Below are positions 1 to 64,000 of a DNA stretch of 64,000 bases, piece by piece. Every line of letters starts with the position of its first letter. Within the stretch, counting starts at the first letter, position 1. A model generated the notes under the pieces. It was not told the DNA's origin, made no database searches, and saw nothing but the letters and a program-made list of their open reading frames with translations. This DNA comes from Octopus sinensis (Eukaryota): positions 20,274,001 through 20,338,000 of the forward strand of contig NC_043007.1 of NCBI RefSeq assembly GCF_006345805.1. The letters run 5' to 3'. The position numbers and the translations under genes were made by a program.

Positions 1-273
1 TGCGGATTGGTCAAAAAGGTATTCTAAAAATTTAGCTTTTTGGAGCATTCTAAGAAGTACAGAAGTTGAAATTTGATGATTACTACGAACGTATCATCAT
101 CATCATCATCATCATCATCATCGTTTAACGTCTGCTTTCCATACTAGCATGGGTTGGACAATTTGACTGAGGACTGGCAAACCAGATGGCTGCATCAGGC
201 CCCAATCTGATCTGGCAGAGTTTCTACAGCTGGATGCCCTTCCTAACGCCAACCACTCCAAGAGTGTAGTGGG

Positions 274-476
274 GCCGTTCAAGAATTTGGACCTGGAGAT
301 CTCCATTTCCAGCGACTTCGAGGTCCACCTCCCAGTGGTGTCGGGTGTTAACGAAGAGCCTTCGACTACAACAAGATGACCAATTTTTTTTTTCCCAGGT
401 CTGGGGTCTCCCGCCCCCTAAGCCCTAGACCATCACCTAATCACCCTTACCCGTCTTGTTGCTTAACAACAACAAC
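274..476 (+). mobile_element. 5'-truncated retroposon with (AAC)n tail inserted into a SINE; second copy about 21720-22027
   Basis: Flanked by the 14-bp direct repeat aagagtgtagtggg (260-273, 477-490); the SINE resumes after it. Confidence 0.8.
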
Positions 477-716
477 AAGAGTGTAGTGGGTGCTTTTACG
501 TGCCACCGGCATGAGGGCCAGTTAGGCAGTACTGGCAACGGCCACGCTCAAATAGCGTTTTTTTACGTGCCACCTGCACAGGAGCCAGTCCAGTGGCACT
601 GGCAACGACCTCGCCCGAATGTATGAAAGCGCTAATTTAAATTTATTTTTTTAATGTTAAAATATCATAATAAAAACCGCAAAAACCAGACCATGTTTTA
701 ACTTTATTCAACTGGT

Positions 717-1945
717 ATATCAGGTCATCCCATAAGTTCTGTCTGAATTTTGAATAAAGCAAACAAGTGATCAAATGTTATATTTAATTGGAATTTGATT
801 ATCAATGAACTTTCCTTGATTATCTGTGACTTTCTTCTATCTATTTACAAGCTTTTTAATCCTATCAATGTAAAACTCTTTCGGTTTCAAAGCGAAGAAC
901 TCTGACATGTCAGTTTTGACTTCCTCCTGGCTTGCAAAAGTTAAGTCCACCAAATGATTCTGTAAACTACGAAACAAATGGTAGTCTGAAGGATCAAGGT
1001 CAGGAGAATAAGGTGGATGAGGAATTTTTTCCCAACCAAGCTCTTCGATCTTCTGTGATGTGATCTTTGCAGTGTGGGGTTGCGCATTGTCCTGATGAAA
1101 CATCACTCCTAAAGTGGGTCTTTTTTTTCTTCAAAGTTTGGTTCAAATGCTCCAATTGTTGACAGTAGACTTGAGCATTGATTGTTGCATTAGGTGGTAA
1201 CAATTCAAAGTGAATTACTCTTTGCAATCCCACCAAATAGAGAGATGAACCATTTTCCCATGACGTTCCCTTCTCGGTTGTGGTTCAGCTTTTTTTTCTT
1301 TTACCAAGCCACAGTTTACGATATTTAACATTTCGATAGAAGATCCATTTTTCATCACCAATCACAAGTCTATCCAAAAAGGGTAAAATGAGTTCACATG
1401 AATGGAGAGAAAAGCAGACACCAACTCAGGATTTGCAGTTGCTTTCGGACAATTCATGAGGCATCCATTTTCCAAGTTTAGGAACCTTTCCAAGTTGTTG
1501 AAGATGACGATGAACAGCTGTATGGTTTGAACTAAGTTTTATTGCCAATTTTCCAACTGATAATGCAAGATTTTCTTCAAGTAATGCCTCAAGGAGTTTA
1601 TCATCAAACTCAACTATAAAGAATCCACCCAGCCAGCTTGCAAGTCCCAGGATTTCAATAAGAATGGCCTGAAGTGAATTACTCTTTGCAATCTCGCCAG
1701 ATAGAGAGAAGAAGCTTTTTCCCATGAAGTTCCCTTCTCGGTTGTGGTTGAGCTTTTTTCCTTTTACCAAGCCACTGTTTACAACATTTAACATTTGATA
1801 GAAGATCCATTTTACATCACCAGTCACAAGTCTATCCAAAAAGGGTGAAATGAGTTCACATGAATGAAGAGAAGAGTAATTCACACAGGCTCTGAAGACT
1901 TCCATCCTGGAATTTAAGATGTTCCTTGGTCGAAGGAGCTCTTTA
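717..1945 (-). mobile_element. Degenerate mariner transposase relic with a duplicated internal segment
   Basis: Translations include LGKWMPHELS, DRLVTGDVKWIFY, FHQDNAQPHTAKIT and WEKIPHPPYSPDLDPSDYHLFRSLQNHL (mariner WVPHEL/YSPDL motifs), broken by frameshifts. Confidence 0.9.
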
Positions 1946-2289
1946 ATATATGACAGGCTTTTACCCTTTTTTGTCTACCAAATTCACTCACAAGGAAGGC
2001 ATAAACTTCCTTGTCTTGATATCACATTATAGTTGTAAATGAGCATCACTGACATGCAAGTGGGAAATAACCCCTTACTTAGAAACAAGAGGTGAGGGTT
2101 AGCAACAGGCATCTGGTTATAGAAAATCTGCCTCAACAAATTCGGTTCAACCCATGCAAGCATGTAAAGATGCTCATTAAAATGAAAAACAATCATGATG
2201 ATGATTCTATGTCCAAATTATGCCAGAAAAAAAATCCCGACACTAGATGTCATGTATCGAGCAATCTATAACCATCACTTTATCATTTA

Positions 2290-2673
2290 ACTAGCAGTAC
2301 CGCTTGGGTTTGTTTCGACCCTTTAGAATTGGAATTTTTAAAAAGTAAAAATTTTGCATTATGTAGCTTGTTATTCTCTTTAAGTGAACATTTTTCTGAT
2401 TGAAATACACTGAAAAATGGTGACACAGCAGTCAAAAAATTGTAAAAAATAGGGATTTTCACAGAAAAAAGCACTGTTTTGATGTAAATAATTTTTGGTG
2501 TTAACATGGTCTGATTTGAATTTTTTCTTCTCCGGAAGGAAGAGCAAGCCTTCTTCTATCATACTCTCAATTTTGGTCAACTTGCGCCGCAGGGTCTCGG
2601 AGGAGATAGTGTTAGTTGAAGGCTACCAAACCTGCCATACACAGATAACTTCAGCTTTATATATATAGAGAGA
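2290..2673 (+). mobile_element. Non-autonomous Helitron/Helentron-like element; copies 32849-33248 (-), 5074-5258 (+), 29246-29628 (-)
   Basis: Shared terminus ACTAGCAGTATCGCCCGGCGTTGCTCGGG with a subterminal hairpin, other end ..ctttatatata(ta)gagat, no TIR or TSD. The Helitron assignment is by resemblance only. Confidence 0.6.
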
Positions 2674-3729
2674 TTTGTCTCAATACTTATAACATTTGCC
2701 AAGATGGAAATGGTAAGATTTTTGCTAAAGAAGTTGATTTGAGCATCATTTCCCATTCTTCAAAGAAGGATAAATATAACATGGAATTTTTCAGTACCAT
2801 CCAAATAACCATAATGTCAGAAAATAAACCCTTTAATGCTGCAGGAGTGAAAGAGAAATAAAGGAAGTATACAAATATACATTTACTTGAATGAGTAAAA
2901 AAAAAAGAAAGAAAAGAAATTATTGTTACAAAATCACAAATTTTAAGTGTGGAAACTTAGTCAACCGTGACTTGGTTGTTCATTTTATTATCTCCATAAA
3001 GATTAAATGAAATTTGTATAGAGATATTAATTGACCCAAGTACTTGACTGATATTTCATCGACCCCAGGAGGATGAAAATTTGAGAATTAGATATTTCGT
3101 ACAGATTCCAATTCTTTTAGGAACGAAATTAACTGCTACTGTAAATCGAAATTAAGTTTTAAGAAATAATAACGAAGTATTTAGTTGCTTCTCGTTCATA
3201 ACCTTACGGAATCAAAAAAAATTACGTTTCTATAGTCTAACTACAGTTATCGCCCTTACATCGTCCCGTCTTAATTTAGGAAACGTTGGAGCATCAAACC
3301 TTAAGGGTCTTTTTAATGCCCTGAATTCGTATCCTGAAGAGATCAACTTTGTCTTTCACTTTTCCAGGTTGATAAACTAAAGTGTCACTCAAATATGTTC
3401 AATAAAAGGCCAATATCTAATTTCATTCGAGAAAGTCTACCAACTTAACGTAGAATCATGACAGGTGGTTATTATATAAAGTTCATTTTTTTAATGCTCT
3501 TTTAGAGATACTCTAAAAAAAAATCTCCACTTAGCTCCTTTTTTCCCTTTTATCAAGGAAACATAGAACTGAATAATATTAACTTATACCTAACGGTCTT
3601 AATGCATATAGCTATCCAGCTGTTTCGTCTCAAAGCTAAAATACCTGTTGTGTGTAAGAAGGTAGACAAATCTTGACAGTTTTCTAATCTGGAGTTTCCT
3701 AGAAAACCCACTGTACATGGTGAATGTAG

Positions 3730-4790
3730 AAACTAAGATCGTTGAATCCAGAAGTTTCTCTTCTGATTTCTCATCCAAATTACAAAGTAATGTTACTCTA
3801 TCGCAAGGTGTTCATCGAAGAATACAGTGAAAGTTCTTGCTTTGTGCTAAGTCAGCATACATCACACAGACGTATGATCAAAGACAATCCGGACACGAAC
3901 GGCTTATTTTGGATATCTGGGACTGCATGGTCCAAAATGTACATTTTTAAAAAAGACAATAGGATACTTGTTATACTATATGCTTTTAAACAGCCCGCGG
4001 AATACGTTGTTTACCAGTCAACCTCCTTGTCGCTCTCAAAATCTGAAGATGTGGGGGTACCCACCAAGGTAGACTGTTTCCAAATCTCTCTCGCCGAAGG
4101 TAATGCAGGGAGGATGGCGATCTTCTTCAAGTTTGGGCTGATGCAGGGCAGTCAGTGGGTGTAATAAGGGCAGCTTCGTCGATAAATTGTACGTAATTAC
4201 TGGATGAGTTGCTCCAGTGTCCCAGGGAGGGACTGTAGTCACTTCAAGTTGAACAGGCTGTTTATTAGTGCAGTATCAGAGGTCACCTTCTTCATCAAGG
4301 CCTATGACCTGGCCCTTACGAATATCATGTTGAAAAAAATGGGGAAGAGAGTCAACGCGAATACGTAGCAGTACTTAATACTATCACGGGCATCTGCGAC
4401 CCCCGGAACTTTCTGAATGGCACACCTTAAGAAAAATTACCTTGAAATTCTTTAGCAGTGCGGCCTGCCTAATGATGTGCCATATTTCATGGGGGCTGCT
4501 TCACGAAAAAGTTTGCACATGCTTGCTTTTAGACTGACTGTTATTCGGAAGGTCCCTAAGAGTTCGTAGTGCCTAACTCGGCTACGCTGAGCTTCAGGGA
4601 GTTGGATGACCATGTTTAGGAATTCGAAGCGTCATCCTAGTCGTTCTATGATTTCCTGCAGACCTTTCCTTCTCACAGTGTCGAACACTTTATTAAAGTC
4701 GACCAAATATCCTCTCTGTTTTGTTCCTTACTTTTCTCTTGGGGTTACTTGAAGACAAATACCACATCGAATTGCCTGAAAACAAATATT
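3730..4790 (-). mobile_element. Decayed RTE-clade LINE reverse-transcriptase fragment
   Basis: Minus-strand reading DVVFVFK*PQEKSKEQN..VDFNKVFDTVRRKGLQEIIERLG and LHQP..PPCITFGERDLETV, co-linear with the RTE ORF; many stops. Confidence 0.7.
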
Positions 4791-7700
4791 ACTTTGCAGC
4801 GTGGAAGGTGTTTATAAGCCATTTAAGAAACACACAAGGCTTATAAACACCTTCCACGCTGCAATTGTTTTCGTTCCAGCACACGATCTCAGATCAAGTC
4901 ACTTGCTATGCAAGTACATCTCCGTAAAATATTACTTTATAACTCCAGAACTATCAATGATAATTATCAAAATAGTTCACAATAAAATAAACTGATGCGA
5001 AGAAACTTTACAATTAGAACATCGAAAGCGAAAGGCACCAAATCCATTTCACTGAGAAAAACATTTATATAAAACTAGCAGTATCGCCCGGCGTTGCTCG
5101 GATTTGTAAGGGAAATAACTATATAAACATTTTTAGAGAGTTACTTCCCTTATATAATAGCGAAAAATGCATTAAAATGGAAAAAAATTATGGTAAATTA
5201 TTTTTTAAATCGTAGACTCATCGTAGACAGACACACAACTTGACTTTTATATATAAAAATATATTCGTTTAAATTTTGATAACTTCAGACGCGATGCTTG
5301 TCGTTGACCAATTAGAAAATAGATTTTTTTTCATTTTTTTTCCTTTCACATTTTCTCCGGACGATTGCGTAGATTTAGTTTTGGGAGATCTTTCGAAATC
5401 TAAGTATTCGAAAATTTTATTTAAAAAAACAAACAAAAACCCATTGTACCACATACACATTCTTTTGTATTTTTATACTTCGTTTATATTTATCTCAAAT
5501 TATTTGATTAGTGATTTTACGGTTTTATTAAATGAAATCTTTATTATGATCAGGACGATCTTACACAGAATGGGACAACACAGGACAAACGAAAAACAAA
5601 AATGTTATACGAGTTCGTAGGATATCATTTAAAAATTTACTAAAATATATTTTATACACGATTGATTTAACCTTAGACTAGAACTTTTTAATTTATTTTT
5701 TAAACACATCAGAAAACAAAGCAAGAAAACGGTTTTATTAAATTCGACATTTACTGGCCTAAGAAATATTTCTCAAAATTTTTGAATGTTTGGATTTTAC
5801 GTACCAAGAACGAATGATCTCTTGTCTTAACGAAAAAACCAGTCATCGAACTAAAATAGCGATTCCCCCTTTTGTTTATTATTAGGAAGTGACTTCTTCG
5901 TGTAAAGGCAAAAAACCGTGATAAAGAAATAAAAAACCGTGATAAGAAGCAAAAGAAAAAACAAAACATTTCTCACCGGATGTGACCCGAGGCTCTCTGC
6001 GAATGTTGACATGACAAATCATCATTTAAACTGACCCTTCTCTCTCTCCGCTCTCTGACTTCACTATTTAACCCAAACAGGTTGGTGCTGGCAATTTATA
6101 TTTATATTAACATATGAAATTACTCTTTTTATTTTCCTAAAACAACCCTTATAGAACCGACACGAATTTCCTTACAGCTCGTTTCTTATATTCTCTTCGT
6201 CTCATGGACAGAAATTTCCTTTGAAGTTTTACCGTTTTCTTCCCCATCTACCTGTCTCTTATTTTCTATTATATTTTATCAGAGATATATATTTTCTTTT
6301 TAATATTATTATTAAATATTCTATAATGTTGGCTTTCCCTGTGCTGCTGCAGAATAAATAAATAAACACCTTATATATTATAATATTAAGAATTATATCT
6401 AAACCAGTCACACCAGCCGCTTTATATTCATAGATTTACGGCTTTCCTTAAATATCTAATGTTTACTTTCCCCCGTTTGTTATAAACCCAGTCAACCAAT
6501 GTAAATATTACAAGAATACGACAATAAACTAGCAATAATTGCACGAAATGTCTAATAATTTATCTATTTCGGTTATCCTTGTTGGTCTTTCTGATCATCT
6601 TTTTCTTGCCATATGTCGTCTTTAACGGCAGATCGATGTTTTCCATATCTGTATTATTAAAAGAAAATAGGAAGAACTGAACCGTTTGTAGACAAATATT
6701 GCTGATTTTAGACATAACCAATTAGGAATAACCGGAAGAATTAAGTTTGAAAAAAAGAGAAGAATTATATTATAGAACATTTCCATGAAATATTTCACAT
6801 GTGATTGTGTTCGATATTCGATTACTTTTCCAATTCACTTTCAGGTAATCCTTTCTAGATGTATTGATTTCGTATTGAAATGTCCTTTACCCTTTTTATT
6901 TCTTCCTAGTCTGTTCTTGGTAGGGATTCAGTGGATCCTTTTGCTGACTGAGAATATATTTTGTGATTGTAAAATTAATTTCATTTAGACATTTTACACA
7001 CCCCGTTAGTTACATTTCCCGTTATCTAAACTTGCCTGTGTATAATCTAGTTTGTGGGACCATTTATTTCTACAGACGAACGATTAAGCTGTCATATTTT
7101 GGTAATTTCCTCGAGTAACATACATCTTATGGAATTAATATATGTGTCTGACATAATTAATAGACATTTCCCATATCCACACAACCGGTCTTCCAAAATG
7201 TATATTTCAACACAGAGCATCTGCACATTTTGTTTACTAATGCACCATACGGTTTAGCAGATCGGGCATAATACAAAAAAATAAGACATGTTATTAAATA
7301 GTTCCGAGTAAGAACATAACCACTAATTCTTTTTGGAATATAAAACCGAAGATTGTTTTTTTAGGGGATGTATTTGCAAAGATCCTTGACTACATAACCT
7401 ATATAGATAGCTCCAACTGGGAATCGAAACAGAACCGATGATTTCAGCTTGACCTTAAATTACTGCCGTGACGTTGGTCAGCTTTATTATATGAAGAAAA
7501 CGACACACATAGAAATGGTTTAATCGCAAAAAATAAACTATTTCAGTGTTTATTATGTGTGTGTGTGTTGGATCTGAGAGAACCAACGTAGCATGAATAT
7601 ACCGGTTGATATTTTAGAAGGATAAACCTTCTTGGAGATTAACATTAATCCTCACATGTGGATATTATAAGTACTAGTAAATTATTATGCTACTGCACAC

Positions 7701-9174
7701 GATCATATTGCAACCCCTACACAACCTGTAGGTTTGTATAAAGCGACGAATATTTCTTGAAATTCGGGAATCAATATAATATATATATTGTCGGTCAAGA
7801 TGTGAGGTGGATCTTGGGATTTAGGGCTGATGGCTAACCTCCTTCCAAAAGAGTTTTAGGGTGCTATATAAGAGATCGATTTTTTGAAATAGATGAAATG
7901 AATATTTATTATACGATCATATTCCCTGCAAGCTGCTAAACCCGTGTCTGTGCGGTTCGGGCGTTTGCTTTGCGATCACGTTTCGGGTTCAGTTCCCCTG
8001 CGCGGCACCTCGAGTAGATATCTTCATCTGTAGCCCTGGGCCAGTCAATGCTTTATGAATAAATTTATTAGACTGACACTACGCAGGAGATATTCTTGTG
8101 TGTCTTTCACTGCTTGGCAATCGGTGTTGGTTAATTTACGTCTCTGTAGCTTAGCAGCCTGACAAAAAAACTGATAAATACCCAACAGGAGTCGATTTGA
8201 TCGCCTTAATCTCTTCAAGATGTTGGTTTGTCGGCGAAAGTAAAGAATACGTACACCTGGTGTCTAGGGTTAGGGGTTTTGTTACGCCGAAAACGGGTGG
8301 TCTACGCATTCTTTACCTCCCCCGGTTTGTCTACGTCTCTATAAACTTAACGATTCGGCGATAGAGACCGATAGAATAAGTACAATACTTTAAATAAACT
8401 GTCCAAGGCGTTAGTTTGTTTACTTCCCCGTGACTTAGCGGTTCGGCAATAGATACCGGTTAAATAAGTACCAGACTTTAAAATAATGTGTACTGGGGGG
8501 GGGGGGTCGATTTGTTCCACTAAAGCTTTCAAGGTGGTGCCACAGCATGGCCGCAATCCAGTGACTGAGACAAGTAAAAGAATAACGGCACATCTACATA
8601 GTGATATGTTATATTTTTTTAAAGGTGTAAAATAATGAAGGCAGCAAAAATGAAAAAGAAAAGAAAGGACTTTGATTTGTAATTCGATAATTATTGCTTT
8701 GCTTTTTATTTCAACCGAAAGACCTTCAGTGTCACATACGTGAGACACAAATGTCGAATGAGTTTACTTTCTCAGGACAGCATTCATTTTAAAGAAGTAT
8801 ATCTGGTGACCTGGCATACTTTCAGTTGTGAGAATGTGTGAAAACAATAGCTAAGAATTTATAATAGAAAACATCTGTTAGTTTTTTTTAATTTCTTTTT
8901 TTTTTTTTTGCCGTACAGGTTGTTAATTTGACCAGCTTTGAAGTTAGTTTTCTAAGGTTTCTGTAATGCATATATTGTTGTTGTAGCCCCCAAGTCGGTC
9001 ATGATTGAGTGGCCAAGGGCTTTGCAGTAAATGACCTTGACATTAAATCTATTTGTTGTATGTCTCGGACTGTGACGTGACTTAACTGACATCACTGCTA
9101 TGTCTTGCAGGCCAAACAAAACCTAATATTGAAGTGGAGCTGGGAAGCGGGGGATCTGTACAACGGTGATGGTG

Positions 9175-9210
<36 letters not shown>

Positions 9211-10420
9211 GTAAAAATAAGTCTTTCTAATTTTGACACAAGGTCAGCAATTTCGAGGAGAGAAGGCCGAGTCAATCATATCACTCCCCTCTCTACTTAA
9301 TTGGTACTTTATTTTATTGACCTGAAAAAGATGAAAGGCAAAGTTGACCTGGGTGGGATTAGAACTCGGGACACGGTCAGAAGAAATGCTGTTACCCAAC
9401 ACGCTAACGATTCTGCCAGCTTGTTGCCTTAATGATAGTAATCCTTTCTGCTATAGGCATGGGGCCTCAAATTTACGGGGCAGGGGCAACTTGATTACAT
9501 TGACTCTGGTCTTCAACTGATATTTATTTTGTTGATCACAAAAGGAGAAAAGGCAAAGTCGATTGACCGTGACAGAATTCAAATTCAGAATGTAACAATG
9601 GATTAAATTCCACTTAGCGTTTTGTCTGGCATGCTAACAATTCAGCCAGCCCACCAGAAATTATCATCATCATCATTAAAGGCACCATTCGAGTGTGATC
9701 GTTACCAGCGTCACCTTACTGGCACTTGTGCCCTGTGCTAGTAGGGTGCCAAGAGCGCCATCTGAGCGTGATCGTTGCCAGAGTAGGGTGCCAAGAGCGC
9801 CATCTGAGCATGATCGTTGCCAGAGCGGCTGACTGGCTTCCGTGCTGGTGGCATGTAAGAGGCACCTTTCGAGCGGGATCGTTACCAGCATCACCTTACT
9901 GGCACCTGTGCCCTTGGCATGTGTAAAAACATTCGAGTGAGGTCGTTGCCAGTACCACCAGACTGGCCCTTGTGCCAGTGGCACGTAAAAGCACCCACTA
10001 CACTCTTGGAGTGGTTGGTGTTAGGAAGGGCATCCAGCTGTAGAAACTCTGCCAGATCAAGACTGGAGCCTGGTTTGCCAGTCCTCAGTCAAACCGTCCA
10101 ACCCATGCTAGCATGGAAAGCGGACGTTAAACGATGATGATGATCATCATCATTATTATTAATAAAGATGATAATTTCTTGTATATGCAATTAGAATATT
10201 GAGTGTAGGAGACATAAAGACTGCTTTTACATAAAAAAATAAAAATTTACACAAAATGAAATTAAAAAAAAAGATAAAAATAGGGAGTAAATTCTGGACA
10301 CAGATTGAATGCTTGCAGAATGGCTTCAACCCACTGCAAATATCTTGGACAGACCCATCTCATGGCTCTTCTGCATGTGCAGAGTTTATCTCAAACTGGT
10401 AGTTACCTTCAATAGCACAA

Positions 10421-10877
10421 TATTTACATTATTTACACTTGACAGATATTTGTCCTCATCTTGTTTGTTGTTAGCACGTTTCAGCTTCATCAGGTGTCTT
10501 GAGGAAATTTCGAACCTGAGTTCTCATTCCTAAGGTATTTTTTGATGTTGTTGTTATTATTCAGGCCTGGAATTGAACTCGGAACCTTGGGGTTAGTAGC
10601 CCATGCTCTTAACCACTACGCCATATGCCTGTAGTGGTTAAGAGCATTCTGAGTTCGATTCCAGGCAGTGACCTGAATAATAATAATAATAATAATAATG
10701 ATAATAATAACATCAAAAAATATCTTAGGAATGAGAACCCAGGTTCAAAATTTCCCTAAGACACCTGATGAAGGCTGGAGGGTACATCAGCCGAAATATT
10801 GCGTTGACAACAAACAAGATGAGGACAAATATCCATCAAATGTAAATAATTCCTCATCTCTTAAATACAGAACTGTA
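10421..10877. mobile_element. Head-to-head dimer of a tRNA-headed element with a hammerhead-like body, 13-bp TSD
   Basis: A/B boxes (tagtggttaaga, gagttcgattcc) in both arms; arms are reverse complements over about 200 bp; ttcaatagcacaa at 10408-10420 and 10878-10890. Confidence 0.8.
10760..10806 (+). ncRNA. Minimal type I hammerhead ribozyme motif (Penelope-type), probably decayed
   Basis: gacac-CTGATGA-a-ggctg(10 nt)cagcc-GAAA-tat-t-gcgtt: intact core, 5-bp stem II, palindromic stem III, stem I with one mismatch. Confidence 0.6.
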
Positions 10878-12471
10878 TTCAATAGCACAAACCAAAGATT
10901 TTTGGAAGTTATTCTGAATTTCTGGCCTGAAAGTTCTCTGGAACTGACCTACCAGTTCATTATTGTTGATATCTAGAACTTCTTTCTAATCTTCTAAATA
11001 TTACTAGCATGGAACTTCCACCAGGAGATGGTGAGTGTTTGACATCATTCCAGATGTCAGGAACCCAGTCTGATCTTTGCTTGATGCAGGATTACTTCTC
11101 TGTCAAAAAGATGAGCTACTGGAAAGATGTGCCTTACAATCAGGGGCTGCACCTGTTCACCATCCAGGAAATTTTATACATGCCATAGCCTCAGTACATG
11201 GTTTGCACATCAACAGTTGCAATAATTTAGATCCCATCTCCATGTGGAGAGTATTAGCAACAGGTGAACTGCCTGACCAACAGACTGCATCCTTTCCACA
11301 AAAAGCAGAAGAATAGATGGTCTAATCTGGTTAGATGTGCAGCAGGATATGTAGCAAAAGATGTTGAGGTAGCAGATGAAATAGGCATGTGGATGATATC
11401 AAAGGAAAACAATGGGAAAGCATCGGATTGTGGTTTAAATAATTTGTTTAATTGACACTTGTATTTACGTGTTGTGTACACAAGGAAAGCCACTACATGA
11501 CATTACCAGCTTGCTTCGAGTCAGTGAAGTAAAAAATGAACAGGAAAAATACTGTGTCGATGTGATGAGGTAGAACCGGGCATGTTTTGTGTCTGTGTGT
11601 GTATTGGTCATTCGGTCGGGTCTGTTTATGTTCGGCTACTGTAAATATGTGGCTCTCTGTTGTCTGCTGTCTCTTGACCATTTGCCTGTTGATGGCTATC
11701 TAAAGTCTCTGACTGGCTATCTATGGTCAGTTGGCACAACAGATTGGGAGACAAATTGTGCCAATACCAACCAATTGATGTAGTGGATGCAACAGGATAC
11801 AAACAGTGGCCTGTTGGTCCCTGCTACATTCGAATGCACATATATATAGAGTCTACGCTACAAATGAAATCTGTGTCATGATGTAAACTATGACAAAGCA
11901 GCCTTTTTTAATGTATGCTTCATTAAATAACATGACCATATTCAAGTTTTATCTTTTATTTTTCATATTTTCATACTTATTAGTTGGTTTGAATCAATAG
12001 TGTTCCTAAATCCATATCTAACATTTCTAGGTCATCAGTTTCATTATCTAGAATTCAATTGACTATACCTGGTATTTGTTTTGTTTCTTATATATTCGTT
12101 GCATTCAGGTAGACTTTCCCGCCAAAAGTTTATTGATCATCAGCATTGTGCCTCAGCAGCCACATATTGATTTGTTCAGGCATAATACTAACAGTCAATA
12201 AACCTTTGGCGGGAAGGTCGACATGAATTTAATCAGTGAAAAAAAGAAACAATACAAACATCAAATATACTCAGTTCAGTTCTTCGTAATAAAACTGTGA
12301 AGGTCTGAAAGCATCAGATGTAGAAACATTGCCAGATCAGACTGGGCCTGGTGCAGCCTTCTGGTTTCCCAGACCCCAGTTGAACCGTCCAACCCATGCT
12401 AGCATGGAAAGCGGATGTTAAACGATTATGATGTTGATGATATATATGTATGCATGCACAATATATATAAT

Positions 12472-12505
<34 letters not shown>

Positions 12506-12979
12506 TGGGACCCATTCCAGTGGAATGTTAAAAGCACCATTCGAACATGATCGTTGCCAGTGTCGCCTGGTTGGCTCCTGTGCTGGTTGCATGTAAAAAA
12601 TACCATCCGAGTATGGTCGTTGCCAGTGCCGCTGGACTGGTTCCAGTGCAGATGGCACGTAAAAAGCACCATTTGAGTGTGGTCGATGCCAGTACCACCT
12701 GACTGACCCTCGTGCTGGTGACACGTAAAAGCACCCACTACACTCTGAGTGGTTGGCGTTAGGAAGGGCATCCAGCTGTAGAGACTTTGCCGGATTAGAT
12801 TGGAGCCTGGTGCAGCCTTCTGGCTCACCAGTCCTCAGTCAAACCGTCCAACCCATGCCAGCAAGGAAAGCGGACGTTAAACGACAATGATGGTGATGAT
12901 GATCTGTGTATACATGATCACTTGTTTCAGCCAGTGGCTGTGGGCCTTACTGGTTACTGCTGTTGGGGTTGATTATTAG

Positions 12980-13360
12980 TTTACAAGGATGGGCTGAAAA
13001 GTTTTATAAGCTGACTTTGAAGGAGTGATGCTAGAACTGTGAAATCTTGCATGCTTTAATTTCAGTTCATCTCATTAATAACTGCATTGTTTCTTTCCAA
13101 CTAAACTAACTTCTGACTGTTCAAAGAAGACATCGAAAGTATCTAGAAGCGACTTCTCTTGAAAACAGACAAAATTTGGCATTGCACAGAAAAGGGGGTT
13201 TAGCCCCCAATGACATTCATACTGACATGGTTGCTAGATTAGGAGATGATGCTCCAGCTTTATCAGCAATTTAATTTAGAAAAGGAAGGGAGGGTTGTGT
13301 TAATTAATATTCATTACAAACGTTGCTTCCATCACTAATAGCTAATTTATACACAACCTG
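12980..13360 (+). mobile_element. Mariner 5' relic (HTH region)
   Basis: Translates to ..FSPNDIHTDMVARLGDDAPALSA.., like the mariner N-terminal HTH; the start resembles a mariner TIR (..gggctgaaaagtt). Confidence 0.5.
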
Positions 13361-13898
13361 CCAGTTTTTGCAATATGACTGACCCCTTTAGTCTATGTTG
13401 AACTACATCTGTTTCGTGGATTTTTGATCTGGCATTCAGTGATAGGGAGCCTACTGCTGACGAAGTACAATTTATGCTGAAATCATGTGATACAACAGTC
13501 CCATCCACCAGTGTTCAGGATATTTATATCATCTACTGATATAATCTGGGCTTTTTGTAGCACCTAATGACTGTCTATATGAGATGATTTTGCAGGACGT
13601 TTACCACAGCCTATGGCATTCAAAGCAACACATTCAAGTAAAGTTGGATATGGATATATATATATAATCATCATCATCATTCATTTTCCATGCTAGCATG
13701 GGATGGATGGTTTGACAGGAGCTGGCAAGTCAGAGAGAAGCATCCAGCACCACTTGTCTGATATGGTATGGCTTCTACAACTAGATGCCCTTCCTAATGC
13801 CAACCACTTTACACAGTGTACTGATTGTTTTTTATGTGGCACCAGCCTCAATGCTTTATATGTAGCACCAGCATGGATGTGTGTGTGTGTCTATATAT

Positions 13899-13931
<33 letters not shown>

Positions 13932-16033
13932 CTTCAAGCGAGGTCGTTGCCAGTGCCAGTGAACTGGCTCCTGTACAGGTGGCACATAAAAAACACCATT
14001 TGAGCGTGGTCATTGCCAGTACCGCTTGACTGCCCCATGTGCCGGTGACACGTAAAAGCACCCACTACACTTTTGGAGTGATTGGTGTTAGGAAGGGCAT
14101 CCAGTTGTAGAAACTCTGCCAGATCATGATTGGAGCCTGGTGCAGCCATCTGGTTCGCCAGTCCTCAGTCAAATCGTCCAACCCATGCTAGCATGGAAAG
14201 CGGACGTTAAACGATGATGACAGTTCTTTTAGCTTCTGCCTGTAGCTCATTTGTTGCATAACAGCATGAACTTGTCTCAAACTCAGCTGTTAGTCTGATG
14301 CTCTGTGGAGACCATAATTGGGACAAGCAACTGAAAATAAATGCTCTTCACAGGACCAGTGTGGTTTCCCTTTTCAACTCTCAGAATCCAACCAGCTAGT
14401 CATTTGCACACTGTTGTCATCTTAATAATATGCACACAGAATGCTGCATCTTTACTCCTGTGGTTTCCCAGATCATGCTTTGACTGTGACTCCAAGATTC
14501 CAATACCCCCTGGTTCTGTGTATTCTGATTGCAGTCTGTTTGTGGACTGATAACAGAATGCCTGAAATCTTTCAGCAAGGAACTGCATGTTTTTGGGGGT
14601 TTTTTCCCGGTGCACATGTACCCTACATTCAGGTTTTCTGTAGTTTTCTGTTATCCTCAGGGTCTGTGTTACTTTTGTATCATCAACATAAGTGGTAAGA
14701 ATGGCTGGAGGCACGACTGAAGCATATCTGAGAGAACCACCAGATGCTGAGGTCATGAAGTTTGTGACGTATCATCCTGCAATCTTTATTGAAAGCCTTG
14801 GCTAAGCAAAGATATCGCGCATTCACATTTAAGTGTGTGTGTGCCTGCCTGCCTGCCTGTGTATCTGTGTACTTGTATGTAAACACATGTTTGCATACAT
14901 CACCATCCACTTTCCATGCTTCCTTAGATTGGCCCTGATGTCACTGATGTGTATGTGTTTACATATATGTATATATAACCACAGGTATGGGTGTGTGGTT
15001 AAGAATTTTGCTTCCCATTTACTTGGCTTCTGGTTCAGTCCCATTTCAAGACTCCTGCCAAATGCCTTCTGCTATAGCCCTAGGCCAGTCAAAGCCGTCT
15101 GAATTGATTTGGTAGATAGAAACTGAAAAGAAAGGCGGTGAGCTGGCAGAAACATTAGCACACTGGGCGAAATGCTTAGCAGTATTTCATCTGCCCCTAC
15201 GTTCTGAGTTCAAATTCTGGCAAAGTCAACTTTACCTTTCATCTTTTCAGGGTCGATAAATTAAGTACCAGTTACGCACTGGGGTCGATGTAATCGATTT
15301 AATCCCTTTGTCTATCCTTGTTTGTCCCCTCTGTGTGTAGCCCCTTGTGGGTAGAAAAGAAATAGGTATTTCGCCTGTCTTTACGTTCTGAGTTCAAATT
15401 CTGCCGAGGTCAACTTTGCCTTTCATCCTTTTGGGGTCGATAAATTAAGTACCAGTTACACATTGCGGTCGATGTAATCGATTTAATCCCTTTGTCTGTC
15501 CTTGTTTGTCCCCTCTGTGTTTAGCTCCTTGTGGGCAATAAAGAAACAAGAAACTGAAAAGAAGCCTGTTTTGTGTGTGTGTGTTTAATTTACAATGTAT
15601 ATTACACATGTTCAGCTGTATTTATTTTGTTTATTCTACCAAACCTACATGCACCTACCCCGCTCCTCCACACACACACATATTGAGTTGAATTGAACTG
15701 GTTTCAGCTCATGAGCTCTGGCCATGCTGAGGCATGTATATATGTGTATATAATCTAACAGAGGTGTAGGTGTGGCTGTGTGGTAAGTAGCTTGCTTCTC
15801 AACCACATAGTTCCAGGTTCAGTCCCACTGTGTGGCACCTTGGGCAAATATCTTCTACTATAGCCTCAGGCCGACCAAAACCTTATGAGTGGATTTGGTT
15901 GACGGAAACTGAAAAAAGCCTGTCGTATATATATATATATATTCATATTTTAAAAAAGTGTACATTTAAACACAAGAGAAAACTACCTTTTAACAGGTAA
16001 TTTTTACATGCTAGAAATAGCAGCCAACACAGC

Positions 16034-16072
<39 letters not shown>

Positions 16073-17299
16073 GTGTGTGTGCGCATGTCTTATAGCCAGT
16101 ACTAATTAGCAGTTGGATTCTTAGTGTAATTAGCTTTAACAAAAATCTGCTCCCACCTGACTTAGCATACAAGCTACATGTATTGTAAGTTGACATTCTG
16201 AGAGAGGGAAAGAGAGAGAGCGAGAGAGAGAGAGAGAGAGAGGGGTTGCTTCCTTTATTAAGGAGAGATCAGAGGAGGATAGTAGTCCCATCCAACAGGT
16301 ACTACTCACACTTGTTACTCACCTGAATGTTAACAACAAAGGCCACCAGTTTCTCTGTCTGAAAGCCTCTCTCTCTCCCTCCCTTCCTCTCTGATTGCTT
16401 GTTGCTTCTCTTACTCTTTTCTTGTTCATTATACTAATTTGACATTCGTTAGTCGTTAGTCGCACCTGTAAATAAGCAAAGACCTACTTATCAGGTTGTT
16501 CGTCGCCTTTTTGCTCTTTATTACTTCTCACTTGTTTCAGGCCATTAGACTGCGGCGGTCATGTTGGGGCACTGCTTTGAAGGGTTTAGCTGAACAAACT
16601 GACCCCGGGACTTATTTTTTAAGCCTAGGGCTTAGTCTACCAGCCTCATTTGCCGTGTTGCTAGGTTACAGGAACATAAAGAAACCGATCCTGGTTGTCG
16701 AGCTTTGATGAGGGACAAATAAATATGTATGTACGTGCGTGCATGTGTGCATTCATACATACATCATCATCATCATCGTTTAACGTCCGCTTTCCATGCT
16801 AGCATGGGTTGGACGGTTCAACTGGGGTCTGGGAAGCCCGAAGGCTGCACCAGGCCCAATCTGATCTGGCGGTTTTTCTACAGCTGGATGCCCTTCCTAA
16901 CGCCAACCACTCCGTGAGTGTAGTCGGTGCTTTTTATGTGCCACCGACACAGGTGCCAGACGAGGCTGGCGAACGGCCACGCTCAGATGGTGTTTGTTAC
17001 ATGCCCACAGCATGGAGGCCAGTCGATGCGGTACTGGCTACGGCCATGTTCGGATGGTTTTCTTATGTGCCACCGGCACTGGTACCACAAAAATACAAAT
17101 TCCATTGAATACAGGCATGCATATAGGCATGCATACATACTTGCATACATACACATGCGTACAACCCATGTCAGCATAGAACATAGACATTAAAGGATGA
17201 TGATCATATGTAGATATACACACACACACACACATATATATATACAAATATTCTATAATTATATACATAATTATAATCAAGAGGTCAGCTAATAGCTTC

Positions 17300-17530
17300 G
17301 CCATGCAGCAAGCTGGCAGAGACGTTAGCACGCCGGGCAAAGTGCTTCGCGGTATTTCACCCATCGCTACGTTCTGAGTTCAAATTCCGCCGAGGTCGAC
17401 TTTGCCTTTCATCCTTTCGGGGTCGATAAATTAAGTACCAGTTATGCACTGGGGTCGATGTAATCGACTTAATTCATTTGTCTGTCCTTGTTTGTCCCCT
17501 CTATGTTTAGCCCCTTGTGGGCAGTAAAGA
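17300..17530 (+). mobile_element. tRNA-headed SINE (family B). About 15 copies, e.g. 15135-15545, 21215-21445, 25600-25770, 27420-27595, 36165-36395, 37800-38220, 52507-52655, 53168-53582, 61985-62215
   Basis: Shared agctggcagaaacgttagcac..ctgagttcaaattccgccgaggtcgactttgcctttcatcctttcggggtcgataaattaagtaccag. Confidence 0.85.
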
Positions 17531-18719
17531 ATCAGATTTTAGAAATAGGGACTAAATGCCTTTTCTACTATCATAAAGATCTCCCAGACAGTAACACTTT
17601 TTTACGTAGACAAAGAGAGAAATATAATGAATCCACATGACTCAGATTAGCTACATATGCGTTTCGAGATTATATAGATAGGTAGGTATATTGGACTCAT
17701 GAAAATTTATGTTAGAGACATGGGCTTCACCGCTTACTAACTAGTGAATGGAAAACATACATAAACTGCCCCCTTTTGGGCACAACTGGAACCATTCAGA
17801 GATCTGGCTCCATCTTTCCCAGAAGGGGTTTTCATTCCACAGAATTTTGTTTCAGAGTCTCTTTGCACCACCACCACCATGCTGACCCAGACTCTATTCT
17901 TACCTCCATCAGTAAAGGGGTTTTGTGCCTTCGTCCAGCAGGTCTGATGAGTCACCTCTATTGCTAACAGCAATAATTAATGTGAAACCCATGGTAACTT
18001 TCTGACTGGCCAAAGTGGTGAGAAAGGATCTTCAGGTGTTGGGCCTCGCAGAGGAGATGACAGGAAACTGAGACCCCTGGCAGTTTGCTGTGCTTGGGAA
18101 GATACGTCGAGCTAAGTAAAACCATGGTTGTCCTTGCATACTGTGGCTGTCCCCTGCATCCCTCTTCTTCTTCTTACAGCATTCACCCGGGGTGGGTTGA
18201 GCTGGCTTCATTCATCCTCAATGCTGTGCCTCTCACAAACGCCGACCAGGCCTGGCGATTTGAGGCTAATGACCGCGTGATCTCCTGCATCCCTCTCCAG
18301 CTGAGTGTTCCCTATCTGGCAGGCTCGCAGGCACTGGCGCCATGTAAAAAGCTCCCACCCCAGTGCCACGTAAGCACACTTGTGCCAGGGCTGTGTAAAA
18401 GCACACCAGTGCATGCTGTAAAGTGGTTGGCATCCGGAAGGGTATCCAGCCGTAAAAACCATGCCAAACGGACATGGTGCCTGTCCAACCCATACCAGCA
18501 TGGAAAACAAATGTTAAATGATGAAAGATGACTATGATGATGATGATGATGGAGACAGGCTTTTTACTCAGCTTCTATCTACTAAATTCACTCTCAGGGC
18601 AATAGTTGGCCTGGGGCTATAGTAGAAAATACATACCCAAAGTGCTGTATAGTAGGATTGAACCCCAAAACCACATGATTGCAAACTAAGTCCCTTAACT
18701 ACACAACCATGTATTTACT

Positions 18720-19068
18720 CTGTACTCTTTACTCTTTTACTTGTTTCAGTCATTTGACTGCAGCCATGCTGGAGCACCGCCTTTAGTCGAGCAAATCGAC
18801 CCCGCGACTTATTCTTTGTAAGCCCAGTCCTTATTCTATCGGTCTCTTTTGCCGAACCGCTAAGTTACGGGGATGTAAACACACACACACATACATATAT
18901 ATATGCGACAGGCTTCTTTCAGTTTCCGTCTACCAAATCCACTCACGAGGCTTTGGTTGGCTCGAGGCTATAGTAGAAGACACTTACCCAAGATGCCACG
19001 CAGTGGGACTGAACCCGGAACCATGTGGTTGGTTAGCAAGCTACTTACCGCACAGCCACTCCTGCGCC
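18720..19068 (-). mobile_element. tRNA-headed CORE-type SINE (family A). About 18 copies or fragments, e.g. 15765-15930, 20475-20830, 33470-33850, 44560-44910, 47960-48440, 48740-49045, 49460-49808, 54285-54652, 61610-61980, 62750-63135
   Basis: Head ggcgcaggagtggctgtgtggtaag..ggttcagtccc, CORE-like accttgggcaagtgtctt, internal (CA/TA)n, tail aaacaagtaaaagagtaaagag. Confidence 0.85.
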
Positions 19069-19671
19069 TTTTACTTATTTATTTATTATTATTTTTCTCA
19101 ATATTGTCTGGGTTTTAGTTTAGGGTGCAGGACTGCTCTAATGAAGTAAATCTCTACAACCAAAGGCATTCCTGTTGAGGAGTTGTGGGCCCATTATCAC
19201 ATTATCCAAGATTGTAGGGTATGATTCAAGGGGAGCTATGGCTACTTTTCCTAATGAAATGAGGCTCTCTCAAAATCCTAGTATTAAAGGCTGAAATAAT
19301 TGCTCATTTTGAAGATGATAGCCAGTACTGTGATACAATCTTAGTTATACGTATGTGTGTGTGTGTGTATGAGGTAGAAACTGGCATAAATAGAATGGCG
19401 GGAATGAGAGTGACAGAGAATGGGAGAGGTTGTGAGAGGTGAGCAAAATATAAACATATAAAAAAATTAGCATAAAAAGTCTTGCACAGTGAATAGTTTG
19501 GGGGTGCGGGGAAAGGAAAAAGAAAAGAAGTAGACTAACATTTCAGGTAAACCCTTTATCAAAGTAGAATAAGAAAGAAATAAGCAAGAAAAAAGAAACG
19601 AGGCCTGTTTAAAGCATGTGTGTACCTTTCAAATGCATGATGCAGAATGCCACACACACACACACACACTT

Positions 19672-19712
<41 letters not shown>

Positions 19713-22336
19713 AGGTTGTACTGAAAAGTTCCTGGCTTCAACAGTATTTTGAAAGGCCTGTTGGAAGGCCCAACCTTTAGAGTTCTTTTACAGGGCTTAG
19801 AAGATGGCTGCAATAAGTGTGTGAATTTGAGAGGGGGATATGTTGTATAGAATCACAATTAACTGATCCACCTGTATTTTCTTTCACAAAGTACAAGGGA
19901 CTTTTCAGCCCCACCCCTTGTGTATATAACCATACAATTTGGCCCCATGCAACTTGGAGATTTGTAAGTACATCACAAAAACCTTGCTCCTCTTCAGGCT
20001 TAGGTTCTTAAGCCTGAGAAACCAGGTTTATGTAAGTTGCATGCGGCCGAATCAAACTGTTATTAAATATGTGATGTCTGTCCTACTAAATATGTTGAGT
20101 GCCTCTTTCCTTCGTTTCTCTACCACTCGAGAGAGGAAGAGAGAGAGAGAGGGCGGAGGCAGGTTGCAGTGTATTCGTTGTACGTATTTAACTTATTCAG
20201 CTAATGCTTTGCCTATAGCATTGTTTAAACAAATACTGGTGGTCATAAAACAAACACTTGAACAAATTTGTTATGTGTGTGTGTGTGTGTGTGTGTGCTT
20301 GAGGAATTGTACTTGATGCCATAAAACAAATACATGAAAAAATGTGTGTGTGTGTGTGTGTGTGCTTAAGGGACTGCACTTGATATTTGAATGTATATTA
20401 ATAAAGGAGCGTGGGTAAGGCCAGGACAATACTAAGTAAATGCGAGGCAGATCACAAGAAAACGTCATCGTCATAGGCGCAGGAGTGGCTGTGTGGTAAG
20501 TAGCTTGTTTACCAACCACATGGTTCCGGGTTCAGTCCCACTGCGTGGCACCTTGGGCAAGTGTCTTCTACTATAGCCTCGGGCCGACCAAAGCCTTGTG
20601 AGTGGATTTGGTAGATGGAAACTGAAAGAATCCCGTCGTATATATATATATATATGTATGTATGTGTATGTGTGTTTGTGTTTGTCCCCCTATCAGTTCG
20701 GCAAAAGAGACTGATAAAATAAGTACTGGGCTTACAAAATAATAAGTCCTGGGGTCGAGTTGCTTGATTAAAGACGGTGCTCCAGCATGGCCGCAGTCAA
20801 ATGACTGAAACAAGTAAAAGAGTAAAGAGTTTAACGTCCGCTTTCCATGCTGGCATGGGTTAGAAGATTTGACTGAGGGCTGGCAAACCAGATGGCTGTA
20901 CCAGGCTCCAATCTTGATCTGGCAGAGTTTCACCCGGCATGCTAACGTTTCTGCCAGCTCGCCACCTTTTAAGTTATATTCTTAATGAAAAGTGTTGATA
21001 AAGGTGCAGGTATGGGTATGTGGTTAAGAAGCTCATTTTGCAACCATGTGGTTTAAGGTTTCAGTCCCACTGTGTGGCATCTTGTGAAAGTGTTGTCTAA
21101 TATAGCCCTGGGCTGACCAATGTCTTGTGCATGGATTTGGTAGACAGAAACTGTTAGAAGCTCATGTGCATGTGTATATACTGTGTAAAGTGGGTGGTGT
21201 TAGGAATGTTAGTAAGGCGGCGAACTGGCAGAATCGTTAGCACACCGGGCAAAATGCGTAACCGTATTTCGTCTGCCGTTACGTACTGAGTTCAAATTCC
21301 GCCGAGGTCGACTTTGCCTTTTATCCTTTCGGGTCGATAAATTAAGTACCAGTTACACACTGGGGTCGATCTAATCAACTTAATCCGTTCGTCTGTCCTT
21401 GTTTGTCCTCTCTGTGTTTAGCCCCTTGTGGGTAGTAAAGAAATAGTTAGGAATGGCAACCACCAGTAGAAACTATGCCAAAGCAGACAGAACTTGGCAC
21501 AGCTCCCTGGCTCTTCAGTTCCTGTTAACCCATAAAGCACTGGGATTTGCACTTACATGGCATGGACTGCTGAGCACATTTTATGAAAATGAGATTACCA
21601 TGCATACATAAAAAACAAAAAAATAGTTAAAATATCTTCTTAGTATATAAGGGTGGCAAGCTTTACATCACCTGAAAAGTCATTAGTTGAACTATTAGTC
21701 CTTTTGCATTCTGGGGTGGGTATCGGAGCATTTGAGGGACATTTGACCCCAACAAACACCCATAAATTAAAGGCATCTATCTGGGCCATAATCGTGGCCT
21801 GTGTCGACCTGTGCCTGAGCTGTTAAAGAATTTGGACCTGGAGATCTCCATTTCCAGCGACTTCAAGGGCCACCTCCCAGTGGTGTTGGTCGTCAACGAA
21901 GAGCCCTCAACTACAACAAGACAACCAAAGTTTTTTTTTTTCCCAAGGTCTGGGGTCTCCCGCCCCTAAGCCCTAGCCCATCACCTAATCACCCTTACTC
22001 ATCTTGTTGCTTAAGAACAACAACGACAAGTTGTGCCTGACGGCCACGATCATGGCTCATTGCACTTTATGTGTTAAACCATCTAATCCATGCCAGTTTG
22101 GAAAAAGGGACATTGAATGATGATCTTGGTGTGTGTGTGTCTTTGTGCTTGTCCTTTGAAACTGGTGTTAGTTTGTTTACGTCCCTGTAGTTTAGCAGTT
22201 CAGCAAGAGACCAACAGAATATGTACCAGACTTAAAAATAAATACTGGGATAAATTTTTTGCGACTAAACCCTTCATGGAGGTGCTCCAGCATGGCTACA
22301 GTCCAATGACTGAAACAAGTATAAGCTAGAAAAAAG

Positions 22337-22755
22337 GGATCTTTTCGGTTTGAACGGCAGTTTTTTCTAGCGGTGTCATATGAAATTGTCACCCATAATT
22401 ATGACCCTAGTATCGATCTATTGCATTTCAATCTGTTTTAGGGTTAGGGGTAGGGGGAAGGGTATCTTTTTTTTCTTCAGAAATGTAAATAAACTCAATC
22501 TGTTTCTTAAACGAGGGACATATTCATACGGCACAGAATGTTTTTTTTTACTTCAATAGACATCATTGATTGGTTGAAAATTGCAGAAATTGAAGAAAAA
22601 AGAAACAACAAATATCTTATAAACCATAGAATTTTCTCAATAAAGCCAAGAGAAAAAGATGTTTTATAAACACATTCTACCAGTATACGAAGTTTAAAAG
22701 TGTTTAGTTACGTGGAAATTATTTTAAAAAACTGCCGTTCAAACCGAAAAGATCC
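22337..22755 (+). mobile_element. ~420-bp MITE, TIR GGATCTTTTCGGTTTGAACGGCAG, 8-bp TSD; copies 30952-31349 (-), 36983-37389, 55103-55537
   Basis: Perfect TSD gaaaaaag at this copy; near-perfect 8-mers at the others (cgaaaatt/caaaaatt, cagtattc/cagatttc). Confidence 0.9.
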
Positions 22756-23642
22756 GAAAAAAGTGTTACATGTTCCCTTTTCCATTTCATACTCTAAACT
22801 AGAAAATCTTGTTTTGACATGTACCTTCAAGGTCTTCAAATGTGATAGCAAGCTGTTTAGAAAATTGCATTTCATAACTCCAGTCATGGTTTTGTTTTAT
22901 GTATACTTCATTGTTCCTTTTTTTTGTTTTTTTTTTTAAATTATATCTGGTTTTAAAATTGCTTGGGCTGACAAACAAAACTGTTGTTTTACTGACATAT
23001 ATATCTTACTCTAGACATAAATGGATCTTTCTTTGTCAGTTTAGGCATAAATTTTCAACCCAGTAGCATATACATTTCATAGCACATTTGCTTAATTTTT
23101 TTTATTTTTCTCTGGATTATGGCCATGCTGGTGCATTATCGCAAAAGGTTTTAATAGAAAAAAATTGACCCCAGTACTTATTCAGCCAGTCTGGGAATTG
23201 AAACCATGATCTCAAGATCATGAGTGCAACACACCTAACCACTAGGCCATGCACCTACACACACACCCACGCACACACATAACAGGCTTCTACAAAGTTT
23301 CCATCTACCAAATTCAGTCACAAGGCTGTTACCTTGTTTAAAAACAAGTGTAGGCTGGCAACTAGAAGGGCATCAGGCCAGAGAAAAACTGTCTCGAAAA
23401 ATTTGACCCATACAAACATGAAATAGTGGACGAAGAATAGTCTTCCAAGGAAAAAGATGTTTAACCATGGGGGGAAATATTACCTTGCTCAGAAACAGGT
23501 GATGGTTAGTGACAGGAAGGGCATTAACAAATTCCATATTCCATGAAGACATGGAAAAGTGGATATTAAATCATGATGATAATATAATATCATATAATAT
23601 ATATATATACTAGCAGTATAACCCAGCTTGGCCTGGGATTAA

Positions 23643-23863
23643 CCCTTTCGTTACTAACCCGGCTAAAACTGGCTCTGGCCCTGTAATATAAATGTCTTGT
23701 TTTCTTGAGTTTTGAATTAAAATCTTCCACCAAACCTTAGTCACAATTTATGTTCCTAACACTAGCATAATGATAACTAAGTTATTTTACTAAATTCTTT
23801 GTTATATTTAAAGTAAATGAAAGAAACACAGAGCATCTCAAAATAAATACAGTAACGAAAGGG
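23643..23863. mobile_element. piggyBac-like MITE (TTAA|CCCTTT..AAAGGG|TTAA); copies 40915-41130, 41280-41493, related 62555-62773
   Basis: TTAA on both sides and CCCTTTCGTTACT/AGTAACGAAAGGG termini. Confidence 0.85.
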
Positions 23864-24404
23864 TTAAGTTAGCATTATTAAGCTAATCAAGTTCTTTATT
23901 TCAAACCAAAGTAAGTAACATTGACGTCAAATTTGGGCGAAATCTGTTGAAATTGGTATATATATATGGGCAACACACACACACACACACACATACGTAC
24001 ACCTATTGCATACATGTTCGTGTGTGTGTTGCCCGCATATCAACAAAACACTTTTTCCTTGATGTCAAAAAACAACAAAAGTCTTAACAAAAAATTAATT
24101 TGTGGACATGCATAAATTACATTCACATACAAACACACACACACATCCTGCCTTTTATATATACAAATATGTATGTATGTATCAATCAATCAATCAATCA
24201 ATGTCTGAGTCATATCCCAGGGTGGACATAGGCATTTGATAAATAGGGATTGATAAAATAAGTACCAAAGTATTAAGATTAATTACAAATGATTTAAACC
24301 TTTTGAAAGCAGTGCTCCAGTATGGCTAGAATTAGTGAAAAGAATATATTTCAAAAAGACATTTCATTTAAAAAAATTTCTGTTTTTTTTTTACAGATTA
24401 CAAA

Positions 24405-24895
24405 ATGATAATTCAAGTTGACAGCATTTTATTTGGGGTACTACTTTACTGCTCATGCTGGGTACATGTATTTAGCCATGTTAATCAAGGGTACCCACCC
24501 GGTGTACCTCCTGCAACTGGTGTTCCACAACAAATGCAGTATCAGCAGCAGCAACCTCCACAGTACCAACAGGCCCCTGGTAACCAACAGTACCAACAAC
24601 CACCCTCTGGTAACCAACAGTACCAACAACCACCCTCTGGTAACCAGCAGTACCAACAGCCCCCTGGTAACCAACAGTATCAACAACCACCCTCTGGTAA
24701 CCAACAGTACCAACAACCACCCTCTGGTAACCAGCAGTACCAACAGCCTCCCTCTAACCAACAGTACCAGCAGCAGCAGCATGGTAACCAGCAGTACCAA
24801 CAACAACAACAACAACAACCGCCACAAGGGTCACATGGACATGGACATACACATGGTCATAGCCATAATTTCAAAGACGACTCACATGATCAAGC
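24405..24895 (+). CDS. MCFD2: MCFD2 coding exon 1 (signal peptide, GNQQYQQPPS repeats, His-rich segment)
   Basis: Acceptor ttttttacag ends at 24396, ATG at 24405, donor GC|gtaag at 24896 (phase 2). The acceptor just before the ATG implies an upstream non-coding exon. Confidence 0.9.
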
Positions 24896-27800
24896 GTAAG
24901 TTGTCCATTACATTTTCGGTAACAGAAAAAAAAATGTAGTTACAAATAAAACCACCATATTTTGGTTTATGTGTTTCCAAAATCAGGTCTGCCAAGGTCG
25001 ACTTTGCCTTTCATCCTTTCATCCTCTACTCTAGGAACAAGGCCCGAAATTTTGAGGGAGGTGGGGGCCAGTCGATTAGATCGACCCCAGTATCATCATC
25101 ATCATCATCGTTTAACGTCCTCCTTCCATGCTAGCATGGGTTGGACGATTTTGACTGAGGACTGGTGAACCAGTTGGCTGCGCCAGGCTCCAGATCAAGA
25201 TTGAAGCCTGGTGCAGCCATCTGGTTCGCCAGCCCTCAGTCAAATCATCCAACCCATGCTAGCATGGAAGGTGGACGTTAAACGATGATGATGATGATAC
25301 TGGGGTCGATCTAATTGACTGGCCCCCACTCCCTCAAAATTTCAGGCCTTGTGCCTAGAGTAGAAAAAAAGAAGTTTATTGACAACACAGATGGAATAAG
25401 GGTAAGAGTAGAACATCTTATCTCTCCTCTCTCTCTCCTTCCATTCTCTCACCTACAGAGGTATCTCATGTATCTCTTCTACTGCAGGACACTTGTTCTC
25501 GTCCCTCTATCCATTACTCTAACTTCTCATCACCTATTTCTTTATTGCCCACAAGGGGCTACACACAGATGGGACAAACAAGGACAGACTAATGGATTAA
25601 GTCGATTACATCGACCCCCAGTGCATAACTGGTACTTTATTTAATCGACCCCGAAAGGATGAATGGCAAAGTCGACCTCGGCGGAATTTGAACTCAGAAC
25701 GTAACGGCAGACGAAATACGGCTATGCATTTCACCTGGCATGCTAACATTTCTGCCAGTTCGCCGCCTTCTCATCACCTGGCACTAAACACCCTCAATGC
25801 TACTTCTTCCTCGGTTGAGAGGGGTCTTGTTTTGCAAGTTACATGCTGGCCTCACTGCTACTGGTGCCATGTAACAAGCACCTAACATACTGTGTGAAGG
25901 GGTTGGCTTTAGGAAGGGCATGCAACCATTGTGTATTTCAGCTGGGATGTACACTGAGGCAAAGCTAGACAGCAATTGACTCTTTCCTGCTGGTATTCCC
26001 AGCTTGTCACCAGCTGTTGTTGTTGGCTCGTGTGTTTGTTACTTGAGACACCATTCTCCACTTGAAGTGTTTATGTTTTAAAAATTGTCCATAAACCAAT
26101 TTGTTTGTGATGAGAGGTGTTTGTAAACTGAGATGTGACTGTAATGGAGGAAAAGAAAAAAAGTTGTTTGGGGTAATTAGAAAAACAAAGGGACATAACT
26201 AAATACTGTAAAGCTATCATAGCTGCTTGTGTAATTCACCACGTTCATCATCATCATCGTTTAACGTCCGCTTTCCATGCTAGCATGGGTTGGACGATTT
26301 TGACTGAGGGCTGGCTAACCAGATGGCTGAACCAGGCTCTAATCTTGATCTGGTAGAGTTTCTACAACTGGATGCCCTTCCTAATGCCAACCACTCCGAG
26401 AATGTAGTGGGTGCTTGTACGTGCCACTGGCATAGGGGCCAGTCAGGCGGTACTGGTAACGACCTCGCTCAAATCTTTTTACACATGCCACTGGCGCCCA
26501 GGTGTCAGCAAGGCGATGCTGGTAACAATCACGCTCGAATGGCACCTTTTATGTGCCACTGGCATGGAAGCCGGTTAGCCGCTCTGGCAACGGTCACGCT
26601 CGGATGGTGCTCTTAGCACCCTACTAGCACGGGGCACAAGTGCCAGTAAGGCGAAGCTGGTAACGATCACACTCGAATGGCGCCTTTTATGTGCCACTGG
26701 CATGGAAGCTGGTTAGCCGCTCTGTCAACGATCACACTTGCATGGTGCTCTTTACAGCCCTCTAGCACGGATGCCAGTCATCAAATTTGATTTTAATTTT
26801 GATGTCACTTGCCTCAACAAAGAAATTAATGAGTGCATCATCCCTGGACATTATTGTCTTGAGACCTAGGAATTATAGAGCCAGTTGGCCAATTTCCATG
26901 GGTACACATTTACAAATGAGTGGTATGGAGCAACGTGAAATGAAGTGCTTTGCTCAAGAACACAACGCGTCACCCCGTCTGGGAATCAAAACCACAATCT
27001 TGCAAGTGCAACAAACAAACCACTTACTTTATCTTTTCTGATTAGAAGTATCAACAGGCAATCAGAATTGAACTGAGCCATGAATTTGCTGTGAATATAA
27101 TCTTTTCTACTCTAGGCACAAAGCCTGAAATTTTATGGCCGATGCCTCTGCCGCCTCGACTGTCTTCCGTGCTGGGACACGTAAAATGCACCAATCCGAT
27201 CGTGGCCATTGCCAGCCTCGCCTGGCACCTGTGCAGGTGGCACATAAAAAGCACCCACTACACTCACGGAGTGGTTGGCATTAGGAAGGGCATCCAGCTG
27301 TAGAAACACTGCCAGACCAGACTGAAGCCTGGTGCAGCCTTCTGGCTTCCCAGATCCCCGGTCGAACCGTCCAACCCATGCTAGCATGGAGAACGGACGT
27401 TAAACGATGATGATGATGAGGGGAGACAGTCAATTAGATCAAACCCAGTATGCAACTACTACTTAATTTATCGACCCTGACAAGATGAAAGGCAAAGTCG
27501 ACCTTGGTAGAATTTGAACTAAGAACATAAAGACAGACGAAATACTGCCAAGCATTTCGCCCAGCATGCTAACACTTCTGCCAGCTCGCTGCCTTTTGTT
27601 GTGAACATATTGTTACTTTTAGTGTTTTCATTATTCAATCCATATATTCTATATATGTACAGTAATTCTACTAACAGTGTATATACCATTTGATATGTCC
27701 CACATTATGACGTAACTTCGTTGTCTGTGTGACTGGCCCATACGCCATACCTCACCAACTGACACTTTTTGCTGTGTCTGGCCACTATTTATCAGTAGTG

Positions 27801-30800
27801 GAACAGTCCACCTCTCACTTGGGGATGTCTGCCACAACACCTACCCCCTTTGAGATTTTTGTTTTTCTTCTTTCACACATTTTTTTTTTCATTTCTTTTT
27901 CTTATACACAGAATAATCTTTCTCTTCATAATGCCGCAGATAATACCAGTCTACATTGCTAACGCTACTAACACATAGTAACCTGACTTAAATCCTTCAC
28001 ATGGACTCATTATTTTTCTTCCTCCACACAAAATTATTTTTCTCTTAGAATGCCACAGGTAGTACCAGTCTACATTGTTTACCTGTAGCACTTCTAACAC
28101 ATAGCGAACTGACTTAAATCCTTCAAACGGATTTATATTATTTTTCATAGTTCTGTGTTAGCCTTATCTTCCACTGTGCCTCTTCTCCTTATCTTTTCAA
28201 AGACATACATCATCTCGAAAGAGTCCAGAAGCTGGCTACCCGCATGGTTCTTGGTCTCAAGCATTTGTCTTATGAAGAAAGGCTGAAGACGCTCGACTTT
28301 TATTCTCTAGAAAAACGACGACGCCGTGGTGATCTCATTCTTGCTCACAACATCATAAGCGGAAAGTGTAACCTCTCGAAAGAGCTGTTCTTCACTCCTG
28401 CTCCAGAGTGTCGGCTGCGGGGTCACTCCGAAAAGCTCTATCTGCAACGATTTCATCTCAATCGAAGGAGAGGGGCTTTCTCCGTCCAGGTTGCGGATCC
28501 GTGGAATAAGCTGCCGGACGAGCTAGTGAAGATGCCGACGACCACTCGGTTCAAAGTCTCTCTTGACCAGAAATGGCCTGAACTCTTTGCATGAACACCC
28601 TCCCTGTACATATCTCCATGTCCCCCTACATGGCCTTGCTTTTTGCTTTTTGAGCCAAAAAATGAACTTAACTTCCTCATCACCAGATATAACGACACCA
28701 TTGTACAGTGTGAGGTATTCTTGTCGCCACTGATGTCCTGCATTTTGACGATGCATTTCATCGTCTACATGACTAGCCCAAACAGTATGCCTCACTGACT
28801 GACACTGTTTGCTGTGTCTGTTTACTATTTATCAGTAGTGGAACAGCCCACTTCTCACGTGGGGGTGTCCGCCACAATACCATGTTAATCTTGAATGTTG
28901 ATTTTTGTAAAAATAAATTCCAAGCCACTTCTTGTTATTCTTATGCATGTTTATTTTCGTTGTTTTAGACATATAGCTGAGCATTTGAAAGATTACGCTC
29001 ACAAACCTGTTGATCAAATGACAGACGAAGAAATGGAGTTTCACTACTTTAAACTGCATGATTATGATGACAATAATAAACTAGATGGAAATGAAATTAC
29101 TTCAGCGATAACTCACTTCCAAAGAGGTAAATATAACAGGATTTCAATGATCTTACAATATTTTTTTTTAACATTGAGAATTTATTTTCTAAAATGGAAC
29201 AACATCACTGTGCTGCGTGGGGAAGTTTGAGTGCCTCAGGGTTATATCTTAATATATAAAAGTAAGGTTGTGTGCTGTCTGTCTCCTACGATTTAGATTC
29301 CTAACTACTCCCACATTTTGCGGTGCAGTTTAACCAAAAGCGGGTATCTTATAGTCGTGATTCATATCGAGCCCTTCTGAGTATTAGCGCGCATCTACGA
29401 TGAGTCTACGATTTAAAAAAAAATTTACTATCATTTTTTTCGCTATTATATAAGGGAAGTAACTCTCTAAAAATGTCTACAATGAGTCAACGATTTAAAA
29501 AAAATTTACCATAATTTTTTTCCCATTTTTAATGCATTTTTTTGCTATTTTTTGGCTATAACTCTCTAAAAATGCTTATATAGTTATTTCCCTTACAAAC
29601 CCGAGCAACGCCGGGCGATACTGCTAGTTCACAAATAATGCCAGGTAGAAAGCTGAATTGGATGCTAGAGATGCAGAAGCTGGCACAGTAATATACCAAT
29701 TTGAGAGAGAGAAGTGGGGAGACAGACGGAAGAGGTTGGTGAAAAAGCCAAATTTACTATCTTCTTTTAGACTTTTGTGCCTATCTTCACTTATAGTCAT
29801 GAATGCTGGGTAATGACTGATAGAGTATCATCATCATCATTTAATGTCTGTTGTCCGTTCCGGTGACACATAAAAAGCACCAATCCGATCGTGGCCGTTG
29901 CCAGCCTCGCACCCACTACACTCACAGAGTGGTTGGCGTTAGGAAGGGCATCCAGCTGTAGAAACACTGCCAGATCAGACTGGGGCCTGGAGCAGCCTTC
30001 TGGCTTGCCAGATCCCCGGTCGAACCGTCCAACCCATGCTAGCATAGAGAACAGACGTTAAATGATGATGATGTCCATGCTGGCATGGATTGGACAGTGT
30101 GACTAGAGCATCCAATCCATGCCAGCATGGACAACATGGAGTTAGGTGCAGCTTGCTAGCTAGAGTTAGCTGGCAAGCTGCACCTTACTCCAGTCTGATT
30201 TGGCATGGTTTCTACAGCCTGATGCCCTTCCTAACACCTACCACTCTACAGGGTGTGCTGAGTGCTTTTACATGACACCACACAGGTGCTTTTATGTGAT
30301 GCCTTGCAACCAAAACCGGGTTCGTCTGAAAATGTCTGGAGTAACGTCACTCGATATGGTGTGTGGGGCTCAGAAACTAGAGAATCTCGCAGGAAAGTGT
30401 AATAGTGGTTGCTATGGAGGAGATGAGGACTCTACCACGACAACCCCCTCAGGAACAATAGTTTGAGAAAACGGATGAATGAGTGGTTTGGAAAAGTGAT
30501 AAAGATATTTGTTTATTAATGAGACAATCAATCACATGGTTTTTTTAATTAATTTTTATTTATGAGACAGAGCTGAAATAGGTTTTCTTGGTAGGTACAC
30601 GCCATCATTGTATGGTGAAATTAGAAAATAGCATTTTCACTATTTCTTAATAATTTATTGATGTCGAATACCTGACCTTGCAAAATGTTACAGGAGTACA
30701 ATGTAGTTGGAATGAATAGAAATGTGTTAGGCAAATGAAATAAATTTGCCTCAAGAATTCATGTCCGGTTGAAATCAAATGAAATGTTTTTAAATATCAA

Positions 30801-32045
30801 AAAGACTGTCTTTAGCTATCGAAGCAATGCTATTTCAAAATAACATATGCTGTAGAAAGCCAAACAACTGCATTATTCATCTTAAGGAAGCATCCTATAT
30901 AGAGATATTGTACTAAAAAGCACAGAAGAATATCAATAGCGAACGAAAATTGGATCTTTTCAGTTTGACCGGTAGATTTTTAAAATAATTTCTACGTAAC
31001 TAAACACTTTTAAACTTCGTATACTGGTAGAATGTGTTTATAAAACATTTTTCTCTTGGCTTTATTGAGAAAATTCTATAGTTTGTAGGTATTTGTTGTT
31101 TTTTTTTCCCTTCAATTTCTGCAATTTCAAACAATCACTGACGTCTATTGAGGTAAAAAAAAAACATTCTGTGCTGTATGAATATGTCCCTCATTTAAGA
31201 AACAGATTGGGTTTATTTACATTTCTGAGAAGAAAAAAAAAGATCCCCCCCCCCCAACTCTAAAACAGATTGAAATGCAATAGATCGATACTAGGGTCAT
31301 AATTATGGGTGACAATTTCATGACACTGCCGTTCAAATCGAAAAGATCCCAAAAATTGTCCAACACTGCTGGTGGCTTTCTTGAGATGAATACCAAAGTT
31401 GTGTAACTTTCTACAGTATGTTCACATTAAATAAGATATACAGAATATTACCAAAAAGACTATTTTCTTAAATGCCAAATCTATACAGAATTATTTAGCG
31501 TATGAAATTATATGCAATTAATTTATAATTATGCTGTATTTTGAGAAAATTAATCTTTAATCTGTGAATTTAAATTATTTAGTGTATGAAATTTTTATTT
31601 ATTTTATTTTTTATTTTATCTAGTTTCAGCTCACGAGCTGTGGCCATGCTGGGATGAAATTATATGCAATTAATTTATAATTATACTGTATTTTGTTATC
31701 AAATGTATTTTGAGAAAATTAATCTTTAATCTGTGAATTAAAATTATTTAGTGTATGAAATTATATGCAATTAATTTATAATTATATTGTGTTTTGTTAT
31801 CAAATGTATTTTGAGAAAATTAATCTTTAATCTGTGAATTTATCGACCTTGCCCTTTCAGAAGACCACCAAGATGCAAATGCCGCAGCAGCTCGAACAAT
31901 GTCGGATACGGAGATCTCGGATATTGTTGATATGGTATTAAAAGAAGATGACCTAAATAACGATGGGTATGTTGAATACTCAGAGTTTGCAACAGCCCAA
32001 CGGAGGGCGAAAGCCAACATGGCAAAAAATGAAGTCCATAAATAA
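24405..32045 (+). CDS. MCFD2: MCFD2 homolog (ER-lumenal EF-hand cargo-receptor subunit), 3 coding exons 24405-24895, 28969-29126, 31861-32045; 834 nt, 277 aa
   Basis: Spliced by hand: signal-peptide-like MIIQVDSILFGVLLYCSCWVHVFS, a Q/P/Y repeat, a His-rich stretch, then HDQAHIAEHL..MTDEEMEFHYFKLHDYDDNNKLDGNEITSAITH and IVDMVLKEDDLNNDGYVEYSEFATAQ. These match the MCFD2 motifs and its two EF-hands from memory. Phases 2/2 and 1/1 agree and all introns are GT-AG. Confidence 0.93.
24578..24817 (+). repeat. Coding tandem repeat, 27-30 bp unit, GNQQYQQPP(S), 8 NQQYQQ cores
   Basis: ggtaacca(a/g)cagtaccaacaaccaccctct units inside MCFD2 exon 1. Confidence 0.92.
25025..25365. repeat. ~340-bp fold-back palindrome of a chimeric SINE junction in MCFD2 intron 1
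   Basis: ctctactctagg..gaccccagta(tca)n.. mirrored by ..(gat)n actggggtc..cctagagtag; centre about 25195. Confidence 0.9.
28200..28680 (+). mobile_element. CR1/L2-group LINE 3' end (MCFD2 intron 2)
   Basis: [62 protein letters not shown], followed by a 3' UTR. Confidence 0.9.
28969..29126 (+). CDS. MCFD2: MCFD2 coding exon 2 (EF-hand 1)
   Basis: tgttttag|A CAT ATA GCT GAG; encodes HIAEHLKDYAHKPVDQMTDEEMEFHYFKLHDYDDNNKLDGNEITSAITHFQR; donor G|gtaaat at 29127. Confidence 0.93.
31490..31842. repeat. AT-rich tandem triplication immediately upstream of the MCFD2 exon 3 acceptor
   Basis: gtatgaaattatatgcaattaatttataatta..ttgagaaaattaatctttaatctgtgaatt occurs three times. Confidence 0.8.
31861..32045 (+). 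CDS. MCFD2: MCFD2 coding exon 3 (EF-hand 2, stop)
   Basis: gccctttcag|AA GAC CAC; encodes EDHQDANAAAARTMSDTEISDIVDMVLKEDDLNNDGYVEYSEFATAQRRAKANMAKNEVHK*; TAA at 32043-32045. Confidence 0.92.
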
Positions 32046-32767
32046 CAGTTCATATTCAGATCATTTCCAACTATTTTGTAAATTAAAAACAAATGAGTTG
32101 TTTCATCTAAAAATTGCTGTTAGTATTCTTGAATTATTTTTAATATCAACTCAAAAAAGTTAAGATTTAATGTTACATACACAGAGTTTTTTTTAAAAGA
32201 AAAAAAAAAAAAGATGCATTTACGTATAAGTGAAAGTCTCTGAACAAATATAACACATTGAGCGTATTTTGTTTTATTTGCCCTTAAGCCGTCAATGCAT
32301 TTGTAGAAGAGATAGGAGGCCAACACCAAAATCAATGAAATGCTTGTACCGATACTGGTGGCAAATTCGTCTTCCACTGGCAGATGAAATATTTTCCTGT
32401 CTATTATAACAACCAAAGCAACTCAACTAAAACGCTCTGGTTCCTTCGCTGTTTTGACCTTCTTCAAGCTCACCAATAGCAACGTTGTTTCTTTTTCTTT
32501 CATTTTTCTCATTATCAATCCATCGGTGACACACCAATAGGAGAGATAGGGAGGTATATTTCATAATAATAAAATATATATATATTTCAATGAAGATGAT
32601 TTGTCCATGAATGAATTAAAATACTATATCTACCGGGAAAGAGGTATTAAGTCTTCCAAGTAGCAAGAATAGTATTATTTGATAGTCTGAAAAAGTTCCA
32701 AAATCTAACATCATGGAGATCACAGATTAGGGATTCCAGGAAATTTTCCACTAAGAATTCACAAGAG

Positions 32768-32772
32768 TCAAA
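32768..32772 (-). CDS. BRMS1: BRMS1-like terminal exon, coding part (F + TGA), continuing as 3' UTR
   Basis: Strong acceptor tgtttccttcttcatttcag|TT TGA completes T+TT = Phe and then a stop. Confidence 0.6.
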
Positions 32773-35700
32773 CTGAAATGAAGAAGGAAACAGCATTTTA
32801 ATTCAACATAACATGCCAAATCAGTTCATTTAACTAATTTTAATTGAAATCTCTCTATATATATATATAAAGCTGAAGTTGTCTGTGTATGGCAGGTTTG
32901 GTAGCCTTCAACTAATACGATCTCCTCCGAGACCCTGCGGCGCAAGTTGACCAAAATTGAGAGTATGATAGAAGAAGGCTTGCTCTTCCTTCCGTAGAAG
33001 AAAAAATTCAAATTGGACCATGTTAACACCAAAAATTATTTACATCAAAAAGGTGCTTTTTTCTATGAAAATCCCTATTTTTTACGATTTTTTTACTGCT
33101 GTGTCGCCATTTTTTGGTGTATTTCAACCAGAAAAATGTTCACTTAAAGAGAATATAAAGCTACATAATGCAAAATTTTTACTTTTCAAAAAATTCCAAT
33201 TGTAAAGGGTCGAAACAAACCCGAGCAACGCCGGGCGATACTGCTAGTTAATGATATTGCCAACTGATATTATAAATATATATGGATTTGTTTGAAGCAT
33301 TGTTACAAATTAATGAACCACTAGTTACAGAAAAATCAGAAGATATTGAAAAGAGAGAAATGCTTACACTCAGATTTTCTTTTCTGGCTCTGTTGTTTTA
33401 ATGCCTATAAATATAAGGAAGTTATACAAAGCAATAAAATCTGACAAATAACTGAGAGAATATTCATATACTCTTTACTCTTTTACTTGCTTCAGTCATT
33501 TGACTGCGGCCATGCTGGGGCACCGCCTTTAGTCGAACAAATCGACCCCAGGGCTTATTCTTTGTAAGCCCAGTACTTATTCTATCGGTCTCTTTTGCCG
33601 AACCGCTAAGTGACGGGGACGTAAACACACCAGCATCGGTTGTCAAGCAATGCTAGGGGGACAAACACACAAACATATATATATACATTACAGGCTTCTT
33701 TCAGTTTCCGTCTACCAAATCCACTCACAAGGCATTGGTCAGCCCAAGGCTATAGCAGAATACACTTGCCCAAGATGCCACGCAGTGGGACTGAACCCGG
33801 AACCATGTGGTTGGTAAGCAAGCTACTTACCACACACCCACTCCTGCACCTATAATGAGTATATTTAGTACTTTATACTTAGTTTAACTCAGGAGTTGAT
33901 GTTCGCCTCTCAAATACAGCCTTAGCCTTTAATTTTTTTAAAGGCTCAGGCAAGAATGGACAGCATCCACGAATCTTTTTAGAACCTTTGAGACTGGTAC
34001 AAGTTATCTCTCGGGCTAATGACTAAGACCTGAATGCCTACAGCAGGGTGGACTTGGCACCCAGAAGGCAAGTTAGTGATTAAGTAGTTAACTTGACAAA
34101 TGAAGGTAAAATTCATTTTTAAACAAGTTTCAAGAATCCTATTGTTTATTAAGTACAATAGTTATTATCTTGAGCCATATTATACATAGAATAATTCTTG
34201 CAAACAATTATTCCACAGAAGAGAAACCAATAATGGTTTTTTTTTCCGTGCTGGTATGGTCATGTGGCCAGGATAGCTGTGTGAAAAAGTGCCACACCCT
34301 AGCAGTTGAGGGAACCTGTGGAAGAGGTAGACCCAGGAAGACCTGGGATGTAGTGAAGCACGACCTTCGAACATTAGGCCTCACCAAAGAAATGACCAGT
34401 GACCGAGACCTTTGGAAATATGCTGTGCTTGAGAAGACCCGGCAAGCCAAGTGAGACCATAACCGTGTGGCCTAAGCCAGGGGTGTAACCAGCCCACTTA
34501 TGTGTACCTTACCTTCATTGGACACTGCTTGCGAAGACCTGTTGAGGCAAGTGAAATCGAAATCAAAATCGAATTCGATGACTGGCATTCGTGCTAATGG
34601 AGCACTAAGAGCACCATCCGAGCATGATTGTTGCCAGAACAGCTGACGTTTGTGCCAGTGGCACATAAAAAAACCCATTTCAGCGTGATTGTTACGAGCG
34701 TCGCCTTATTGGCACTTGTGCCAGTGTGCAGGTGTCGCGTAAAAAAAAATTTTCCATGACCGTTGCCAGTACAGTCTAACTGGCCGTCATGCCGGTGGCA
34801 CATAAAAGCACCCACTACACTCTCGGAGTGGTTGGCATTAGGAAGGGCATCCAGCTGTAGAAACACTGCCAAATCAAGATTGGAGCCTGGTGCAGCCATC
34901 TGGTTCACCACTCAAATAGTCCAACCCATGCTAGCATGGAAAGTGGACATTAAACGATGATGATGACCAACATGAAATAACCAATATTTTTTATTAATGA
35001 AAAAATAAACTTCAGTTAAATTTGAACAACTTATCAGTGACACATTTCAAGAGTAATGTGAACCAAAAGTAAAAAAGGAAAAAAAAAACCCCAACAAATC
35101 TTACCTTTTTTATATGTGTCCAGTCTTCTATGATATCAACATCTCGCAACATATAAACAATGTATGGACCTAAAAAATATAATAATTAGGTTTAAAAGTG
35201 CTCAAAATAAATATGATAGGAAAACTGTAAATTATCGACTGGAAACAACCGAATAAGTTTGAGTAAGCCCTAATCCATAGGCAGACAAAATTGTAAATAC
35301 CTGTTACTGTTACAGGCTTCCGACGCCGCTCAGGGTTCAGGGGGTCTTGTTTCTTCTTGCCCCGCCGGAGGCTTTGACTCTCATTCCATAAATCTAAAAG
35401 TAAAAAGACAAAAATTAACAGTGTTAAAAGGAAAGAGTGTTTTTGAAAAAAAAAAAAACACATTTCTAATGGGGAATTTGAAATGAGCTGTTTGAAAACA
35501 CACCATCAGTGCAGTGAATGGGGGAAGCTTGGCCCACAATATTTGCATGTGTGTGTGTTTGTCAAGGGTTGGGATCATCGGTCACCAACACAGCCACAAG
35601 TGTAAAAGTATGAATTTGAGTGCATGATCTTCCTTGGACGAATGGACAGTCGTTATTACCATCATTATCATGTGCGTGCATGTGTGAATGTATGTGTATG

Positions 35701-38700
35701 ACCTCCACCATCACGAAGAAAGAATAAGTACTGGGGTCAATTTAATCAGTGCCCCAGTACAACTGCAGTCCAATGAATTAAACAAGTAAACGATAGAACA
35801 AGTTATTCATTCAAAACCAAAGTCATTAAAGTTGATACAATTCTTTTGGCTTAAATATAACAAATACAATATTGTCTTACAAATTCGATATTTACCTGAT
35901 GAAATATCAATATTATGTCGGTCTTCTTCTAATCTTCGTATTCTGTCTTCCAGTTCCTGTTTTACTGTATCATACAATATTATTTTGTCACTCTGGAAAA
36001 AGACAGGGGAAAAAAAATAAAAAACAGTGTTCATTATAAGAACTAAAGCAAATTCTCAAAAGATGTGTTGTGAGGTCAATAAGCTCTCTTTGCAACCATG
36101 TGGGTTTAGGTTCAGTCCCACTGTGTGGCACCTTGGTCAAGTGTCTTCTGCTATAGTTATTTCTTTATTGTCTACAGGGGGCTAAACATAGAGGGAACAA
36201 AACAAACAAGGACAGACGAAGGGATTAAGTTGATTACATCGACCCCCAGTGTGTAACTGGTGCTTATTTAATCGACCCCGAAAGGATGAAAGGCAAAGCT
36301 GACCTCGGCGGAATTTGAACTCAGAACGTAAAGGCAGACAAAATACTGCTAAGCATTTCGCCCACATTGCTAACGATTCTGCCAGCTTGCCACCCTTCTG
36401 CTATAGTCCCTGGGCCAACCAATGCCTTGTGAGTGAATTTGATAGACAGAAACTGTGAGGTAGCCTGTTGTGAATGTATGTATGTGTGTGTGTACATGTA
36501 TACACTTATATGTGTGAGTTTGCGTATATATATATATATATATACGCACACTCACACACGTCCATGTGTGTGCCGGTGTGTTTGTTCCCACCCACCAACT
36601 AACCATTTGACAAGGAATGTTGGTTTGTTTACATCCCAATAACACAGCAGCTTGACAAAAGCAACTGAGAGAATAAATAACTGGCTTAAAAAATATGTAC
36701 TGAGGTCATTTGTTTGACGAAACCCTTTCAGGCACTGCTCCAGCTTGGTCGCACTCCAATGAGTGAAACAAGTAAAAGGTGAAGTAAAACTCAACAGAAG
36801 ACAATACTTACTTCCATGTTCTGTCTTGCAGCCACCTCTTCACTTTCAAATTTACACTGAATTGACTGTAATCGAAGCTCTTTCAAAATACCTGAAAGAG
36901 AGAGAGAGAGAAAGGGGACATGAAATTTCGTAAGACTCCCATAGCAAATTAAAATTGTATAGAAAAATAAAGTGCCACAATTGGATCTTTTCGGTTTGAA
37001 CGGCAGTTTTTTCTAGCGGTGTCATATGAAATTGTCACCCATAATTATGACCCTAGTATCGATCTATTGCATTTCAATCTGTTTTAGGGGTTGGGGGAAG
37101 GATATCTTTTTTTCTTCACAAATGTAAATAAACCCAATCTGTTTCTTAAACGAGGGACATATTCATACGGCACACAATGTTATTTTTACCTCAACAGATG
37201 TCAGTGATTGGTTGAAATTGCAGAAATTGAAGAAAAAAAACAACAAATATCATACAAACTATAGAATTTTCTCAATAAAGCCAAGAGAAAAAGATGTTTT
37301 ATAAACACATTCTACCAGTATACGAAGTTTTAAATTTTTTAGTTACCTAGAAATTATGTTAAAAACTGCTGTTCAAACCAAAAAGATCCCCCACAATTTT
37401 TGAAATCAGCATATAGGAACAAATTAAAATGTCAATAGAAAAAATAATATTCACGATTATATTTTATAGTACGTGTAAAAAGCGCCATCCGAATGTGACT
37501 GATGCCAGCACTGCCTCAAGTGGCTCCCATGCCGGTGGTACATAAAAAGCACCATCCAAATGTGGTCGATGCCAGCTCCCTCTGGTCCCTGTGCCGGTGG
37601 CACGTAAAAAGCACCCAATACACTCTCGGAGTGGTTGGCATTAGGAAGGGCATCCAGCTGTAGAATCACTGCCAGATCAGATTGGAACCTGGTGCAGCCT
37701 CCTGGCTTCCCAGACCCCAGTCGAACTATCCAACCCATGCCAGCATGGAAAACAGGCGTTAAACAATGATGATGGTGATGTATTCATAAAAATAATTATA
37801 ATTTCAAATATTGGCACAAGGCCAGCAATTTTAGGGGGAACAGACAAGTTTATTATGTCGACCCAAGTGCTCAGTTTGTGCTTTGTTTCATCAACCCTGG
37901 AAGGATGAAAGGCAAAGTCGACTGTGGTAGTATTTGAACTCAGACTGTAAAGCCAGAAGAAATACCTATTTCTTTATTGCCCACAAGGGGCTAAACATAG
38001 AGGGGACAAACAAGGACAGACAACCTGATTAAGTCGATTATATTGACCCCAGTGCGTAACTGGTACTTATTTAATCAACCCTGAAAGGATGAAAGGCAAA
38101 GTTGGCCTCGGCAGAATTTGAACTCAGAACGTAGCAGCAGACAAAATACCGCTAAGCATTTCGCCCAGTGTGCTAACATTTCTGCAAGCTCGCCAGAAGA
38201 AATACCACTAAGCATTTTAAGTTAAGTTATCATCATCATCATCGTTTAGCGTCCGTTTTCCATGCTAGCATGGGTTGGACGGGTCAACTGGGGTCTGTGA
38301 AGCTGGAAGGCTTCGTCAGGCCCAGTCAGATCTGGCAGTGTTTCTACGGCTGGATGCCCTTCCTAACGCCAACCACTCCGCGAGTGTAGTTAAGTTAATT
38401 TTTTGGCTCAAAAAGCAAAAGCAAGGCCATGTAGGTGGACATGGCATTATGTACAGCATGCAAAGGGTGTTCATGCAAAGAGTTCAGGCCATTTCTGGTC
38501 AAGAGAGTCTTTGAACCGAGCAGTTGTCGGCATCCTCACTATCTCGTCCAGCAACTTATTCCATGGATCTGCAACCCGGACGGAGAAAGCCCCTCTCCTT
38601 CGATTGAGATGAAATCGTCGCAGATAGAGCTTTACGGAGTGACCCCGCAGCCGACGCCCTGGAGCGTGAAGAACAGCTCTTTCGAGAGGTTACACTTTCC

Positions 38701-41700
38701 GTTAATGATGTTGTGAGCGAGAATGAGATCACCACAGCCTCGTCGTTTTTCTAGAGAATAAAGGTCGAGTGTCTTCAGCCTTCCTTCATAAGACAAATGC
38801 TTGAGACCAAGAACCATGCGGGTAGCCAGCTTCTGGACTCTTTCGAGATGCTGTATGTCTTTGAGGAGATAAGGAGTAGAGGCTTGAATCCCGTACTCCA
38901 ATATGGGTCTCACCAGCATGACATAGAGCGGTAGGAATATGGCTGCTGTGTCGGGTATGCTAACGATTCTGCTAGTTCACTGCCTAAAAACTGTGATATG
39001 ATTGGAATGAGGAAAGCTTACTTTAGAAAAGCTAAGATCAAATTCCTTGTACATGAAGAAGATGCAGGTAACAAGGAAGAGTAACAAGGAAGAGTAACAA
39101 GAACTTTAGAATCAGTTGCCAAGTTTATTGTGAAGTTCTTTGGAGGGTAGAAATAGCGTTAATTCTTTACTGCTTTGATGATTTTTAATGGTGAAGTTAA
39201 AGATGCTACTATCATGGGAGAAAATTACAAAGCAATTAAAAGTAACCAAGACAAGTCAAAGAAAAGCAAAAGCACTCCACCTGCTACTTGTATTCGTATT
39301 GTCATATTTTCTTCCAACTGAGCTAATGGACGCCAATAATCCTGTGCTTTACCTGCACGAATTTCTTCTAGTTTTTCATCAACTTGTTTTACCCTTTCCT
39401 CATATAACCTGAAATTAGAAAGACAGCCACGTTATAAATTACCTCCTGAAAGAAGGATAAACATTTTACCTGTAATAAAAGGTAAATGCATGAAAGGTGC
39501 AAGAAGCAAAACTGTGTTTTCACTCATTATTTGAAGCATTATGATGTAATTAACATTAAATTAGAAAGTCTTTATTCCTGGTCAAAAAGAAACAAAAACC
39601 TGAAAACATCGTTTGAAGGCCACGGTCCAATGTTTGACTGAAACAAGTAAAAGATAGAGATTTGCAATGTTTGAAAAAAAACAGTCGAGCGAGGTCGTTG
39701 CCAGTGCCGCTGGACTGGCCCCTGTACAGGTGGCACATAAAAAGCACCATTTGAGCGTGGCCGTTGCCAGTACCGCCTGACTGGTCTTCGTACCAGTGGC
39801 ACATAAAAAGCACCCACTACACTCTCGGAGTGGTTGGCGTTAGGAAGGGCATCCAGCTGTAGAAACTCTGCCAGATCAGATTGGAGCCTGGTGCAGCCAT
39901 CTGGTTCACCAGCCCTCAGTCAAATCGTCCAACCCATGCTAGCATGGAAAGCAGACGTTAAACGATGATGATGATGACAACTGAACATGAACAGCTACTG
40001 TGAGAAATGAAGACTTACCGTTCTTTTAAAGCTGAAAATTGATGTTCTAATGTTGCCATGTCTTCAAGACATTCTGCACGCCGTCTTTCTGATTCTTCTT
40101 CATCAATTTCTATTGAAGAAAGCAAAGTGTAAAGTTAAACAAGGTAAATAGGAGTAAAGTCAGATCACAAAATAAGTGTTAGTGACTCCTAACTTCTTAG
40201 AAATCACACCTCCACCATTTTGAAAAAAGAAAGGACCCATTAGGTAATGTAATCCTAAATGCTCAAAAGTGGATTTTAAAAATGTAGGATAGAACATGTG
40301 TAAAAAGATTCGAGCAAAGATCGTTGCCAGTACCGCCTGACTGGCCCCGTGCTGGTGGCATGTAAAAAGCACCCACTACACTCTCGGAGTAGTTGGCATT
40401 AGGAAGGGCATCCAGCTGTAGAAACTCTGCCAGATCAAGATTGGAGCCTGGTGCAGCCATCTGGTTCGCCAGCCCTCAGTCAAAATCGTACAACCCATGC
40501 TAGCATGGAAAGCAAACATTAAACGATGATGATGAGAACACTTTAGATCATAGGTCTACTTAATCAGAGTAAATCTGGTGCCAACAACATAACCAGTTAA
40601 AAAGATGATACAATTAAAAGCTTAAAAATAGACAAGCTCAGCAATTAAGAAATGGGGTAGAATCTGGAATCTGAAAAAATAGGGGACAGTCTAGGCTGGC
40701 AACACAGTCTTGAGGAGAGTTTGTGAAAGAGTTCAAGAAGTTAAATTGCAGTAAGGAAGTGAGAGACTAAATTGTATTGTTACTTTGGTTACAAGTATAT
40801 AAATGTCTAGCCTACAAATGAAATGACTGTGTCACTTTCTCTCTCAGGCAAACTGCAGGTGTCTGAAATGCTATATCCATCTTTACTAACAACTAAAGCA
40901 ATATTTGTATTTAACCCTTTCGTTACTGTATTTATTTTGGGATGCTCAGTGTTTCTTTCAATTAATTTTAACTATTACAAAGAATTTAGTAACATAATTT
41001 CGTTATCATTAAGTTAGGAACATAAATTGTGACTAAGGTTTGGCAGAAGATTTTTATTGAAAACTTATGAAAACAAGACATTTGTACTGCAGAGCCAGAG
41101 AAGGTTTCAGGTAGGTTGATATCAAAAGGGTTAAATGCACCTCTACATTTGGGCAGATGCACATGAGAAGCAACTGGAAGGGTGTGGATTGATGGAAATT
41201 TAGGCTGTCATTTCTAGCATATAGAGTGACCACATTGAGGTCTCCTCTTATGTCTTCTGCTGATTATTTTCCTTTTTAACCCTTTCATTACAGTATTTAT
41301 TTTGAGATGCTCTGAGTTTCTCTCAATTACTTTAAATATAACAAAGAATTTAGTAAAATAACTTGGTTATTATTCAGCTAGTGTTAGGAACATAAATCGT
41401 GACTAAGGTTTAGTGGAAGATTTTAATTCAAAACTTATGAAAACAAGACATTTGTACTCAGAGCCGGTTTCAGCCAGGTTGTTAATGAAAGAGTTAAACA
41501 GTCTTGTTTCTTTCCAGTTCATACTGCAAAATATTCATGGTGATATGTTTCTAAGACTATAAGAAGCTGAACTGTTCTTAGAAAATCTATCTTTTCACAA
41601 AGCATTTCTGCCCTTGCTAAGCATTATCAGCCCAACATTATAGTGGAGGACATTTGCCCCAGGTGCTGTATAATGGGGCAGAAGACAGGGCTGTGCAGTA

Positions 41701-44700
41701 AACAAAACGAACCTTATATTCACATAGACACATGCACATGTGTAAGGCTGTGGTAGGTAGCATTTGGCCATGGTCATCAGCATCATCGTTTAACGTCCGC
41801 TTTTCATGCGAGCATGGGTTGGACGATTGACTGAGGGCTGGCGAACCATATGGCTGCACCAGGCTTCAGACATGATCTGGCAGAGTTTCTACAGCTGGAT
41901 GCCCTTCCTAACGCCAACAACTCTGAGAGTGTAGTGGGTGCTTCTACGTGCCACTGGCACAGGGCCAGCCAAGCAGTACTGGCAACGACCTCACTTGAAT
42001 CTTTTTACATATGCCACCGGCAGAGGTGCCAGTAAGGCGATGCTGGTAACGATCACGCTCAAATGGTGTCTTTTACGTGCCACCGGCACAGAGGCCAGAT
42101 AGCCGCTCTGGCAACGATCACGCTCAGATGGTGCTCTTAATACCCAACTAGCACGGGGCTCAAGTGTCAGTAAGGCGACGCTGGTAACAATCACACTTGA
42201 ATGGTGCCTTTTAAGTGCCACTGGCACGGAAACCGGTTATCCGCTCTGGCAATGATCACACTTGGATGGTGCTCTTAATACCCTACTAGCACAGGGCTCG
42301 AGTGCCAATAAGGCAACGCTGGTAACGATCACACTCAAATGGTGTCTTTTACGTGCCACTGGCACAGAGGCCAGTTAGCCACTCTGTCAATGATTACACT
42401 CGAATGGTGTCTTTTACGTGCCACCAGCAGAGGTCAGATAGCCGCTCTAGCAATGATCACGCTCGGATGGTACTCTTAATACCCTACTAGCACGAGGCTT
42501 GAGTCCCAGTAAGGCGAAGCTGGTAACGATCACGCTCAAATGGTGTCTTTTAAGTGCCACTGGCACAGAGGCCAGATAGCCGCTCTGGCAATGATCACGC
42601 TTGAATGGTGTCTTTTACATGCCACCGGCACAGAGGCCAGCGATCACGCTCGGATGGTGCTCTTAATACCCAACTAGCACAGGGCTCAAGTGCCAGTAAG
42701 GCAACGCTGGTAACGGGAGCAATATAAAGAGATCGATTGCTTATTCTTCTTTTGAATATATCAGAACTCAGTCATGGAATAAATTTCACTGTTCAAGATT
42801 ACTGACATTTTATTTAGCTTCATCCGTTGCTTAGAATGGTGGCCTTAACATTTGTTTGCTGAAGCTATTATGAAACAAATCTGTCACTAAATGGTTTATG
42901 ACACTATCGCTTGCTGTCCTATTCCTTCAATTTATTTAGACAATATGATAAATATATGTCCTGCACCATCTTGTATTGACCATCTGTTCACATTCACATG
43001 TATAAAAACACCAGTAAAATGTGCTTCTGCCATACTAACATTTCCATGCCTGTTTTACTCCTTGGTGTCAGTGAGGACAAGTACACCATTATCATTACAT
43101 ACACACATTCACCAACACGGTCTTGATTTATGTTGACACACAACTTTGAAATCCAGAAAACCACACCATCTGACTATCAGTTTCTCTCCTTCCTAAATAA
43201 TTTATTTCTTTACTACCCACAAGAGGCTAAACAAGGACAGACAAAGGGATTAAGTCGATTATATCAACTCCAGTACGTAACTGGTACTTAATTAATCAAC
43301 CCTGAAAGGATGAAAGGCAAAGTCGACCTCAGTGGAATTTGAACTCAAAACGTAGCGGCAGACGAAATGCCTATTTCTATTTCTTTACTACCCACAAGGG
43401 GCTAAACACAGAGGGAACAAACAAGGACAGACAAACGGATTAAGTCGATTATATCAACCCCAGTGCGTAACTGGTACTTAATTTATCGACCCCGAAAGGA
43501 TGAAAGGCAAAGTCAACCTCGGCGGAATTTGAACTCAAAACCTAACGGCAGATGAAATACCTATTTCTTTATTACCCACAAGGGGCTAAACACAGAGAGG
43601 ACAAACAAGGACAGACAAAGGGATTAAGTCGATTATATCAACTCCAGTGCGTAACTGGTACTTAATTTATCGACCCCAAAAGGATGAAAGGCAAAGTCAA
43701 CCTCGGCGGAATTTGAACTCAAAACCTAACAGCAGATGAAATACCTATTTCTTTATTACCCACAAGAGGCTAAACACAGAGGGGACAAACAAGGACAGAC
43801 AAACGGATTAAGTCGATTATATCAACCCCAGTGTATAACTGGTACTTATTTAATCGACCCGAAAGGATGAAAGGCAAAGTCGACCTCGGCGGAATTTGAA
43901 CTCAGAACGTAGCGGCAGACGAAATACCACTAAGCATTTCGCCCAGTGTGCTAATGTTTCTGCCACATCTGTGCATTTGAACTACTTAGGATAAAAGGCA
44001 AAGTCAGCTGTGGATTTGAATATGGAACTGCGAAGAACAAAATTAATGTCTCAATGCAACATATTTAGCATAATGTTTTATTGTCTGGGTATTAATAGCG
44101 TCTATGACTATATGACTAGAGACAAGGCTAATTGTAGATTCAACTATTTCTTTAATTTACTACTGTACCAGTTTTTAATCAGCACTTGAGAAATATGAAT
44201 AAAATCAAGACATTCCCAATATAATTTAAACCTAGAATGAACAGGGATTCAAACTAAATTCTTTGATTAGTCATGTACCAATAAGGGAGCCTTTACTGAG
44301 TTATTGAGATTGCTAGAAATAGCAGCAAAAGTACCTCAAATGACCCCTGTGAGAGTGACATATTAAACAATGCTGTAATGCACTAATCGTAGCCCTGTTC
44401 AGTCAGGGCTGACTTGGAGGTGAACAACAATGATGATTACTATAGGCACACAAATTATGGGGAAGGACACGCAATCAATGTGGTTGACTCAAGTACTTCA
44501 CTACTACGTATTTTATCGACTCCAGGCAGGATACAAGACTGGGATATTCTCTTTACTCATTTGACTGCGGCCATGCTGAAGCACCGCCTTTAGTCAAGCA
44601 AATCGACCTCAGGACTTATTCTTTGTAATCCTAGTACTTATTCTATCAGTGTCTTTTTGCCGAACCGCTAAGTTACGGGGACGTAAACATACCAGCATCG

Positions 44701-45676
44701 GTTGTTGGGGGGACAAACACAGACACACACACATACATATATATACGACGGGCTTCTTTCAGTTTCCGTCTACCAAATCCACTCACAAGGCTTTGGTCGG
44801 CCCGACGCTATAGTAGAAGACATTTGCCCAAGGCGTCACGCAGTGGGACTGAACCCGGAACCATATGGTTCGTAAGCAAGCTATTACCACACAGCCACTC
44901 CTACGCCTATTCGGATAGAATGCAAAAAAAAAAAAGGATATAACTAAATACTACAAAGCGTTTGGCAGGTGGGGGTCTAGCAATTTCGTCATTTACTACC
45001 TTAATAATAATTCTAAGAACGGCACGTTTTCAAGTAATCCTGAGGGAGGGAACAGTTAATCAAATCTATCCCATTACTTTAGCGGTACATATTTGATTGA
45101 TAATGAGATTGTAAAACATAAATTCGACATTAACGCGCCTTGAACACAGAAAAAAAGGAAACTGAATACTATTTGAATAAGGAATTTTGAAACCATCGAG
45201 CGATCCTCCACAGTTCTTAACCGAAGATTTTGTTGATAAAATTTATGTAATAAACTGGTTATATTTCTACAACACGCAAAATGTTTAAGCATTTTTAATG
45301 CAATCCCTAATAACACATAATCATAAAAATATAATAGGAATTTTTATATATCGAATGGCTACGAGTCACCCCCCTACACACACACACACAACCGCCGAAT
45401 TAAATAGAAATCAAAGGGTTCCATAGGCAAAAAATGGTTAAGTAATCGATTGCTACAATTTTTAGAAATAGCAACTGGTCAAATCTCTCTAAAATCTTTT
45501 GGTCATAAATATACGAAAAAAATAACCAAAGGCCTGCTCGGTTAGGGTTGTTGATGTGGGACTTAGGAACAACCTAAGTTGTGTGTAATCGTTTACGATA
45601 AATTTCCATTCTATTCAGCCCCCTTTTTTTTTTTTTTTGGCAATCCTTCGATTTAACTCGACAAAACAAAATACAT

Positions 45677-45760
<84 letters not shown>

Positions 45761-47811
45761 AATCTCTGAACGAGGTATAAACAGTAGCTGCACGACAATG
45801 TGAAGTATATTTGCCACTTAAGGGTCGATGCTACTGAAAGGTACAATTGTGCGCGCGTATATATATAAATACACACACACACATATATATATATACGCGC
45901 GCGCGCAACTGTACCTTTATTTTACTTAAATCATACAACTTTGTATGTGGAACTATAATTACAACCAACAACAGAATAGAATAAGTTAGAAGATGGTGTG
46001 TAATGCCTGCATCAACCTAATTAATACATATGTTTTTAACGTTTTATTGCCCCCACCCACTAAAGGAGGGAAAAGAAAATTCCTCGGTGAAATGAATTTG
46101 AATTCGGAACGGAGAAGTCAATAGTTTAATACTGGTAATCTCTAATCGAAACAATGCCATTTTCTTATATTGCATTACTGGATCTGTACGGAAAGGATAA
46201 ATACAGACGATGCAACCCAACTGAAGAATTTATGAGGAAATAAAGTTGACTCGTGTGAATCATCCGAAACTTCTCTCTCTTCGATCCAAGAACTTTTTAC
46301 ATAACACATTCCAATATAATCGGAATCTATAGCATCTGAAAGGTATTTGTAGAAAATTTCGTTTTAAAATGTCCATTTTTCTGAAAGTTATGAGGAAACA
46401 AATTCGAGGGGGGCACATTTGGATCGGTATACTCTGTGCGTGTATGTGCGTGTGTGTGTGCATACCAAGTGGTAGAATCGTTAGAGCGTCGGAAAAAAAT
46501 GCTTACGGCATTTCTTTCGGTTCTTAACATTCTGAGTTCAAATTTCACCAAAGTCAACAACTTCGCCTTTTATTCATTTGGGTTGATAAACTGTATTTCT
46601 TTACTGCCCACAAGGGGCTAAACATAGAGGGGACAAACAAGGACAGACAAAGGGATTAAGTCGATTACTGGTACTTTATTTATCGATCCCGAAGGGATGA
46701 AAGGCAAAGTCAACCTCGGGTACCGGTCAAGTATTGAGATCGATGTAATTGACTACACCCTCTCCCGCTAAAACGTTTGGCCTTGTACCAAAGTTTGAAA
46801 CAATTACTATATTATAACATGGAATTCCAATTAGTAAAGTCTGGATGAGAGAAGAGGAACAGGGGTAAAATAATTGTAACGTGTATAACTGAAATTTTTT
46901 GTTTATTTTCGAACAAGAGGCCAGTCATCCGAATATAAACAAATCTACGTTTTCCTCGATTTTATACAAGTCGCAATGTTGCAGATTTACGCGAGGAAAG
47001 GTGGTCGGAGATCAAAAAATTAAAGGCTTTATTAATAAAACACGCAGAATGTAAAGAAACACGTTGAAAGACTTAAGAAGAGAGAAGAGAGAATGGCGCG
47101 CCAAATGGAACTAATTATTTGCTGCGGGATTTATTTTGAAAAATTAACGAATTTTCTTCAAACGAAATCAAAATAAAAACATAATGCAGTCGGAAAATGA
47201 GATTTTTTGCGGCTTAACCTTAGCAAAAGTTTACCCTTTTCGGTACCACTAGCGAACAGTGGTCCCGGTGCGCGCACGCGCGTTCGCGCATCCGCGCTAG
47301 CTAGTCGTGAGTAGTCGATCCTAGAACGACTGACTTAACAAAGTAAATAAAACACAAAATAAATAATTTTTTTTACGCAAAGTAAATAATTTTCGCTAAA
47401 CAGAGTAAATAAAACACAAAAACATAAAGTAAATAATTTTTTAAACAAAGTAAATAACACACAAAAACACAAGGTGAGGATCGACTAGTCGTGACTAGCT
47501 GGCGCGGATGCGCGAGTAGGCGAGTGCGCGCACCGGGACCACTGTTTCTCAAGTGGTACCCTAATTTTTTTTTTTTATATATATATATTTCAATAACAAA
47601 ATAATCCTTCTCATAAAATAATCATTACAAATAAATTAACAAACAGATTCTCCTCCAAATGCCTCGGAGTTAAGTAACGCTGTTTTGTAAGAAAGCATTT
47701 GTAAATAAGTTTCTTACCCGAGCTGTCTTCCTCGGAACCGGATGATTCGGTATCTTCATCGGAACTCTTATCGCTTTCCCCCGTGTCTTGTTCCATCTTA
47801 ACCTGTTCCAT
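32768..47811 (-). CDS. BRMS1: BRMS1/BRMS1-like (Sds3 family, Sin3-HDAC subunit), 9 coding exons; 690 nt, 229 aa
   Basis: Exons 47811-47718, 40109-40019, 39408-39281, 36891-36812, 35992-35896, 35393-35301, 35169-35105, 33404-33368, 32772-32768. The protein contains [77 protein letters not shown] and [29 protein letters not shown], co-linear with vertebrate BRMS1L from memory. All phases are consistent. Confidence 0.93.
33368..33404 (-). CDS. BRMS1: BRMS1-like exon 8 ([12 protein letters not shown])
   Basis: ttccttatatttatag acceptor, T|gtaagc donor, 37 nt; phase 0 matches exon 7. Confidence 0.75.
34240..34590 (+). mobile_element. RTE LINE 3' end (related copies about 55855-56045 and 18010-18150)
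   Basis: [41 protein letters not shown] typical RTE C-terminus plus UTR. Confidence 0.8.
35105..35169 (-). CDS. BRMS1: BRMS1-like exon 7 ([22 protein letters not shown])
   Basis: ttttttag acceptor, AAG|gtaaga donor, 65 nt; conserved PYIVYML..DI.EDW motif. Confidence 0.93.
35301..35393 (-). CDS. BRMS1: BRMS1-like exon 6 ([31 protein letters not shown])
   Basis: cttttag acceptor, G|gtattt donor, 93 nt; basic NLS-like segment. Confidence 0.9.
35896..35992 (-). CDS. BRMS1: BRMS1-like exon 5 ([32 protein letters not shown])
   Basis: ttttccag acceptor, G|gtaaat donor, 97 nt; signature Sds3-family motif. Confidence 0.93.
36812..36891 (-). CDS. BRMS1: BRMS1-like exon 4 ([27 protein letters not shown])
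   Basis: (ct)n-ttcag acceptor, GAA|gtaagt donor, 80 nt. Confidence 0.9.
38390..38940 (-). mobile_element. Second copy of the same CR1-group LINE 3' end (BRMS1 intron 3)
   Basis: [36 protein letters not shown]..; near-identical to the 28.2-kb copy. Confidence 0.9.
39281..39408 (-). CDS. BRMS1: BRMS1-like exon 3 ([42 protein letters not shown])
   Basis: aatttcag acceptor, G|gtggag donor, 128 nt. Confidence 0.92.
39680..39978 (+). mobile_element. (GAT)n-tailed SINE-like family C with RTE-like 3' end. About 20 copies, e.g. 105-610, 9660-10145, 12500-12900, 13935-14220, 16765-17090, 26245-26800, 27140-27420, 34590-34965, 37470-37780, 40300-40535, 41780-42715, 56050-56398
   Basis: Shared ggttggcgttaggaagggcatccagctgtagaaac..aacccatgctagcatggaaagcggacgttaaacgatgatgat, with the ccatgctagcatgg palindrome before the tail. 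Confidence 0.88.
40019..40109 (-). CDS. BRMS1: BRMS1-like exon 2 ([30 protein letters not shown])
   Basis: ttcttcaatag acceptor, CG|gtaagt donor, 91 nt. Confidence 0.92.
42020..42715. repeat. Minisatellite expansion (alternating ~55-62 bp subunits) inside a family-C element
   Basis: gccagtaaggcgacgctggtaacgatcac / gccagatagccgctctggcaacgatcac units recur about 5-6 times each. Confidence 0.85.
43200..43965 (-). repeat. Tandem array of about 4 x 180-bp family-B SINE bodies sharing one head
   Basis: tatttcttt..cccacaag..gacgaaatac(c) repeated head-to-tail; the 5' head appears only once, at about 43930-43965. Confidence 0.9.
45680..45760. repeat. (CA)n(TA)~33 microsatellite; many shorter (TA)n, (CA)n, (GA)n and (CAT)n tracts occur throughout
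   Basis: Direct reading. Confidence 0.95.
47242..47560. mobile_element. GC-rich long-TIR fold-back element (MITE-like) in BRMS1 intron 1
   Basis: About 80-bp inverted arms (ggtaccact..cagtggtcccggtgcgcgcac..gcgcatccgcgc.agctagtc..agtcgatcct) around AT-rich aaagtaaataa repeats. Confidence 0.75.
47718..47811 (-). CDS. BRMS1: BRMS1-like exon 1 ([31 protein letters not shown])
   Basis: Acidic N-terminus with the DEDTESS motif; donor G|gtaaga. The start is taken at the ATG at 47811, although the frame is open further upstream. Confidence 0.85.
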
Positions 47812-47889
47812 AATCGTGTGTCCGCGTGCCTTATAATTAGAGAAAAGACGATCTATGACAACACAAGCCGAGCCGTCGTTCATCGACTT

Positions 47890-47940
47890 CGGTTCCTGAC
47901 AACTTGTCAGGCGCATGCGTACCAACAGCTTCCGTTTCCT
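47890..47940 (-). promoter_or_regulatory. Candidate BRMS1 core promoter (NRF1-like GCGCATGCGT, ETS-like CGGAAG, CTGACAA-c-TTGTCAG palindrome)
   Basis: Motifs at 47911-47920, 47929-47934 and 47896-47910, about 85-125 nt upstream of the ATG in a CpG-retaining patch. Confidence 0.5.
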
Positions 47941-49255
47941 TTGTTTCCCTTCCTACCGCTTACTCTTTACTCTTCACTCTTTACTCTTCACTCTTTACTC
48001 TTCACTCTTTGCTCTTCACTCTTTACTCTTCTAGTTTCAGTCGTTTGACTGCGGCGGCCATGCTGGAGCACCAACCTTTAGTCGAGCAGATCGAACCCCC
48101 CCTCCCTTCCCTTCCCCACCAGGACTTATTCTTTCGATGCCTAGTACTTATTCTATCGGTTCCCTTTTTTGCCGAACCGCTAAGTTACGGGGACGTAACC
48201 ACACCAGCATCGGTTGTCAAGCGATGTTGAAGGGGGGAGGGACAAACACAGACACACCGACACAAACACAAACACACACACACAAACACACATACATATA
48301 CATACATACGACGGGCTTCTTTCAGTTTCCGTCTACCAAAAATCCACTCAGAAGGCTTTGGTCGGCCCGAAGCTATAGTAGAATAGAAGACACTTGCCCA
48401 AGGTGCCACGCAGTGGGACTGAACCCGGAACCATGTGGTTCGCATTTTCAATGTGCTTTGTTAGTTTTAAAGTGAATCTAATGTTTAGTTTCAAATATTT
48501 ACACTTCTTTTACTTGTCTTAGTCACTGGACTGAAGCCATGCTGGAGCATCGCTTTGAAAGATTTTAGTCGAAGAAATCAACCCCAGTATTTATTTATTT
48601 CGTAAGTCGTACTTTTTCTGTCGGTGCTTTTGCCGAACCACTAAGTTACGGAAACGCAAACAAACCAACACCGGTTGTCAAGTGGTGGTGATGGGCACAA
48701 ACACACACGACTGACTTATTTCAGTTTCCCTCTGCCAAATCTACTGACTGCGGCCATGCTGGAGCACCAACCAGTCGAGCAGATCGACCTCCAGGACTTA
48801 TTCTTTGGATGCCTAGCACTTATTCTATCGGTTCCTTTTGCCGAACCGCTAAGTTACGGGGACGTAAACACACCAGCATCGGTTGTCAAGTGATGTTGGG
48901 GGGACAAACAGACACATACACAAACACACACACATCTACATACATATACATAGTACCGTAGAAGACACTTTCCAATGTGCCACGCAATGGGACCGAACCC
49001 GGAACCATGGGGTTGAGAAGCAAACTTCTTACCACAGTGCCACGCTTGCTTATTTTAATCCCTTCAACACTTTTCAGTGTTTCTTAAATTTCATTTTAGA
49101 TCAATATAAATTTACCGATTATTTCCATTTCCTACGCGTTATATGTCAAGGTTTTTGGCGATCTTTCGGTATAGGTACCGTAAGTGGCTTTGTTTACATT
49201 TCTGAAGATAACAGAAACCCTTTTCTCCTACCCCTAACCCTAACCCTAACCTCCC

Positions 49256-49286
<31 letters not shown>

Positions 49287-50129
49287 CACTTTCTTGAAAT
49301 GTATCCGGTACCTATACCGAAGTTACGCCAGTTTTTTTGTTAAACAGACCAAATTTCGTTAGTCGTGTGATGTTTCATTGGAAATTATACAACAGTACCA
49401 GAAGCAACATTTTGGAAAAGCGATCCTTCGAAGTTTCATTCGACGCGATGAACAAAAAGGGTACTCTTTTTACTTGTTTCAGGCATTTGACTGCGGCCAT
49501 GCAGGAGCACCGCCTTTAGTCGAGCAAATCGACCCCGGAACTTATTCTTTGTAAGCCCAGTACTTAATCTATCAGTGTCTTTTGCGGAACCGCTAAGTGA
49601 CGGGGACATAAACACACCAGCATCGGTTGTCAAGCAATGCTAGGGGGACAAACACATACACACACACACATATATATACATATATACGACGGGCTTCTTT
49701 CCGAGGCTATAGTAAAAGACACTTGCCCAAGGTGCTACGCAGTGGGACTGAACCCGGAACCATGTGGTTGGTAAGCAAGCTACTTACCACACAGCCACTC
49801 TTGCGCCTATCGACTTTTCTTTCCATCCTTTTAGAGTCAATAAAACAAAGTACCGGTCAAGTACTGGAATTGATGTAATCAACTAGCCCCTGCTCCCTAA
49901 AAAAAAATGCTGACCTCATGCCAAAATTTGAAAGAATTTTTATTGTGGTAACAGCAACACATTTGCTTCGAATTATTCGTTGAGTTTTGTTTATTCTTAA
50001 TTATCTTTTGCCCATTTATTCACAAAAATTTTGCACTGTGTGAGAGATTTCCGAGAGAATATAAATAATGAATATACAAAAGAACTCCTTGTGGAAATAT
50101 ACTCATAACAGGAATAAAGTAAGTAACCC

Positions 50130-51420
50130 TTCTCAGGTCTTTCCCATCGAACATGGCCTTACTCAAAATAGGCAGTCTGAATGCAAATGGACTGAAGTCG
50201 CCCTGGAAACAGGGCCATCTGCTCAACGACCTCAGATCACTTGATATAGAGGTTATGGCCATCAGCGAGAGCAGAGATTCTGAGGTACGAACCTTCGCGC
50301 CCATCTTTGGTGATTTACGAGGTGTGTGTATTTTTATGTCTGCCGGGAATGAGACGTGGAGTCTCTGTATTGTCTCGGAAAGACACTGGATTTTGACTAT
50401 CTCCCTGGACCCATCAGGTAAGTCGGTGGTGCTGGATATGACCACCAGCGAAGCCTATACCTTCAGACTAATAGATATCTACTCCCCAACAGGAGTGAGG
50501 TAACTAGATTTCTTGAGGCATCTGCAAGCTTTCCTAGGAACATCCCATAGTACCAGTGGGTGATTGGAACAACATCTTTGATGCCTGCAGGGATTAAGTG
50601 GACACATTGGGCACACGGTGGGTGATGATGCACTGAGGTTACAACTCCAGCAATTCCTAGACGATAAACAGATGTGATCTTCGTTTGTCAGACTTCCATT
50701 TCCACAGCTTGTCTCTTTGACAGAACTGCAATCCTAAACCAAGCGAAGACCAAGGCAGGGCACTTGGCGTCTGGAATATCAAGTGCTCACTGCCCTCTAT
50801 CAAGAGAGTAGTGCAGTCGATGGAAGTTCCATCATGGCGTTCTTTAGTAGGTTAGTGACAGGTAAGAGCGACGATGTTCTCGAGGAAGCCTTGGTCATCG
50901 ACAAGAACCAACTAGCTGATATGTTCTGGAGGACTTTCGGGTCGGAACCCATAGATAATTTCCAGAAATCATTGGGCTGGCAGTGCTTGCAAGAGGAAAG
51001 TCCAGTTAGCAACAAAGTACTGACATGGAATGCCATTAACCGAGCCTGCCCAAGATGCGTGCAAAGCAGCGAAACTGTTCTGCATGCGCTCGTCCAGTGC
51101 CCGAACTTTGCTGACTTATAGGTTTATGTCGAAGAGTTGCTGCCAGGTGTATGACGGATCCAGCTATCGGCTTTAGATCGTCCCCCTACCTTCCCTTGGT
51201 CCCGGAAAAACAGGCAGTGCTTATCACTCTGGTGATCTTAGAGAAAGAAGTTGAGTGGTGGGCTAAATTGAAAGGGGTGATGTCAGGTACCTCTCTGTCT
51301 GGCCAAACCCTTATTGACTTCTCCAAGATTCACTTGAAAAGATAAGTGCGGATAGAGAGGCAAGTGCTGTCTCCCAGCAAATTTGTTGAAAGATGGATGA
51401 GAGAGGTGACATAGTCTTTG
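50130..51420 (+). mobile_element. Tx1/L1-clade LINE relic: APE endonuclease start joined to C-terminal zinc knuckle, RT mostly missing
   Basis: MALLKIGSLNANGLKSPWKQGHLLNDL..AISE (APE motif I/II) and CPRCVQSSETVLHALVQCP (CCHC). Confidence 0.8.
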
Positions 51421-51661
51421 CTCCATATGGCAGGATTTAATTTGAAGGTGGTGTAACTGCTATTTCCAACGGATCAAGCGATTCTGGTAGTTTGCACAGA
51501 AAGCAAGGTGTTTAGTTTCTCAATGCTAACACCATAGATTCATTTTGGATTTCTTTCTTCGAGTGAATTGGCGCAAAACCATTTAAAGAAAATATTCGAC
51601 CAAGTCATACACAGTTTTAATAATGTACACTTTTATATTTTTTAGTTTAATATCACAGACG

Positions 51662-52028
51662 TGGATGCGCAATGGCCCAGTGGTTAGGGCAGCGGAATGG
51701 CGGTCATAGGATCGCGGTTTCGATTCCCAGACCGGGCGTTGTGAGTGTTTAAAGCTCCACGAGGCACCGGCAGGGGATGGTGGCGAACCCTGCTGTACTC
51801 TTTCACTACAACTTTCTCTCACTCTTACTTCCTGTTTCTGCTGTGTCTGTAATTCAAAGGCCCAGCCTTGTCACAGTCTGTGTCACGCTGAATATCCTCG
51901 AGAACTACGTTAAGAGTGCATGTGTCTGTGGAGTGCTCAGCCACTTGCACGTAAATTCCACGAGCTGGCTGTTCCGTTGATCGGATCAACTGGAACCCTC
52001 GTCGTCGTAAGCGACGGGGTGCCAGCAA
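51662..52028 (+). mobile_element. Full-length tRNA-derived SINE with 14-bp TSD
   Basis: A box tggcccagtggttaggg, B box ggtttcgattccc; TSD taatatcacagacg at 51648-51661 and 52029-52042. Confidence 0.9.
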
Positions 52029-52662
52029 TAATATCACAGACGGGTTGTAATAATTGAAATCGTGGTGCATAGTAATATATATGTATCGTATAATAAATAA
52101 ATAAGAATAAAAACAACGGATCAGTTACTTGTTCAGAGTTTGAAGCCGAGAGAGCATGTCGTGCAAATGTAAATTCTTTTTATTCTCTTAAGAACGATTT
52201 TATTTGATGACGTTCGCTGGTTTTACTTTTAATACGTTGCTTTTATTTCATACACATTTTCTTTTACTCTTATTTTTAAACACGTCCTTTCACATAATTA
52301 GGGACGCGGAATTTGTTGACTATCAAACATTGCTCACAAGAATAGACTTACTCGGATTTAGAGTATCGCCTTGCTGTTAAAGTATAGTCATTCTAATATA
52401 AAAAAGAAATACCTAAACGTCCATAACAGGGTTTAATTTTATCTATAATTCCTCGGTAACAATAAGGGTTTGTGAGTTCAATCCTAGCTCACTGAAATAT
52501 ATATATATTTCTTTACTACCCACAAGGGGCTAAACATAGAGGGGACAAACAAGGACAGACAAAGGGATTAGGTCGATTACATCGACCCCAGTGCGAAACT
52601 GGTACTTTATTTATCGACCCCGAAAGGATGAAAGGCAAAGTCGACCTCGGCGGAATTAGTTG

Positions 52663-52709
<47 letters not shown>

Positions 52710-53892
52710 GCAATAGACCTCGATAAAAGAATTTGTTGATTTAGATACAGGGTAAATAGAAATGAATAAAGTTGAGGGTTCGATAAATTCTAATATCATA
52801 ACCATAATCCCCTTCAGAAATACAGAAATTCATGTTGCAGAGTTTTAACAAGCTTGGGAAAATATCAGCCCCTGTTAAATAGGGTGCCCTAAATATCATG
52901 ATTCAAAAATTGTAAATATTCTAATGACAGCAATTATATAATTACTTTGAATTGTCTTTCATATTGTTATCATTTAAAGCAAAATTCGGACAGTGTTTCC
53001 ACTTTGGAAGACGAAGTTGGACAAATTGATTAAAGAGAAAATTGTGGGCAAGAAAAGAGATTCGTGAATAAATCAGCCCGAAATAGGAACAATAGAAAAC
53101 CGGTAACAAATTTATCTGTATAGCATAATCGTATTTCTCTTCAAGTTCCCTTTAAAGAAATTAGATTTCTATTTCTTTACTACCCACAAGGGGTTAAACA
53201 CAGAGAGGACAAACAAGGACAAACAAACGGATTAAGTCGATTATATCGACTCCACTGCGTAACTGGTACTTATTTAATCAACCCCGAAAGGATGAAAGGC
53301 AAAGTCGACCTCGGCGGAATTTGAACTCAGAACATAACGGCAGACAAATTACCTATTTCTTTACTACCCACAAGGGGCTAAACATAGAGGGGGCAAACAA
53401 GGACAGACAAACGGATTAAGTCGATTACATCGATTCCAGTGCGTGACTGGTACTTATTTAATCGACCCCGAAAGGATGAAAGGCAAAGTCGACCTCGGCG
53501 GAATTTGAACTCAGAACGTAACGGCAGACGAAATACGGCTACGCATTTCGCCCGGCGTGCTAACGATTCTGCCAGCTTGCCGTCTTCCTTTAAAGAAATT
53601 AGATTTCATCAGATTAAAAGGGTGAGGAAATGTTTTCATGATATTTAAGATGTAAATGGTGGGGAGGTGTTGAGATCTGAACGACCGACAAAATATGATC
53701 GAAAATCACTTTCATTTAAATGATTCTACGGCCTCTGATTTATTCAGCCAACACATTTTTTGACAACTTGATTGAGAAAATAATTTTAAAGCATTGATTC
53801 AGTATTCAAACATTATACAATCCTTTAAACTCAGTAAAGAAAGAAGCAAACGTCAATGACGTCCAATTTGGCAATAAGCAACATCTGTTGCA

Positions 53893-53900
53893 TATATAAA
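53893..53900 (+). promoter_or_regulatory. Possible TATA box of the FReD gene
   Basis: TATATAAA about 290 nt upstream of the signal-peptide ATG in repeat-free sequence. The motif is common in AT-rich DNA. Confidence 0.2.
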
Positions 53901-54188
53901 CGCCCTCTTTGATCGATATGGTGTGGTTGTTCACTGCTACGTATGTGAAATAAAATCATTGAACGTCATCAAAATTATTCTGCAAGAAACAAAGTCAACA
54001 TCGAGCCACGTACCCCCAGTTTGAAAGATTGGACTCGTAACTGATTGCAACCACAATCGTAATTATTACAGAAATAAAACTCGTCAAAGCCGTCTCTACA
54101 ACTCGTGCTTGGAAACTAAATACCAAATATCCACTGCAATAAAGGTCAAGCTTCTAATATTACTTTTGAATAAGACAATAGAGCAAAA

Positions 54189-54232
54189 ATGAAGATTGGA
54201 TTTATTTTATTGTGTCTCATCTACTCAGCCAG
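54189..54232 (+). CDS. FReD gene exon 1, signal peptide [14 protein letters not shown]
   Basis: aaaaATGaag context, hydrophobic core, AG|gtatgt donor whose phase 2 matches the acceptor at 57476. Confidence 0.75.
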
Positions 54233-57200
54233 GTATGTTAAGATATCTTTGAACTTTCTTTTACCAATTAACATTACTCTTTTACTTGTTTCAGTCATTT
54301 GACTGCGGCCATGCTGGAGCACCGCCTTTAGTAGAGCAAATCGACCCCGGGACTTATTCTTTGTAAGCCCAGTACTTATTCTATCGTTCTCTTTTGCCGA
54401 ACCGCTAAGTGACGGGGACGTAAACACACCAGCATCGGTTGTCAAGCAATGCTAGGGGGACAAACACACAAACACATATACATATATACGACAGGCTTCT
54501 TTCAGTTTCCGTCTACCAAATCCACTCACAAGGCTTTGGTCGGCCTGGGGCTATAGCAGAAGACACTTGCCCGAGATGCCACGCAGTGGGACTGAACCCG
54601 GAACCATGTGGTTGGTTAGCAAGCTACTTACCACATAGCCACTCCTGCGCCTAATATAAATTAGACAACAATAAATAAATAAATAAATAAATAAAAGAAG
54701 ATTGCCCTCAGCTTAGGACCTCTCAAATCTGCAAGGGGCCTTAAAATATTTAAAAGACATATATGTTGGCAATATTTGTGTGAGTTCAAATTCTGCCAAG
54801 GTTGACTTTACCTTTCGTCCTTTTAGGTTCGATAAAATAAGTACCAGTTGAGCACTGGCTTAATGTAATCAACTTAACCCCTCCCCTCAAATTGATGACC
54901 TTGCACCAAAATTTGAGTCCAATATTCGAGAGACCTTCTGCTCTAAATCCAGTACTCACTTCTCTTATCCTATTTTGACCCATTTCCTTAAACTGAACTT
55001 TTTCACCATCCCATTTCTCGGTGCCAATAATTCCTTCCAATAAATAACATCAACTTATTTTTACACAATTTCCAATTTGAATTTTTTGGTATTTCAGTAT
55101 TCGGATCTTTTCGGTTTGAACGGCAGTTTTTTCTAGCAGTGTCATATGAAATTGTCACCCATAATTACGACCCTAGTATCGATCTATTGCATTTCAATCT
55201 GTTTTAGGGTTAGGTTTAGTTAGGGTTAGGGTTAGGGGTGGGGGGAAGGGTATCTTTTTTTCTTCACAAATGTGAATAAACCCAATCTGTTTCTTAAACG
55301 AGGGACATATTCATACGACACAGAATGTTTTTTTTACCTCAATAGACATCAGTGATTGGTTGAAATTGCAGAAATTGAAGAAAAAAAACAACAAATATCT
55401 TACAAACTATAGAATTTTCTCAATAAAGCCAAGAGAAAAAGATGTTTTATAAACACATTCTACCAGTATACGAAGTTTAAAATTTTTTAGTTACCTAGAA
55501 ATTATGTTAAAAACTGCCGTTCAAACGGAAAAGATCCCAGATTTCAGATGATTTGTCTGTTAATGTTTACAGTTGTTCTCTAATCACTGGAGAAATTCTT
55601 TATTAAAAAGAAAAAAAAAAAGATATTTTAATTCTTTGTTCCTTGATATCGTACAAGCAAGTAATTTCAATAAAGACAGCACTTCAAAATACACCTGGTG
55701 ACAGTGAATAACAATGATGCAATATACACCTGTCATTGTAAACAGAGTCCTCAAACTTCTGTTATTGTAATCAAATTAGGCTTAAGCATTTCATATTTTG
55801 ACAAATCATTTACCTACAATTTACAAAGGTAAATGATAAAATATGAAAAATATTAGGAGACCGAGACCTTTGGAAGTATGCTGTACGTGGGAAGACCCGG
55901 CAGGACAAGTGAGACCATAACCCGTGGCCTCTACCTGGGACGTAGCCAGCCCACTTATGCATACCTTCCCTTATTGTGACACAAACCCAACTTGTGAAGA
56001 CCTGTTGAGGCAAGTGAAAATGAAAATGAAAATCAAAATCAAAATCGATCAACATCAATGGAAATTGTAGCTGTGATACCAGTGCCGATGGCACGTAAGA
56101 GAACCATCCGAACGTGGCCTTTGCCAGCGCCACCCAGACTGGCCTCCATGCCAGTGGCACGTAAAAAGCACCATCCGATCGTGGCCGTTTGCCAGCCTCG
56201 TCTGGCACCTGTGCAGGTGGCACGTAAAAAGCACCCACTACACTCATGGAGTGGTTGGCGTTAGGAAGGGCATCCAGCTGTAGAAACACTGCCAGATCAG
56301 ACTGGGCCTGGCGCAGCCTTCTGGCTTCCCAGACCCCAATTGAACCGTCCAACCCATGCTAGCATGGAAAACGGATGTTAAACGATGATGATGATGATAA
56401 AATATAAGTACATAAATAGAACACTTGATTATATATTACACCAAGGGTTCCTGGAGTTTCTCTCTAAAAGTTTTGCAGTAACCCAAATCACTCGTGGCCA
56501 CAAATTATTAGGTTGAGGAAAAAGTTTGTGCACCATGTTAGAATAATGCTTTTTTATATATTTTTGTGGTGTGTGTGTTCATTGAGTTTATGTCATGTTC
56601 AACGGTGACTTACTGTGTTCATCAAAAATGTGCTTTGTTTCAACAAGACAATACAAAACCACATACCGCTAGAAAGACCAGCAGCAAGATTGAAGTATTG
56701 GTCGGTGTGGAAGTTCTGCTACATCCAGCCTATAGTCGAGATGTTGCGCCATCTGATCAAGGTCCCGTCCGATCAATGCAGCACTTTATGAAAGGCTGCT
56801 GATTTGGGTCATTCAATGAAGTCAAAGAAGCCTGTCAAGAATTTTTCGATTCAAAGCCAAAGAATTGGTACTTTGACCAAATCTGAAAGCTTGCAGATCA
56901 TTGGTAGAAGGTCATGGAAAATGAGGGCTTTTATTTTGAAGAATAGTTATTGTTTTTTGAATAAATTCTTGCATAAAAAAAAATCATTATTTTAACATGG
57001 CACACAAACTTTTTCCTTAACCTAGTATTTCCTATCTCACATCAGTAGGGCCAAATACAGAAACTACAGCTACAAGTGTTAGTTGCTGTCCAAACTTTGA
57101 GAAATCCATCAATGCTAAATTCAGTGAATATGACATCAAAGGAGCAACTTATCTTTTTTCTTATCTTTCCACTCAGTGGATTCCTTGACCAACTGAGATG

Positions 57201-57772
57201 GAAATGTTCATCTGATTCTCCACTTGATGGTTTCCACTAGTCCAAATCACCGGGTTACTTAAAACTAATACTTAATTCAGATAATGTCAGAAAGGCAATT
57301 GCATAATTTCTCGCAGACTCTGGTCCTGCTACTGATAGCCTTTGCCCCTAAAATCTTAATGATGATATCTCCTTGTTGGCCAGAGTTTCTGGCCAAGAAG
57401 GCGGTGAGCTGGCAGAAATGTTAGCACACTGGGTGACGTTAATAATGAATGCCTTTTTTTCTCCTTTTGATTTCAGATGTGAAAGTGGAAGCAAACAGGA
57501 TATTTCTCTCTGGTATAAAGATATGATAAAACAGGGAGCTTTTGAAGGGGATTTGACTTCAGCTCAACAAGAAGTGAAAAAATCTGTAGAGAAAATAATT
57601 AAAAGTTCAATGAAAAGTCAAAGATTGTTTGACAGAGAAAAACTTTTAGCTTATGAAAATATTTTAAATTTGAATGACAATAGGGATTCTGATGATGACG
57701 ATGAAACGGAATTAGATGATGATGATGATGGTGATGATATGGGTAACAATAACGAGGAGGTCAGTGTGCATG

Positions 57773-57806
<34 letters not shown>

Positions 57807-60800
57807 TGATGATGATAATGTGGAGAAGGAAAATTTTAAAAGTCAGCATGTCAAAGGTGATATCTTAGTGAAATCTTCAACAACAATAAAATCTAAAAAT
57901 AATGTCTCTGAAAATATGACAAATTTGAAAAGGATGAAAAAATTATTAGATGAAAAGCAAACGGACGATAAGGCCGAACAGATTCCCAAAAGAGAAGAAC
58001 CAACAGCTGAGATATTGCAATCCAATGAAACCAAAACAATGTTTGAAAAAAAATCCGTTGAGAAAAAGATTAGCACCAGGATTCCAAAAGGTTCTGTTCG
58101 ACATTTGTACAAAACTTGCTATAGTAATTTTTCCAGCCGTTTAGATATATTTTATGCATATGAGAAGCAACGTAATGAACTTTTCCAGAGAGAAGAATAT
58201 TTAGATAATAAATCTATGCAACCAAATTGGTTTTTTAAAATCTTATACCAGATTCAGCAAAGCCAAATGATTTCACCTTCACCAAATATTCTAAAAATGT
58301 CAAAAGTATTTAAAAAATCAAAGACATCTAAAAGCAAATATAAAATAAAAAACATAAAACGTTGTTTAAGAACCTCAGATTGTCCGAAAGTATGTCGATA
58401 TTTCTTTGAATTTCAAATGTGCATACCTGGATTTAATTGGATAAGGAATAGTTCCGATAAGAACTGTTCTTATTTTGTTCAGTGGGAAGCTTTTCCTAGA
58501 AAGGAAAATTTTGGAATTAATTTTAATAAAGAGTCATTTGACAATGACCAGAAGAAGCTTCAAGGAGATACTGTCAAAATAAATGAAAAGTTCAAAGATG
58601 AAAAGATCAAAGATGAAAAGATCAAAGATGAAAAGATCAAAGATGGAAAGATCAAAGATGGAAAGATCAAAGATGAAAAGATCAAAGATGAAAAGATCAA
58701 AGAGGAAAAGATCAAAGATGGAAAGATCAAAGATGGAAAGATCAAAGATGAAAAGATCAAAGATGGAAAGATCAAAGATGGAAAGATCAAAGATGGAAAG
58801 ATCAAAGATGGAAAGATCAAAGATGAAAAGATCAAAGATGGAAAGATCAAAGATGGAAAGATCAAAGATGGAAAGATCAAAGATGAAAAGATCAAAGATG
58901 GAAAGATCAGAGATGGAAAGAAAATGTTGGATAAAACTGGCAAGAATAAGGAAAAATTTATTGGAAATAAGATCAAAGAAAATTCGCATACTTCAGATAA
59001 TAAGAAACAAAATAATAGAATGTCAACCAAAACAAAACCGTCTTTTGATGATTCACAAAATAAAATTGAAAAGGATGAAAAGAAAATAAAGGAAATGAAT
59101 GTGAATGAAGAGGTAAATAGTAAAGGAAAAAACATTCAGTTGAGGAAAATATTATGGAAACTCCTCAAGGTAAATTATTTAATCAAAGATTAAAAACAGA
59201 AAACGGTGTGGATATTGGTATGGTTAATAAGATAATTGATGAGAAGTCAAATGAATATTTGATCAAGATCCAGTCACTAGAGCTAGCTGTAACAAAATTG
59301 GAGAAACAACTGCTAACAGGACAGCTGAGCAGAAGTAATGACCTGTTGTCATTAGCTCAACTTGAAAGCCAGATTCTTCATTTACAGACAAAATTAATGA
59401 AACTCAATCAGACATTCATCAAGCTTCAACAAGAGAACCAAGTTTTGAAACATGGTCAACAGAAAATCTTCGAACTCCGACAACAGAACGAGAGACAATT
59501 GACGAGTAACTTTGATGTGAATAATAAGATTCACAACCAGAATAATTTAATCAAACAACAACAAAAAAGTGTTGCTGATTTGTCTCATTTGATACAAAAT
59601 CAATCAAATCTTCTTAGTAAATTAACTCATCGACAAGAACAGGTAGAAGAAGAAAACAGAATACTTCATCAAGTTGTTATGAACCAGTCTTTATATATTT
59701 CCCATGTCTTGAAGACGGTTCATGTGTTGACCAATCAGATGCAAGAAGAACGTATTCAGGAAAGTTCTAAGAAATTTAACATGTTTCCAGTTCAATTAAT
59801 TAAAAAGTTAGAATCATTGATATCTGACAGGCAAATAGTTAAAAGTGAGAAAACAGAAAAACATGTCAAAAAGAAAGGGAAATCGAGAAATATAACTTGT
59901 AAAAAACCTCAGATTTCTGTGGGAAAATATTTTCATGACAAACCAGTGGTAAAACAAAATAGGTTAAAGTATAGGTATTTCACTCTTTTATCGAAATCCT
60001 GCCTCGTATTTGATAACATAGATAAACAATCTTTGCCAAATTTACCAGCATCTTCAACTCAGTATAAATTAAACAAGAACGGAACCGTAAATAAAACCAT
60101 TGCAAGAAAGAAACAGGAAACTCCAAAGAGCCCAACACTTCCACAAAAAAATCAGTCGAGTAAATTTAAAATGCAGGAACCAAAAGTTAAAGAAACTGAA
60201 AAAAGCACTCAGAATGTGAGAAAAATAAAAGATGAACCGAGTGTTAAAATTAAGAAAGAAAATGATATGAAGGTAAAAGATGGGAATTCAGATGGAAAAA
60301 ATCAACAGCAAAGTCATAATTCTGATAAAGTCAAGCCAAAAGTAGCTTCCCATAGTAAAAAGGAATCTGTTGAGGCCCCTGCTGGTCAGAAGCCAACAAA
60401 GGGTTCTGAGACTAATATGAAGAATAATAAAGAAGAAAAAGAAGGAAACAAGAAAATGAACAATAAAAACTTCGAACTGAAGGAACCACTCTATGTTGAT
60501 ACAAGACAGAGCGGACCAAAAGGTAAGATGGTTTCAATTGTTAAGGTCTACTGTGGAGGCACATGGCCTAGTGGTTAGAGCAGCGGACTCGCGGTCAAGG
60601 AATCGCAGGTTCAAATCTCAGACCGGGCAATGTGTGTGTTTATGAGTGAAACACCTAAGCTCCATGCGGCTCCGGCAGAAAGTAATGGCGAACTTCTGCT
60701 GACTCTTTCGCCACAACTTTCTCTCACTCTTTCCTCCTGCATCTTGCAGCTCACCTGCGATGGACCGGCATCCCATCCAGGTGGGGAACCTTTACGCCAA

Positions 60801-62503
60801 GGAAACCAGGAAACTCTAATGGCCTGGAGAACTATGATGAATAAGAGTGGACTAAGAACTGATCTCTGGTGTACTCCAACCTGTACATTAAATTCATCAC
60901 TGTATTCAAGGCCAACTCTCACCTTACTGACAGCATTACTGTACATGGCTTGAACTGCTCTCACAAGCCACTCCTCTACTCCTAGCTTCCTTAGAGACCA
61001 CCACATAAGGGCCATTTGCCTGCTGGAATGAGAGTCTTATATCTCCTTTCTTGCTAATAACAACTTTAGTCTTAGCTAAGTTAACTTTAAGGCCCTTCGA
61101 TTCCAGGTTTTGTAGCAGCCTGCTGGCCACTTTTGTCCCCATCTATAAGGGTATTTTACCCAGTCCCCTAAGCTGTTTTCACTGATATTCTCCTGCATTC
61201 AAGATTTCCTTCATTTCTAAAATACCAACTCACTTGATGTTTGTTCCTTCTCGAGCCATGTCTGGCTCATAAGGGCCAGTTTCCCAGTTTCCTTGGCGTA
61301 TAGGTTCCCCACCTGGACGGGATGCCGGTCCATCGCAGGTGAGCTGCAAGATGCAGGAGGAAAGAGTGAGAGAAAGCTATGGCGAAAGAGTCAGCAGAAG
61401 TTCGCCATTACCTTCTGCCAGAGCCACATGGAGCTTAGGTGTTTCGCTCATAAACACACACATTGCCCGGTCTGAGATTCGAACCCGCGATCCCTCGACC
61501 GCGAGTCCGCTACTCTAACCACTAGGCCATGTGCCCCCACAACTCACTTGATGCATCAATGTTTGTTTATAAAAATATTCCCACAGAGTAGCCTTGTTTA
61601 TTCTTTATCCTTTATCTTTTATTTGTTTTAGTCAGTAGACTGCGGCCATGCTGGGGCATTGCCATGAAAAATTCTTTTGATGAATGTCTCAACCCCCAGT
61701 ACTTTTTGTTTAAAATCCTGGCACTTATTCTATCAGTTATTTTGCTGAACTCCTAAGTTACAGGGGTCATAAACACACTAGCACTGATTGTCATGTGATG
61801 GTGGGAGGACAAAAATAGACAGAAAACACACACACACACAGGATGAGCTTCTTTCAGTTTCCGTCTACCAAATCCACTCACAAGATTCTGGTTGACTTGA
61901 GGCTATAGTAGAAGACACTTCATCAAGGTGCCATGCAGTTGGACTGAACCCCAAACTATGTGGTTGGGAAGCAAGCTTATTTTATTTCTTTATTGCCCAC
62001 AGGGATCTAAACATAGAGGGACAAACAAGGACAGACAAACGGATTAAGTTGATTATATCGACCCCAGTGCATAACTGGTACTTAATTTATCGACCCCAAA
62101 AATGATGAAAAGCAATATTGACCTTGGCGGAATTTGAACTCAGAACGTAATGGCAGATGAAATACCACTAAGCATTTTGCCCGGCATGCTAAAGTTTCCG
62201 CCAGCTCACCGCCTTCTTGCCACACAGCCATTCCTGCACCTTTATAATAAACTAAAAAAAATTGGGTTCTTTCTCAATCTGTGTTGTTTTAAATCTTATT
62301 TCCTTCCGTTTCAGACTGCTATGATTTATATGTGAAAGGAAATTCCAAGAATGGTGTCCATAAAATAAAGCCTATTGCTGCATCGAAATCCCTAGATGTT
62401 TTCTGTGATATGAAAAACGGTGGCTGGACTGTAATACAACGACGCCAAGGAGGAACGATAAGCTTTAAGCGAGATTGGAATAGCTACAAAAAAGGCTTTG
62501 GAG
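54189..62503 (+). CDS. Large secreted angiopoietin-like / fibrinogen-related (FReD) protein, 5' part; exons 54189-54232, 57477-60522 (frame break at ~59130) and 62315-62503; gene continues beyond the window
   Basis: Signal peptide [14 protein letters not shown]|R-CES (phase 2/2). Long low-complexity region, then a coiled coil with KLEKQLL (angiopoietin-like). SGPK-D|[54 protein letters not shown] is the classic start of a fibrinogen C-terminal domain (phase 1/1). Confidence 0.85.
56508..57025 (+). mobile_element. Internally deleted mariner with both TIRs and TA target site, in FReD intron 1
   Basis: Left end ttaggttgaggaaaaagtttgtgcaccatgttagaataatg matches the reverse complement of the right end; TA flanks at 56506-07 and 57026-27; [23 protein letters not shown] remnant. 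Confidence 0.88.
57477..60522 (+). CDS. FReD gene exon 2, ~3.05 kb, in two overlapping ORFs (57373-59193 and 59154-60578 frames)
   Basis: Acceptor ttttctccttttgatttcag at 57476; donor AAA G|gtaaga at 60523. Long stop-free frames in 70% AT DNA; the frames differ by -1 at the A run 59127-59132. Confidence 0.8.
58588..58917 (+). repeat. Coding minisatellite: 22 x 15 bp aagatcaaagatg(a/g)a = KIKD[E/G] pentapeptide
   Basis: Direct reading: first unit KFKDE, last unit KIRDG; in frame within exon 2. Confidence 0.95.
60555..60816 (+). mobile_element. tRNA-derived SINE; inverted partner at 61278-61538 (-)
   Basis: Head ggcacatggcctagtggttagag..ggttc(a/g)aatc; the two copies are closely similar over about 260 bp. 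Confidence 0.88.
60816..61140 (-). mobile_element. RTE-clade RT fragments
   Basis: [16 protein letters not shown] and [40 protein letters not shown]. Confidence 0.8.
62315..62503 (+). CDS. FReD gene exon 3, first fibrinogen-domain exon
   Basis: tccttccgtttcag|AC TGC TAT; [14 protein letters not shown]...F.RDW..YK.GFG; donor G|gtaata at 62504. Confidence 0.92.
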
Positions 62504-63274
62504 GTAATATTTTATTTTTAATTATATTCATTTTTCATCAACATTATCACTTAACCCTTTAGTGTTCAGATTATTCTATCAAACGTAATGCTTATTGATT
62601 CCCATTGATTTGAATTAATCATGCATTATCTCATATCTTCAAGATCTTGATGGTGTAATTACTTAATGTAGAATAACATTGTAGGGTAGGTGTGAGAGCC
62701 TGGATCTGGTCGGTTTGAACATAAAACAGATTAAATATTTTGGCCGGATACGGCCGGTTTAAATACTAAAGGGTTAATGCCCATTTTTCCATGCTTGCCT
62801 GAATCTATTAGAGATAGACCTTCCTGTTGCCAACCGTTACTTGTTTCCAAGTAAGATGCCATTTCTACATGGCTGGATTTGTTTTTGCTGGGTATTAAAA
62901 ATGATACGATCCTGCTGGTATGACAGCTACCCTTATTAGCAAATATCACATGATGTCAAGGTAAGGAAACACAAACACACACACTCACCACACACACATA
63001 TGCCAGGCTTCTTTCAGTTTCCATCAACCAAATCTACATGCAAGTTTTTGGTCGACCTGATCTACATTAGAAGTCACTTGCCCCAGGTGCCACATAGTGG
63101 AACTGAACCCAGAATCATGTGGTTGGGAAGCCATCTTCTTTATTTCATTATATTTGCCATAAAGGCAGTACATAGAGTAAAATAGCTTTGCGGGCTGGAC
63201 AAGGACATGAAATGAATGATAATGAAAGAAAGATGATAAGGATGGGAGAAGACAGAAAGCGCCCACCAACTTCT

Positions 63275-63820
63275 TCTTCTCTAAAACATTGTTCTTTAAA
63301 ACCAAACACAAAACGGGGTATTAAACCTCTTACAACTTTACCATATTCTGAACGCCTTACTTCCCTGGGCATGGACACATTGAAACTCCGACGCCTGGCA
63401 GCTGACTTGGCAGACACCCATAAAATTATCAACCATCTTACTAACAATAACTCTGAGCACTTTTTCAAACTCCACCCATCTAACACCCATGGACATGTTT
63501 ACAAAGTCAGAAAACAGCACAGCTCCCATGGCTTTCGGAAACATTTTTTCACGCTGAGAGTTGCTGAAGCATGGAACAAACTGCCGGCATCAGTTGTTAG
63601 TTGTCGGAGCACTGCATCCTTCAAAACTTCCATGCTTCCTGAGATTCGCCAACACTACACCTGATTTTCTCCCCTCCATACACACGCAAGCATGTATCTG
63701 ACTCATACACTGTTCACTTCCCAGACATTTGTACATTACTGCATATGCTTTATACGCACTTTTGACAAGTTGTGGTGCACCTGAGCACTGTGTACAATAA
63801 TTTCATTATTATTATTATTT
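63275..63820 (+). mobile_element. CR1/L2-group LINE 3' end, different family, (ATT)n tail
   Basis: LPYSERLTSLGMDTLKLRRLAADL..HFFTLRVAEAWNKLPASVV..; tail cattattattattatt at about 63803-63818. Confidence 0.88.
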
Positions 63821-64000
63821 TACAACTTTTCAATTTTTGGACTTAACAGTCCATTACAAACAACATAGTTCAATAATTACATATAATATATATAAATACA
63901 ATACACAAAGCCCCTCCTCCCATACCAGGTTGTACGCTTCCCTTAGGCAATGCTCCAGCTCCAGGTCGGGGACCCAGAAGGTGTATCTAACCATGTCCTT

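What the first reader, a model, noticed from the sequence alone, without database searches (positions are those of the whole stretch)
59125..59193. Frame break in the FReD gene sits on a canonical -1 slippery heptamer with a spaced hairpin
Seen: exon 2 runs 0-frame to TAA at 59191-93, while the coiled coil and the splice into the fibrinogen domain are in the -1 frame. At the switch the 0-frame reads GGA AAA AAC, giving A_AAA_AAC (59127-59133). A 6-nt spacer follows, then a 7-bp stem ttgagga (59140-46)/tcctcaa (59162-68) with a 15-nt loop. A -1 slip gives [16 protein letters not shown] and opens a further 463 codons. The 27- and 30-nt mini-introns visible here do not restore frame. Known: A_AAA_AAC is the MMTV gag-pro -1 site, and heptamer + 5-9 nt spacer + structure is the standard -1 PRF layout. 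Inference: PRF would yield two secreted products, about 586 aa without the FReD and over 1100 aa with it, which is unusual for a non-retroviral cellular gene. The more parsimonious explanation is a 1-nt deletion in an A homopolymer (assembly error or null allele); the stem is weak, and the 0-frame stop is far upstream of the next junction (an NMD target).
Basis: partly seen in the sequence, partly recalled or inferred. Interest (0 to 1): 0.75.

Follow-up and report, generated by a model that had tools for sequence, protein, structure and literature searches.

The report
Assembly error mimics ribosomal frameshift
The apparent programmed frameshift in this octopus fibrinogen-domain gene is not real: the assembly lacks one base that every sequencing run covering the spot contains, so the gene reads through as one ordinary long protein, and the base was likely lost where two alleles differ.

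Summary
The heptamer, spacer, 7-bp stem and frame break are in the window as described. The break is an assembly error. Of 8 public runs laid on the stretch, 6 cover the site, and all 6 carry one extra base 3-4 nt after the heptamer: T in 2, C in 4. They span 5 studies and 3 organism labels and include a spliced transcript contig. With the extra base the gene encodes one 1252-aa protein: predicted signal peptide, long charged stalk, predicted coiled coil, fibrinogen C-terminal domain. Argonauta, abalone, oyster and freshwater-mussel relatives are continuous too. The two runs of one sample show T and C, so the consensus likely dropped the base at a heterozygous SNP, a published artefact of long-read assembly. 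The slippery site is weak evidence: 10 in-frame heptamers lie in this exon, and the hairpin is unremarkable in context. Two earlier unreviewed notes of this scan report the same kind of artefact elsewhere in this genome.

The parts
54189..54232 (+). Candidate coding exon 1 (ATG plus hydrophobic signal-peptide-like 14 codons, phase-2 donor)
   Evidence: Best-scoring ATG..GT candidate in a script scan of 29000-57400; gives 586 aa as assembled and 1252 aa read through. Not confirmed by reads.
57477..60522 (+). Large coding exon 2 (3046 nt in the window, 3047 nt with the missing base): conserved N-terminal motif, Asn/Asp-rich and Lys-rich stalk, coiled-coil-like segment
   Evidence: both halves align in order to one Argonauta protein; donor at 60522 used in contigs of X3, X10, X17. 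The acceptor is inferred from sequence and from the start of P0001.
58583..58921 (+). In-frame 15-nt coding minisatellite, 22.6 copies, encoding D-(E/G)-K-I-K; absent from the Argonauta relative
   Evidence: Not covered by the read layings.
59127..59133 (+). A_AAA_AAC heptamer (six A's in the window and in all six covering runs); one of 10 in-frame heptamers in exon 2
59134..59137 (+). Site of the missing base: runs read one more T (X1, X3) or one more C (X5, X10, X2, X14); codon 569 is Ser or Pro
   Evidence: Table 4 and contig lengths in table 8
59140..59168 (+). 7-bp stem with 15-nt loop, weak, not significant in context
59191..59193 (+). TAA that ends the 0-frame only in the assembled sequence; out of frame once the missing base is counted
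62315..62503 (+). Coding exon 3, first part of the fibrinogen C-terminal domain. Exon 4 with the rest and the stop lies beyond the window (L002:6245-6723)
   Evidence: tblastn with P0001; Pfam PF00147 E 2.9e-18 and 3.4e-45; loose ends of X3, X10, X17 at 60522 continue into this exon

Best explanation
The frame break is a one-base omission in the assembled sequence: every run that covers the site has one more base (T or C) just after the heptamer, the reading frame is then continuous, and the base was likely lost when the consensus merged two alleles at a T/C SNP. Shown: the extra base in 6 of 6 covering runs; both letters occur; an open 1252-codon frame across four exons; continuous relatives. 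Inferred: the two alleles read T-T-T-C and T-T-C-C, noisy long reads of both agree only on T-T-C, so a haplotype-merging consensus drops a base, and short-read polishing likely left it because support was split between two different insertions. Also inferred: the product is a secreted protein that would oligomerise through its coiled coil and bind a ligand or matrix partner through its C-terminal fibrinogen domain, as angiopoietin-like and other FReD proteins do.
For:: X1 (T, one contig over the whole stretch, 1632 letters on 1631, no other difference), X5 (C), X3 (T, one 2471-nt contig over 58930-60522 that runs on into exon 3, so it is spliced), X10 (C). X2 (C, organism B), X14 (C, organism D, 97-99% alike over its contigs). 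No run lists an indel in the A-run and none shows a joint (tables 4, 5). Leaving out the runs flagged as possible source or of the same sample (X1, X5, X2), three runs of three studies remain (X3, X10, X14). X1 and X5 share sample S1 and differ in the letter. One match only in the own genome, so a paralogue is unlikely to supply the reads. Read-through with N gives 1252 aa without a stop. P0001 (Argonauta, 1063 aa) aligns to both halves (38% and 42%). 14 of 37 relatives hold the 0-frame N-terminal motif and the -1-frame coil in one chain, and 4 of 37 also the FReD. PMC5632298 (passages) reports indels introduced in merged regions at nucleotides that differ between haplotypes; 10.1101/2020.05.22.110833 (passages) reports short consensus indels causing frameshifts as the commonest long-read assembly error.
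Against: All runs are Logan contigs, not raw reads; contigs drop rare variants, so a minority deletion allele would not show. The X14 contig has depth 4.2, under the tool's warning level of 5. Heterozygosity of the assembled animal is inferred from two runs with one sample label, which may be different individuals; a plain homopolymer under-call at a homozygous site would fit as well. The sequencing technology of this assembly was not established. Alignment to P0001 alone does not tell the extra-base reading from the slip reading (BLOSUM62 scores 100 and 104).
Confidence: 0.96

Rival explanations
1. The assembled animal really carries a one-base deletion allele (a heterozygous null, likely degraded by NMD), and the assembly shows that haplotype.
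For: Contigs can hide a second allele (tool note). The premature stop would lie 1329 nt before the next junction, so RNA contigs would be depleted of it.
Against: The two DNA-type runs of sample S1, the possible source, show T and C with full-length contigs and no contig with the short form; if S1 is one diploid, both alleles are already accounted for. No DNA run of any covering sample shows the deletion (X1, X5, X2, X14). A true deletion falling exactly on a segregating T/C SNP would be a coincidence.
Confidence: 0.03
2. One reading: programmed -1 frameshifting is needed to join the two halves and gives a 586-aa and a full-length product.
For: Canonical layout in the assembled text: X_XXY_YYZ heptamer, 6-nt spacer, stem-loop (layout as in PMC7618472, passages). 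It is the best stem behind any of the 10 heptamers of the exon.
Against: The mRNA contig of X3 and five other runs are in frame without any slip. On the real sequence a -1 slip meets a stop after three codons rather than opening the FReD frame. The Lys-Asn dipeptide that the heptamer encodes aligns to Arg-His in Argonauta.
Confidence: 0.003
3. The gene is intact, but the heptamer plus hairpin (7-nt spacer) still makes some ribosomes slip -1 and stop three codons later, releasing a 570-aa N-terminal product or triggering decay.
For: Heptamer and stem survive the correction, and no covering run lists a change in them; a 7-nt spacer is within the usual 5-9 nt (PMC7618472); stop three codons after the slip.
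Against: Weak stem (-6 to -7 kcal/mol, 15-nt loop; z -0.93 and +0.12 in context); heptamers are common in this A-rich exon; not conserved in Argonauta at the protein level. The covering runs are nearly identical here, so lack of change shows nothing.
Confidence: 0.02

Closest known systems
Indels introduced by haplotype-merging long-read consensus (PMC5632298, passages read; 10.1101/2020.05.22.110833, passages read)
   Same: A single-base loss at a position that differs between haplotypes, producing a false frameshift in a coding exon, absent from short-read contigs and transcripts.
   Different: The assembler, read type and heterozygosity of this assembly were not established; inferred from two runs of one sample label.
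Argonauta hians 'angiopoietin-4-like, partial' (P0001) and its relatives in Haliotis rubra (P0006), Potamilus streckersoni (P0014) and Crassostrea virginica (P0050)
   Same: Long N-terminal region, matching coiled-coil-like segment and C-terminal PF00147 in one chain of about 1060-1320 aa; 534 identical of 1055 aligned columns to P0001; FReD exons 80-85% identical.
   Different: This copy has a 15-nt coding minisatellite (about 110 aa) that P0001 lacks. No tree was built, so orthology rests on similarity outside the FReD.
Molluscan single-FBG FReDs (sFReD; PMC7588048, passages read) and vertebrate angiopoietin/ANGPTL, ficolin, FGL1 proteins
   Same: C-terminal fibrinogen domain with the PS00514-type motif and the terminal EMKI motif; best solved relatives of exon 4 are ficolin-2 and ANGPTL2 (E about 1e-36).
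   Different: About 1030 residues precede the FReD; no IgSF or collagen family was found in them. The name 'angiopoietin-4-like' is an automatic label, not evidence of Tie binding.
-1 programmed ribosomal frameshift signals such as MMTV gag-pro (PMC7618472, passages read)
   Same: X_XXY_YYZ heptamer followed at 5-9 nt by a predicted structure.
   Different: No overlapping downstream ORF in the real sequence; weak hairpin rather than a pseudoknot; not conserved. That A_AAA_AAC is the MMTV gag-pro heptamer is recalled; the passages read name only its pseudoknot.

Membership tests
-1 programmed ribosomal frameshift gene | Two overlapping ORFs out of frame by -1 in the real genome and mRNA | tested here: not met
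   6 of 6 covering runs (8 laid) have an extra base that makes one ORF
-1 programmed ribosomal frameshift gene | In-frame X_XXY_YYZ heptamer | tested here: met
   59127-59133; but 10 such in exon 2
-1 programmed ribosomal frameshift gene | Stable stimulatory structure 5-9 nt downstream | tested here: inconclusive
   7-bp stem at the right distance, -6.4 kcal/mol; z -1.97 alone, -0.93 and +0.12 in context. Pseudoknots were not searched for.
-1 programmed ribosomal frameshift gene | Frame break and signal conserved in relatives | tested here: not met
   Relatives are single chains; K-N aligns to R-H in P0001. Their DNA was not seen.
-1 programmed ribosomal frameshift gene | Measured slippage (reporter, ribosome profiling, transframe peptide) | not testable with these tools
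Consensus indel at a heterozygous site | Assembly letter count unsupported by independent sequence data | tested here: met
   0 of 6 covering runs match the window at 59134-59137
Consensus indel at a heterozygous site | Site is heterozygous in the assembled individual | tested here: inconclusive
   X1 (T) and X5 (C) share sample S1, flagged as possible source; raw reads not available; one label need not be one animal
Fibrinogen-related domain (FReD) protein | Complete C-terminal PF00147 domain with PS00514-type motif and terminal EMKI motif | tested here: met
   Pfam hits on exons 3 and 4; motif at residue 1194 of the read-through, pattern as quoted in PMC7588048
Fibrinogen-related domain (FReD) protein | Signal peptide | tested here: inconclusive
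   Hydrophobic candidate exon 1 from a script scan; no dedicated predictor and no reads across exon 1-2
Gastropod FREP (IgSF + FBG) | One or two IgSF domains before the FBG domain | tested here: not met
   No Pfam family on either half of exon 2 or on the N-terminal part of P0001; Pfam may miss divergent Ig folds
Angiopoietin / ANGPTL proper | Orthology to vertebrate angiopoietins and receptor binding | not tested
   No tree built; binding not testable. PDB hits rank ficolin, ANGPTL2, tachylectin and angiopoietin-2 closely together

The most novel reading that the evidence does not exclude
The intact mRNA still uses the A_AAA_AAC heptamer and the hairpin 7 nt downstream to send a fraction of ribosomes into the -1 frame, where they stop after three codons, giving a secreted 570-aa stalk-only product or NMD-coupled tuning of a cephalopod FReD gene, with the neighbouring T/C SNP in the spacer possibly changing the rate.
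Probability: 0.02. Interest if true: 0.55.

Novelty: not a real feature. Interest (0 to 1): 0.04.

Why it matters
As biology it is ordinary. A conserved -1 frameshift in a non-retroviral animal gene would have been notable, since few conserved nuclear cases are known (start of the abstract of PMC11451614, search listing), but the sequence data remove it. The practical lessons: the gene model here should be corrected to one 1252-aa FReD protein; single-base frame breaks in this genome need a read check before any recoding or pseudogene claim; and counting only the nearest homopolymer is not a sufficient test, because the missing base here sits in a different run.

Tried and rejected
1) Seventh A in 59127-32: rejected, no indel listed there in 6 covering runs. 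2) Mini-introns restoring frame: the 27- and 30-nt stretches keep the frame and a 19-nt one (59170-88) shifts the wrong way; no joint in any of the 8 runs. 3) Paralogue as read source: one match in the own genome (only best candidates are scored). 4) Locating the indel by protein alignment: uninformative (scores 100 vs 104); a base put in behind any of 72 places (59121-59192) opens the exon. 5) Search for a natural short N-terminal-only protein of 314-1000 aa: none of 4910 candidates scored; the search is insensitive, so this is not evidence. A second search with P0001 residues 370-700 found only P0001. 6) No RNA holder is on record as RNA; X3, X10 and X17 are treated as transcript-derived only because their contigs skip the intron at 60522. 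7) X9 and X17 have no contig over the site and are left out of the count of 6. 8) Searches had off-by-one exon borders; the corrected borders are those. 9) Paper search 'cephalopod' + 'programmed ribosomal frameshift' gave 4 papers, none by title on a cephalopod gene (listing only); search 'fibrinogen-related/octopus/angiopoietin' gave 151, 15 listed, none by title on this gene (listing only). 10) No earlier finding near this place. No structure prediction or tree was run, as neither bears on the frame break. Supplements of the papers were not read; none bears on the main claim.

Full report
Observation. A 0-frame ORF ends at TAA 59191-93 and a -1-frame ORF is open from 59124 to 60578. A_AAA_AAC lies at 59127-33, followed by 6 nt and a perfect 7-bp stem (59140-46 / 59162-68, 15-nt loop); 463 codons run from 59133 to the donor at 60522; the 27- and 30-nt GT..AG stretches keep the frame.

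The decisive test. The look-up of sequencing runs listed 24 runs, 20 holding half or more of the words. Six have a contig across the site, and all six have one base more than the window at 59134-59137: T in X1 and X3, C in X5, X10, X2 and X14. Contig lengths agree (for example X1 and X2: 1632 letters on 1631; X3: 1594 on 1593; X14: 558 on 557). X9 and X17 have no contig there. None of the six lists an indel in the A-run, so it has six A's as in the window, and no run shows a joint inside the stretch. The six runs come from 5 samples, 5 studies and 3 organism labels (A, B, D). X1 and X2 are flagged as possible sources of this DNA and X5 shares a sample with X1; without them X3, X10 and X14 remain, from three studies. 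The X14 contig has depth 4.2, so it counts only because it agrees with the rest. The X3 contig (2471 nt) covers 58930-60522 in one piece and continues with the first bases of exon 3 at 62315, so it is a spliced transcript and it carries the extra base.

What the gene is. With N for the missing base, exon 1 (54189-54232), exon 2 (57477-60522), exon 3 (62315-62503) and exon 4 (L002:6245-6723, beyond the window) translate to 1252 aa without a stop. Codon 569 is Ser with T and Pro with C, so the site is a non-synonymous SNP. Exons 3 and 4 match Pfam Fibrinogen_C, with the PS00514-type motif at residue 1194. An Argonauta hians protein of 1063 aa, labelled angiopoietin-4-like, aligns to the 0-frame half (38%) and the -1-frame half (42%) in order. 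A search of 1.84 billion representatives with the -1-frame half gave 36 hits. Of these plus P0001, 14 of 37 hold the N-terminal motif and the coil in one chain, 5 of 37 the coil and the FReD, and 4 of 37 all three; those without a FReD are probably single-exon ORF calls (inference). Of 10 hits looked up, three clusters carry names: Haliotis rubra, Crassostrea virginica, Potamilus streckersoni; five relatives scanned all have PF00147 at the C terminus. So this is a long FReD protein found in cephalopods, gastropods and bivalves. Secretion, coiled-coil oligomerisation and ligand binding are inferred from architecture; no coiled-coil or signal-peptide predictor was run.

How the error likely arose. 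The two alleles read T-T-T-C and T-T-C-C; the window reads T-T-C, the part common to both. X1 and X5 carry one sample label and show T and C. PMC5632298 (passages) says that merging haplotypes in long-read assembly introduced indels at some nucleotides that differ between haplotypes. 10.1101/2020.05.22.110833 (passages) names short consensus indels causing frameshifts as the commonest error before polishing. This step is inferred: raw reads were not available, one sample label may cover more than one animal, the technology behind this assembly was not established, and a simple homopolymer under-call fits too. Two unreviewed notes of this scan report frameshifts in zinc-finger arrays of this genome as probable consensus errors, one of them at polymorphic bases; I did not test them, and my reading was fixed before I saw them.

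The slippery site by itself. Exon 2 is A-rich (AT skew 0.29 in 58001-60000) and has 10 in-frame heptamers; 200 of 993 67-nt zones contain one. The hairpin is -6.4 kcal/mol alone (12 of 200 shuffles as good) but ordinary in context (35 of 200 for 67 nt; 106 of 200 for 100 nt), and 159 of 3005 40-nt windows fold as well. On the corrected sequence a -1 slip meets a stop three codons later, so it could only truncate the protein. The Lys-Asn pair aligns to Arg-His in Argonauta. Protein alignment alone cannot place the indel (scores 100 vs 104; any of 72 insertion places opens the exon); only the runs do.

Verdict. Not a real feature: a one-base assembly omission in an ordinary FReD gene (0.96). A true null allele in the assembled animal remains at about 0.03, because contigs can hide a variant. 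Leaky, truncating slippage on the intact mRNA is not excluded (0.02; it is compatible with the main reading). Frameshifting needed to reach the FReD is refuted (0.003). Paper searches found nothing by title on this gene or on cephalopod frameshifting (listings only). PMC7588048 was read in passages for FReD/FREP definitions; PMC11451614 was seen only as a listing with the start of its abstract. That A_AAA_AAC is the MMTV gag-pro heptamer is recalled and comes from no call.

Noticed in passing
window 58583-58921: In-frame 15-nt minisatellite, 22.6 copies at 95% match, encoding D-(E/G)-K-I-K; absent from the Argonauta relative.
   Followed up: partly
window 60024: A>G difference: G in 6 of 8 runs (X5, X3, X10, X9, X14, X17), A in X1, X2 and the window. 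By hand from the sequence it changes Lys to Glu. X1 and X5, one sample label, differ here too, and here the consensus kept a base.
   Followed up: partly
window 59421-59426, run X5: X5 contigs break at an AAGCTT site with loose ends that form a doubled junction, as in HindIII proximity-ligation libraries (recalled); such a library may come from another animal than X1.
   Followed up: no
P0001-P0037, P0050: The protein belongs to a mostly unnamed molluscan group with a conserved N-terminal motif of about 70 aa, a long variable stalk, a coiled-coil-like segment and a FReD; no Pfam family covers the N-terminal motif.
   Followed up: partly
window about 24400-32000: A gene with a signal-peptide-like start, Gln/Pro-rich repeats, a His-rich patch and EF-hand exons (EF-hand_7 only at E 0.005, below cut-off); it resembles MCFD2 (name recalled, not tested).
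   Followed up: partly
window 28151-28594, 38632-38976, 50123-51121, 60611-61036, 63176-63664: Short ORFs resembling decayed LINE reverse-transcriptase or endonuclease ends (recalled resemblance); the two scanned (60611, 63176) gave no Pfam match.
   Followed up: partly
window 1426-1974 (- strand): ORF resembling a decayed mariner-type transposase (recalled); no Pfam match.
   Followed up: partly
window 60550-60640 and 61450-61540: Two related SINE-like repeat copies in opposite orientation inside the intron after exon 2, seen by eye.
   Followed up: no
window 57773-57819: In-frame AAT run (15.7 units) giving poly-Asn inside an Asp/Asn-rich stretch of exon 2.
   Followed up: no
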